Assembly: GCA_002269645.1 (NCBI GenBank)
Contig: NIVC01001703.1
Location: 1-64,000 of the forward strand
Length of the DNA: 64,000 nucleotides
From: Macrostomum lignano
Lineage: Eukaryota
Reading direction: 5' to 3'
The notes under the pieces are model-generated. The model was given only the letters and a program-made list of their open reading frames with translations. It did no database searches and had not been told where the DNA came from. The translations under genes and the position numbers were made by a program. Of the stretch, positions 1 through 64,000 are shown one piece after another. The stretch's first letter is position 1. Every line of letters begins with the position of its first letter.

Positions 1-250
1 CTATTTGGAGTTGGTTTCCGGTTACAAAAAGTGAGTATACTTTTTCGTTATCTGCCGTCCCTCATCCCAGCACCCTCACTCCCTGCCCCTCCCTCATCTC
101 AGCACCTAATTAAAGATCTACAGTTTACTGTTATGTCATTTTACTTGAACATCGACACTTTAAGTTCAGCTGCCAGTTTGGACTTTTCCAAAAATTCCAA
201 CCCTCAGGCTGCTGGCAGAGAAGCGGCAGGAGCTGTACAGCTCTTCGCAG

Positions 251-3200
251 AAGCTCAAAACGGTCTCAGCCAGATTGACGAGACGCGCCGAGAAAGTCGA
301 AGTGATGTCTGAAGAGCTCGAGAAGGACAAGAAGAAGGTGGCGGAGTTCCAGCGTCAGTGCGAGGAGTTCCTTGTCATCAATTGTGCAGCAGAAAGCGCG
401 AAGCCGACGACCAGCAGAAGCAGGTGGCGCAGACCAAAGAGCGAATCTCCGTGGACGAAGCCAAGTGTCTCAACATGAAGGAGCTGGCCGAGGCCGACCT
501 TCAAGAGGCGATGCCAGCCCTGGAGGCCGCAGTGAAAGCCCTGGAGGCTCTTAACAAGAACGACATCACTGAGATCAAGTCCTACGGCAAGCCGCCCTAC
601 CTTGTCCAGAAGGTCATGGAGGCCGTCATGATTCTGCGCGGCGCCGACACGAGCTGGGAGACTGCCAACGTCACCTGGGAGAGCAGAACTTCATCGGCCA
701 GCTGGTCGACTTCAAGAAGGACAACATCTCCGACCGAGTGCTGAAGAAGATCGGGCAGTACTGCTCGCAGGACGACTTCCAGCCTGAAGTGGTTGGCAAA
801 GTGTCTTCAGCGGCCAAGAGCCTCTGCATGTGGTGCGCGCCATGGAGGTGTACGGCAGGATCTACCGGGTCGTGGAGCCGAAGCGGCAGCGACTTCAGCA
901 AGCTGAGGCGGTCCTGCAGGAGAAGCAGGCTCAGCTGCGCGAGGCCGAGGAGAAGCTTGCAGCTGTCGAGGCCAAGATGAAGGAGCTGCAGGATCAGTAC
1001 AACGGCAAGATGGAAGAGAAGGAGAACCTGCGAAGAAAAGCGGAGCACACGGAGAAAATGCTGGACCGAGCCAATCAACTGGTGGACGGTCTGGCTGGCG
1101 AGAAGGTTCGCTGGGAGCAGTCGGTGGAAACCATGGAGAAGCAGATGGAGCTGCTGCCCGGTGACTGTCTCGTTGCTTCGGCTTGCTTGTCCTACCTGGG
1201 TCCGTTCCTCAGCAACTACCGAGACGAGATGAACCTGAAGTGGATCGAGTTCGTCAAGTCGGAGGCGATCCCCTACTCGCCGGATTTTAAATTCACCGAG
1301 TTCCTGTCCAATCCGACCCTCATCCGCGACTGGAACATCTGGGGCCTGCCGTCGGACAGCTTCTCCGTTGAGAATGGCGTCATCGTGACCAGGGGCTCCC
1401 GGTGGCCGCTCATGATTGACCCGCAGGTGAGCTTGCAAGTTTTTCTAGCTTGTACAATATTAATTGAACAGTTTAAAATCGATTTCTGGAATTCAGCTCA
1501 TGCACAACTCGGATGCGAGTGCACGCGCTAGTGTAGCAATAGACTGGGAGACCAAACAATATTGATTTCAAGGCTCATAGGGGAGTTGCTGAAATACTGA
1601 GCCTCAAGGCTTATGGAAAATTGCTGAGACGTCGAGGCTCATGAAGGAATTGCTGAGACGTCAAGGCTCATGGGGGGATTTCTGAGCCTTCAAGGCTCAT
1701 GGGGAGATTTCTGAGACGTCAAGGCTCATGGGGGGGATTTCTGAGACGTCAAGCCTCATAGGGGATTGCTGAAATGCTGTGGCTCATTGGGGGTTGCTCA
1801 AATGCTTTGAGCCAATGCTCAAGAAGACGTGATAACTTAGACTTGATTGCTGGCTTTCAGAGCGAATGCAGTTTTGCTTTGAAAATATTTTACGCTAAGA
1901 AAATTAACAAGGGTGACTGTACAGAAAGAATCAAAAGCAATTTGCAAACTGATTCTGAACTATCGCTCTGCAGGGCCAGGCGCAGAAGTGGATCAAGAAC
2001 ATGGAGGGCAAGGAGCTGATCATCATTGATCTGCAGCAGGCGGACTACATCCGCAAGCTGGAAGTGGCCCTGCAGTATGGCAAACCGGTGCTGCTCCAGA
2101 ACGTAGCGGAGAAGCTGGACCCCAGCCTCGACCCGGTGCTGAACAAGTCCATTGTGAAGCTGGGCGGGGCCTGGATCATCAAGCTCGGCGACAAAGAGAT
2201 CGAGTACAACTTCGACTTCCGGTTCTACATCACGACCAAGATTCCTAATCCGCACTACGCACCGGAAATCTCCACTAAGACGGCCATCACCAACTTTGCC
2301 ATCAAGGAGGACGGTTTGGAGGCTCAACTGCTGGGCATTGTGGTCGAGAAGGAGCGCGAAGAGCTCGAGAAGGAGAAGGACAGTCTAGTGATGAAGATCG
2401 CGGCCGGAAAGAAGAAGATCAAAGAGCTCGAGGACGAAATCCTTCGACTGCTGAACGAAGCGCAGGGCTCCCTGCTGGACGACGAGCAGTTGGTGAACAC
2501 GCTGCAGACGTCCAAGTCGACCTCGGCGGAGGTCACGGAGCAGCTGGCGGTGTCTGAGAAAACCGAAGCCCAGATTGACGCGGCTCGCGAGGGCTACCGA
2601 CCGTGCGCTACGCGTGCCTCCATTTTGTTCTTCGTCATGAACGACATGGGCAAGATCGACCCGATGTACCAGTTCTCGCTGGACGCCTACATCAATCTCT
2701 TCAAGCTCAGCATCGACCGCAGTCAGCGAAATCCGCGCCTCGAGGAGCGAATCAGCAACTTGAACGATCACCACACTTACGCCGTGTACAGGTACACCTG
2801 CCGCGGCCTTTTCGAGAAGCACAAGCTGCTGTTCTCCTTCCAGATGACCGCTAAGATTTTGGAAGCCTCCGGCAAGCTGAACATGGACGAATATGACTTC
2901 TTTCTTCGCGGTGGCGTCGTGTTGGACAGGGATAACCAGATGGACAACCCGGTGCCGAACTGGCTGTCCGAAACCGGCTGGGACAATATCTCCGAGCTGG
3001 ACAAGCTGGCCAATTTTCACGGGATCATCACAAGTTTCGAGCAGTACCCTCGCGACTGGCACATCTGGTACACCTCATCTGAGCCGGAGAACGCCGCTCT
3101 GCCTGGTGAATGGGACAACGCCACCAACGAGTTCCAGCGGATGCTGATCGTCCGATCTCTGCGCGAAGACCGCGTCTCATTCTGCTCGACCAGCTTCATC

Positions 3201-6200
3201 GTCAACAATCTCGGCTCGAAATTTGTCGAGCCGCCGGTGTTGGATACCAAGCAGGTTGTGGAGGAGAGCAACTGCAAGACGCCGCTGATCTTCGTGCTGA
3301 GCCCGGGCGTGGACCCGACCAACGGCCTGATGCAGCTGGCCGAGACCTTCAAGATGGCGCGCAAGTTCCAGGCCTTGTCCCTGGGTCAGGGACAGTCCCC
3401 GACGGCTACCAAGCTGATCAAGGAGGGCGTCAGTCAAGGTCACTGGGTCTTCCTGGCCAACTGCCACCTGTCCATGTCGTGGATGCCGCAGCTGGACAAG
3501 CTGATCGAGCAACTGAACTATCACGAGGTTCACCCGGATTTCCGACTCTGGCTGAGCAGCTCACCGCACCCGAACTTCCCAATCGCAATCCTGCAGGCCG
3601 GCATCAAGATGACCACCGAGCCGCCGAAAGGACTCAAGGCCAACATGAAGCGCTTGTACCACATCATCAAAGAGGAAGACTTCTCTTCGTGCAGCAAACC
3701 AGATCGCTTCAAAAAGCTGGTGTTCTCCCTCTGCTTCTTCCACTCCATCCTCATCGAGAGGCGCAAGTTCCGCATGCTCGGTTGGAACATTCTGTACGAG
3801 TTCAACGACTCCGACTTTGAGGTGTCGCTGAAGATCCTCTCCAACTACCTGGACCAGTACGACGAGACGCCTTGGGACGCGCTGAAGTTCCTCATCGCCG
3901 AGATCAACTACGGCGGTCACGTGACAGACGACTGGGACCGGCGCCTGCTGATCACCTACATCACCAACTACTTCAACGAGGACGTCATCACGACGCCATT
4001 TTATAAGTTCTCCTCTCTGCCGCACTACTACGTGCCGCGGGACGGCTCGCTAGCCTCCTACCGCGAGTACGTCAGCATGCTGCCCAACATCGACCACCCG
4101 GAGGCTTTCGGCCAGCACCCCAACGCGGACATCAGCTCGCAGATTCAGGAGACTCGCCTGTTCTTCGGCACTCTGCTCTCGTTGGTGCCGCAGGTCACCT
4201 CTGGCGGCGCGGGCGAGTCGCGCGAAGACAAAGTGCTGGAACTGGCCAGGAACATCTACAAGCAGCTGCCGGAGAACATCGACTACGAGGCAACGGCGAA
4301 GCTGATGCAGCAGGACCCCAACCCGCTGAACGTGGTGCTGCTGCAAGAGATCGAGCGTTACAACGCCCTGCTGAACTTGATCAGGAGCAACCTCACCGAC
4401 CTGGACAAGGGCATCCAGGGTCTGGTTGTGATGAGCTCCGATCTGGAGCAGATCTTCCTGGTAAGAGTTGCAGGCAGGCACTCAGACAGACACAAACCAG
4501 ACACTAAAATAGACACTAAGACAGGCGTACAGTAGCACAGATGGACTCTAAGAAAGATACGTAGACAAATAGACAGTCAGACATTCAGAGGCAGAAATTT
4601 AGACATGCGGACATTTAGACAGGCAAATATTCAGACAGGCAGACATTCAGACAGGCGGACATTTAGACAGGCAGACATTTAGACAGGCAGACATTTAGAC
4701 AGGCGGACATTTAGACAGGCAGACATTTAGACAGGCAGACAGGCAGACAGGCAGACATTTAGACAGGCAGGCATTTAGACAGGCAGACATTTAGACAGGC
4801 AAATATTCAGACAGGCAGACATTCAGAGAGGCAGACCCTCAGACAGGCAGACATTTAGACAGGCAGACATTCAGACAGGCAGACATTCAGACAGGCAGAC
4901 ATTTAGACAGACGGGCAGTAGGACAGGCAGACAATAACAGAGGAAACAGAGGAAACAGACAATAACAGAGACTTTACAGAGGAAAAAGTCGCCCATAAAA
5001 GCCGCATGTGGCTACCGATGTCCTTGCCGCCAACCCACAGGCAATCTACGACACCCGAGTGCCATCGCTCTGGGAGCGCACCTATCCATCAATGAAGCCG
5101 CTCGCCTCGTGGACTCGGGACCTGTTGAAGCGGGTGGAGCAATTCCAGGAATGGGCCACGACAACGCACCCGCCGAAGATCTACTGGATCTCCGGGTTCA
5201 GCCTGCCGACAGGCTTCCTGACGGCTGTCCAGCAGAAGTCCGCCCGGCAGAACAACGTGAGCGTCGATTCGCTCAGCTGGGAGTTCACTGTGCAGACCAT
5301 CGACGATTCCAGCATCCCCGAGGCGGCTAGAGACGGCGTCTACGTCAAGGGGCTCTACTTGGAGGGCGCCGGCTGGGACAAGAAGCAGTGCTGCCTGATC
5401 GAGGCGAACCCCATGCAGCTGGAGTGCGAGATGCCCACCATCCTGTTCAGGCCGGTGGAGAACAAGAAGAAGACGGCTAAGAGTGAGCTTCGTGCTTGAA
5501 GCAGCATTTTGATTTTGTTGGGCGATTCGATCGCCTCGGTAGTGGCGCCATTCGAGTACCAGAATTGGCGCCAAATTTAGGTCTCCTAAGAAATGGCGCC
5601 AAGCTGGGGTCTTTTTAGAAACGGCGCAAAGTTGGGGTCTCAGAAATGGTGCCAAATAGTTTTTAGTCTCCTCAGAAATGGCGCCAAGTTGGGGTCTCAG
5701 AAATGGCGCCAAGTTGTTTGGGGTCTCCTCAGAAATGGCGCCAAGTTGTTGGGGTCTCCTCAGAAATGGCGCCAAGCTGGGGTCTCAGAAATGGCGCCAA
5801 GCTGGGGTCTCAGAAATGGCGCCAAGCTGGGGTCTCAGAAATGGCGCCAAATAGTTTGTACTCTCCTCAGAAATGGCGCCAAGTTGGGGTCTCAGAAATG
5901 GCGCCAAGTTGTTTGGGGTCTCCTCAGAAATGGCGCCAAGTTGTTGGGGTCTCCTCAGAAATGGCGCCAAGCTGGGGTCTCAGAAATGGCACCAAATAGT
6001 TTGTAGTCTCCTCAGAAATAGCGCCAATTCTGGGTCTCAGAAATGGGGCCAAGTTTTTTGGGGTCTTCTCAGAAATGGCGCCAAGTTGTTTGGAGTCCCC
6101 TCAGAAATGGCGCCAAGTTGGGGTCTCAGAAATGGCGCCAAGTTGTTTGGGGTCTCCTCAGAAATAGCGCCAATTCTGGGTCTCAGAAATGGGGCCAAGT

Positions 6201-6549
6201 TTCCTCTAAGGTTGCCCTACCAATCAGAGTCAAGCGTTACTCATTACAAGCATCAAATTTAAAATAATTATTAGATTAATTACTGACAAGATTACAAACC
6301 GACTCGGCAGATACAGACGCAAATGTGCACATTTCTACTCTGAGTAGGTCAATAAGCAAGTAGCTTATATACTCGCAAACGCCTCCACCCGCAGACGTGT
6401 ACATCGCGCCGTGCTACTACTTCCCTAACCGAGCCGGAGTCAGCGGCCGGGCCTCCTACGTGGTGGCGGTGGATTTGAAGAGCGGCGAGAAGCAGCCGGA
6501 TCACTGGGTGAAGCGAGGCACCGCGCTGCTGATGAGCCTCAGCTTCTGA
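251..6549 (+). CDS. DNAH2: Axonemal dynein heavy chain, DNAH2-like; 3' part only (stalk, AAA5, AAA6, C-terminal domain). Exons 251-1426, 1974-4460, 5041-5482, 6395-6549
   Basis: Recognisable motifs: LNKNDITEIKSY, WNIWGLPSDSFSVENG, RWPLMIDPQ|GQAQKWIKNME, LSPGVDP, SLGQGQ, WVFLANCHL, FRLWLSS, YGGHVTDDWDRR, GLYLEGAGWD, DHWVKRGTALLM. GT-AG borders join in frame. About 4 single-base indels lie within the first ~850 bp. Paralogue assignment is from recalled similarity to vertebrate DNAH2. Confidence 0.92.
1575..1815. repeat. Degenerate ~28-29-bp minisatellite (ctgagacgtcaaggctcatgggggattt) in a dynein intron
   Basis: About 8 diverged tandem units visible. Confidence 0.75.
4590..4935. repeat. 16-bp minisatellite (agacaggcagacattt) in a dynein intron
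   Basis: Tandem units read directly. Confidence 0.9.
5550..6200. repeat. 25-bp minisatellite (cagaaatggcgccaagctggggtct) with longer variants, in the last dynein intron
   Basis: Tandem units read directly. Confidence 0.92.
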
Positions 6550-7271
6550 TAATTATGCTTAATAATTGTTCATTAATTTTAACTAAAATATCAACTATTT
6601 CAATGAAATTAAATACTATGACAAGCATTAGTCAAGGCTGTTTACGAAAATATAATTTTCAAGGAAATGAAAACTAAAACAATAAATCCTATAAACAAAT
6701 ATTAGCAAATATTAACAAAAATAAAAAACACCGGAAATTACAATGAACGACAATGAAACTAGTTTAAACTTTTGTACAGACAACCATAAAAAGTTAGTGC
6801 AAAAATTGACAAGAAATATTTAAAAAAACTGATTTGACATATACAGCCTTGCTTTCTGCGGCAGTTATAAGTTTAAGTGCCTTCATTTGTTTAAATGATT
6901 ATTTAAACAATGATAGAAAGACATTCCAAAGACTTTTTTAGTTGCGAAATAAAATTTAACGAAATATTTTACTTTTTACCTGCCTGTTATTTGTAAACGT
7001 GTAAATTGTATTTTGTCACAAAAAAATAAACGATTTACGGTATTAATTTCGAGAGCATCAGTTTGCTCAAAAACGTTCTGAAGATTTTTTCTATAGCTAA
7101 GTATTGCATATACAATCACGCTCCACTTTAAAATGGAGTAATTTCAATTTTTTTACGCGGGGCAGATGCGTGTTTCTCGGTGTGACTCTGTTTATTACAA
7201 AAAAACTTAAGACACTTACACGGACAATAGATTGATCAATACACGTGCCGTACATTTATTTGAAAAAAATG

Positions 7272-10200
7272 TCACTGGTTCTCCTTCACTCCGTACCAGA
7301 AGAACAGGTTGGACAGCTCGCGCCTGTTGAAATCGCACTTGTGGTGCCGCTGGCTCATGTCCTGCTGCACCAGCCTGCGGCGCTTCTCAGCTTCGCGGAA
7401 GGCCTGCAATTTGGATGGAGTTTGTTCGGGTAGATATGGGATTTGAGAATGGAAACTGAGATTCGCGTCATCCAATGTGTCAGCCCCGCGTCAGCGCCTA
7501 GCAGGCACACACTAACACAAGAGTGTACAGCGGCACTAACATTATTTATCGTTAGGATGTACACTTCACTGTGCCTTGGGGTTGACTTAATTGCACGAAC
7601 AGACCCAAGCCACGAGACATCATTAATTTGACTACAATTGGAATCGAGCTTGGGCCGCTGGCACATCAGAGCGCCGCTCCAGTTCACTAATAGGCAACGG
7701 CCTCCCCCATACCTACCTACCTACCTACCTACCTACCTACCTACCTACCTACCTACCTACCTACCTACCTATCTACCTACCTACCTACCTACCTACCTAT
7801 ACCTACCTACCTACCTACCTACCTACCTACCTATACCTACCTACCTACCTACCTACCTATACCTACCTACCTACCTACCTACCTACCTACCTATACCTAC
7901 CTACCTACCTACCTACCTATACCTACCTACCTACCTACCTACCTACCTACCTATACCTACCTACCTACCTACCTACCTACCTACCTATACCTACCTACCT
8001 ACCTACCTACCTACCTATACCTACCTACCTACCTATACCTACCTACCTACCTACCTACCTATCTACCTACCTACCTACCTACCTACCTACCTACCTACCT
8101 ACCTACCTACCTACCTACCTACCTACCTACCTACCTACCTACCTACCTACCTACCTACCTACGAAACTATGCTGATCTGCCTATCTGTTTACAGGTACCT
8201 ACCTATTTATCTAACTCATTTATTTTTCTAGCCGCCTACCCTAAGACTGACAAACAATAAATGCGCTTGACCCAAGCAATTATCGAAAATTCCTGGAACC
8301 CTTGGGTTTGATTCATGCGACACGCCTGCATGACTGGGTTCTTGTGGCATTCCCGCATTCAAATGAAAGCCGTATCTCAGAAACTGCAGACCTCAAAGTC
8401 CCACAGTGAAGAGGCGAACACGGCCTGGGTTCGCATCGCGGAGCACAGCAGCGCCGACCGATGGTAGACATGAAACTGGAGGAACGGCAGGAACCTCGCC
8501 GACTGCACCTGGATGAACACGTAGCCAACGTAAATTGGCATGCTCAGATAGGCGATTAGCGTGAATGACGTCACCACCAGGCTGATCATCTCGCACTGGA
8601 TTGGCTTCTGCATCTCTAGCAGGCAAGTGATGCTGGCCACCACCGATATGCGATTGGGGCAGCGCAGCTGCTCAACCCGAACCTGCGATCGCGAAGGTTG
8701 AAATGGTAAAGTGGCCCAGCAACTGAGGATCTGGGAGACTGGCATGGCAACTGAGAATGTGGGAGTCTGGCACGGCAACTGAGGATTGGGATGGAAGGCT
8801 GGCCCAGCAACTGAGATCTGGGAGGCTGGCCCAACAACTGGGGATTGGGAGGCTGGCACAGCAACTGAGGATCTGGGAGGCTAGCCATACAACTGATGAG
8901 GATTTGGGAGGCTGGCCCAACAACTGAGGATCTAGGAGGCTGGCTCAGGAATTGATGAGGATCTGGGAGGCTGGCTCAGCAATTGAGGATCTGAGAGGCT
9001 GGCCCAGCAACTAAGCATTGGAAGGCTGGCCCAGCAACTGGGGATCTGGGAGGCTGGCCCAGCAACTGAGTATCTGAAAGGCTGGCCCAGCAACTGGGGA
9101 TCTGGGATGCTGGCCCAGCAACTGAGGATCTGGGAGGCTGGCCCATCAACTGAGGATCTGGGAGGTTGGTGGCCCAGCAACTGGGGATCTGGGAGGCTGG
9201 CTCAGCAACTGAGGATCTGGGAGGCTGGCCCAGCAACTGAGGATTAGGAGTCTGGCCCAGCAACTCCGTATAGTTACACAAGCGTCAATAAACACCTTTC
9301 CGGTAGACGTTCTCAATACTAGCGGCTTCTTAGCGTTCACTGATCTGCGTGACCGTCGCAGAAGCACCGGTCTCAACCGGTTTGGTTTATCGGGAGCTGC
9401 TGGACTATCGGAGGCATTACTTATATGCGGATAGTAACAGATGGGGCAGGAGGCTGCGTTCCAAGTAGACTGCCAGCAATCCCCTACGTCTTTCTCAGTG
9501 CCAACGTCGGTATGATCAAAGCGACTGTCGGCATGATCAAAGCGACTGTCGGAATGATCAAAGCGACTGTCGGAAGAATCAAAGCGACTGTCGGAAGGAT
9601 CAAAGCGACTGTCGGAATGATCAAAGCGACTGTCGGAATGATCAAAGCGACTGTCGGTATGATCAAAGCGACTGTCGGAATGATCAAAGCGACTGTCGGC
9701 ATGATCAAAGCGACTGTCGGAATGATCAAAGCGACTGTCGGTATGATCAAAGCGACTGTCGGAAGAATCAAAGCGACTGTCGGAAGGATCAAAGCGACTG
9801 TCGGAATGATCAAAGCGACTGTCGGAAGGATCAAAGCGACTGTCGGAATGATCAAAGCGACTGTCGGCATGATCAAAGCGACTGTCGGTATGATCAAAGC
9901 GACTGTCGGAAGGATCAAAGCGACTGTCGGAATGATCAAAGCGACTGTCGGCATGATCAAAGCGACTGTCGGTATGATCAAAGCGACTGTTGGAATGATC
10001 AAAGCGACTGTTGGAATGATCAAAGCGACTGTCGGAATGATCAAAGTGACTGTCGGAATGATCAAAGCGACTGTCGGCATCATCAAAGCGAAATCGGAGG
10101 TGACGGTGACGGTTGCGACGTTGCAAGAGGCGACGGCGGCAGCGCCTGCAAAGTCCGAGCCGATCCCGAGCTGTACCTGGAGGGCACCGGTCATCATAAA

Positions 10201-12173
10201 TCAGCTGCAAGGAGTGCAGATTCATCAACTGATTAGCAGCATTTATCGCAGCTTTTGAGCTGTGTCGCACAACCAGACAGGTCAGCGAAAGATCTTGATA
10301 GATATTTCCGCAGTGGTTGAGCAGCCGCGGTCGCAGATGCACCAGTAGGCGGTCTCCAATTCTGCGAATTGTTGATGAAAATACAAGACCCCCTCTGTAG
10401 CTGGCACCCCCCTCTGTAGCTGGCACCCCCTCTGTAGCTGGCACCCCCCTCTGTAGCTGGCACCCCCTCTGTAGCTGGCACCCCCTTCTGTAGCTGGCAC
10501 CCCCTCTGTAGCTGGCACCCCCTCTGTAGCTGGCACCCCCCTCTGTAGCTGGCACCCCCTTCTGTAGCTGGCACCCCCTCTGTAGCTGGCACCCCCCTCT
10601 GTAGCTGGCACCCCCCTCTGTAGCTGGCACCCCCCTCTGTAGCTGGCACCCCCTCTGTAGCTGGCACCCCCTCTGTAGCTGGCACCCCCTCTGTAGCTGG
10701 CACCCCCTCTGTAGCTGGCACCCCCTCTGTAGCTGGCACCCCCCCTCTGTAGCTGGCACCCCCTCTGTAGCTGGCACCCCCTCTGTAGCTGGCACCCCCT
10801 CTGTAGCTGGCACCCCCTCTGTAGCTGGCACCCCCTCTGTAGCTGGCACCCCCTCTGTAGCTGGCACCCCCTCTGTAGCTGGCACCCCCTTCTGTAGCTG
10901 GCACCCCCTCTGTAGCTGGCACCCCCTCTGTAGCTGGCACCCCCTTCTGTAGCTGGCACCCCCTCTGTAGCTGGCACCCCCTCTGTAGCTGGCACCCCCT
11001 CTGTAGCTGGCACCCCCTCTGTAGCTGGCACCCCCCTCTGTAGCTGGCGCCCCCCTCTGTAGCTGGCGCCCCCTCTGTAGCTGGCGCCCCCCTCTGTAGC
11101 TGGAACGCCCCTCTGTAGCTGGCGCCCCCTCTGTAGCTGGCACCCCCTCTGTAGCTGGCACCCCCTCTGTAGCTGGCACCCCCTCTGTAGCTGGCACCCC
11201 CTCTGTAGCTGGCACCCCCTCTGTAGCTGGAACGCCCCTCTGTAGCTGGCGCCCCCCTCTGTAGCTGGCACCCCCCTCTGTAGCTGGCACCCCCTCTGTA
11301 GCTGGCACCCCCTCTGTAGCTGGCACCCCCTCTGTAGCTGGCACCCCCCTCTGTAGCTGGCACCCCCTCTGTAGCTGGCACCCCCTCTGTAGCTGGCGCC
11401 CCCTCGGTAGCTGTAGAATAACCTGTAATAACTAATTGCCTCACCTGTAATAACTAATCGCCTCACCTGTAATAACTAATCGCATCACCTGTAATAACTA
11501 ATTGCCTCACCTGTAATAACTAATCGCCTCACCTGTAATAACTAATCGCCTCACCTGTAATAACTAATCGCCTCACCTGTAATAACTAATTGCCTCACCT
11601 GTAATAACTAATCGCCTCACCTGTAATAACTAATTGCCTCACCTGTAATAACTAATTGCCTCACCTGTAATAACTAATTGCCTCACCTGTAATAACTAAT
11701 TGCCTCACCTGTAATAACTAATCGCCTCACCTGTAATAACTAATTGCCTCACCTGTAATAACTAATCGCCTCACCTGTAATAACTATTTGCCTCACCTGT
11801 AATAACTAATTGCCTCACCTGTAATAACTAATTGCCTCACCTGTAATAACTAATTGCCTCACCTGTAGTAAGCGGCACAGCCGTTAAACAATCGGCCAGC
11901 CCAGTATTTCAGCCTCTTTCTTCGCCTGCGACCGCCATCAAACCAGACCACATTGTCTGTCGAGTTTCCGCAAGCCGGCAGAGCCAGCCACGAGTCTGTC
12001 TGAAGGCCCGGCCAGTGCCAGTGGCGCACCGTGGTGACACTTCGGCTTGGCAATGACCGGCAATCGTGAATGATTGTAAATAGAAACAGAAATGAGTAGA
12101 TTAGCAATCCTGAATTATAACAATAAATACGCATTAATGAAATTTTCAACTTCTTTGCGTCGTCAGAGTATAA
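7272..12173 (-). CDS. Uncharacterised predicted membrane protein (copy-1 model). Exons A1 12173-11863, B1 10361-9296, C 8682-8392, D 7403-7272 (stop). 5' end unresolved
   Basis: All borders are GT-AG and the phases match (A out 2 / B in 2; B out 0 / C in 0; C out 0 / D in 0). There are no internal stops, and AATAAA lies at 7260-7255 after the stop. Four of 5 substitutions between exon-B copies are synonymous in this frame. Hydrophobic segments GLLIYSFLFLFTII and ISLVVTSFTLIAYLSMPIYVGYVFIQV. Confidence 0.7.
7500..7708 (-). mobile_element. Dispersed repeat, probable degenerate tRNA-derived SINE (family 2, copy alpha)
   Basis: Homologous to 51465-51695 and 44088-44208. The minus strand starts with a G-run and has a B-box-like agctcgattcc. 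Confidence 0.55.
7708..8163. repeat. (TACC)n microsatellite with TATACC interruptions
   Basis: Read directly. Confidence 0.97.
8710..9270. repeat. 28-bp minisatellite (ggcccagcaactgaggatctgggaggct); further copies at 12405-13020 and 15436-16055
   Basis: Tandem units read directly; lies in the intron between exons B and C. Confidence 0.92.
9508..10085. repeat. 21-bp VNTR (gatcaaagcgactgtcggaat): 27 units here, 14 units at ~13262-13565 and ~16295-16600; probably coding (DSRFDHS)n on the minus strand
   Basis: Units counted from the translation. The exon B length difference is 273 bp = 13 x 21. Confidence 0.9.
10388..11415. repeat. 19-20-bp minisatellite (ctctgtagctggcaccccc); copies at 13870-14440 and 16905-17295
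   Basis: Read directly; intronic between exons A and B. Confidence 0.95.
11420..11862. repeat. 22-bp minisatellite (cacctgtaataactaattgcct), ~20 units; copies at 14450-14893 and 17305-17592
   Basis: Read directly; begins exactly at the exon A donor. Confidence 0.95.
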
Positions 12174-13049
12174 CTACAAAAGACATCAACGACTTGTTTA
12201 TCAGTATTTAATTTTACCGGCCGATATGAAATCAGCAATGTAAGTGCTTGATTTCGGGCCATAGACAGTGCGGATTCCCGGTTATTCATGAAAACAAAGT
12301 TTTTTATCTAAAAATATGGTTCTATTCATATTTTGTTCGAGCGAGCCTATGAGGTTAACTAGTGTGAAATGGATAAGCTATAGTGTGAAAGGATAAGCTA
12401 ATGTGGATTGGGAGGCTGGCTCAGCAACTGAGGATCTGGGAGGCTGGCCTAGCAACTGAGGATCTGAGAGGCTGGCCTAGCAACTGATGGGGATCTGGGA
12501 GACTGGCCCAGAAACTGAGGATCTGTGAGTCTGGCTCAGCAACTGAGGATCTGGGAGGCTGGCCCAGCAACTGAGGATTGGGAGGCTGGCTCAGCAACTG
12601 AGGATCTGGGAGACTGGCTCAGCAACTGAGGATCTGGGAGGCTGGCCCAGCAACTGAGGATCTGGGAGGATGGCCCAGCAACTGAGGATCTGGGAAGCTG
12701 GCCCAGCAACTGAGGATCTGGGAGGCTGGCCCAGCAACTGAGGATCTGTGAGTCTGGCTCAGCAACTGAGGATCTGGGAGGCTGGCCCAGCAACTGAGGA
12801 TCTGTGAGTCTGGCTCAGCAACTGAGGATCTGGGAGGCTGGCCCAGCAACTGAGGATCTGGGAGGCTGGCCCAGCAACTGAGGATCTGGGAGGCTCGCCC
12901 AGCAACTGGGGATCTGGGAGGCTGGCCCAGCAACTGGGGATCTGGGAGGCTGGCCCAGCAACTGAGGATCTGGGATGCTGGCACAGCAACTGAGGATCTG
13001 GGAGGCTGGCCCAGCAACTCCGTATAGTTACACAAGCGTCAATAAACAC

Positions 13050-15204
13050 CTTTCCGGTAGACGTTCTCAATACTAGCGGCTTCTTAGCGTTCACTGATCT
13101 GCGTGACCGTCGCAGAAGCACCGGTCTCAACCGGTTTGGTTTATCGGGAGCTGCTGGACTATCGGAGGCATTACTTATATGCGGATAGTAACAGATGGGG
13201 CAGGAGGCTGCGTTCCAAGTAGACTGCCAGCAATCCCCTACGTCTTCCTCAGTGCCAACGTCGGTATGATCAAAGCGACTGTCGGAATGATCAAAGCGAC
13301 TGTCGGCATGATCAAAGCGACTGTCGGTATGATCAAAGCGACTCTCGGCATGATCAAAGCGACTGTCGGAAGGATCAAAGCGACTGTCGGAAGGATCAAA
13401 GCGACTGTCGGAATGATCAAAGCGACTGTCGGAAGGATCAAAGCGACTGTCGGAATGATCAAAGCGACTGTCGGAAGGATCAAAGCGACTGTCGGAATGA
13501 TCAAAGCGACTGTCGGAATGATCAAAGCGACTGTCGGAATGATCAAAGCGACTGTCGGCATCATCAAAGCGAAATCGGAGGTGACGGTGACGGTTGCGAC
13601 GTTGCAAGAGGCGACGGCGGCAGCGCCTGCAAAGTCCAAGCCGATCCCGAGCTGTACCTGGAGGGCACCGGTCATCATAAATCAGCTGCAAGGAGTGCAG
13701 ATTCATCAACTGATTAGCAGCATTTATCGCAGCTTTTGAGCTGTGTCGCACAACCAGACAGGTCAGCGAAAGATCTTGATAGATATTTCCGCAGTGGTTG
13801 AGCAGCCGCGGTCGCAGATGTACCAATAGGCGGTCTCCGATTCTGCGAATTGTTGATGAAAATACAAGACGTCCCCCTCTGTAGCTGGCACCCCCCTCTG
13901 TAGCTGGCACCCCCCTCTGTAGCTGGCACCCCCCTCTGTAGCTGGCACCCCCCTCTGTAGCTGGCACCCCCTCTGTAGCTGGCACCCCCCCTCTGTAGCT
14001 GGCGCCCCCCTCTGTAGCTGGCACCCCCTCTGTAGCTGGCACCCCCCTCTGTAGCTGGCGCCCCCCTCTGTAGCTGGCACCCCCTCTGTAGCTGGCACCC
14101 CCTCTGTAGCTGGCGCCCCCCTCTGTAGCTGGCGCCCCCCTCTGTAGCTGGCACCCCCCTCTGTAGCTGGCTACCCCCTCTGTAGCTGGCGCCCCCCTCT
14201 GTAGCTGGAACGCCCCTCTGTAGCTGGCGCCCCCCTCTGTAGCTGGCACCCCCTCTGTAGCTGGCACCCTCTCTGTAGCTGGCACCCCCTCTGTAGCTGG
14301 CACCCCCTCTGTAGCTGGCACCCCCTCTGTAGCTGGCACCCCCTCTGTAGCTGGCACCCCCTCTGTAGCTGGCACCCCCCTCTGTAGCTGGCACCCCCTC
14401 TGTAGCTGGCACCCCCTCTGTAGCTGGCGCCCCCTCGGTAGCTGTAGAATAACCTGTAATAACTAATTGCCTCACCTGTAATAACTAATCGCCTCACCTG
14501 TAATAACTAATCGCATCACCTGTAATAACTAATTGCCTCACCTGTAATAACTAATCGCCTCACCTGTAATAACTAATCGCCTCACCTGTAATAACTAATC
14601 GCCTCACCTGTAATAACTAATTGCCTCACCTGTAATAACTAATCGCCTCACCTGTAATAACTAATTGCCTCACCTGTAATAACTAATTGCCTCACCTGTA
14701 ATAACTAATTGCCTCACCTGTAATAACTAATTGCCTCACCTGTAATAACTAATCGCCTCACCTGTAATAACTAATTGCCTCACCTGTAATAACTAATCGC
14801 CTCACCTGTAATAACTATTTGCCTCACCTGTAATAACTAATTGCCTCACCTGTAATAACTAATTGCCTCACCTGTAATAACTAATTGCCTCACCTGTAGT
14901 AAGCGGCACAGCCGTTAAACAATCGGCCAGCCCAGTATTTCAGCCTCTTTCTTCGCCTGCGACCGCCATCAAACCAGACCACATTGTCTGTCGAGTTTCC
15001 GCAAGCCGGCAGAGCCAGCCACGAGTCTGTCTGAAGGCCCGGCCAGTGCCAGTGGCGCACCGTGGTGACACTTCGGCTTGGCAATGACCGGCAATCGTGA
15101 ATGATTGTAAATAGAAACAGAAATGAGTAGATTAGCAATCCTGAATTATAACAATAAATACGCATTAATGAAATTTTCAACTTCTTTGCGTCGTCAGAGT
15201 ATAA
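13050..15204 (-). CDS. Duplicated exon cassette, copy 2 (A2 15204-14894, B2 13842-13050) of the uncharacterised gene
   Basis: Same splice sites and open frame as copy 1; exon B = 793 nt. Confidence 0.55.
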
Positions 15205-16082
15205 CTACAAAAGACATCAACGACTTGTTTATCAGTATTTAATTTTACCGGCCGATATGAAATCAGCAATGTAAGTGCTTGATTTCGGGCCATAGACAGT
15301 GCGGATTCCCGGTTATTCATGAAAACAAAGTTTTTTATCTAAAAATATGGTTCTATTCATATTTTGTTCGAGCGAGCCTATGAGGTTAACTAGTGTGAAA
15401 TGGATAAGCTATAGTGTGAAAGGATAAGCTAATGTGGATTGGGAGGCTGGCTCAGCAACTGAGGATCTGGGAGGCTGGCCTAGCAACTGAGGATCTGAGA
15501 GGCTGGCCTAGCAACTGATGGGGATCTGGGAGACTGGCCCAGAAACTGAGGATCTGTGAGTCTGGCTCAGCAACTGAGGATCTGGGAGGCTGGCCCAGCA
15601 ACTGAGGATTGGGAGGCTGGCTCAGCAACTGAGGATCTGGGAGACTGGCTCAGCAACTGAGGATCTGGGAGGCTGGCCCAGCAACTGAGGATCTGGGAGG
15701 ATGGCCCAGCAACTGAGGATCTGGGAAGCTGGCCCAGCAACTGAGGATCTGGGAGGCTGGCCCAGCAACTGAGGATCTGTGAGTCTGGCTCAGCAACTGA
15801 GGATCTGGGAGGCTGGCCCAGCAACTGGGGATCTGGGAGGCTGGCCCAGCAACTGAGTATCTGAAAGGCTGGCCCAGCAACTGGGGATCTGGGATGCTGG
15901 CCCAGCAACTGAGGATCTGGGAGGCTGGCCCATCAACTGAGGATCTGGGAGGTTGGTGGCCCAGCAACTGGGGATCTGGGAGGCTGGCCCAGCAACTGAG
16001 GATCTGGGATGCTGGCACAGCAACTGAGGATTAGGAGTCTGGCCCAGCAACTCCGTATAGTTACACAAGCGTCAATAAACAC

Positions 16083-18075
16083 CTTTCCGGTAGACGTTCT
16101 CAATACTAGCGGCTTCTTAGCGTTCACTGATCTGCGTGACCGTCGCAGAAGCACCGGTCTCAACCGGTTTGGTTTATCGGGAGCTGCTGGACTATCGGAG
16201 GCATTACTTATATGCGGATAGTAACAGATGGGGCAGGAGGCTGCGTTCCAAGTAGACTGCCAGCAATCCCCTACGTCTTCCTCAGTGCCAACGTCGGTAT
16301 GATCAAAGCGACTGTCGGAATGATCAAAGCGACTGTCGGCATGATCAAAGCGACTGTCGGTATGATCAAAGCGACTCTCGGCATGATCAAAGCGACTGTC
16401 GGAAGGATCAAAGCGACTGTCGGAAGGATCAAAGCGACTGTCGGAATGATCAAAGCGACTGTCGGAAGGATCAAAGCGACTGTCGGAATGATCAAAGCGA
16501 CTGTCGGAAGGATCAAAGCGACTGTCGGAATGATCAAAGCGACTGTCGGAATGATCAAAGCGACTGTCGGAATGATCAAAGCGACTGTCGGCATCATCAA
16601 AGCGAAATCGGAGGTGACGGTGACGGTTGCGACGTTGCAAGAGGCGACGGCGGCAGCGCCTGCAAAGTCCAAGCCGATCCCGAGCTGTACCTGGAGGGCA
16701 CCGGTCATCATAAATCAGCTGCAAGGAGTGCAGATTCATCAACTGATTAGCAGCATTTATCGCAGCTTTTGAGCTGTGTCGCACAACCAGACAGGTCAGC
16801 GAAAGATCTTGATAGATATTTCCGCAGTGGTTGAGCAGCCGCGGTCGCAGATGTACCAATAGGCGGTCTCCGATTCTGCGAATTGTTGATGAAAATACAA
16901 GACGTCCCCCTCTGTAGCTGGCACCCCCCTCTGTAGCTGGCACCCCCCTCTGTAGCTGGCACCCCCCTCTGTAGCTGGCACCCCCCTCTGTAGCTGGCAC
17001 CCCCTCTGTAGCTGGCACCCCCCTCTGTAGCTGGCGCCCCCCCTCTGTAGCTGGCACCCCCTCTGTAGCTGGCACCCCCCTCTGTAGCTGGCGCCCCCCT
17101 CTGTAGCTGGCACCCCCTCTGTAGCTGGCACCCCCCTCTGTAGCTGGCGCCCCCCTCTGTAGCTGGCGCCCCCCTCTGTAGCTGGCACCCCCCTCTGTAG
17201 CTGGCTACCCCCTCTGTAGCTGGCGCCCCCCTCTGTAGCTGGCACCCCCCTCTGTAGCTGGCACCCCCCTCTGTAGCTGGCGCCCCCTCGGTAGCTGTAG
17301 AATAACCTGTAATAACTAATTGCCTCACCTGTAATAACTAATCGCCTCACCTGTAATAACTAATCGCCTCACCTGTAATAACTAATTGCCTCACCTGTAA
17401 TAACTAATCGCCTCACCTGTAATAACTAATCGCCTCACCTGTAATAACTAATCGCCTCACCTGTAATAACTAATTGCCTCACCTGTAATAACTAATCGCC
17501 TCACCTGTAATAACTAATTGCCTCACCTGTAATAACTAATCGCCTCACCTGTAATAACTAATTGCCTCACCTGTAATAACTAATTGTCTCACCTGTAGTA
17601 AGCGGCACAGCCGTTAAACAATCGGCCAGCCCAGTATTTCAGCCTCTTTCTTCGCCTGCGACCGCCATCAAACCAGACCACATTGTCTGTCGAGTTTCCG
17701 CAAGCCGGCAGAGCCAGCCACGAGTCTGTCTGAAGGCCCGGCCAGTGCCAGTGGCGCACCGTGGTGACACTTCGGCTTGGCAATGACCGGCAATCGTGAA
17801 TGATTGTAAATAGAAACAGAAATGAGTAGATTAGCAATCCTGAATTATAACAATAAATACGCATTAATGAAATTTTCAACTTCTTTGCGTCGTCAGAGTA
17901 TAACTACAAAAGACATCAACGACTTGTTTATCAGTATTTAATTTTACCTGCCGATATGAAATCAGCAATGTAAGTGCTTGATTTCGGGCCATAGACAGTG
18001 CGGATTTCCGGTTATTCATGAAAGCAAAGTTTTTTTCTAAAAATATGGTTCTATTCATTTTTTGTTCGAGCGAGC
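16083..18075 (-). CDS. Duplicated exon cassette, copy 3 (candidate Y3 18075-17948, A3 17903-17593, B3 16875-16083)
   Basis: Same splice sites. A 44-nt GT-AG intron at 17947-17904 joins ...ISYRQ to LYSDDAKK in phase 0. Exon Y is open only in this copy. Confidence 0.55.
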
Positions 18076-18084
18076 CTATGAGGT

Positions 18085-19965
18085 TAACTAGTGTGAATGG
18101 ATAAGCTATAGTGTGAAAGGATAAGCTAATGTGAATGGATAAGCTATAGTGTGAAAGGATAAGCTAATGTGAATGGATAAACTAGTGTGAATGGGTAAGC
18201 TATTGTGAATTAAAAAGCTAGTGTGAATGGATAAGCTAGTGTGAATGGATAAGCTAATGTGAATGAACAAGCTACTATGAATGAACAAGCTACTGTGAAT
18301 GGATAAGCTACTGTGAATGGATAAGCTTTTGTGAATGAACAAGCTACTGTGAATGAACAAGCTACTGTGAATGAACAAGCTACTGTGAATGAACAAGCTA
18401 CTGTGAATAGATAAGCTACTGTGAATGGATAAGCTTTTGTGAATGAACAAGCTTCAGTGAATGGATAAGCTACTGTGAATGAACAAGCTACTGTGAATGA
18501 ATAAGCTATTGTGAATGAATAAGCTATTGTGAATGAATAAGCTACTGTGAATGAACAAGCTACTGTGAATGAACAAGCTACTGTGAATGAATAAGCTATT
18601 GTGAATGAATAAGCTATTGTGAATGAATAAGCTACTGTGAATGAACAAGCTACTGTGAATGAACAAGCTACTGTGAATGAATAAGCTATTGTGAAGGAAT
18701 AAGCTATTGTGAATGAATAAGCTAGCGTGAATGGAGAAGCTATAGTGTGTTAATGGATAAGCTTCTGTGAATGAACAAGCTACTGTGAAGGGATAAGCTA
18801 CTGTGAATGAACAAGCTACTGTGAATGAATAAGCTATTGTGAATGAATAAGCTATTGTGAATGAATAGCTAGCGTGAATGAATAAGCTATAGTGTTAATG
18901 GATAAGCTTCTGTGAATGAACAAGCTTCTGTGAATGGATAAGCTACTGTGAATGAATAAGCTAGCGTGAATGAATAAGCTACTGTAAATGAATAAGCTAT
19001 TGTGAATGAATAAGCTAGCGTGAATGGAGAAGCTATAGTGTTAATGGATAAGCTTCTGTGAATGAACAAGCTACTGTGAATGAATAAGCTATTGTGAATG
19101 AATAAGCTATTGTGAATGAATAGCTAGCGTGAATGGAGAAGCTATAGTGTTAATGGATAAGCTTCTGTGAATGAACAAGCTTCTGTGAATGGATAAGCTA
19201 CTGTGAATGAACAAGCTACTGTGAATGAATAAGCTATTGTGAATGAATAAGCTATTGTGAATGAATAGCTAGCGTGAATGGAGAAGCTATAGTGTTAATG
19301 GATAAGCTTCTGTGAATGAACAAGCTTCTGTGAATGGATAAGCTACTGTGAATGAATAAGCTAGCGTGAATGAATAAGCTACTGTGAATGAATAAGCTAT
19401 TGTGAATGAATAAGCTAGCGTGAATGGAGAAGCTATAGTGTTAATGGATAAGCTTCTGTGAATGAACAAGCTACTGTGAATGAATAAGCTATTGTGAATG
19501 AATAAGCTATTGTGAATGAATAGCTAGCGTGAATGGAGAAGCTATAGTGTTAATGGATAAGCTTCTGTGAATGAACAAGCTTCTGTGAATGGATAAGCTA
19601 CTGTGAATGAACAAGCTACTGTGAATGAATAAGCTATTGTGAATGAATAAGCTATTGTGAATGAATAGCTAGCGTGAATGGAGAAGCTATAGTGTTAATG
19701 GATAAGCTTCTGTGAATGAACAAGCTTCTGTGAATGGATAAGCTACTGTGAATGAATAAGCTAGCGTGAATGAATAAGCTACTGTGAATGAATAAGCTAT
19801 TGTGAATGAATAAGCTAGCGTGAATGGAGAAGCTATAGTGTTAATGGATAAGCTTCTGTGAATGAACAAGCTACTGTGAATGAACAAGCTACTATGAATG
19901 AACTATGGATAAGCTACTATGGATAAGCTTTTGTGAATGAACAAGCTACTGTGAATGAACAAGCT
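18085..19965. repeat. 18-bp minisatellite (gtgaatgaataagctact) with ~400-bp higher-order periodicity
   Basis: Read directly; marker variants recur at 400-bp spacing. Confidence 0.93.
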
Positions 19966-19981
19966 GCTGCTGAATCCATAC

Positions 19982-20148
19982 ACTGTACGCAGGTACACAT
20001 ATCACACAGGGTGCACATGAGTTGCGGTCCTGCCTTTTTCATTGTTCGAACACGACTTGTGCATTCTTGTGAATCAGTACACAAGACCCAAGCAACTTTG
20101 TTCACGTATGCAAACTGGGGTCGCACATTCGCAATGCCATTTTCGCTA
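19982..20148 (-). CDS. Candidate upstream exon X of the uncharacterised gene (SENGIANVRPQFAYVNKVAWVLCTDSQEC...CTLCDMCTCVQ)
   Basis: AG at 20150/20149, a GTATGG donor at 19981 in phase 1 matching the phase-1 acceptor of exon Y, and an open Cys-rich frame. Inference only. Confidence 0.3.
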
Positions 20149-21479
20149 CTATAAAGCGAATATTTCAAACAAAAACAAACATTTTTCTGTAGTTATGCTG
20201 CCGAATTCAAATCAGCTAAATGCACCCAAAGGCAGTGGACTGAAATGTATCCATAATTCGTATCCAATATTTAAAAGGCTTGAGTGATGCCACATTATTT
20301 TGGCGCAATTGTGAACCAATACGGCTTTTGAATGGTTGGCTCAGAGCCAAAAATATGACATTCGTACATGAATAGCTTAAAACTTTTCATTATTTTCAGG
20401 GTTTGATTCATGTAAAAGTGCACGAATCCTGTTTTTCCCCAAGTTAGTTCCGTATACTTCAATAGTTCATTTAAAGTGTCAATCAATAATCTTATAGTTA
20501 TTGGGATTCTTGGGATCACCAAGATTTTCTATCAATTCTCAAATATTAAAGTTCCATTTACATGTTATCTGTAGCCACGTAAAGAGTGGGGTAGTTGGTA
20601 TTTAATTTGACCTTGAACTTTGAACAACCATCCTACAGCCTACAGAGACTCCAGCACGCCTCAGATAAGACTTTACAGCCCCAGAGTCGTTACAGAGTCG
20701 CAGACAATAAAACGCCTCAAATTGACTCTGACGACTTTTTGGCGACTTGTACCGTGACATCTCGTCGGTTTAGAGTCATCTAAGGTCACTTCTTATTATA
20801 CCTGTAGTGCTCGTAAGTCGCAGTTTTCAACCTCTCTACACAAACTGCAATGCGTGTAAACAGTGACAGTGTAACCAGAGTTAACCTGTGCGACTAAGAC
20901 AGATACATAAGGCTGTTTTCCTCGGTTCCAATAAAACCAGTTCGTCCACGACTGAGCCGAGGCAGGCACCAGCAAGCGTTGCCAAGGTAACAAACAAGCC
21001 CCCAACCCCTAGCGATAAAAACCGCTTGAACAGAACCGAATTCGCGAGATCGAATGCTTGTATAAATTTTGCAATCGACGTGGCAGCCCAGAACTGGCCC
21101 AGATTAGCGGGCCAAATATGGCCAAATGCTAGGGCAATTTTATCTCTTGTTCGCAAATTCGAATAGAGAGATAAAAACCCTGCAATGTGCATTTACAGAC
21201 AGACAACCTTTGGCGCCGTGCAAAGTTTAACGAGCGACTCCAAAGTATAAAAATTCAGATTAAATATAAACAACATTTTAGTATTTGGGCTACAAGAATG
21301 TAAAAATTGTTTGTAAATTTTGTCAATTTCAATTTCTACAAGCCAAACTGACACATTTGGGCATCGGCAGCATAATTTATCTCAATGGGAAAAATGAACC
21401 TAACAGTGCACTGACGTGTCATTAGGAAAACATTGATGGCAGCAACGCATTCGCCTTTTCAGTATGGGCAGCCTTGCAA

Positions 21480-21690
21480 TTTCTGGTTTGTGAATTGTCT
21501 AGCTTGTGAATTGTCTAGCTTGTGAATTGTCTAAGTTTGTGAATGGCCCGGTTTGTGAATGGCCTGGTTTGTGAATGTCCTGGTTTGTGAATGGCCTGGT
21601 TTGTGATTTATCCGGTTTGTGAATGGCCTGGTTTGTGATTTCTCTGGTTTGTGAAGATGCTGGTTTATGAGGCTTCTTGTTTATGAAGTT
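21480..21690. repeat. Short 14-16-bp degenerate repeat (tggtttgtgaatggcc)
   Basis: Read directly. Confidence 0.75.
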
Positions 21691-21814
21691 TCCAGTCTTT
21701 GCAGGCTTGCCTGAAATACGCTTTAATCAAAGATGGCATTTTGCAAAGCAGATATGTCGCACTTAAAAGCATCCGGATGAGCCACAATGTCCTCCTCTTG
21801 CACCGGACCAACTC

Positions 21815-24800
21815 TCATTTGCCCGCCGACCCCAGCAAAGTCATGTCCGAAGGCGGCGGAGGCGGCGGCTTGTCCGGCTTCTCGAGCACGATGACCCGCT
21901 TGGGGTACTGCTGCAGCTCCACGACCAGCAGCTTCAGCTGCCAGGACTTGTCCTCAGCCTGCGGCGGGGTGGGGAATGGGACCTATTTCGGAACCTGAAT
22001 CTCACTCTGAATCTATCCTAAACCCCGAATCCCATTCTGAATCTATCCTAAGCCCCGAATCTCACTCTGAATCTATCCTGAACCCCGAATCTCACTCTGG
22101 ATCTATCCTAAACCCCGAATCTCACTATGAATCTATCCTAAACCCCGAATCTCACTCTGAATCTATCCTGAACCCAGAATCTCACTCTGAATCTATCTTA
22201 AACCCTGAATCTCACTCTGAATCTATCTTAAACCCCGAATCTCACTCTGAATCTATCCTGAACCCAGAATCTCACTCTGAATCTATCCTAAACCCCGAAT
22301 CTCACTCTGAATCTATCTTAAACCCTGAATCTACGATTGTTTCAACGCTGAATATCTCACCCTGAATATATTCTCCTGAACCTAAAAACCTCAACCTGAA
22401 TCACATACTTAATATACCAAAAAATCAAATAAAGAACCTAGTCTGAACAATTAAGAATTAACCCTAAACCTAGCCTGGACCATTAACCTGAACCTAGCCT
22501 GAACCTAGTCTGAAAAATAAACACTAAATCTAGCCTGAACCATTTAACTGAACCTAGCCTGAACCATTTAACTGAACCTAGCCTGAACCTAGCCTGAGCC
22601 ATTAACCCTGAACCTAGCCTGAAAAATTATCTTTGAACCTATCCTGAACAATTAACCCTAAATCTAGCCTGAACCATTAACCTGAACCTAGACTGAACCA
22701 TTAACCTGAACCTAGCCTGAACCTAGCTTGAGCCATTAACCCTGAACCTAGCCTGAGCCATTAACCCTGAACCTAGCCTGAGCCATTAACCCTGAACCTA
22801 GCCTGAGCCATTAACCCTGAACCTAGCCTGAACAATTAATCCTGAACCTAGCCTGAACAATTAACCCTGAATCTAGCCTGAACAATTAACCCTGAACCTA
22901 GCCTGAACAATTAACCCTGAACCTAGCCTGAACAATTAACCCTGAATCTAGCCTGAACCTAGCTTGAGCCATTAACCCTGAACCTAGCCTGAGCCATTAA
23001 CCCTGAACCTAGCCTGAGCCATTAACCCTGAACCTAGCCTGAACAATTAACTTTGAACCTAGCCTGAACAATTAACCCTGAACCTAGCCTGAACAATTAA
23101 CCCTGAACCTAGCCTGAACAATTAACTTTGAACCTAGCCTGAACAATTAACCCTGAACCTAGCCTGAACAATTAACCCTGAATCTAGCCTGAACAATTAA
23201 CCCTGAACCTAGCCTGAACAATTAACCCTGAACCTAGCCTGAGCCATTAACCCTGAACCTAGCCTGAACAATTAACTTTGAACCTAGCCTGAACAATTAA
23301 CCTGAACCTAGCCTGAACCTAGCTTGAGCCATTAACCCTGAACCTAGCCTGAGCCATTAACCCTGAAACTAGCCTGAGCCATTAACCCTGAACCTAGCCT
23401 GAACAATTAACCCTGAACCTAGCCTAAAAAATTAACTTTGAACCTAGCCTGAAAAATTAACTTTGAAACTAGCCTGAACAATTAACCCTGAACCTAGCCT
23501 GAACCATTAAGCCTGAACCTAGCCTGAAGTATTCTAGTCCCCTAAAATAAAAAACGCACCTTAACTCCCTGAGCATAGACGTCGGCCCTATTAAACTGTC
23601 CAACCAGGTGAAACCTGAGCGACATCACTCGCTGCCCAGTCTCCGAGTCCAGCGACTCCTCAGAGTGAACTCGACTGCGCGACCGACGCGAGCTGCCGTC
23701 GCCGTGCGAGCGAATGGGTTCGCCCAGAGCCGCCTGGACCTGCGGATCTTGAAGGCACCTCTCGGTGGCCAGAGACTGCAGCGCTGTCGGGGACTCGCTG
23801 GAGTAGAGCTCGCGCCATAGGGCGTAGAACAGACCGCCTGTGACCAGCACGCCAGCCAGCACCACCAGAGTGTAGCCGAAGTCTTTGGATCCTTCCACAA
23901 CTGGCAGTGGATGGGGGGCATGGTGTAAATTAATGCGTAGCTACCTTGTGTAACATTTACAAGCGTCTATGGGTAATCACCAAGTGTGTCTATGGGTGAT
24001 GCACCAGGTGTGTCTATGGGTGATGCACCAGGTGTGTCTATGGGTGATGCACCAGGTGTGTCTATGGGTGATGCACCAGGTGTGTCTATGGGTGATGCAC
24101 CAGGTGTGTCTATGGGTGATGCACCAGGTGTGTCTATGGGTGATGCACCAGGTGTGTCTATGGGTGATGCACCAGGTGTGTCTATGGGTGATGCACCAAG
24201 TGTGTCTATGGGTGATGCACCAGGTGTGTCTATGGGTGATGCACCAAGTGTGTCTATGGGTGATGCACCAAGTGTGTCTATGGGTGATGCACCAAGTGTG
24301 TCTATTGGTGATGCACCAAGTGTGTCTATGGGTGATGCACCAAGAGTGTCTATTGGTGATGCTCTAAGTGTGTCTCTGCAGTCTCTACTAGTGTCTGCAT
24401 GGTGTCATCGATTAATTTCGCTACACGGATGCTTTCAAGATTGTTTATCAACTGTCAAATTTGAGTAATCTGTGAACATGGAGTTTGCAGACTTTCGCAA
24501 CTTCTGTGGGTTAGAGAGGAGGCTCAGCAGTGTTGTGGTGGGGTAGAGATGCTGGTATTTTATTTGATTCTTGAACTTTTTGGCTGATGACATACTGACA
24601 TACAAATTAATTAAAATTGATTTCAAATCACGCGTTGTTTAAGCCTGCCTTTTTCTACTGCTAAATTTGCAGACAGTACTGCATACCTTAACTAATCAAT
24701 ACGAACTACACAGTACAAGCCACCCAGTCATAGATAAGAATTATCACAAAACAGAGCTTCTGGCAAGGGTCTCCACAGAAAGAGGGCCTTCAAATCGAAC

Positions 24801-25177
24801 AAAAAATCGATAATAAGCACTGGCTGGCGGGGTAGAAACCATATAGAAACAATATTCCAGAATGTGACAATACCTTTCTGAGCTGGAGTCAGGTTAGCAT
24901 AGCTCTGACTGGGCGGTCGCTCACCAAATATCACACTCTTGCTCAGCTGCTGAGCATGCTCAGTTTGTTTCTGTTGTTGTTGTTGTTGTTGTTGTTTTTG
25001 ATCAGTAGACTGATAGCGGCGAAGGCACACAGAGATTATTGCTCTGGCATTTGAAGCCCCAGGGTTGCTATGACAACGTTTGAAAAGCGCCGCCCTCGCA
25101 GCCACCACCAAATCGTGCCCAGAGACGGGGCCTCGAAGCAAGACAAGAGACTGGAAAAAATTTAATCGGAAAAGCAA
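21815..25177 (-). CDS. TIMM21: Mitochondrial import inner membrane translocase subunit Tim21. Exons ~25177-24874 (start uncertain), 23900-23560, 21958-21815
   Basis: QKVVEGSKDFGYTLVVLAGVLVTGGLFYALWRELYSSESP...ALGEPIRSHGDGSSRR matches the TIM21 TM and IMS pattern (human [32 protein letters not shown]). It has an Arg/Ala-rich presequence-like N-terminus and the exon phases match. Confidence 0.88.
21995..22335. repeat. 30-bp minisatellite (aaccccgaatctcactctgaatctatccta), TIM21 intron 2
   Basis: Read directly. Confidence 0.92.
22430..23530. repeat. 25-bp minisatellite (aacctagcctgaacaattaaccctg), TIM21 intron 2
   Basis: Read directly. Confidence 0.92.
23970..24370. repeat. 24-bp minisatellite (gtgtctatgggtgatgcaccaggt), TIM21 intron 1
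   Basis: Read directly. Confidence 0.95.
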
Positions 25178-25349
25178 CTCAGAGAAAGATCAGTACAGAG
25201 ATAGCCAAGTGCATGCGATTGATACCATGCTAGATAGCGAGTGCCCCCCCCCCCCAAAAAAAACAGCATAGCACAAATCATGTAGCGAGAAACAGACAGT
25301 GAGTGCAGTGCACAGTGAGGCGCCTGATTCTAAGCTCTTTATCAGCCAA

Positions 25350-25400
25350 GCCAGTGGGCGGGGCTCGGCATTGGCTGGCAGATTTTCTGGGTCTATAAAT
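25350..25400 (+). promoter_or_regulatory. Candidate core promoter between divergent TIM21 and DM9a: GC box (gggcgggg 25356), reverse CCAAT (attgg 25370), TATAAAT (25394)
   Basis: Motifs seen in canonical order ~100 bp upstream of the DM9a ATG; function inferred. Confidence 0.45.
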
Positions 25401-25494
25401 TAGCCTCAGCAATAGGTGAGCCGAGGCCTCTCTTTGCCAATTAAGGTCCCTCATTTAGCAACACAAAACAGACGCTAAACACAACTCAGCCAGC

Positions 25495-26072
25495 ATGAGC
25501 ACCTTCAAGAGCAGCGGTGGCAAGGGCGTGGATCTCTGCCTGTCCTGGGTCAACGCCGCCAACGGCGAAATCCCGGCTGGTGCCGTGAGCATCGGTGGCG
25601 ACGTGTTCGTTGCCAGGTGCTTCAGCGATGGAGAGCTGCTGCCAGGCAAGGTGGCCGCTGGTCACAACAGCTGCTACGCCCCCTATGATGGCGAGGAGAA
25701 ATGCTGCGACACCTACCAGGTGATCAATCAGTGCGCATATTCACCTCAGGCCAATTAATATTACTATTATTATTTAACCAAAATGATTGACAACTTCCAC
25801 AGGTTCTGTGCGAGACCTGCAATCACGGCCTGACTGGCGGCCCAGGCTTCGAGTGGGTGGCCTGGAGCGGCAACACGGCCCCCAAGCACGCCCTGATCAG
25901 CGGCAGCGACCAGGGCCGGCCGCTGTACGTGGCCAAGGCCAACATTGACGGGGAGTGGTGCGCTGGCAAGTACATCCCGGACTATGGCAAGGCCTATTTC
26001 TCCTGCGGCGGCGCTGAGCACGAGAAGGAGGACGACTTTGAGGTGCTGGTGATGTGCACCCGCTCTGGCTGA
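25495..26072 (+). CDS. DM9-repeat (DUF3421) lectin-like protein, paralogue a, 164 aa. Exons 25495-25719, 25803-26072
   Basis: Two DM9 repeats (W...GEIPAGAV...VFVARC...LPGKV...YQVL; WV...AP..ALI.GSDQGRPLYVAKA...CAGKY...YF..GG.EHE...FEVLV); 83-bp GT-AG intron in phase 0. Confidence 0.88.
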
Positions 26073-26660
26073 GCACAACTGACTTAACAACAACAACAGA
26101 CAGTTCAAACTGTTCAAACTAGCTTAAATTAAAATCATTAGAATGCAGACTTGCGCACCTCTTGGCAGCAAGACTCCGATCAAGTATTGAGAATTGAATA
26201 AGAAGACGAGTGGCGATGTGATTATTCAACATATTGCATATTTATTAGGATACTATATTACACAATAAATATATACAAAAGCATAACCAAGCTACAAATA
26301 TTTAGTGCTTTTATTCAAACACGATGCTTCTTATATCATTTGTCTGCTACAAATTATAAGCTATGATAAAACTAAAACAAAGCTCAATACAAGCCAAGTA
26401 TCTGCCTAATAAAACAATTGTAAACCATTTGGACATAAAACAAAAGATAAAAACAAAAGCATTATAAATATACTTGAAGGTTAAAAATAAAAATATATAT
26501 ATCAACAATCATTACTTCTGTGACAAAAATACTACTTTCAATATTAATTAGAGTGCCTTTTGCAATTCCAACACTTGAAGTTGGTATTTTTGTTCATTAT
26601 GGCTAGTGAGACAAATTTAAAGCAAAAGTTTTTTTTACACAAAATCTACAAAACTACTAA

Positions 26661-26808
26661 CAAAAGTAAAAGAAAGGAGATTGTGAGCATTTTCATTAGA
26701 ATGACATGTTTTGCCGAACTTTAGGCATCATTGGGCAGATTGGAATTTATTTAATTTAAGTCAAATCTCCTTTGACTTAAATTCGCAATCTCCTTTCTTT
26801 TACTTCTC
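26661..26808. other. Small foldback: ~22-bp inverted repeats (aagtaaaagaaaggagattg) enclosing a perfect 13-bp-stem hairpin (26753-26783)
   Basis: Inverted repeats read directly; no TSD found. Confidence 0.45.
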
Positions 26809-28946
26809 ATTATCAAGTGTGCTGTTCTACCAGAACTAACAAAAGTATATTACTGTTTTTACATTCCATACTGCTGGCTTCATAGAACTGCTTTTTGACA
26901 ATATTTGATTAGATATAAAAGCTTATAAGAGCTTATGAGTTACATAAGAAGCAGTATTAAGTAGTAAAGGATAAGATTCTTTAGAATAAAGCAAATAAAA
27001 TATTTTTATATTTTGAATTATCAATAAAACAAGAGGGACACAAGTTGACTAATAGGACACTTTCACAATAGTAATGGAAAACATGCTTGTAGCAAAATGA
27101 ATTAAATTATAAATGATGAATGAATGGATAATATCAACATTTAACAAGGAGCTTTGTGATTTTATATCTTCATTTTTTTCTTAATATTGATTACAAATAT
27201 AGAAATCTTAAAGAAGCTTATGAGATTTAGACCCAAGAATAAAGGCTAGACAAGTAGGAGTTTTTGTCAAGTTGAGTAGTGAGTTGAGTTCTGTTGCCTT
27301 AAGTTAAGTATTTTTAGTTGTTTTAGTGAAAATTTTGATAAATACTTTTTACTAAAAGATTTTCTGCTTTTAAGTATAAAAAACTATAGTGTTTTGTCTC
27401 TTTATTGCTACCACCCTGTGTTACAACAGTGCAATGTCATTATTTCAAAAAATTGATAATACTACTTATTACTATTTGCTATGTAGTAGTAGTATAGCAA
27501 ATGGCTGACTATGCCTATCAGTGGTGTTGCCATAGACATCTAAAAACAGAAACAGTGAAACTAATTTGAACTCAATTAATAACAATTAGAATATATCTAG
27601 CATTTATAAAATGTACTATGCTTTCATTTTCTCTTGTTTTAATAGGATCAAATCTTATTACAACTACTATGATACCATTTGTCCTAAAAAAATAACTAAA
27701 ACTAACTTGACTCTACTTTTTTTCCTAAACTTAGCAAAGTTGTTTTTACAAAAAGCTTGGGTAGCTTGACTTGAAACTTGATAAGTTGAATATTTGTTTA
27801 GCTACCTTAGATAATACAAGAAAAATTATTTTAGCTAGTATTATGCATCTAAGTAATTGAAATATTTTTTAAATAATATAATAAAAACAATAACTACACT
27901 AATAACAATATAAAGTCTTGTTCAATTTAATAATAACAATTGACTTAATACTCATTGTTTATTAAAAATATTCAATAGTTTGGCATATTTATAAGCACTA
28001 GCATGCAAAACAATATGAAAACTGTTATAAGAATGTTTTAGATTTTGTAACAAAAGGTTATATAGTTTCTAAGGAATTTAATGTTTAAGAAGTGAAAAAA
28101 GAACTAACATAGAATATCTATATATTTATTACATGTACTAATATTTTTATATCAATACTTATTAGCTATTTGAAATTCCTCTGATTACAAACTAGGCCTA
28201 TCCAAAGGTGAAATAGATTAGATTTTTTGTTATAATTTACACATAAAAATTTTAAATGTGGCAATGCAAAAAGGTTCTTTATTGCTATAGAATAAGGTCA
28301 TTGAGTTTTGAAATTTTGGTGTATATTACAAAATCATATTTCCAAATTTTTGCATTTTTGGCATATACGAGTATCTAAAAGTTCTCAAGCTCAAAAACAA
28401 CAATAGAATATACCTTCTTTGTCATAGGGGTGTGCCTTAGGGCCAAGTCACAAATGAATACCACACTATGAGCGGAATCCAGGGGATCTATGTCAGCCAA
28501 CAGGTAGTCAATGAAACACATCAAATGTAGGCCTATCCTCATTAGTATAGTGCTCATAGCATTAGTAGTAGCATTTCCTACACTGGCTATAAGTAATACA
28601 ACTTGGTACAGATAATGTAGCCTGTTATCTAGAGTTGCCCATGGCCTAAAAACTCTGGTGTACACTGGACACCTTCCTGACACTTTTGACAGTAGCATAG
28701 GCCATTGAGTGTATATATAGGCCCTACTAAAAATATATTAGAATACAATGCATTAAATGCTTGCCAAACAAAATGTATGCTAGAAAATTCTGGTATAAAT
28801 GATGTCTTCCAGAGTATAGCTATGACTAAGTCATAAAATTAAGTTGGATTTATATAGCATTAAGTAGCAGGCCTAGTATGATTTTTGAGATAGCACATAT
28901 TATATCATATATTGAAGGCTTCTCTTTAAGGAAAAGTAAGTTCTCA

Positions 28947-29537
28947 GGGTGCAGCCAAAATTGTCATATTCAAAATCGTCATATGATGATGATGACTTGA
29001 ACAAATCTAGAAAACTTAAAAATTTAAATATGATGACTTTGACCAAAAGCAAGAGTATATTAATTTAGGATTTTCCTACTTTCAGGCAAAAATCCCTTGC
29101 ATGCACCCATAATTTTTATATTAACTATGTCAATTAATGCTGATTGCTGCATGACTACTGAGACTAATATATAATAAACAGTAGAGAGATGACGAATATC
29201 AAAACTAATTTATGCGAAGAGAACTGCCTACAATAGCAAAGAACATGAGTTTAAAGTTATATTTCATTCATTGATATACATTTAAGTATCAATTGTTGGC
29301 CAATTAAGTAAAATCACAAATATATAAATGAACTACACTGTATAGTTGACATTTTTATAAGGCTAAGTGCAATGATTAAGGATTTGCATTGTCAAGTTGA
29401 GCGATGAGCCAATTAGCGTCATTCTCATTGCTGACAGCTCATCATCAATACTGAGATGATGACGATTTAGATAATTTAGTTGTTTTTCTCGTAAGCCACA
29501 GATGATGATCTCGAATATGACAACTTCAGCCGGAACT
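28947..29537. mobile_element. MITE, 591 bp, with imperfect ~30-bp TIRs and an 8-bp TSD (agttctca)
   Basis: TSD at 28939-28946 and 29538-29545; TIR core ttgtcatattc on both ends. Confidence 0.65.
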
Positions 29538-30650
29538 AGTTCTCATAGTCATAGGGCCTACACTAATTTTGAGGTAAATAAAATGTCATGAAGCCTTAAC
29601 ACTTTCTGTTTGAATATTTAATTTAGGCTAATAAATTATTTTTTGTTGGTGACAACAATGACCAAAAACTAAATCAATGGGGTTTATTTAATTTAATTAA
29701 TAAAATATATATAAAAATGGCTTGCATAGCATAAGTTTGTGTTTAAAAATTCTTAACACAACTCGAATTTTTTTCTACATCTTGTGACTTGTCATTAAAA
29801 AAACAAGTGCTTCACCCAGCCTAGCAATAGCTATTGGAGTATTGGTAGTATAGAAATATCATAAATTATTTCATCAATAGGCCTATTCTATATCCGTAAT
29901 ATATAGAAAGTCAAAAATGATTACGTGCATGTGCATAATTCATTTTGAAAAGAAAATCGAAAGCAACAGCCTTTTAATTTTTTGCAATGATAATAACTAA
30001 TAAGCATTACTAATAAGCATACTAATGTAACGATAGGTCGATAGCATGTTGTCACTGAAACTTTAAGCCTTTTTCTTGGAAATTATTTTATCAAATATTT
30101 TTGCCCAGTTAAAAAAATTAACAAATTAGGCCTACAAATATCGTTTGGGTGTGAAAAAAAGAAAAATGTTATGCTTCAAGTTTTAAGCCTTTAAGTCCTA
30201 AAACTTGTTTGCTTAAAGTCGGCTTGAAGGCAGCAGAATCGCGAGTCGGCCTCATGCTTAACGCGCGGTTCAAGACGGTAGTCTTCACGGAGCCCTCGGA
30301 CCTGCCTGCCGAGATCAACTACCGAGACACTGCCGGGGAGGCAATCATGCTTACCCGCTGCCAGCGGTTCCTGTACCTCGGCAGCCTCGTGCTGGACATT
30401 GCCGACGACCTAGTAAGACGACGAGGACTGGCCTGGGCCGCGCGTTTCGTTTCGTTCAGTTATTCACAACCTTGGAAACCTTGAAGGACGTCAGTCTTGA
30501 AACACTGATTGATCTCAAATTAAGAACGGAGAGCCGCTTCTCCGGGTGCCGCCGACTCGTGCGTCTTCTCAGCAGGAAGCCGTCATCCGTGTTGGGCAGG
30601 CCGGTCTTCAACACCCAATCCAATGCCAGCACAAACAGGAAAGGCACCAT

Positions 30651-33096
30651 CCCGGGTAGCATTTTGACGTCAATTTGCGGTTGCGTTGACGTCGCAAAAA
30701 TTACCTTCGCAAATCTACATTCAGCCCAGCCCGTCTTCGTTGATATTTTAGTTTTTTTTGCATAATTAGATGCCAGAGTCAATATGCATTTATAGTCATC
30801 ATTTTGCTAGCTCAATTATACCTGTAAAATAGCAAAGAAGTAACGTAAAATATTCGTTGAAAGTAGGTTGAAAAATCAACGTCAAACTTTAGTCATTATG
30901 GAACCCAAAATTTGACGTTTCTATGCTGCATTACTATATAATAACGTAGATTGAATGATTTTATAACGCTGAAAAAAAGTAAGGGAAAAAGTAAGGCTTC
31001 GTTTTTTTACAGTTTTATTTTGTTAATACGTATTAGTAAAATCGTATATTTGAATATTTTGCTGCATGATAAATCGCTTTATATATAATATAGATCATAA
31101 GTGGCGTTGCTTTTTTATTTAGTTAGTGTTACCAGCTATATGAAACTTCACCTTCACGATGATATCAAACGTCATCTGTATTGGAAATATACAGTAATAA
31201 TAGCCTGGCCTACCATAAGTATTGCATTGATTAGGCCTACAACTACTAGAGTTAAACATAATTCCTATCAAAATAATAATTGTCTGGAAATCAAATTCCT
31301 ACATACATACAGTTTGCAAAGAACTGCTTGATTTTCGAATCAGTCTTACTCTCAGCCTAATCATATATAATCATTGGACCTTAGATATCATATCCAAGAT
31401 CCAATTTCAAATTTTTATTTGGAAGGTGCAGTTGTTCTAGCATTTCTATCATACAAAAAAGCTTGGCATACTTGATTTGAAATTAATAATTTTTGTTTCT
31501 TAGTTTTACTAATCAGCCATTTAATGACATTATATCTATTATACATTCTAAGTTCATGTTAGGCCTAGCATTTAAAATATACTTTAGTTTCCTAGTTAGC
31601 TCATTAAAATCTTTAGTAGGCCCTAATTTCTCATTTTAGCACTCTTAGAGCAACAATTTCCTTAACAAACTTATGCTTAGCTATATTCTATATTAAAACA
31701 TATTTATTAATGTTTTGCCCTATCAAGTAGCCTATAGCTTTTTAATCATATTTAGACATGTATTAGACATTATTGTAGCATTGCTAAGGCACTATTGTTT
31801 AATTTATGGTTGAGCAGATTTTTAGTTGAATAGAAAGTCTGAACAAAAGTAAAAATATTTATAAGATTAGGCCTATGTATAGAAATCCTAAGAGTCTAAG
31901 ACTAAGAGTAAGGCTAAAGACTTCTGTATAATATAGTTTTGTATATTGCAATTTATGGATGTATAAAATATAACTGTACAAATGCATAAGTCAAAATCTT
32001 TTTATAACCAAATATACTTTTTCTGCCTATTTCAGATGGCCACCTGGGTGAAAAGGACAGGAGAGATTGCTACTATATGCCATCAATGATACTAATTCCA
32101 ACTCCTAGGATTTGAGGAAGGAGTTGAGGAAGAGGATAACAATTCACCATTTGATTCAGTCTCCTCCAATTCAGAGACTGAGGACTATCAAGAATTTGAT
32201 GTAGATCTTCTGAGTGAAAGACTGGGCAATATGCAGCAATATGCAACTACTCTCTATTTATTTATTCTACAGTTCTGTTGTTTGCTGCTTTCATCCTTAT
32301 ATTTGTTTCAATGACACTGTTTTCAACATTCTATTCTGTTTTGTCAGTACTGTCGTTTTTGGCGCTATTGTAAATTTTTCAACTTTTAAAATTTAATTTA
32401 TTACCATCCTTTTCATAAATTTTCATCTGCAAGCATCAACTTAATTTGTGTTAAAATAACAATTTACGAAAAAAGTAACAATAACTTCTAAATCCAATGT
32501 CTACGATGTATGTATACAAGAGAAGATGAGTATAAGGCTTTGTCCGCATGTATTCTTGTTTAATATTTTCTGGTGAAAATGTAACTTATTAGCCAGGGGC
32601 GTAGCCAAGGGGGTCATTGGGGTCATGAACCCCCCCCCCAGCCGGCTGATCCAAGCCAAATACAGGCAGCAGCCCCCCTCCCCCGTCGCAGAGGCCTAGC
32701 ACCCCGCCCCCGGTTGCCGCTGTGACTGTGACCCCCGGAAGGAAATTCCTAGCTACGCCACTGCTATTAGCTTCTAAAAATAAGATGTGTACATGTACTG
32801 CCTACACACATTCAAAGAAAGTTGACTTCAGAATACAAAGATAACCATCAGTCATAAAGCCGGTAACATTTGTTTTCTTAAAAGACATCATACCAGTCAT
32901 TTCGTGCATTTAAAAGCCATTAAATCTATTAAAAAAGACGGTAAAATTTCGGTACATTTTTACGTCAAAACAACGTCACAGATCCAGGTCAAAATGACGT
33001 AAAAAACATCGACAGAATTGACGTCATTTCGACGTTACACTTTGACCTATTTTCAACGTCATTTTGACGTCGCGCAACGTCACTTTGCTACCCGGG
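30651..33096. mobile_element. Non-autonomous DNA transposon E1, 2446 bp, TIR cccgggtagca, 2-bp TSD AT, GACGTC-rich subterminal repeats (EnSpm/CMC-like or ISL2EU-like)
   Basis: Removing the element and one AT restores cag ggt gac act atg gtg cct ttc (QGDTMVPF) of the RT. Confidence 0.88.
32594..32763. mobile_element. hAT-like MITE, 170 bp, TIR cagg/tggcgtagc, 8-bp TSD (ttattagc/ctattagc), nested in E1
   Basis: TIRs and a 7/8 TSD match read directly; CAG termini with an 8-bp TSD are typical of hAT. Confidence 0.8.
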
Positions 33097-34494
33097 ATAG
33101 TGTCACCCTGCAGCACGCCTGACGACGGGTTGAATTGGTCCGACAGTCCATCTGGCGTCATCACCGAAGCGGTCGCATCCCGATACATCACCATGATGGC
33201 GGAAATCAGTTGTACATTGTACGCGCGAAGCACGAGAGGCAGCGCGACGCGAACCAACGAGTCGAAAGCCTTGAGGAAGTCAATGAAGATCACCACGAGA
33301 CTTTACTGATGGATGCGCGCCTCTTTGATGATCCGGCGGAGGGCTAGGATCTGCGTCACTGTACCGCGATGTGGGCGGAATCCGTTCAGCTCAGGGCGCA
33401 GAAACTGGTCCGACACAGGCTGCAACCGAGCTAGCAGCACGCGGTTGAACAGCTTCGCGGCGCAGGACATGAGCGAGATCCCCTTGTGCTCCTCCTTCCG
33501 TGTCGTGCCTTGCTTCTTTGGGATCGCGACTATGTGCGCGGTTGTCCACTCGCGGGGCGCGGCACCTCCAGATATATTGCGTTTCGTTCTGTGCGCTCCG
33601 TGCTCCATTCTGAGGCCCTGGATGACGAGACTGTCTTGTTGTACAACGCCGAGACCTGGACCCTGACGGACGCCCTGGAGAGGCAGCTAGATGCGGCGCA
33701 TGCGGCCATGCTGCGTGCGGCGTTCAGAGTGTGCAGCGGCCCAGGCAGCGAGACCAACGGCGCGCTCTACACAAGGGTAAGCCTGATGCGGCCTTCTGAC
33801 CTGCTGCGCGGGCGGCGAGTTCGACTAGCTGGCCACGTCATCCGGTCGGAGGCCCACTGCCCTGAGCCGCTATACGAAGTGTTACACGAAGGCACGAGAT
33901 ATCCTGATAGGCTTTTGACCAATGCTGGCGCCCCGGGCTAAGCTGGGTGTGACTTTTTGAGGGCTATGGCCCAGAGACGCGCTCTCTGACTTCTCCCCCC
34001 TTTCTGGCCACTGCGTGGCTGGCGGGTGAAGTATTTTGTTGTTGTTGTTGTTGCTGTTGTTGTTTTTGTTGTTGAACAAACTACAATATACACTCTTACA
34101 AATATATAAGGAAGGGTCGCTATCACATAGCTCAGATAATATAAAGCGTAGATATTCAACGAGTGTAACTTCTATTCTGATTTCCAAAAATACAAGTACT
34201 TTTAAATCGATCTTACAAGAAATTTAAAATTTTGAAAATTCCAGTTACAACACGCTGTGTACGTCAATGCCGCAAAAAGCGTATCATCGAATAATTAATG
34301 ACAAATAGTTTTATTGCTCACCGTTGCTACCGAATTGTACTGCAATTACATGTACTATTGTAATTTTGAGGTTTCATAAACCATGCCTATCTCGGGAAAA
34401 GCGGCAAAATTGCTGTATTGCAGATGCTCATGTTCTCTGTAGTCGTCTTCTTCATGAGACGAACAAGTTGCCGTTTATCAGATCAACCGGAGCG

Positions 34495-37400
34495 CTAGCA
34501 CTTCATGACCAACACGTCGAAACCCTCATCCAGCTCGTGTTCGGAGCCCCCGTAGGAGAAATAGGCCTTGCCAAACTCTGGAATGTACTTCCCGGAGCAC
34601 CATTCCCCGTTGACGGTCGCCCTGGCAACGTACACGGGCTTGCCCTGGTCCGAGCCGCCGATCAGAGCGTATTTTGGGGCCTCGTCGCTGCCGCCACTCC
34701 ACGGCACCCACTGGTATCCCGGGCTGCCAGACAGGCCGACATTGACGGTCTCGCACAGTACCTGCGCGCGTGTATGCAGTATGATGTTAGTTACTAGAGC
34801 TGCTATCAATTACGGGGGGGGGGGTCGTAGCCAAGTGGTTAGAGCGTCGAACTCGATCACGAATCGAAGGTCGGGGTTTGATTCCCGATCCCACTGGAAC
34901 AATTTGTGTCCTTGAGCAAGACACTTAACTCTGCATTGCTTCAGTCCACCCAGCTGTAAAATGGGTGCCAGCATTAGCTGGGGTGATTGAGGGTGTGTGC
35001 AGCGACCCTCCCAGTCTTTGGACTGAACAGCCGTACGCAGCCTTCCCTAGATGAAATCGTCATGCCATTTCTTAGCAGATCTGTCTGGAGCTTCTCGCTA
35101 CGTTCTTGCAAGAACGTAACAGATCTGCACTATTAAAATATATAGGCAGAACTTACAAGATCTGCAGGAAGATCTTGCACGGTCTGCACGAGCAGATCTT
35201 AGGAGATCTGGGCAGATCTTGTAAGATGTATTAGGCTTTACCAATTGAATGCATTGTCCGTCTTATCAAATCTTCCCAGATCTGTTTAGTAATCCATTTA
35301 TAAAACCCCAATGCACTAATTTAATTCCAATAAAGAACACGAGTTATGACAGGACTTTCTTATTTGATTCTGCACTTTTAGTATTGTGCTAGTAAGCTGC
35401 CAGAACAAAAGCAAATGTCATTGAACAATTAAAATAAAGTAGACATATTTATTTGTGAAAATGTAAACAAATACACATATATGCTCATGAAATAAAACTT
35501 CTATGCACAAGGGAAATATCACAAGCAAAAAATAAGTCAACTTCAAAACAAAATTTAAGCACACATTCAATAGAAAAAATACTAATGGTACAATGGACTA
35601 ATAAAATTAGGGTGAGCAATACTTTTAGAAACTAAAAAATAGAAGCAGAAACATTTGAAAAAAACCAGGTGCATCTTTTACTACAATGTACAATTAAATT
35701 GGTATGCAAATAATTGAAACTGAAAGAGTCCAGTACTGAAAGATTTTAAAGTCAATATTGCTAGAAAGCTTACTTTGATATCAATAAAAGTAGGTCTATA
35801 AGAGCTCTTAGTAATACTTTAGGGCTCTTTATCATGTTGCATTTTTACTTTAGGCTGGCTTCATTTTTTCTTTTAGCAATCATAGGATGCTTGCCACTTT
35901 GCCACTTGGTAGGCCTATAAAGACAAGCTTGGAACCCATAAGTAGCGATGCCATATTGACCATGTAAAGTAGCAGCAATTAAAAGGAAAATTGTAGTAAA
36001 GTTCTGGGATTTTAAACATTAATATTGAATTCAAAATAACTAAAATATAAAACAAATATCATTGTTATGTTTTTAAATAGTCAGAGTAATAACTTTTGTA
36101 AAAGTTCTTTGGTCTAATTAAATTTAGACCTGTTTTTCTTCTATTCTATATTTTTCATATTATTTATCTAGGCCTATCTAGTATAAATACTTTTAGATTT
36201 TGCTATGCCTATCTATATTCTTCAAATAGTAGGTCAAGGCTTAAGATAACTTTCTAACAACCATAAGCCTATATTTAAGCATCCAGGTTTAATTCTAATT
36301 CATAAAAACTATACCCTATATAGCAATTACAATTTTTAGTAGAGTAAGGCCTATTTTATTTTAAAATTAAAATGATAAGCCTCTAGTTATAACACTATTT
36401 ACTAAAAATAGACATTACACTCTTAACCTAAGTGTTTAAAATCAAGGAGGGATTAAAACCAAGTTTTACAGATATGTCAGTCTACCTATTTATAAATCTA
36501 GATAAGCATATATAAAACAAACAAAAACAGAATAGACCTATTTAATTAAGATTTACTTACTAGCTAGGTCACTAGAACTAGCCTAGCCCTAGCCTAGGGG
36601 CTAGAACTAGGTATGTATATATAAATATAATATAATGAAATGCAAAAGACTACAAAAAATACAGATCTATGTATGTAACTGAATTTCTGAATTATTAATG
36701 GATTAATGAATTATTAATGGACAACATCACTAGGTCTAGACATGCATTCTGTTTCTATTAAAGCATATAACAAAGTCATAAGCCTAGGCCTACTCATACT
36801 TATAGTCCTGTGAGTAGGAAACAAGCCTAGATATATATATATATATAATATAGATATATATATAGCATATCATACATTTTATAGTCAGTCTGTCAATTAT
36901 GTCAAATTTTTTTAATTGATGACGCGATCTGCTCTTCATTTAAAGCCATAGCTATACTTAATCAAAAAAGTTATTATGGCTAAAAAAGTAAAAAATAGTG
37001 ATACTACACTATGAAACAATTTAAGGAATTAAAAATTATGTATTCGGCTAAGTCAAAAGAAAGAACTGAGATGGATGGATATTGAAAGAGCGAGAATTCA
37101 AACTATAAGGGTCCACTATGTTCAGTTACTGCGGAAAGAGTATTTAAACAAATTCATTTACTGTTGGCTGCCAGAAGAACAACTAAAATGAATACAAATC
37201 ATTACAAAAAACGTAATTACTATTATGTTAAATGTTTTGTGGAAAAAAACAATTCAGACACTTTTCAAAACTGGTCTGTACAGATCTGCAAGAACTGATC
37301 TGACAAGATCCAGCAGAGAAATGTGAAAAAATACGAAAGTTTTTTTTCTGATATACAGTTGGAAATTTTGTTTTCTCTTTACCTAATAAGTATTTTCTAA

Positions 37401-39344
37401 AAAATTACGAATGTTTTTTACGTACCAAACAATAAAAAATGGCTTGCAAAGATTTGTAAGATCTTGTAAGACAAAAGCAGATACAGATCTGCTAAGAGAT
37501 TTAAGTAAGAACAGATCTGTTAAGAATGTGTTAACCAAAATTCACAGATCTGCTAAGAAATTTAAGTAAGAACAGATCTGCCAAGAATGAGTAAACAGAA
37601 CTTCATCTAGGGTTCAGATGCGCCTCACAATAGCTGCGGCTGAGCTGTCGGTTGCACATCTGGCCCATTCGGGTCAGTCGGGTCAATCAATTATATTATT
37701 AATATTATAATCAATTCAATTATTCAAGAAAATCGGCGCGGCCAACAACAAAGCTTGGACACCCGTGACGCACGGCATTGCACAACTATCACAGGCCTTT
37801 CTACTAATCGTGCTGGTTGTGGGCGCGATTGATCTTTCAGAGGGGCCATGACTACGAGATCTAATCATCTCTGAGATTAGAAAGCTGCGATTGACAGATG
37901 CGTCTCTGTGGACCCGTCGATCTGTTGTTTAAGTTGATCCAATGTTTATGAAAATTGTAGAAAGTGCAAAAGCAGCTTCAACTTGCTGGTTTGGGAGTCA
38001 CCGATGACGCAACTGGACGCTTGGATGGACCATGTTAATATTGCGCGCGATAGTGACAAAGATTCTGATACTGATACCAACAACTATTGATTCTTGTTAG
38101 TAATGAACACTTAATCATAGTCTATTTAGGGCCCATATAGCAAAGCAACGTTTTAGTTCGATTTTAAACTGTATTTCTTCCGCCGTCACTACACATTCTT
38201 AGTTTCGTTGCACCCAAAAAACTTTAGATCGTACGTATTACGAGCTACCAACTGTGACGAAGTTATTAATTAATATCTTTATTTTATATGAACTATTAGA
38301 AGATAATGTCGCGGAGTTATTAAGATGTTTTATTTAATACGGACTATTGGTGCCGTGTTGAGCGTTAATTCAATCTAATGACAATACAAATATTGATATC
38401 GCTTTTGACGCTCTAGATAAGACTTTAGACATTCAAAATAAGACTGCATAGGATCGCAAGCAAGGCCAGGCTAGCCACGGCCAGAGCAAGCCCAGTCTTG
38501 GCTGCAGGGATGGCTTGGCCATAGGCTAAAAAATGGAATATCAAAATGAGAATAAGACGCTCAATATGAGACTGAGTGTGAAAGACTGTTTGAAAACAGT
38601 CTTATTTTGAATGTCTAAAGTCTTATCTAGAGCGTCAAAAGCTATACTAATCCTAGCAATATAGCAAGACAGCTTTAGTGTAGCAATGCCTACTAGTTGC
38701 GCATATGCAAGATCCTATTGAGTCTATTAGCTCGAACTAACGTTGATGCCTGGCCTACAGAAGAACTAACACTCAGCGCTCGCGGGACACTCACACGGCA
38801 AAACTAACAAGAAACCAAATTTGAATCAGACCAAATTTGAACAAAGATAAATTAATGAGGGAAATTAATTGAAAAACAGAAAGAAACATGAGACCAAAAT
38901 AAATATAGTATTAACTATTAATTCCAACAGTAATCCTAAAACACAATAGAAAACTGCAATAACAGGGTTCGCTCGCATTTTTTTCTATGCAACTTACTAG
39001 CTCATCGTCCCTGATCACCCTGTTATTGCAGTTTTCTATTGTGTTTTAGGATTACGTGTTTTAGGATTGCGTTGGTGGCGACATCTTTGTAGCCGACGAC
39101 GTCACACAACCATTCTCACCTGGTAATCAGTGTAGGTCTTCTCCTCGGTGCCGTACGGTGCAAAGCAGAACTGGTGACCATTAGCCACCTTGCCCGGCAA
39201 CTGTTCGCGCTCGTGTAGGCACCTGGCTACAAAGACGTCGCCACCAACGCACACAGCGCCATCTGGGATCTCTCCATTGGCTGCTCTGATCCAGGACAGG
39301 CAGAGATCCACGCCTTTGCCGCTGCTGCTCTTGTAGATGCTCAT
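34495..39344 (-). CDS. DM9-repeat (DUF3421) lectin-like protein, paralogue b, 163 aa. Exons 39344-39120, 34761-34495
   Basis: Clearly homologous to paralogue a along its whole length; the intron is at the same position (after codon 75, YQ|VLCET) and is 4358 bp. Confidence 0.87.
34814..37700 (+). mobile_element. tRNA-derived SINE with a CORE-like central domain, split by E2 (34814-35044 and 37613-~37700)
   Basis: A box tagccaagtgg (34828), B-box-like ggtttgattcc (~34875), and gtgtccttgagcaagacacttaac...ctgtaaaatggg resembling the MIR CORE. The flanks of E2 rejoin seamlessly. Confidence 0.75.
35045..37612. mobile_element. Non-autonomous DNA transposon E2, 2568 bp, TIR ccctagatgaa, 2-bp TSD TT, AGATCT-rich subterminal repeats
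   Basis: TIRs and TSD read directly; AT-rich interior without ORFs. Confidence 0.85.
38401..38642. mobile_element. Foldback/MITE with perfect 46-bp inverted repeats and a ~150-bp spacer
   Basis: 38401-38446 is the exact reverse complement of 38597-38642; no clear TSD. Confidence 0.7.
38930..39055. other. Perfect 38-bp inverted repeat with a ~50-nt loop (hairpin or mini-MITE)
   Basis: 38930-38967 pairs with 39018-39055. Confidence 0.75.
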
Positions 39345-39744
39345 GCTTTGCTTGCGTTTTTTTCAAATGGAAATTATTGCCGAGTGCGGGTGTATCCGTT
39401 CTAGCCCGGTTGTAGAGCGGCCTAGCAATAGCTATTATATGCATGCAGCACCGCAACCTCATTCAGTCATGCAGCTGGACGGAAAGGAAAGTTCTACGCG
39501 TCACTCCTATTGCTTTGGCAATGATTTTCTTGCGGTGACTAATAAGCTAGCATAACCGCAAATGTATTTGTTACTGCAGTGTCAGCCAGTAAGTGTTTAC
39601 GTGACTCTGCAGTTGCCAATTGAGAGTCGTAGCCAAGTGTCCAGAGTGCCATAAATGGAAAGTAAAAAGTTACCTACGCAGGATCGCTTAGTAGCAGGCA
39701 GGGAGAGCAGAACTAAATCTTGATAGTCTGACCCACGACGGCGC

Positions 39745-40200
39745 CCTCTTCCCAGTAGCTCTGTCGCCCCCTTCCCAGTATAGCCTTGGCGCCCCCTTCC
39801 CAGTACAGCCTTGGCGCCCCCTTCCCAGTACAGCCTTGGCGCCCCCTTCCCAGTACAGCCTTGGCGCCCCCTTCCCAGTACAGCCTTGGCGCCCCCAATT
39901 TCCAGTACAGCCTTGGCGCCCCCTTCCCAGTACAGCCTTGGCGCCCCCAATTTCCAGTATAGCCTTGGCGCCCCCAATTTCCAGTATAGCCTTGGCGCCC
40001 CCTTCCCAGTATACCCTTGGCGCGCCCAATGTCCAGTATAGCCTTGAATTGGCGCCCCCTTGCCATAGCCTTGGCGCACACTTTCCAGTATAGCCTTGGC
40101 GCCCCCTTCCCAGAATAGCCTTGGTGCCCTCTTCCCAGTATAGCCTTGGCGTCCCCCTTCCCAGTATAGCCTTGGCGCCCCGAATTTCCAGTAGCCTTGG
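39745..40200. repeat. 25-bp minisatellite (ccagtacagccttggcgcccccttc) between DM9b and clathrin
   Basis: Read directly. Confidence 0.9.
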
Positions 40201-40784
40201 CCCTTCACAGTAGCTTTAAATTTGTCGCCACCTTCCCCAGTAGCTTTGCGCGCCCTCCGCCATTACAGGTAGCCAATTAGTAGTACACCTATACATGTAT
40301 GTGTATAGACTGAAGACGTGCGCGCGCGTTAGAAGTGGCTGCAATAACAATCTCACCGGCCTGCGCATTGACTACACTATGGATGCAAGCCAAATAAATA
40401 TATATTCGGTCTTGGATTGGGGCACCACTGTACGTGTCTATGAAACCATGAGACTGTCATGCAGTGAAGCTGTTAAAATTTGCCTCGATGAGCACTGAGT
40501 GTGTCAGTCAATCATTATACATGTCCTTAGAGTCATATAGCTCTATTGTGTATATCATTGCTGTGGTTCTCATTACAAGTACATGTAATGTATAATGTAT
40601 ATGCACATGTTACGAATGATGAGGATTCGACAGCAAGAAGAGAAGCGTAAATCCAAGTCATTTGATTCAGGTCTTTTTTGGTGGATGAAAATTGAACATA
40701 GTTTATTATTTTTCGTTTCTGCACGATGCGGTGCTTTTTCATTTGTTATAACAGTGCTATGAGTTGTGCATTTCCTGAATTTAA

Positions 40785-41154
40785 GGGGTCTCCCTAAAAC
40801 ACGCACCGCACCGCCCCGAACCGCTACACATTATAACATTTTTTGTCAATGCAGTATTTGATTGTAAAGAAAACTATTTGTTGTAAGAGTAATGGAATAA
40901 ATGTCTTTAATTATTATTATAAATATTATTATTATTTTTTATATTCTTTTTTTCATTATTAAATTATTTTATTAATATTATTATTATTATCACTTATTAT
41001 TCACCGAATTTAATATTTCAGAGTAAAAAAACTAAATTTAATAAAAACTTTGAAGCTTAACAGAAAACGCATTTTGAACTTTCTTCAGTTATAGTCCAAT
41101 TTGTTTTAATGTGTAGCGCTGCAGGGCGGTGCGGGGCGTGTTTTAGGGAGACCC
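40785..41154. mobile_element. MITE, 370 bp, ~50-bp imperfect TIRs (gggtctccctaaaacacgc...), 8-bp TSD gaatttaa (Merlin-like by termini)
   Basis: TSD at 40777-40784 and 41155-41162; AT-rich interior. Confidence 0.78.
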
Positions 41155-41306
41155 GAATTTAAGCATAAAGAATTTAACGGACAAAAAACTTCAATCGATC
41201 AAAAGAAGAGAACGAACGTAGGCTACTGATTCTGAGTATTAGGCAGTAGTCTTTTTAGACATTTGCTAGAGAGTCCCAGGATTACCTGATACTATTCTAT
41301 TGTATC

Positions 41307-44300
41307 ATGTCTCAGACAATTCCTATTAAGTTCCAAGAACATTTCCAGGTAAGACTAATAAAAATCGGTTTTTACAGATAAACGAGTATAGTATACATGT
41401 GTACTAGGCCTACAACTAGTAGTACTCGCCACTAAATAGTGTTAGTTAATCTTTATTGCTCAGGCTTCACCTTGCATGTCAGTATTTATAGTTCTATCAT
41501 CTCCTTTTCTTTTTTCTCTTTCTGTTTTATACTTTATTCTTATTAAATCCTTTATTTAGCCTTCAGGCCAGACTTTTTTGCTCTATGCTATTGTGTGTTG
41601 CTATAGGCCTAAATATTTAACCTATAAACATAATTTTTTACTTTTTAACATTCTTAAAATTTCTTAAAATATTTTTTTAAGAATGTTTTAAATTAAAAAG
41701 CTTGGTAATGCTTTTTTCAATGTCCAAGTTATAATTTATGGCTGCTAGCTACCCAGGCATGGGCTTGCTACATCTACATGTTCTTATTATGATCGGTATA
41801 ATATAGCATTATTAGGGTTAAGATTAGCATAGTTTATTTTAAATAAAAATATATAACTATATATGTAGTATAGGCCTTAAGGCATTTAACTAATTATCAA
41901 GTTTAAGAAAGTTATATGCTATCTTAAACTAGGCATATGCCTATTTAATTTATTTTCTGATTCAACTCAATGAATTTATGCTTATTTATTGTAAAGGGAC
42001 CTAGTTTAAACTCAACTTTCTTGATTTATTTTTTTATTAGCTCTATTATTTCCTCATATTTTCTGTCTTTTTGTTTTATACTTTATTTTTATCAAATCTT
42101 TATTTAGCCCTTTGCTTAAGCCAAAGATTTTTTGCTATATGCTATTGTATATTGCTAAATAAATATTTTAAGGGTTAGAAAATATTGAAGTTTAAAGATT
42201 TTGAGATAGGGGGAGAAGAAAAGGAAAAAAATAATTTAATTTATTTGAATATTTTCATGTTTGACATTAGTCAGTTTCTGACACCAATTTAGGTGGGATG
42301 GTTTAACTTTGAATTGCTACCTGCATTGTCTTGGCACTTGTAAAGCCGGAAAATCTAACAAACTAATACATTTAGCTTTTCTGTTGATACTTCGTCTGCT
42401 AGGTCCTCAATTCCAGGGGTAGGATAGTTATAATTTGCAGTTAGGTAGTCTTTTAATGGCACGGTCATTCAATTGAGTCCTTAGATACAATAAATTTTGT
42501 AATCTGTCCATATGCTCAGTTTGTTACTATCAGTAGTAAAGTAGTACTACCACCATTGTAATTTCGTATTACAGAATATTTAGGGCCTCAAGCTTTCTTT
42601 GAGATAAGACTAATTGGTTGTTTCATGCCCCGTGGGCAAATGACTCAATAGAAACTAAAGGCTTCAATTAGGAATGAGTGTATAAATATTGTTGTCACTT
42701 ATTAATATTTAACACTGGATAGGCATTAGTTAAACAAATTACTAAGAATTACTAATGTATTATTATTATTAATTGTTAATTCACTATGACAAGAGTAGAT
42801 TTGGCACAGCCAGGAGCAATTAATGAAATAAATTGGGGTTATGCACTGAGCAAATGAGAGATTAGCTATGGTCCAAAACAGAACCAGAACAAAAGTAAGA
42901 GAAAAGGGTGTTGAAAACTGAAACTGAACATGCAAGAATTTATACATAGAACTCGGCTAATTCCCGGGAATGGGACACAAGGGGGAACACTGGGTAGAAC
43001 ACACGAGGGAAAAAGGAATAAAACCGGCAGTGGATACGTGGTAAAACATATTAAAACAAGGATGGGACCAGGGAAAGGACCAGCAAATAAGTCATAATGC
43101 CAATAAAAGTTAAATAATTTTTTTTAATCTGTAAATTTTTCTAGTAGTCTTAAATCTAAAATTTGTAGCATTTTTATATTTATTTTATTATTTTAATATA
43201 ACAATAACATGGATAATGAAGTTCTTTGCTATCTTTTCTCACTATTTGAAATTTTCCTCACTAATGCAAACCTTTTTATCACTTTTCGGAACTTTTCCTG
43301 AATACTTTAAAGTCATTAAAACTTATCAGTATAGGAAATGTTTAGTTTTGTGGTTTGTCAAGATTAGGAAGGGGATATCAGCAATTAGTAAAGGTATAAA
43401 TAAAGATTTTCTATGTTCAATCTGTGCATGCAATGTATGAGTATATAACACTCAGTTAATTTTTTGTTACAAATTATTAATGCATTAATTTGTGCATAGG
43501 CATGAAAGGTGAGCGAGATGCACAGAAAAGGCACTTTAGGGGTCTATTTCAAGCGTGTTTTGGAAATGCACCTGTATACATATTATCCATATTTATGCTG
43601 CACATGTACACCTTATGCACCTCTAATTCACCTTTTGTGCACTTTCTGTGCCCCTTCAGCACCTTTCCTACACCTGCTGTGCCTCACTTGTGATTCTACT
43701 ATTCACTTTTTGCGTACCTCCAGTGCCCCTTATGCACCTTTAGTGCCCCTACCGCCGCAACCAATCAAAATTGAGAATTCACCTACTGCCTGACCACTTC
43801 ACCGATTTTACACCTTTCATGCCTCTTTTCAAAAATATTGGTGACATTTAGGCATAAAAGGTGCAGTCAGGTGCATTTCTAAAACCCACACAAAATAGGC
43901 CACTAAGGTGTCTCTTTTGTGCACCTCGCTCACCTTTTATGCCTCCGCAGGTGCATAATTTTTCCAACGGGTATATATACTAACTATAAACTTAGGAAAG
44001 TTTATTATCTTTATTGATTCTTGATATAATTCTTATTCTTAAATATATTATATATAAATACTAAGCTATAGCCTAGTGGTCTATTGTGATGCTTTGATGT
44101 GCTAGTGGCCTAGACTTCTTTCCAAGTGCAGCCATATTACTTTGGGGATAAATTGTAATCTTGGCTTAGGGCTGCTTGTGCAATGAATTCCCCCAAAGCA
44201 CAGTGAAAGGTCTTGTTAAGATTTGTTATGTTCAAAGACACTACGTGGTTGGACTCAAACTCTACTGAGGTTAAGCAACCACCAGTTTGCTTATGTACTA

Positions 44301-47300
44301 CAATTCTATTGAAACTCTACTGAGGTTAAGCAACCACCAGTTTGCTTATGTACTTCAATTCTATTGAAACTCTACTGAGGTTAAGCAACCACCAGTTTGC
44401 TTATGTACTTCAATTCTATTGAAACTCTACTGAGGTTAAGCAACCACCAGTTTGCTTATGTACTACAATTCTATTGAAACTCTACTGAGGTTAAGCAACC
44501 ACCAGTTTGCTTATGTACTTCAATTCTATTGAAACTCTACTGAGGTTAAGCAACCACCAGTTTGCTTATGTACTTCAATTCTATTGAAACTCTACTGAGG
44601 TTAAGCAACCACCAGTTTGCTTATGTACTTCAATTCTATTGAAACTCTACTGAGGTTAAGCAACCACCAGTTTGCTTATGTACTTCAATTCTATTGAAAC
44701 TCTACTGAGGTTAAGCAACCACCAGTTTGCTTATGTACTTCAATTCTATTGAAACTCTACTGAGGTTAAGCAACCACCAGTTTGCTTATGTACTTCAATT
44801 CTATTGAAACTCTACTGAGGTTAAGCAACCACCAGTTTGCTTATGTACTTCAATTCTATTGAAACTCTACTGAGGTTAAGCAACCACCAGTTTGCTTATG
44901 TACTACAATTCTATTGAAACTCTACTGAGGTTAAGCAACCACCAGTTTGCTTATGTACTACAATTCTATTGAAACTCTACTGAGGTTAAGCAACCACCAG
45001 TTTGCTTATGTACTACAATTCTATTGAATAAAAACCCCTGTGCTCAACCCAACCCAGCTGCAAAACATCGGCATCAACAATGCCAGCATCGGCTTCTCCA
45101 CGCTCACCATGGAGTCAGACCGGTTCATCTGCGTCCGCGAGAAAGTCGGTGAAACCGCCCAGGTAGTGATTGTGGATATTAACGATCACAGCAACCCCAC
45201 TAGGCGGCCAATATCAGCCGACAGCGCCATCATGAATCCTGTCAGCAAGGTGATCGCTCTGAAGGCTGGCAAAAGCTTGCAGATTTTCAATATCGAATTG
45301 AAATCTAAGATGAAGTCGCACACGATGACTGAGGATGTCACTTTCTGGCGCTGGATCACCGTAAATACTATTGGCATAGTGACGGAGACTGGAGTGTACC
45401 ACTGGAGTCTGGAGGGTGACTCTGGCCCGGTTAAGATGTTTGACAGGTGAGACTGTTTTGCTTGGGTACACGAGTATATGAGATTCTTTCCGAAATTCGC
45501 CTACTATCACGGAAGATTTTTGTTCATAAAATTCTCCGTTCTCTCACACAATGCCACCAAAAATTCTTAGAAAATTCCCCTTTAGGTACTCTCCCTTCTT
45601 TTTTTAATGAGAAACTCCTCAAAAGATTCTACATTCTTTGAAAGATTCCCCTTTAGCGGTTCCCCGTTTTTAGAAAGATTCCCCTCTAGTGATTCTCCAT
45701 TTTCTCGAAAGATTCCCCTCTAGTGATTCTCCATTTTTAGAAAGATTCCCCTCTAGTGATTCTCCATTCTTTAAAAGATTCCCCTCTAGTGATTCTCTAT
45801 TCTTTGAAAGATTCCCCTCTAGTGATTCTCCATTCTTTGAAAGATTCCCCTCTAGTGATTCTCCATTCTTAGAAAGATTCCCCTCTAGTGATTATTCTAT
45901 GAAAGATTCTCCCTCTAATGATTCTCCATTCTTAGAAAGATTTCCCTCTAGAGAGTTTCTATTCTTTAAAATATTCCTCTCTAGAGGTCTGTTCTCCCAG
46001 CTATAATAAATTCCCCTCGAGAGATTCTCCTCATCGGAATCACAACAAATCACCGCCGTTCTTTAGTTATATCCCTTTAGAAGTCTTTCTTAATTCACCC
46101 AGAAATTCTCTTGAGCTCACCATCACCCCCCCCCTTCGCGATGAAACCCGGCAGGCACGCCTCCCTGTCCGGCTGTCAGATCATCAACTACCGTTCGGAC
46201 ACCAGCCAGAAGTGGCTGCTCATCATTGGCATTTCGGCGCAGCAGAATCGCGTAGCCGGAGCCATGCAGCTGTACAGCGTCGAGCGCCGCGTCTCCCAGC
46301 CAATCGAAGGCCACGCCGGCGTGTTTATCGAGTTCAAATTGGAGGGCAACGCCTCCCCGTCTAACCTGTTCTGCTTTGCTAACCGAGGAGTACAGGTAAT
46401 ATTATGATTGTATAAATCAAGTCTTTACTAGGCAATAGTGTTGAACCCGTCCTATTCATATTCCTACCTATATCTTGCTTACAGATTTGTACTTTTAAAA
46501 TTTCTCAATATGCACTTGTTTTTTAGATTCTCTACTTTGATTCCCTCTCTGAGATTTCCCACTTTGATTGCCTCTCTGAAATTCCCCACTTTGATTGCCT
46601 CTCTGAAATTCCCCACTTTGATTGCCTTTCTGAGATTCCCCATCTGATTCCCTCTCTGAGATTCCCCATCTGATTCCCTCTAAGATTCCCCACTGGTTCC
46701 GTCTCTGAGATTCCCCATTTGATTCTCTCTGAGATTCCCCACTTTGATTCCCTCTCTGAGATTCCCCACTTTGATTCCCTCTCTGAGATTCCCCACTTTG
46801 ATTCCCTCTCTGAGATTCCCCACTTTGATTCCCTCTCTGAGATTCCCCACTTTGATTCCCTCTCTGAGATTCCCCACTTTGATTCCCTCTCTGAGATTCT
46901 CCACTTTGATTCCCTCTCTGAGATTCCCCACTTTGATTCCCTCTCTGAAATTCCCCACTTTGATTGCCTTTCTGAAATTCCCCACTTTGATTCCCTCTCT
47001 GAGATTCTCCACTTTGATTCCCTCTCTGAGATTCCCCATCTGATTCTCCTCTGAGATTCCCCATCTGATTCCCCTCTGAGATTCCCCATCTGATTCCCCT
47101 CTGAGATTCCCCATCTGATACCTTCTCGGAGATTTCCCGACTCTACTACCCCTCTAAGTAAAAGTACGAGTAAATTATTCGATCCTGCAAACTAATTATC
47201 CTTTAAAATTCCTCTCCCTAAACCCGCACCGGCAGGCCGCCAAGCTGCACGTGATCGAGGTGGGCCAGCCCGCTGCCGGCAACCAGCCCTATCCCAAGAA

Positions 47301-50300
47301 GCAGATCGATTTGTTCTTCCCGCCGGAGGCTACCTCCGATTTCCCGGTTGCTATGCAGGCCTCGCCTAAGCACGGCATCGCCTACCTGGTGACTAAATAC
47401 GGCTACATTCACATGTACGACATGGACACGGCTACGTGCCTGTACATGAACCGGATCAGCAGTGAGACCATTTTTGTCACGGCTCCGCACGAACCCAGCG
47501 GTGGAATCATTGGCGTCAATAGGAAGGGTCAGGTGCTGAGCGTCAGCCTTGATGAGGACAATGTTATCAGTGAGACTCTTGGCTTATTGCTCATTTTGGC
47601 TTCATAAAATCATTTTGCTTCATTTGGCTTCATTTTGGATCATCCCCTGACAATCTTGTTTATCCTCCCCTTGACACTCTTGTTTATCCTCCCCTGACAC
47701 TCTTGTTTATCCTCCCCTGACACTCTTGTTTATCCTCCCCTTGACACTCTTGTTTATCCTCCCCTGACAATCTTGTTTATCCTCCCCTTGACACTCTTGT
47801 TTATCCTCCCCTGACAATCTTGTTTATCCTCCCCTTGACACTCTTGTTTATCCTCCCCTGACAATTTTGTTTATCCTCCCCTTGACACTCTTGTTTATCC
47901 TCCCCTGACAATTTTGTTTATCCTCCCCTTGACACTCTTGTTTATCCTCCCCTGAAAATCTTGTTTATCCTCCCCTGACAATTTTGTTTATCCTCCCCTG
48001 ACAATCTTGTTTATCCTGCCCTTGAAAATCTTGTTTATCCTCCCCTGACAATTTTGTTTATCCTCCCCTGACAATCTTGTTTATCCTGCCCTTGAAAATC
48101 TTGTTTATCCTCCCCTTGACACTCTTGTTTATCCTCCCCTGACAATCTTGTTTATCCTCCCCTGACAATTTTGTTTATCCTCCCCTTGACACTTGTTTAT
48201 CCTCCCCTGACAATCTTGTTTATCCTGCCCTTGACCCTTGAAATCTTGTGTATCCTCCCCGTAGGATTTTTGGGTGTCTTAAGAACTCAGCCCTTAGATA
48301 TTATGTAACTAGCCCTGAGATCTCATAACCAACCTTGAGGTTTGACCTAACCAGGCTCTGAGGTCTCACAAAACCAGGCCCCGAGGTTGAGATCTCACAT
48401 AAACAGCCCTGAGGTCTCACCCTGAGATTCGCGCCCCTATTCCGCCACCCGCAGGCTACGTGACCAACAACCTGCAGAACCCGGACCTGGCACTGAAGCT
48501 GGCCTCGCGCAACAATCTTCAAGGCGCTGACGACCTGTTCCTGCGCAAGTTCAACAGCCTGTTCCAGCAGGGCAATTACTCTGAGGCTGCCAAAGTGGCC
48601 GCCAGCGCTCCCAAGGGCATTCTGAGGACTCCGCAAACTATTCAACGATTCCAGCAGGTGCCAGTGCAGCCAGGGACCACCTCGCCAATGCTGCAGTACT
48701 TCACCATCCTGCTTGACCAGGGCCAGCTCAACAAATACGAAAGCCTGGAGCTGTGCCGCCCCGTGCTGCAGCAGGGCCGCAAACAGGTGGTAGAGAAATG
48801 GCTCAAAGAGGACAAGCTGGAATGCTCTGAAGAGCTGGGAGATCTGGTTAAGCAGACCGATCCAACTTTGGCTTTGAGTGTCTACCTGAGAGCCAATGTG
48901 CCGCATAAGGTTATCCAGTGCTTCGCAGAGACTGGCCAGTTTCAGAAGATCGTGCTCTACGCTAAGAAGGTAAGCAAGAATCATCCTCAAAGCACCCCTG
49001 GAATCGCCCTAAAAACACCCCTAGAATCACCCTCAAAGCAACCCATAGAATCGCCCTCAAAGCACCTCTAGAATCGCCCTCAAGGCACCCCTAGAAACGC
49101 CCTCAAAGCACCCCTAGAATCGCCTTTAAGGCACCCCTAGAATCGCCTTTAAGGCACCCCTAGAATCGCCTTTAAGGCACCCCTAGAATCGCCTTTAAGG
49201 CACCCCTAGAATCGCCCTCAAAGCACCCCTAGAATCGCCCTCAAGGCACCCCTAGAATCGCCCTCAAATCACCCCTAGAATCGCCCTCAAATCACCCCTA
49301 GAATCGCCCTCAAACCACCCCTAGAATCGCCCTCATGGCACCCCTAGAATCGCCCTCAAATCACCCCTAGAATCGCCCTCATGGCACCCCTAGAATCGCC
49401 CTCAAATCACCCCTAGAATCGCCCTCAAAGCACCTCTAGAATCGCCCTCAAAGCACCTCTAGAATCGCCCTCAAAGCAACCCTAGAATCGCCCTCAAAGC
49501 ACCGCTAGAATCGCCCTCAAAGCACCCCTAGAATCGCCCTCAAAGCAACCCTAGAATCGCCCTCAAAGCACCGCTAGAATCGCCCTCAAAGCACCCCTAG
49601 AATCGCCCTCAAAGCACCCCTAGAATCGCCCTCAAAGCACCCCTAGAATTGCCTTTAAGGCACCCCTAGAATCGCCCTCAGAACTTATCAAGACAATTAG
49701 ACAAATCACGCAAAAATCCTACATCCGTTGCTATGCCATTGCCACCCGCCCCAATCCGCAGGTTGGCTACTCGCCAGACTACATCTTCCTGCTGCGCAAC
49801 CTGATGCGCATCAATCACGAGCAGGGACTCCAGTTCGCCCAGATGCTCGTGCAAGACGACGAGCCCCTAGCCGACATCAGCCAGATTGTCGACGTGTTCA
49901 TGGAGCAGAATCTCGTCCAGCAGTGCACCAGCTTCCTGCTAGACGCTTTGAAGAACAATCGGCCTAGCGAGGGTCACCTGCAGACTCGCCTGCTGGAGAT
50001 GAACCTCATGTCTGCGCCGCAGGTGGCCGACGCCATCCTTGGCAACCAGATGTTCTCGCACTACGACAAGGCGCACATTGCCAGCCTGTGCGAGAAGGCC
50101 GGCCTGCTGCAGCGGGCTCTGGAGCACTACACCGACCTCTACGACATCAAGCGGGCCGTGGTGCACACGCACATGCTCAACCCGGAGTGGCTGGTCAACT
50201 ATTTTGGCAATCTGAGCGTTGACGACTCGCTGGAATGCTTGAAGGCCATGCTGCAGGCCAATATTAGACAGAACCTGCAGGTCAGTGCATGCTTTGCTCC

Positions 50301-53300
50301 AATACCGTCTCTTATCCCATTCTTTCCCATCTCTCATTCTTTTCTACCCCATCTCTCATCCTTTTCTACCCCATCTCTCATCCTTTTTTACCCCATCTCT
50401 CATCCTATTCTACCCCATCTCTCATCCTATTCTACCCCATCTCTCATCCTATTCTACCCCATCTCTCATCCCATCTATCCCATCTCTCATCCTATTTTAC
50501 CCCATCTCTCATCCTATTCTATCCCATCTCTCATCTTATTCTATCCCATCTCTCATCCTATTCTATCCCATCTCTCATCCCATTCTACCCCATCTCTCAT
50601 CCCATTCTACCCCATCTCTCATCCCATTCTATCCCATCTCTCATCCCATTCTATCCCATCTCTCATCCCATTCTATCCCATCCCTCATCCCATTCTATCC
50701 CATCTCTCATCCTATTCTATTCCATCTCTCATCCCATTCTACCTCATCTCTCATCTCACTTTACCTCATCTATCATCCTCCCCATCCTGTCTCTGTTTCC
50801 TTCCTTATCTGCGTTTAAGCTGTCCTATTTCTACTTAAAGTAGTCAAATGCGGCTTATGTAGATGAACGGTAAACTGCCTTTCTTAGAAACACTTGAAAA
50901 CTTACGTCTAAGAAACGTGTCTGTAAGTAGTATCTATGGCTCCTTTTGCACATGTTTGTTAGGAAATTGAAGCTACTTTCTGCTTCTACCGAACCCCGCA
51001 GGTGTGCGTTCAAATCGCCTCAAAGTATCACGAGCAGCTCGGAGCGGCCGCCCTTATTGAAATATTCGAACAGTTTAAAAGCTACGAAGGCCTGTTCTAC
51101 TTCTTAGGCAGCATTGTGAACTTCAGCCAGGACCCGGAGGTGCACTTCAAGTACATCCAGGCCGCCTGCAAGACCTCCCAGTTCAAGGAGGTGGAGCGCA
51201 TCGTTCGCGAGTCCAGCGTCTACGAGGCCGAGCGGGTGAAGAACTTCCTGAAGGAGGCCAAGCTGACCGACCAGCTGCCGCTCATCATCGTGTGCGACCG
51301 GTTCGACTTTGTGCACGACCTGGTGCTCTACCTGTACCGCAACAGTCTGCAAAAGTACATTGAGATCTACGTGCAGAAGGTGCGCTTAAAGACTTTTTCA
51401 GTTTAAGGCAGCGGGCAGTATGCACCTTTAAGCGACATTGTCACACAGCCAGAGAGAGGCACACACAGGCACACACTCACACAGGAGTGTACAGCGGCCC
51501 TAACTTTATTTATCGTTTGGCATGTACACTTCACTGTGCCTTGGGGGTTGACTCTCAAGGGCGTTAATTAGCACGAGCAGAGCCAAGCCGAGATTCTATT
51601 TTAGCCGTAAAAATAATGTGACTGCACTTTAAATCGAGCCTGGGCCGCTGGCACATCAGAGCGCTGCGCTGGCGTACTAAGATACCCCCCCCCAAATTGA
51701 GACTTATGGGTGAGATTCTGAGGATATGGATTGAGACTTCTGGGTGAGATTCTGAGGATATGGATTGAGACTTCTGGGTGAGATTTTGAGGATATGGATT
51801 GAGACTTTTGGGTGAGATTTTGAGGATATGGATTGAGACTTCTGGGTGAGATTCTGAGGATATGGATTGAGACTTCTGGGTGAGATTCTGAGGATATATG
51901 GATTGAGACTTCTGGGTGAGATTCTGAGGATATGGATTGAGACTTCTGGGTGAGATTCTGAGGATATATGGATTGAGACTTCTGGGTGAGATTCTGAGGA
52001 TATGGATTGAGACTTCTGGGTGAGATTCTGAGGATATGGATTGAGACTTCTGGGTGAGATTCTGAGGATATGGATTGAGACTTCTGGGTGAGATTCTGAG
52101 GATATGGATTGAGACTTCTGGGTGAGATTCTGAGGATATGGATTGAGACTTCTGGGTGAGATTCTGAGGATATGGATTGAGACTTCTGGGTGAGATTCTG
52201 AGGATATGGATTGAGACTTCTGGGTGAGATTTTGAGGATATGGATTGAGACTTCTGGGTGAGATTCTGAGGATATGGATTGAGACTTCTGGGTGAGATTC
52301 TGAGGATATGGATTGAGACTTCTGGGTGAGATTCTGAGGATATGGATTGAGGCTTCTGGGTGAGATTTTGAGGATATGGATTGAGACTTCTGGGTGAGAT
52401 TCTGAGGATATGGATTGAGACTTCTGGGTGAGATTTTGAGGATATGGATTGAGACTTCTGGGTGAGATTCTGAGGATATGGATTGAGACTTCTGGATGAG
52501 ATTCTGAGGATATGGATTGAGACTTCTGGGTGAGATTCTGAGGATATGGATTGAGACTTCTGGGTGAGATTTTGAGGATATGGATTGAGACTTCTGGGTG
52601 AGATTCTGAGGATATGGATTGAGACTTCTGGGTGGGATTTTGAGGATATGGATTGAGACTTCTGGGTGAGATTCTGAGGATATGGATTGAGACTTCTGGG
52701 TGAGATTCTGAGGATATGGATTGAGACTTCTGGGTGAGATTTTGAGGATATGGATTGAGACTTCTGGGTGAGATTCTGAGGATATGGATTGAGACTTCTG
52801 GGTGAGATTCTGAGGATATGGATTGAGACTTCTGGGTGAGATTCTGAGGATATGGATTGAGACTTCTGGGTGAGATTTTGAGGATATGGATTGAGACTTC
52901 TGGGTGAGATTTTGAGGATATGCATTGAGACTTCTGGGTGAGATTCTGAGGATATGGATTGAGACTTCTGGGTGAGATTCTGAGGATATGGATTGAGACT
53001 TCTGGGTGAGATTCTGAGGATATGGATTGAGACTTCTGGGTGAGATTCTGAGGATATATGGATTGAGACTTCTGGGTGAGATTCTGAGGATATGGATTGA
53101 GACTTCTGGGTGAGATTCTGAGGATATATGGATTGAGACTTCTGGGTGAGATTCTGAGGATATGGATTGAGACTTCTGGGTGAGATTCTGAGGATATGGA
53201 TTGAGACTTCTGGGTGAGATTTTGAGGATATGGATTGAGACTTCTGGGTGAGATTCTGAGGATATGGATTGAGACTTCTGGGTGAGATTCTGAGGATATG

Positions 53301-56300
53301 GATTGAGACTTCTGGGTGAGATTCTGAGGATATGGATTGAGACTTCTGGGTGAGATTCTGAGGATATGGATTGAGACTTCTGGGTGAGATTCTGAGGATA
53401 TATGGATTGAGACTTCTGGGTGAGATTCTGAGGATATGGATTGAGACTTCTGGGTGAGATTCTGAGGATATATGGATTGAGACTTCTGGGTGAGATTCTG
53501 AGGATATGGATTGAGACTTCTGGGTGAGATTTTGAGGATATGGATTGAGACTTCTGGGTGAGATTCTGAGGATATGGATTGAGACTTCTGGGTGGGATTT
53601 TGAGGATATGGATTGAGACTTCTGGGTGAGATTCTGAGGATATGGATTGAGACTTCTGGGTGAGATTCTGAGGATATGGATTGAGACTTCTGGGTGAGAT
53701 TTTGAGGATATGGATTGAGACTTCTGGGTGAGATTCTGAGGATATATGGATTGAGACTTCTGGGTGAGATTCTGAGGATATGGATTGAGACTTCTGGGTG
53801 AGATTTTGAGGATATGGATTGAGACTTCTGGGTGAGATTCTGAGGATATGGATTGAGACTTCTGGGTGAGATTCTGAGGATATGGATTGAGACTTCTGGG
53901 TGAGATTTTGAGGATATGGATTGAGACTTCTGGGTGAGATTTGGAGGATATATGGATTGAGACTTCTGGGTGAGATTCTGAGGATATGGATTGAGACTTC
54001 TGGGTGAGATTTCGAGGATATATGGATTGAGACTTCTGGGTGAGATTCTGAGGATATGGATTGAGACTTCTGGGTGAGATTCTGAGGATATGGATTGAGA
54101 CTTCTGGGTGAGATTCTGAGGATATGGATTGAGACTTCTGGGTGAGATTTTGAGGATATGGATTGAGACTTCTGGGTGAGATTTTGAGGATATGCATTGA
54201 GACTTCTGGGTGAGATTCTGAGGATATGGATTGAGACTTCTGGGTGAGATTCTGAGGATATGGATTGAGACTTCTGGGTGAGATTCTGAGGATATGGATT
54301 GAGACTTCTGGGTGAGATTCTGAGGATATATGGATTGAGACTTCTGGGTGAGATTCTGAGGATATGGATTGAGACTTCTGGGTGAGATTCTGAGGATATA
54401 TGGATTGAGACTTCTGGGTGAGATTCTGAGGATATGGATTGAGACTTCTGGGTGAGATTCTGAGGATATGGATTGAGACTTCTGGGTGAGATTTTGAGGA
54501 TATGGATTGAGACTTCTGGGTGAGATTCTGAGGATATGGATTGAGACTTCTGGGTGAGATTCTGAGGATATGGATTGAGACTTCTGGGTGAGATTCTGAG
54601 GATATGGATTGAGACTTCTGGGTGAGATTCTGAGGATATATGGATTGAGACTTCTGGGTGAGATTCTGAGGATATGGATTGAGACTTCTGGGTGAGATTC
54701 TGAGGATATATGGATTGAGACTTCTGGGTGAGATTCTGAGGATATGGATTGAGACTTCTGGGTGAGATTCTGAGGATATGGATTGAGACTTCTGGGTGAG
54801 ATTCTGAGGATATGGATTGAGACTTCTGGGTGGGATTTTGAGGATATGGATTGAGACTTCTGGGTGAGATTTTGAGGATATGGATTGAGACTTCTGGGTG
54901 AGATTTTGAGGATATGGATTGAGACTTCTGGGTGAGATTCTGAGGATATATGGATTGAGACTTCTGGGTGAGATTCTGAGGATATGGATTGAGACTTCTG
55001 GGTGAGATTTTGAGGATATGGATTGAGACTTCTGGGTGAGATTCTGAGGATATGGATTGAGACTTCTGGGTGAGATTTTGAGGATATGGATTGAGACTTC
55101 TGGGTGAGATTTTGAGGATATGGATTGAGACTTCTGGGTGAGATTTGAGGATATATGGATTGAGACTTCTGGGTGAGATTCTGAGGATATGGATTGAGAC
55201 TTCTGGGTGAGATTTCGAGGATATATGGATTGAGACTTCTGGGTGAGATTCTGAGGATATGGATTGAGACTTCTGGGTGAGATTCTGAGGATATGGATTG
55301 AGACTTCTGGGTGAGATTCTGAGGATATGGATTGAGACTTCTGGGTGAGATTCTGAGGATATGGATTGAGACTTCTGGGTGAGATTCTGAGGATATGGAT
55401 TGAGACTTCTGGGTGAGATTCTGAGGATATGGATTGAGACTTCTGGGTGAGATTCTGAGGATATGGATTGAGACTTCTGGGTGAGATTTTGAGGATATGG
55501 ATTGAGACTTCTGGGTGAGATTCTGAGGATATGGATTGAGACTTCTGGGTGAGATTCTGAGGATATGGATTGAGACTTCTGGGTGAGATTCTGAGGATAT
55601 GGATTGAGACTTCTGGGTGAGATTTTGAGGATATGGATTGAGACTTCTGGGTGAGATTCTGAGGATATGGATTGAGACTTCTGGGTGAGATTTTGAGGAT
55701 ATGGATTGAGACTTCTGGGTGAGATTCTGAGGATATGGATTGAGACTTCTGGATGAGATTCTGAGGATATGGATTGAGACTTCTGGGTGAGATTCTGAGG
55801 ATATGGATTGAGACTTCTGGGTGAGATTCTGAGGATATGGATTGAGACTTCTGGGTGAGATTCTGAGGATATGGATTGAGACTTCTGGGTGGATTTTGAG
55901 GATATGGATTGAGACTTCTGGGTGAGATTCTGAGGATATGGATTGAGACTTCTGGGTGAGATTCTGAGGATATGGATTGAGACTTCTGGGTGAGATTTTG
56001 AGGATATGGATTGAGACTTCTGGGTGAGATTCTGAGGATATGGATTGAGACTTCTGGGTGAGATTCTGAGGATATGGATTGAGACTTCTGGGTGAGATTC
56101 TGAGGATATGGATTGAGACTTCTGGGTGAGATTTTGAGGATATGGATTGAGACTTCTGGGTGAGATTTTGAGGATATGCATTGAGACTTCTGGGTGAGAT
56201 TCTGAGGATATGGATTGAGACTTCTGGGTGAGATTCTGAGGATATGGATTGAGACTTCTGGGTGAGATTCTGAGGATATGGATTGAGACTTCTGGGTGGG

Positions 56301-59300
56301 ATTTTGAGGATATGGATTGAGACTTCTGGGTGAGATTTTGAGGATATGGATTGAGACTTCTGGGTGAGATTTTGAGGATATGGATTGAGACTTCTGGGTG
56401 AGATGTGAGGATATGGATTGAAACTTCTGGGTGAGATTTTGAGGATATGGATTGAGACTTCTGGGTGAGATTCTGAGGATATGGATTGAGACTTCTGGGT
56501 GAGATTTTCAGGATATGGATTGAGACTTCTGGGTGAGATTTGAGGATATATGGATTGAGATTTCTGGATGAGATTCTGAGGATATATGGATTGAGACTTC
56601 TGGGTGAGATTCTGAGGATATGGATTGAGACTTCTGGGTGAGATTTTCAGGATATAGATAGAAAAGAGAAGCGAGCTGAGCAAAGACACAAATTTGAGCA
56701 GGCCGCATTGCTATTGTAAAGTTTCAAAGGATTGAGAGGACCGAGGACCGGGTAGAGAGGCTTCGCAGGCCGGTTTTTGCGGACCCCTGCTCTAAGGAGT
56801 GAAAAACTTCAAGCTTGCGTCACCAAATCTCTGCGCAAATCTTGCAGGTGAACCCTAGCCGTCTTCCAGTGGTTGTTGGCGGCCTATTGGACGTCGACTG
56901 CTCCGAAGACGTGATCAAGCAGCTCATCCAGGTGGTCCGTGGCCAGTTCTCAACTGACGAACTCGTTGCGGAAGTTGAGAAGCGGAACCGGCTCAAACTG
57001 CTGCTACCCTGGCTTGAGAATCGGGTGCACGAGGGCTCTGAGGAGCCGGCCACGCACAATGCCCTGGCCAAGATCTACATCGATGCTAATAACAACCCGG
57101 AGCGGTTCCTCAGGGAGAACCGGTTCTACGATTCCCGGGTGATCGGCAAGTACACGGAGAAGCGCGACCCTCACCTGTCCTGCCTTGCCTATGAGCGGGG
57201 CCAGTGCGACGAAGACCTCATCCGGGTGTGCAACGAGAACTCGCTGTTCAAGTCCGAGGCCAGGTACCTAGTTAAACGGAAGGACGAGACTCTGTGGGCT
57301 CAGGTGCTGCAGGAGGACAATCCTTACAGGCGACAGCTGATTGATCAGGTGAGCGGTTTCGAAATCACATTTTCAAGGATTTTGTAGATAATCTGTAATC
57401 CGTTGAGTGAGATTTTAAAGAGATTTGTAATCTGTGTGGGTGAGATTCTGAGATTTGTAACCTGTCTGGGTGAGATTTTGAAGAGATGTGTAATCTGTTA
57501 GGTGAGATTATCAAGAGATTTTTAATCTGTTGGTAAGATTTTAAAGAGATCTCTAATCTGTTTGAGACTGAAGAGATATGTAATCTGTTAGGTGAGATTT
57601 TGAAGAGATATGTAATCAATTAGATGAGATTTTGAAGAGATGTGTAATCAGCTGGGTGAGATTTTGAAGAGATGTGTAATCAGTTGGATGAGATTTTGAA
57701 GAGATATGTAATCTGTTAGGTGAGATTTTGAAGAGATGTGTAATCAGTTCGGTGAGATTTTGAAGAGACTTCTAATCTGTTTGAGATTGTAAAGATATCT
57801 GTAATCTGTCTGAAATTTTGAAGAAATCTAGAAGGTGAGGTTAACCATGCTGCTCAAATCCCAATCATTGCTCACAACCCGCAGGTGGTGCAGACCGCCC
57901 TGTCGGAGACCAACGACCCCGAGGAGATTTCCGTCGCCGTCAAATCCTTCATGGCCGCGGACCTTCCCAACGAGCTCATTGAACTGCTGGAGAAGATCGT
58001 GCTGGACAACACCGTGTTCTCGGACCATCGCAATCTGCAGAATCTGCTCATACTCACCGCCATCAAGGCCGACACGACCCGGGTCATGGAGTACATCACC
58101 AAGCTGGAGAATTTTGACGCTCCAGAGATTGCTCAGATTGCCATCAGCAACCAGCTGTTCGAGGAGGCGTTCGCCGTGTTTAAGAAGTTCAGCGTCAACG
58201 AGAGCGCCATTAAGGTGAGCGCTACGGATATGAGACTTTAATCCCTGGATTGGGTTCTTAAATCTCCCAAATCCCTGGACTGGGATCTTAAATCTCCCAA
58301 ATCTCTAGATTGGAATTTTAATCTATCAAATCCCTAGATTGGGATCTAAAGCCTCCCAAATCCCTAGATTGGGGTCTTGAATCTCCCAAATCCCTAGATT
58401 AGGATCTTGAATCTCCTAAATCCCTAGATTGGGATCTTAAATCTCCCAAATCCCAAGATTAGAATCTTAAAAATCTCCCAAATCCCTAGATTGGAATCTT
58501 AAATCTCTCAAATCCCAAGATTAGAATATTGAATCTCCCAAATCTCTAGATTGGAAACTTAAATCTCCCAAATCCCTAGAATGGAATCTTAAGTCTCCCA
58601 AATCCCTAGATTGGAATCTTAAATCTCTCAAATCCCAAGATTAGAATATTGAATCTCCCAAATCTCTAGATTGGAAACTTAAATCTCCCAAATCCCTAGA
58701 ATGGAATCTTAAGTCTCCCAAATCCCTAGGATGGAATCCTAAATCTCCGAAATCCCTAGAATGGAATCCTAAATCTCCCAAATCTCTTGATTGGAATCTT
58801 AAATCTCCCAAATCCCTAGATCGGGATCTAAAGTCTCCCAAATCCTTAGATCAGGATCTTGAATCTCCTAAATCCCTAGATTGGGATCTTAAATCTCCCA
58901 AATCCCAAGATTAGAATCTTAAATCCCCCAAATCTCTAGATTGGAATCTTAAATCTTCCAAATCCCTAGATCGGGATCTAAAGTCTCCCAAATCCCTAGA
59001 TCAGGATCTAAAGTCTCCCAAATCCCTAGATCGGGATCTTAAATCTCCCAAATCCCTAGAATGGAATCTAAAATCTCCGAAATCCCTAGAATGGAATCTT
59101 AAATCTCCCAAATCTCTAGATTTGAATCTTAAATCTCCCAAATCCCTAGATCGGGATCTTAAATCTCCCAAATCCCTAGAATGGAATCTTAAATCTCCCA
59201 AATCTCTAGATTGGAATCTTAAATCTCCCAAATCCCTAGATCGGGATCTTAAATCTCCCAAATCTCTAGATTGGAATCTTAAATCTCCCAAATCCCTAGA

Positions 59301-62300
59301 TCGGGATCTTAAATCTCCCAAATCTCTAGATTGGAATCCTAAATTTCCCAAATCCCTAGAATGGAATCTTAAATCTCTCAAATCCCTAGATATTAATCCT
59401 TAATCTTCTTTAAATCCTTATTGAAGGCTTACTCTCAAATCCTTTCATATGGATTCTAAATCTCTCGGCAGCCTCCATTGAGATGAATATTCCAATGCGT
59501 TCCGTCACTAATCCCTAATTATCCCCAACCCCAGGTGCTCATCGAAAACATCCGCAATCTTGATCGCGCCTACGAATTTGCCGAGAAGTGCAACGAGCCG
59601 GCAGTCTGGTCCCAGCTGGCCAGCGCCCAGCTTGAAGAAGGCTTCGTCAAAGAAGCAATCGACAGCTTCATCAAGGCCAACGATCCCAGCTGCTACGTGG
59701 ATGTTGTTCGGGTCGCTAGCGACTCGGGGCATTGGGAGGATTTGGTGAAATTCCTGCTCATGGCTAGGAAAAAAGCCAAGGAGTCCTTCATCGAGACCGA
59801 GCTGGTGTTCGCCTACGCCAAGACCGGCCGGCTCGCGGATATGGAGGAGTTCATCAACTCGCCCAATCACGCCAAAATTGCCGAAGTGGCCGACCGCTGC
59901 TTCGACCAGGAGATGTACGAGGCCGCCAAGATTCTGTATAGCAACGTGTCTAACTATGCCCGGCTGGCCATCACCCAGGTTAAACTGGGCGAGTTCCAGA
60001 ACGCTGTTGAGTCTGCTAGGAAGGCCAATTCTACTAAGACTTGGAAGGAGGTGAGTGTTCCGCCCCTTAGTAGCTGAGGATTCCGCCCCCTGAGCAGCTG
60101 AGTATTCCGCCCCTTAGTAGCTGAGTATTCCGCCCCTTAGTAGCTGAGTGTTCCGCCTCTTAGTAGCTGAGTAATCCGCCCCCTTAGTAGCTGAGTATTC
60201 CGCCCCCTAGTAGCTGAGTATTCCGCCCCCTTAGTAGCTGAGTATTCCGCCCCCTTAGTAGCTGAGTATTCCGCCCCTTAGCAGCTGAGTATTCCGCCCC
60301 TTAGTAGCTGAGTATTCCGCCCCCTTAGTAGCTGAGTGTTCCGCCCCCTTAGTAGCTGAGGATTCCGCCCCCTGAGCAGCTGAGTATTCCGCCCCTTAGT
60401 AGCTGAGTATTCCGCCCCTTAGTAGCTGAGTGTTCCGCCTCTTAGTAGCTGAGTAATCCGCCCCCTTAGTAGCTGAGTATTCCGCCCCCTAGTAGCTGAG
60501 TATTCCGCCCCTTAGCAGCTGAGTATTCCGCCCCTTAGTAGCTGAGTATTCCGCCCCCTTAGTAGCTGAGTGTTCCGCCCCCTTAGTAGCTGAGTATTCC
60601 GCCCCTTAGTAGCTGAGTATTCCGCCCCTTAGCAGCTGAGTATTCCGCCCCTTAGTAGCTGAGTATTCCGCCCCTTAGTAGCTGAGTATTCCGCCTCTTA
60701 GTTGCTGAGTAATCCGCCCCCTTAGTAGCTGAGTATTCCGCCCCCTTAGTAGCTTAGTATTCCGCCCCCTTAGTAGCTGAGTATTCCGCCCCTTAGTAGC
60801 TGAGTATTCCGCCCCCTTAGTAGCTGAGGATTCCGCCCCCTTAGTAGCTGAGTATTCCGCCCCTTAGTAGCTGAGTATTCCGCCCCCTTAGTAGCTGAGG
60901 ATTCCGCCCCCTTAGTAGCTGAGTATTCCGCCCCCTAGTTAGTTTCTAAGTATTCCGCCGGCATATTTGTTGAGTATTCCGTCCTGGCGACTGCATTTCC
61001 TATTAATTGATTTTCCGCCCCCTTATCCTCTGAGTATGAAGAATCTCATTGCAAAGAAACTGTCAACCAATGCCAACCCCTACACAGGTGTGCTTCTCCT
61101 GCCTGGAGAGCGAAGAGTACCGCCTGGCCCAGATCTGCGGCCTGAACATCATCATCCACGCGGATGAGCTGGAGGAGCTGATCAACTTCTACCAGACTCG
61201 GGGCCTGTTCAATGAGCTCATCTCACTGTTCGAGGCCGGGCTGGGGCTCGACCGCGCCCACATGGGACTGTTCACGGAGCTGGCCATTCTGTACAGCAAG
61301 TACCGCACAGCCAAGCTCAAGGAGCACCTGGAGCTGTTCTGGTCCCGCATCAATATTCCCAAGGTGCTGCGAGCGGCCGAGCAGGCCCACCTGTGGGCTG
61401 AACTGGTCTTTTTGTACGACAAATACGAGGAGTTCGACAATGCCATACTCACTATGATGAAGCACCCGACTGAGGCTTGGCGCGAGTCCTTCTTTAAAGA
61501 GATGATCTCCAAGTGCGCCAATATTGAGATCTATTATAAGGCTATTAAATTCTATTTGGATTTCAAGCCTCTGCTGCTCAATGATTTGCTGCAGGTGAGA
61601 TAATGCTTCATGTAGCCTTTTGTATCTGCTGTATGTTCATATTAGTCATGTATGTACACATTAGTCATGTATGTACACATTAGTCATGTATGTACACATT
61701 AGTAATTTATGTACACATTAGTCATGTATATACACATTGGTCATGTATGTACACATTGGTCATGTATGTACACATTAGTCATGTATGTACACATTAGTCA
61801 TGTATGTACACATTAGTAATGTCATGTACGTACACATTAGTCATGTATGTACACATTAGTCATATATGTACACATTAGTCATGTCATGTACGTATTAGTC
61901 ATATGTACACATTAGTCATGTATGTACACATTAGTCATGTCATGTACGTATTAGTCATATGTACACATTAGTCATGTATGTACACATTATTCATGTCATG
62001 TATGTACACATTAGTCATGTCATGTACGTATTAATCATATGTACACATTAGTCATGTATGTACACACTAGTCATGTCATGTATGTACACATTAGTCATGT
62101 CATGTATGTACACATTAGTCATGTATGTACACATTAGTCATGTCATGTATGTACAAATTAGTAATGTATGTACACATTAGTCATGTATGTACACATTAGT
62201 CATGTATGTACACATTAGTCATGTACGTACACATTAGTCATGTCATGTATGTACACATTAGTCATGTCATGTATGTACACATTAGTCATGTATGTACACA

Positions 62301-63439
62301 TTAGTCATGTATGTACACATTAGTCATGTATATACACATTGGTCATGTACGTACACATTAGTCATGCAGCTTCAAATCAATTTTGTTCACCCCCAGGTGC
62401 TGATCCCCCGCCTGGACCACACCCGAGCTGTGAGCTTCTTCGCCAAGGAGGGCAAGGTGGCCATGGTGAAGCCCTACCTCAAAGCGGTGCAGCAGAACAA
62501 CAACAAGCACATCAACGAAGCTCTGAACAGTCTGTACATCGAAGAGGAAGACTACCAGAGCCTACGCGCCAGCATCGAGGCATTCAACAATTTCGACAAC
62601 ATCGGGCTGGCGCAGAAGTGCGAGAAGCACGAACTGCTGGAGTTCCGTCGGATTGCGGCGCTGCTGTACAAGGGCAACAACCGGTTCAGTCAGAGCATCG
62701 AGCTGTGCAAGCGCGACCGGCTGTACAAGGACGCCATGCAGTTCGCTGGCGAGTCGCGGGACTCCGAACTGGCCGCCGCCCTGCTGCAGTGGTTCCTGGA
62801 TGAGAAGCTCACCGAGTGCTTCAGCGCCTGTCTGTACCAGTGCTACGACCTGCTCAAACCGGACAGGGTGATGGAACTGGCCTGGCGGTACAACCTCATG
62901 GACTACACGATGCCCTACATGGTGCAGGTCATGGCCGAGTACCAGGCTCGGCTGGAGCGGCTCGAGCAGGCCGAGGCTGTGCGGGCTGAGAGCGACGAGA
63001 AAGCTAATAGCGATGGCAACCCCATTGTGATGCAGAGTGAGTGCTGGCTGGTTTGGGGACAGACAGACAGGCAGGCAGACAGATAGACAGACAGGCAGGC
63101 GTGCAGACAGACAGGCAGACAGACAGACAGACAGACAGACAGAGACAGACAGGCAGACACAGACAGACAGACAGACAGGCAGACAGACAGACAGACAGAG
63201 ACAGACAGACAGGCAGACAGACAGACAGACAGACAGAGACAGACAAACAGACAGAGACAACAATAAATCCGCAGCAACTCGCCCGCCCACCCTCAGCCAA
63301 CCCCATGCTGATGCTGACCAGCGCTCCCCATCACTCGATGATGCCGCAGCAGCCGGGCTACCCGCCGCCGCCGCCGCCTCCCGCCGGCCCTTTCTACGGA
63401 GCCGGCAGCGGCCTGCCGCCGCAGGGGCATCACTTCTGA
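41307..63439 (+). CDS. CLTC: Clathrin heavy chain, complete, 1684 aa, 13 exons: 41307-41348, 45058-45446, 46155-46395, 47236-47569, 48455-48969, 49762-50280, 51002-51379, 56848-57348, 57885-58214, 59535-60050, 61088-61594, 62397-63036, 63297-63439
   Basis: [14 protein letters not shown]|[29 protein letters not shown]...[13 protein letters not shown], then CHCR repeats and the trimerisation region. All GT-AG borders are phase-consistent; exons sum to 5055 nt = 1685 codons. Confidence 0.97.
43450..43971. mobile_element. Foldback element with ~32-bp subterminal inverted repeats (ggcat.aaaggtgagcgag.tgcaca), GCACC/GTGCAC-rich arms, right end ...GGG; left end degenerate
   Basis: 43499-43530 is inverted relative to ~43912-43943. 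Confidence 0.55.
44088..44208 (+). mobile_element. Older, C-to-T-decayed copy (gamma) of the family-2 dispersed repeat
   Basis: tgctttgatgtgctagtggcctag...ccccaaagcacagtgaa aligns with the reverse complement of 51530-51665. Confidence 0.55.
44256..45028. repeat. 55-bp tandem repeat, ~14 nearly identical units, CLTC intron 1
   Basis: Period measured (44311, 44366...); one variable site (tacta/tactt). Confidence 0.96.
45660..46030. repeat. 33-bp minisatellite (gaaagattcccctctagtgattctccattcttt), CLTC intron 2
   Basis: Read directly. Confidence 0.88.
46530..47125. repeat. 27-bp minisatellite (ctctgagattccccactttgattccct), CLTC intron 3
   Basis: Read directly. Confidence 0.92.
47645..48260. 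repeat. 23/24-bp minisatellite (ttgtttatcctcccctgacaatc), CLTC intron 4
   Basis: Read directly. Confidence 0.92.
49000..49680. repeat. 23-bp minisatellite (cccctagaatcgccctcaaagca), CLTC intron 5
   Basis: Read directly. Confidence 0.93.
50300..50780. repeat. 22-bp pyrimidine-rich minisatellite (cccatctctcatcctattctac), CLTC intron 6
   Basis: Read directly. Confidence 0.9.
51465..51695 (-). mobile_element. Family-2 dispersed repeat / probable SINE, copy beta, CLTC intron 7
   Basis: Shares gagtgtacagcggc, gtacacttcactgtgccttgggg and gggccgctggcacatcagagcg blocks with 7500-7708. Confidence 0.6.
51696..56660. repeat. 34-bp satellite (tgaggatatggattgagacttctgggtgagattc; 36-bp variant), ~145 units, CLTC intron 7
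   Basis: Period 34 measured; it explains the spurious 877-1661 aa ORFs. Confidence 0.97.
57370..57810. repeat. Degenerate ~32-bp minisatellite (ggtgagattttgaagagatgtgtaatctgtt), CLTC intron 8
   Basis: Read directly. Confidence 0.8.
58240..59420. repeat. 30-bp minisatellite (aaatctcccaaatccctagattggaatctt), CLTC intron 9
   Basis: Read directly. Confidence 0.93.
60052..60985. repeat. 23/24-bp minisatellite (ctgagtattccgccccttagtag), CLTC intron 10
   Basis: Read directly; starts at the donor site. Confidence 0.94.
61645..62365. repeat. 19-bp minisatellite (tatgtacacattagtcatg), CLTC intron 11
   Basis: Read directly. Confidence 0.93.
63057..63260. repeat. (AGAC)n microsatellite, CLTC intron 12
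   Basis: Read directly. Confidence 0.95.
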
Positions 63440-64000
63440 GCCGCCATCGATTATGAAAGTTCACGTTGAAGTCTTTGACTTACCAATCTATTATAGACCT
63501 AGATATATAAACTTGAATGCAGGCGGTAAACAAACTTTAGTAAAAGGTAAGAAAAGTTTTGTTCAAATCCTGCGTTGCAAAATAAAACAAAAACAACTGC
63601 AGCAAAACTGTGATTTCACAATTACACTTTACACCCTGTTGTTTTGGTTACCTCCGAGTATGTTTGTTGGCTATTATTGCCAATTATAAGTTAGCTTGTT
63701 GGTTCAAAAATATATGATATTGTCTTTATTTGTTGTTTTTTTCCTTCAAAAATTTCTTTAAAGCAGTGTTCTGATTTCCGCTAAACACAACTTGCTCTGA
63801 GATGTTTCTAGGTTACTTAGTTAATTATTTATTCAGCTCCTTGTTGTACTTTTATTTTTAGCTATTCCGCTCATTTTGTCGGTTGTTTGAATTTATAGTA
63901 CTGTCAAGCAAGTAGGCAAGTGAGCGTGTTTGCTTGTTATATATATTTCTATTTACGAAGAGATGTCGCAGCTGCTCCTAATGAATTGCATTGTTTTTCT

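Follow-up and report, generated by a model that had tools for sequence, protein, structure and literature searches.

A four-exon Macrostomum lignano gene among minisatellites, probably encoding a type I membrane or secretory-pathway protein

One of the questions raised by this locus is whether the short unique blocks that lie between arrays of satellite DNA on its minus strand are the exons of a real protein-coding gene, and what kind of protein such a gene would encode. The sequence is nuclear DNA of the free-living flatworm Macrostomum lignano, and by the window we mean the whole analyzed stretch of 64,000 nucleotides. An earlier note, made from the letters of the sequence, had read the blocks as a hidden, expressed orphan gene for a membrane protein starting at ATG 12134. 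We consider it probable that four such blocks form a genuine protein-coding gene, that this gene is the duplicate or homeologue of the annotated BOX15_Mlig009897g1, and that its product is a type I membrane protein or another protein of the secretory pathway. The core of the earlier reading, a real, spliced and expressed orphan gene, is supported, since BOX15_Mlig009897g1 carries matching joins. The gene is not hidden, however: it is already known from models in GenBank and UniProt. It is an ordinary, uncharacterized, lineage-restricted M. lignano gene, ordinary because a transcript-based "hypothetical protein" of the species has already been annotated.

Exons, introns and the triplicated module

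The neighbors of the gene are a TIM21-like gene on its upstream side and, downstream, a convergent gene for a dynein heavy chain. All of its exons, A to D, are preceded by AG and all except D, which ends in TGA, are followed by GT, so that the GT-AG borders and matching phases proposed from the sequence are present throughout. Joined from ATG 12134, the four exons give a coding sequence of 1761 nt that stays in frame to one terminal stop and encodes 586 amino acids. Exon A (11863..12173, minus strand) begins with a 5' UTR of about 39 nt, encodes a signal-like hydrophobic segment, a Cys/Trp-containing sequence and RRRRKR, and ends in phase 2 at CAG/GTGAGG. Two minisatellites fill intron 1 (10362..11862), one of 22 nt (11421-11871) and one of 18 nt (10388-11413). 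The unit of the former repeats the CAG/GTGAGG 5' splice site about 20 times, and splicing succeeds though these tandem consensus copies open the intron. Exon B (9296..10361) runs from phase 2 to phase 0 and encodes CPPGTARDRLGLCRRC, an Arg-rich stretch, a repeat tract, CPIC and RRSRR. It is separated by intron 2 (8683..9295, filled by a 28-nt minisatellite at 8712-9265) from the single-copy exon C (8392..8682, phase 0 to 0), and intron 3 (7404..8391) contains a microsatellite that reads (GGTA)n on the gene strand (7710-8162). Exon D (7272..7403) encodes a basic, charged C-terminal tail and the stop TGA (7274-7272); an AATAAA polyadenylation signal (7255..7260, minus strand) starts 12 nt past the stop. 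The fragmented, satellite-buried layout described in the earlier note is present but is not peculiar to this gene, being the norm in the genome region; satellite-filled introns are also found in the clathrin gene of the same window.

The promoter-proximal A+B module, together with its intronic arrays, occurs three times in tandem in the window, in frame-compatible units of 2.7-3.8 kb. The exons A and B described above belong to module copy 1. Copy 2 (13050..15204, minus strand) consists of exon A (15204-14894) and exon B (13842-13050) with intronic arrays as in copy 1, and copy 3 (16083..17903, minus strand) of exon A (17903-17593) and exon B (16875-16083). Exon A is identical in all three. 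Module 1 joined to exons C and D would give the 586-residue protein.

The sister locus and the extent of the transcript

The spliced window protein matches P0001, the product of BOX15_Mlig009897g1 (GenBank, GCA_002269645.1, scaffold NIVC01000227.1), a gene at a collinear sister locus, L001. P0001 is 92% identical to the repeat-trimmed query over 100% of its length (E 7.7e-292), and the junction residues YYR/IGD, TGK/VRV and DFE/AFR are the same in both proteins. The A-B, B-C and C-D joins predicted from the letters are exactly those of BOX15_Mlig009897g1, the transcript support being that of the sister copy L001. The Mlig_3_7 annotation behind P0001 was built solely on RNA-seq and transcript assemblies, by StringTie/TACO with TransDecoder (PMC5730564), and UniProt contains further models of the gene, such as A0A1I8IRD8. 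Full-length identity and shared junctions place the window gene in one orthology/paralogy group with BOX15_Mlig009897g1, and synteny is conserved: the window is collinear with L001 from 28001 down to 1 (>20 kb), with upstream genes that match DM9 and TIM21 and a dynein heavy-chain gene downstream. The two loci agree in all four exons, in their junctions, in the stop and in the poly(A) signal, their unique coding sequence is 99.2% identical, and four intronic satellite families are common to both, including the 22-nt and 18-nt arrays of intron 1, which have other copy numbers in L001. In contrast, the A-B module is single in L001 and triple in the window, and a count of amino-acid differences gave five, one of which precedes the ATG. 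The paper texts and the supplements of PMC5730564 and PMC5816591 that were searched did not contain Mlig009897 and gave no expression pattern for it. The M. lignano spliced leader has ATG at its end, which led us to consider trans-splicing to exon A; this is unsupported, as the L001 model contains sequence upstream of the exon-A AG.

The sister locus also bears on how far upstream the gene extends. The earlier note had allowed for a two-TM protein if two further exons, Y (17948..18075, minus strand) and X (19982..20148, minus strand), were real. Both have AG and GT borders and one frame continues through them into exon A, but every other test failed and we reject both as parts of the gene. Y is open in module copy 3 only, a 1-nt indel breaking the frame in copies 1 and 2, and in L001 its frame is broken by a 9-nt deletion and a 1-nt insertion; the transcript-based L001 model begins downstream, inside the supposed Y-A intron. 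X is absent from the P0001 model, and five of its six substitutions relative to L001, as read from the alignment, are non-synonymous and one synonymous. A gene extending through Y and X is thus very improbable.

The triplicated module raises a further alternative, in which the main product is a multi-module protein that starts at module 3 or module 2, with each exon-B donor spliced to the next exon-A acceptor (ttttgtag/TTATAC). The sequence permits this: exon A is open when read in phase 0 from its first base, exon B also finishes in phase 0, and the six-plus-two exon join A3-B3-A2-B2-A1-B1-C-D runs without an internal stop to as many as 1322 amino acids, in which the internal hydrophobic segments would be extra TM spans. 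Every module includes some 230 bp of upstream sequence, which span the region where the L001 model starts, and the B3 donor would normally be expected to use an acceptor close by and not one 6-7 kb away. However, the exon-A acceptor is TAG (GAG in L001, ttttggag) and not the CAG enriched at M. lignano acceptors, and this AG is unused in L001, because the L001 gene model takes in 9 nt upstream of it. Furthermore, the sister locus has a single module and the B-A join was in no database protein found. We regard a multi-module main product as unlikely, and favor the four-exon gene read from module 1.

Coding evidence and the repeat tract

Against L001 the exons differ by 10 substitutions in 1215 nt (0.8%) and no indels, whereas the unique non-coding flanks differ by 49 substitutions in 1044 nt (4.7%) and many indels, so that the exons are about six-fold less diverged (Fisher p = 5.5e-9). 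Exon A differs at one of 311 nt, a site before the ATG, exon C at one of 291 nt, a synonymous change, and exon D by one non-synonymous difference; the unique parts of intron 3 are 3.5-12% diverged, with many indels. The dN/dS ratio of the window gene against L001 is about 0.31, a value drawn from 10 substitutions, the divergence being low. Among the exon-B copies the earlier count of four silent substitutions out of five was exact (att/atc, ctg/ttg, gtg/gta and ctc/ctt silent, aaa/gaa changing K to E), and the ratio of silent to non-silent changes, 4:1 in the predicted frame, falls to 2:3 in frame +1 and 0:5 in frame +2. Across four copies of exon B, six of nine variable sites are synonymous and three non-synonymous (p = 0.01). 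The 750 nt of unique A+B sequence contain no stop in the predicted frame and 13 and 11 in the other two. Such an open frame was met in 1 of 20000 shuffles, and the frame is open beyond chance.

Exon B also contains a repeat tract. The DSRFDHS repeats listed in the earlier note are present, but were understated: they are the translation of a coding minisatellite (9506..10091, minus strand, detected by TRF) with the 21-nt unit GACAGTCGCTTTGATCATTCC, which lies in frame within exon B and is without stops in every frame. The units number 27 in module copy 1, 14 in copies 2 and 3 each and 7 in L001, and are always in frame. Differences between repeat units are non-synonymous in 30 cases and synonymous in 1, clustered at codons 6-7; the repeat shows no constraint on its residues, because unit-to-unit variation is almost all amino-acid changing. 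The length of this coding VNTR varies four-fold between gene copies.

Codon adaptation also divides the gene. The CAI is 0.43-0.46 in exons A and B, compared with 0.64 in exon C, 0.83 in exon D and 0.62-0.71 in the neighboring genes, and codon usage in exon C is like that of the window's housekeeping genes. The 5' part may be young or weakly constrained, because the codon adaptation of exons A and B is weak. Such values would suit a locus that is transcribed and spliced without making a functional protein, either as a young ORF or as drifting redundant copies, whose conservation would reflect recent duplication or gene conversion. The unconstrained repeat variation, the lack of a homologue found outside the species, of a domain and of a confident fold, and the roughly 180 Mb of the assembly that lie in duplicated blocks at least 95% identical (PMC5730564) all point the same way. 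However, conservation is specific to the exons when these are set against the adjacent unique introns and flanks, the synonymous excess is found in the predicted frame only, 250 unique codons are open where other frames have 11-13 stops, and the codon usage of exons C and D resembles that of housekeeping genes. We therefore hold it improbable that the locus lacks a functional protein, and return to the four-exon protein-coding gene.

The same division suggests a speculative history. The locus might be a snapshot of gene extension by satellite dynamics, in which an older, codon-adapted C+D part carries a younger, poorly adapted A+B module. The coding minisatellite would be expanding, from 7 to 14 to 27 units, and the module, including its promoter region, would have been amplified as a frame-preserving higher-order repeat; one locus could therefore make one-, two- and three-module surface proteins. 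This history is possible but doubtful.

Predicted product, its nearest analogies and significance

The sequence elements that the earlier note had listed for the product, GLLIYSFLFLFTII, CPPGTARDRLGLCRRC, the DSRFDHS repeats, CPIC, RRSRR and a TM segment, are all present. At the N-terminus, an n-region containing a single Arg precedes the 14-residue h-region GLLIYSFLFLFTII (Kyte-Doolittle 1.55), with a possible cleavage site after CRS, and this hydrophobic segment would bring a product begun at ATG 12134 into the secretory pathway. The only TM-grade helix is MISLVVTSFTLIAYLSMPIYVGYVFI in exon C (residues 478-496, Kyte-Doolittle peak 1.84). As read from the sequence, its upstream flank is net acidic, and its C-terminal flank and the tail are basic (SAR, HR, KRRR, RR), an arrangement of a single helix with a more positive C-terminal flank that is characteristic of type I proteins; the assignment is based on hydropathy (Kyte-Doolittle) and charge, and type I denotes a topological class and not a homology family. 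The product would be a type I single-pass membrane protein in which a Cys- and Arg-rich N-terminal ectodomain is followed by a single TM helix and by a cytoplasmic tail that is short and basic. The DSRFDHS tract is probably a disordered, acidic, His-rich spacer whose length is set by the 21-bp minisatellite and changes freely (7 to 27 units). Two furin-like motifs, RRRRKR (69-74) and RRSRR (426-430), are putative furin-type sites that could free fragments of the ectodomain. From hydropathy and charge only we infer a location at the cell surface; the Arg-rich runs might just as well direct the protein to the nucleus or nucleolus.

The earlier statement that the protein belongs to no assignable family was borne out, with no Pfam or PDB match and no homologue found outside M. 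lignano. Pfam searches with the protein halves and P0001-P0003, up to E = 10, gave a sub-threshold Prok-RING_4 as sole match, the PDB sequence search gave no match below E = 0.07, and Rfam gave none in the whole window. The AlphaFold check that had been suggested was run as an AlphaFold2 single-sequence model of P0002, with a pLDDT of 38, and the fold is uninformative. An exhaustive HMMER search of 1.84 billion representatives gave 1063 matches; among the 150 listed, which take in non-repeat matches as weak as about E = 3e-7, only P0002 and P0004, both M. lignano models, match outside the repeat tract. Two repeat-only matches that were inspected are unrelated repeat proteins with DSRFSIL or DARFDAV tracts. 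In P0004, a faulty model, exons C and D are fused to an apparent antisense translation of the dynein gene. A word-indexed search with exons C and D alone gave a single match, P0153, which is a model of this gene with a shifted frame. UniProt's automatic name of P0002, 'G_PROTEIN_RECEP_F1_2 domain-containing protein', is all that would make the product a fragment of a rhodopsin-like GPCR. Pfam up to E = 10 gave no match to the 7tm_1 profile, the protein has one TM-grade segment and an N-terminal hydrophobic stretch where seven TM helices are required, and the listed matches outside the repeat tract are the two M. lignano models; the GPCR reading has almost no probability.

The closest analogies are of architecture. 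Type I membrane mucins such as MUC1 have a signal peptide, an extracellular coding VNTR, a cleavage site, a single TM helix and a short tail. The window protein likewise has a repeat tract derived from an in-frame minisatellite and a predicted cleavage site between tract and TM helix, but its repeat is rich in D, S, R, F and H and not in Pro, Thr and Ser, and it lacks a SEA domain, any Pfam domain and sequence similarity to the mucins. Fungal cell-wall adhesin genes reportedly contain coding minisatellites or megasatellites. There too, growth and shrinkage of an in-frame minisatellite alters the length of a surface protein, but kingdom, anchor and repeat chemistry are different and there is no homology. 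Prohormone and neuropeptide precursors also have an N-terminus of signal-like type, as well as several dibasic or polybasic sites and a short peptide repeated in tandem; unlike them, the window repeats have no K/R pairs between units and no amidation Gly, and are followed by a TM helix and tail.

The finding has mainly calibration value: from the letters alone, the small unique islands that separate the minisatellites were correctly assembled into a spliced gene, and its predicted junctions are confirmed by an annotation made independently from transcripts. Biologically it is one among many uncharacterized lineage-restricted M. lignano genes. For those who work on repeat-rich genomes, it offers a coding VNTR, a frame-preserving triplication of a 5' module and an array of splice sites in intron 1.

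Exon structure and transcript support

The earlier note proposed a spliced membrane-protein gene on the minus strand, and its four exon borders hold in the window sequence. Exon A (12173-11863) is flanked by ttttgtag upstream and CAG/gtgagg downstream, exon B (10361-9296) by ttcgcag and AAG/gtgttt, and exon C (8682-8392) by gatcgcag and GAG/gtctgc, while exon D (7403-7272) is preceded by attgcag and ends in TGA, followed by AATAAA at 7260-7255. Joined from the ATG at 12134, the likely start codon, they form a CDS of 1761 nt, divisible by three and with one terminal stop, and the 586-aa product contains every motif originally quoted. The unique A+B coding sequence (750 nt) has no stops in frame versus 13 and 11 in the other frames, and was open in 1 of 20,000 composition-preserving shuffles. 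The four-exon structure is confirmed, and a chance pattern is excluded.

A database query with the spliced protein, trimmed of its repeat, matched three proteins, all from M. lignano. One (P0001) is the GenBank entry "hypothetical protein BOX15_Mlig009897g1, partial," with 92% identity over 100% of the trimmed query; it shares with the window product the junction residues AAYYR/IGDRL, TSTGK/VRVEQ, and WDFE/AFREA. The other two matches, P0002 and P0003, come from UniProt and model this gene as well. The source of P0001, the Mlig_3_7 annotation, combined genome-guided RNA-seq assemblies (StringTie and TACO) with mapped de novo transcripts; its models were cut according to experimental evidence on trans-splicing and poly(A), and its ORFs were called with TransDecoder (PMC5730564). 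Since that annotation was built from RNA-seq, the A/B, B/C, and C/D junctions have independent transcript support at the sister locus. This is a real gene, though not the hidden one that had been supposed: GenBank already carries it as a hypothetical protein and UniProt has models of it, so its novelty is low.

Some public models of the gene are faulty. In P0004 (1817 aa), exons C and D are joined to an apparent antisense translation of the downstream dynein gene; P0153 is an 89-aa fragment with a shifted frame, and P0003 leaves the frame within the repeat. The automatic UniProt names "G_PROTEIN_RECEP_F1_2 domain-containing," "Membrane protein UL12" (P0003), and "COX assembly mitochondrial protein" (P0153) were backed by no test in this analysis.

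The sister locus and evidence for selection on the reading frame

The gene for P0001 lies on NIVC01000227.1 (sister locus L001), where positions 2043-22412 are collinear, inverted and across >20 kb, with window 28001-1. Window and sister locus are 88-98% identical, which fits the known redundancy of a partly duplicated genome, 180 Mb of which lies in duplicated blocks at least 95% identical (PMC5730564). The upstream neighbors at L001 have products matching DM9 and TIM21, and the downstream neighbor, a dynein heavy chain, is encoded on the other strand; dynein exons are confirmed on the window's plus strand at 2001-4535 and 5008-5499. The dynein 3' exons (AAA_9, Dynein_heavy, AAA_lid_11, Dynein_C; window 1-6500, plus strand) lie tail-to-tail with the orphan gene, and further satellites occur there at 1597-1792, 4570-4933, and 5560-6201. 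By collinearity with L001 3241-8055, the TIM21/DM9 counterparts fall at about 21600-26700 on the minus strand, among arrays of 24-mers (23965-24375), 25-mers (22582-23528), and 30-mers (21997-22332). Searched alone, window ORF 24728-25177 gave no Pfam match.

Between window and sister locus, exons A, B (unique parts), C, and D differ by 10 substitutions in 1215 sites (0.8%) with no indels, versus 49 in 1044 sites (4.7%) and many indels in adjacent unique noncoding blocks (Fisher p = 5.5e-9). Half of the exonic changes (5/10) are synonymous, with dN/dS ~0.31. Among the four exon B copies compared, 6/9 variable sites are synonymous in the predicted frame (p = 0.01 against a 25% expectation), and the earlier count of 4/5 silent substitutions is exact, the silent:nonsilent ratios in the other frames being 2:3 and 0:5. 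The young age of the copies keeps the counts small, but these are mutually consistent. The main interpretation, a spliced gene for an orphan membrane protein, is supported.

Codon usage divides the gene. Relative to the dynein and clathrin exons of the window (CAI 0.62-0.71), exons C and D resemble these housekeeping neighbors at 0.64 and 0.83, whereas exon A and the 5' and 3' parts of exon B score 0.43-0.46 and exceed a uniform-synonymous null only slightly (z = 2.8, 3.2, and 0.7, respectively). Mixed amino-acid and codon log-odds give the same split, which is an observation rather than a demonstrated history; the 5' module could be younger or under weaker constraint.

Tandem modules and satellites

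Exons A and B, with their intronic arrays and ~230 bp upstream, occur three times in tandem on the minus strand of the window (copy 1, adjoining exons C and D; copy 2, A 15204-14894, B 13842-13050; copy 3, A 17903-17593, B 16875-16083) and once at the sister locus. The copies differ in substitutions and array lengths, so the triplication is no trivial assembly stutter, although it may still reflect a mis-assembly. Exon A carries no stop when read in phase 0 from its start, and exon B also closes in phase 0; A3-B3-A2-B2-A1-B1-C-D therefore forms a continuous 1322-codon frame, which a putative multi-module transcript would carry. The exon A acceptor it would use is TAG, versus the CAG typical of M. 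lignano, and is unused at the sister locus. Upstream of module 3 is an 18-nt minisatellite (18088-19975, ~104 copies, 400-nt higher-order period), of which just two 20-nt relatives are left upstream of modules 1 and 2 (12360-12400 and 15391-15431). This contrast marks one duplication breakpoint; the second lies in the 28-mer array.

The two-transmembrane version of the protein, via upstream exons X (20148-19982) and Y (18075-17948), is rejected. Y is open in module copy 3 only, copies 1 and 2 carrying a 1-nt insertion and the L001 counterpart the same insertion plus a 9-nt deletion, and five of the six differences in X from L001, read from the alignment, change an amino acid. Moreover, the P0001 model starts 9 nt upstream of the AG of the would-be exon A acceptor (L001 10001 versus exon start 10010), which means that its transcript does not splice from Y.

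The window, eukaryotic DNA, is dense in minisatellites (77 TRF rows), and 15% of the M. lignano genome consists of simple and tandem repeats (PMC5730564). A clathrin heavy-chain gene (45040-63086, plus strand; Pfam Clathrin_propel, Clathrin) has long arrays of 19-34-nt units between its coding ORFs, among them a 34-mer x145 at 51696-56659. Satellite-filled introns are thus the regional norm, and satellite-buried exons are normal here. Intron 1 of the orphan gene starts with a 22-nt minisatellite, ACAGGTGAGGCAATTAGTTATT (11421-11871, minus strand), which repeats the consensus 5' splice site CAG/GTGAGG ~20 times. The first donor copy is used in the sister transcript; later copies would shift the frame, and read-through past the first meets an immediate TGA. 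Other decoy splice-site arrays are (GGTA)n in intron 3 and a CAG-containing 28-mer in intron 2. AT-rich stretches at 26000-31000 and 36000-38000 have a GC content of 0.29-0.31, versus ~0.5 in genic and satellite parts.

The protein product

A 21-nt minisatellite within exon B, translated in frame, yields DSRFDHS; copy 1 has 27 units, copies 2 and 3 have 14 each, and L001 has 7. The array is open in every frame, and its openness is therefore uninformative about coding. Differences between units are 30 nonsynonymous to 1 synonymous, clustered at codons 6-7 (H/P/S and S/A/T), and the DSRFD core is invariant; the tract behaves as a coding VNTR free to vary in length.

The earlier note could assign the protein to no family, and our searches agree: Pfam gave no family at E up to 10, the PDB no relative, an exhaustive HMMER search, among the matches listed, nothing beyond the repeat tract except M. 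lignano models, and a single-sequence AlphaFold2 model, at pLDDT 38, no fold. By hydropathy, residues 478-496 are the one transmembrane-grade segment (KD 1.84); a further hydrophobic stretch, at the N-terminus (KD 1.55), follows a single Arg. The helix is flanked by net acidic sequence upstream and basic sequence downstream (SAR, HR, KRRR, RR), charges that fit a predicted N-out, C-in topology. The product has 17 Cys, two N-x-S/T sites, and the furin-type motifs RRRRKR and RRSRR. We infer a type I membrane or secretory-pathway protein, in which an acidic, His-rich spacer that is variable and probably disordered would keep a Cys- and Arg-rich head off the membrane; cleavage at the predicted furin-like sites may release the head.
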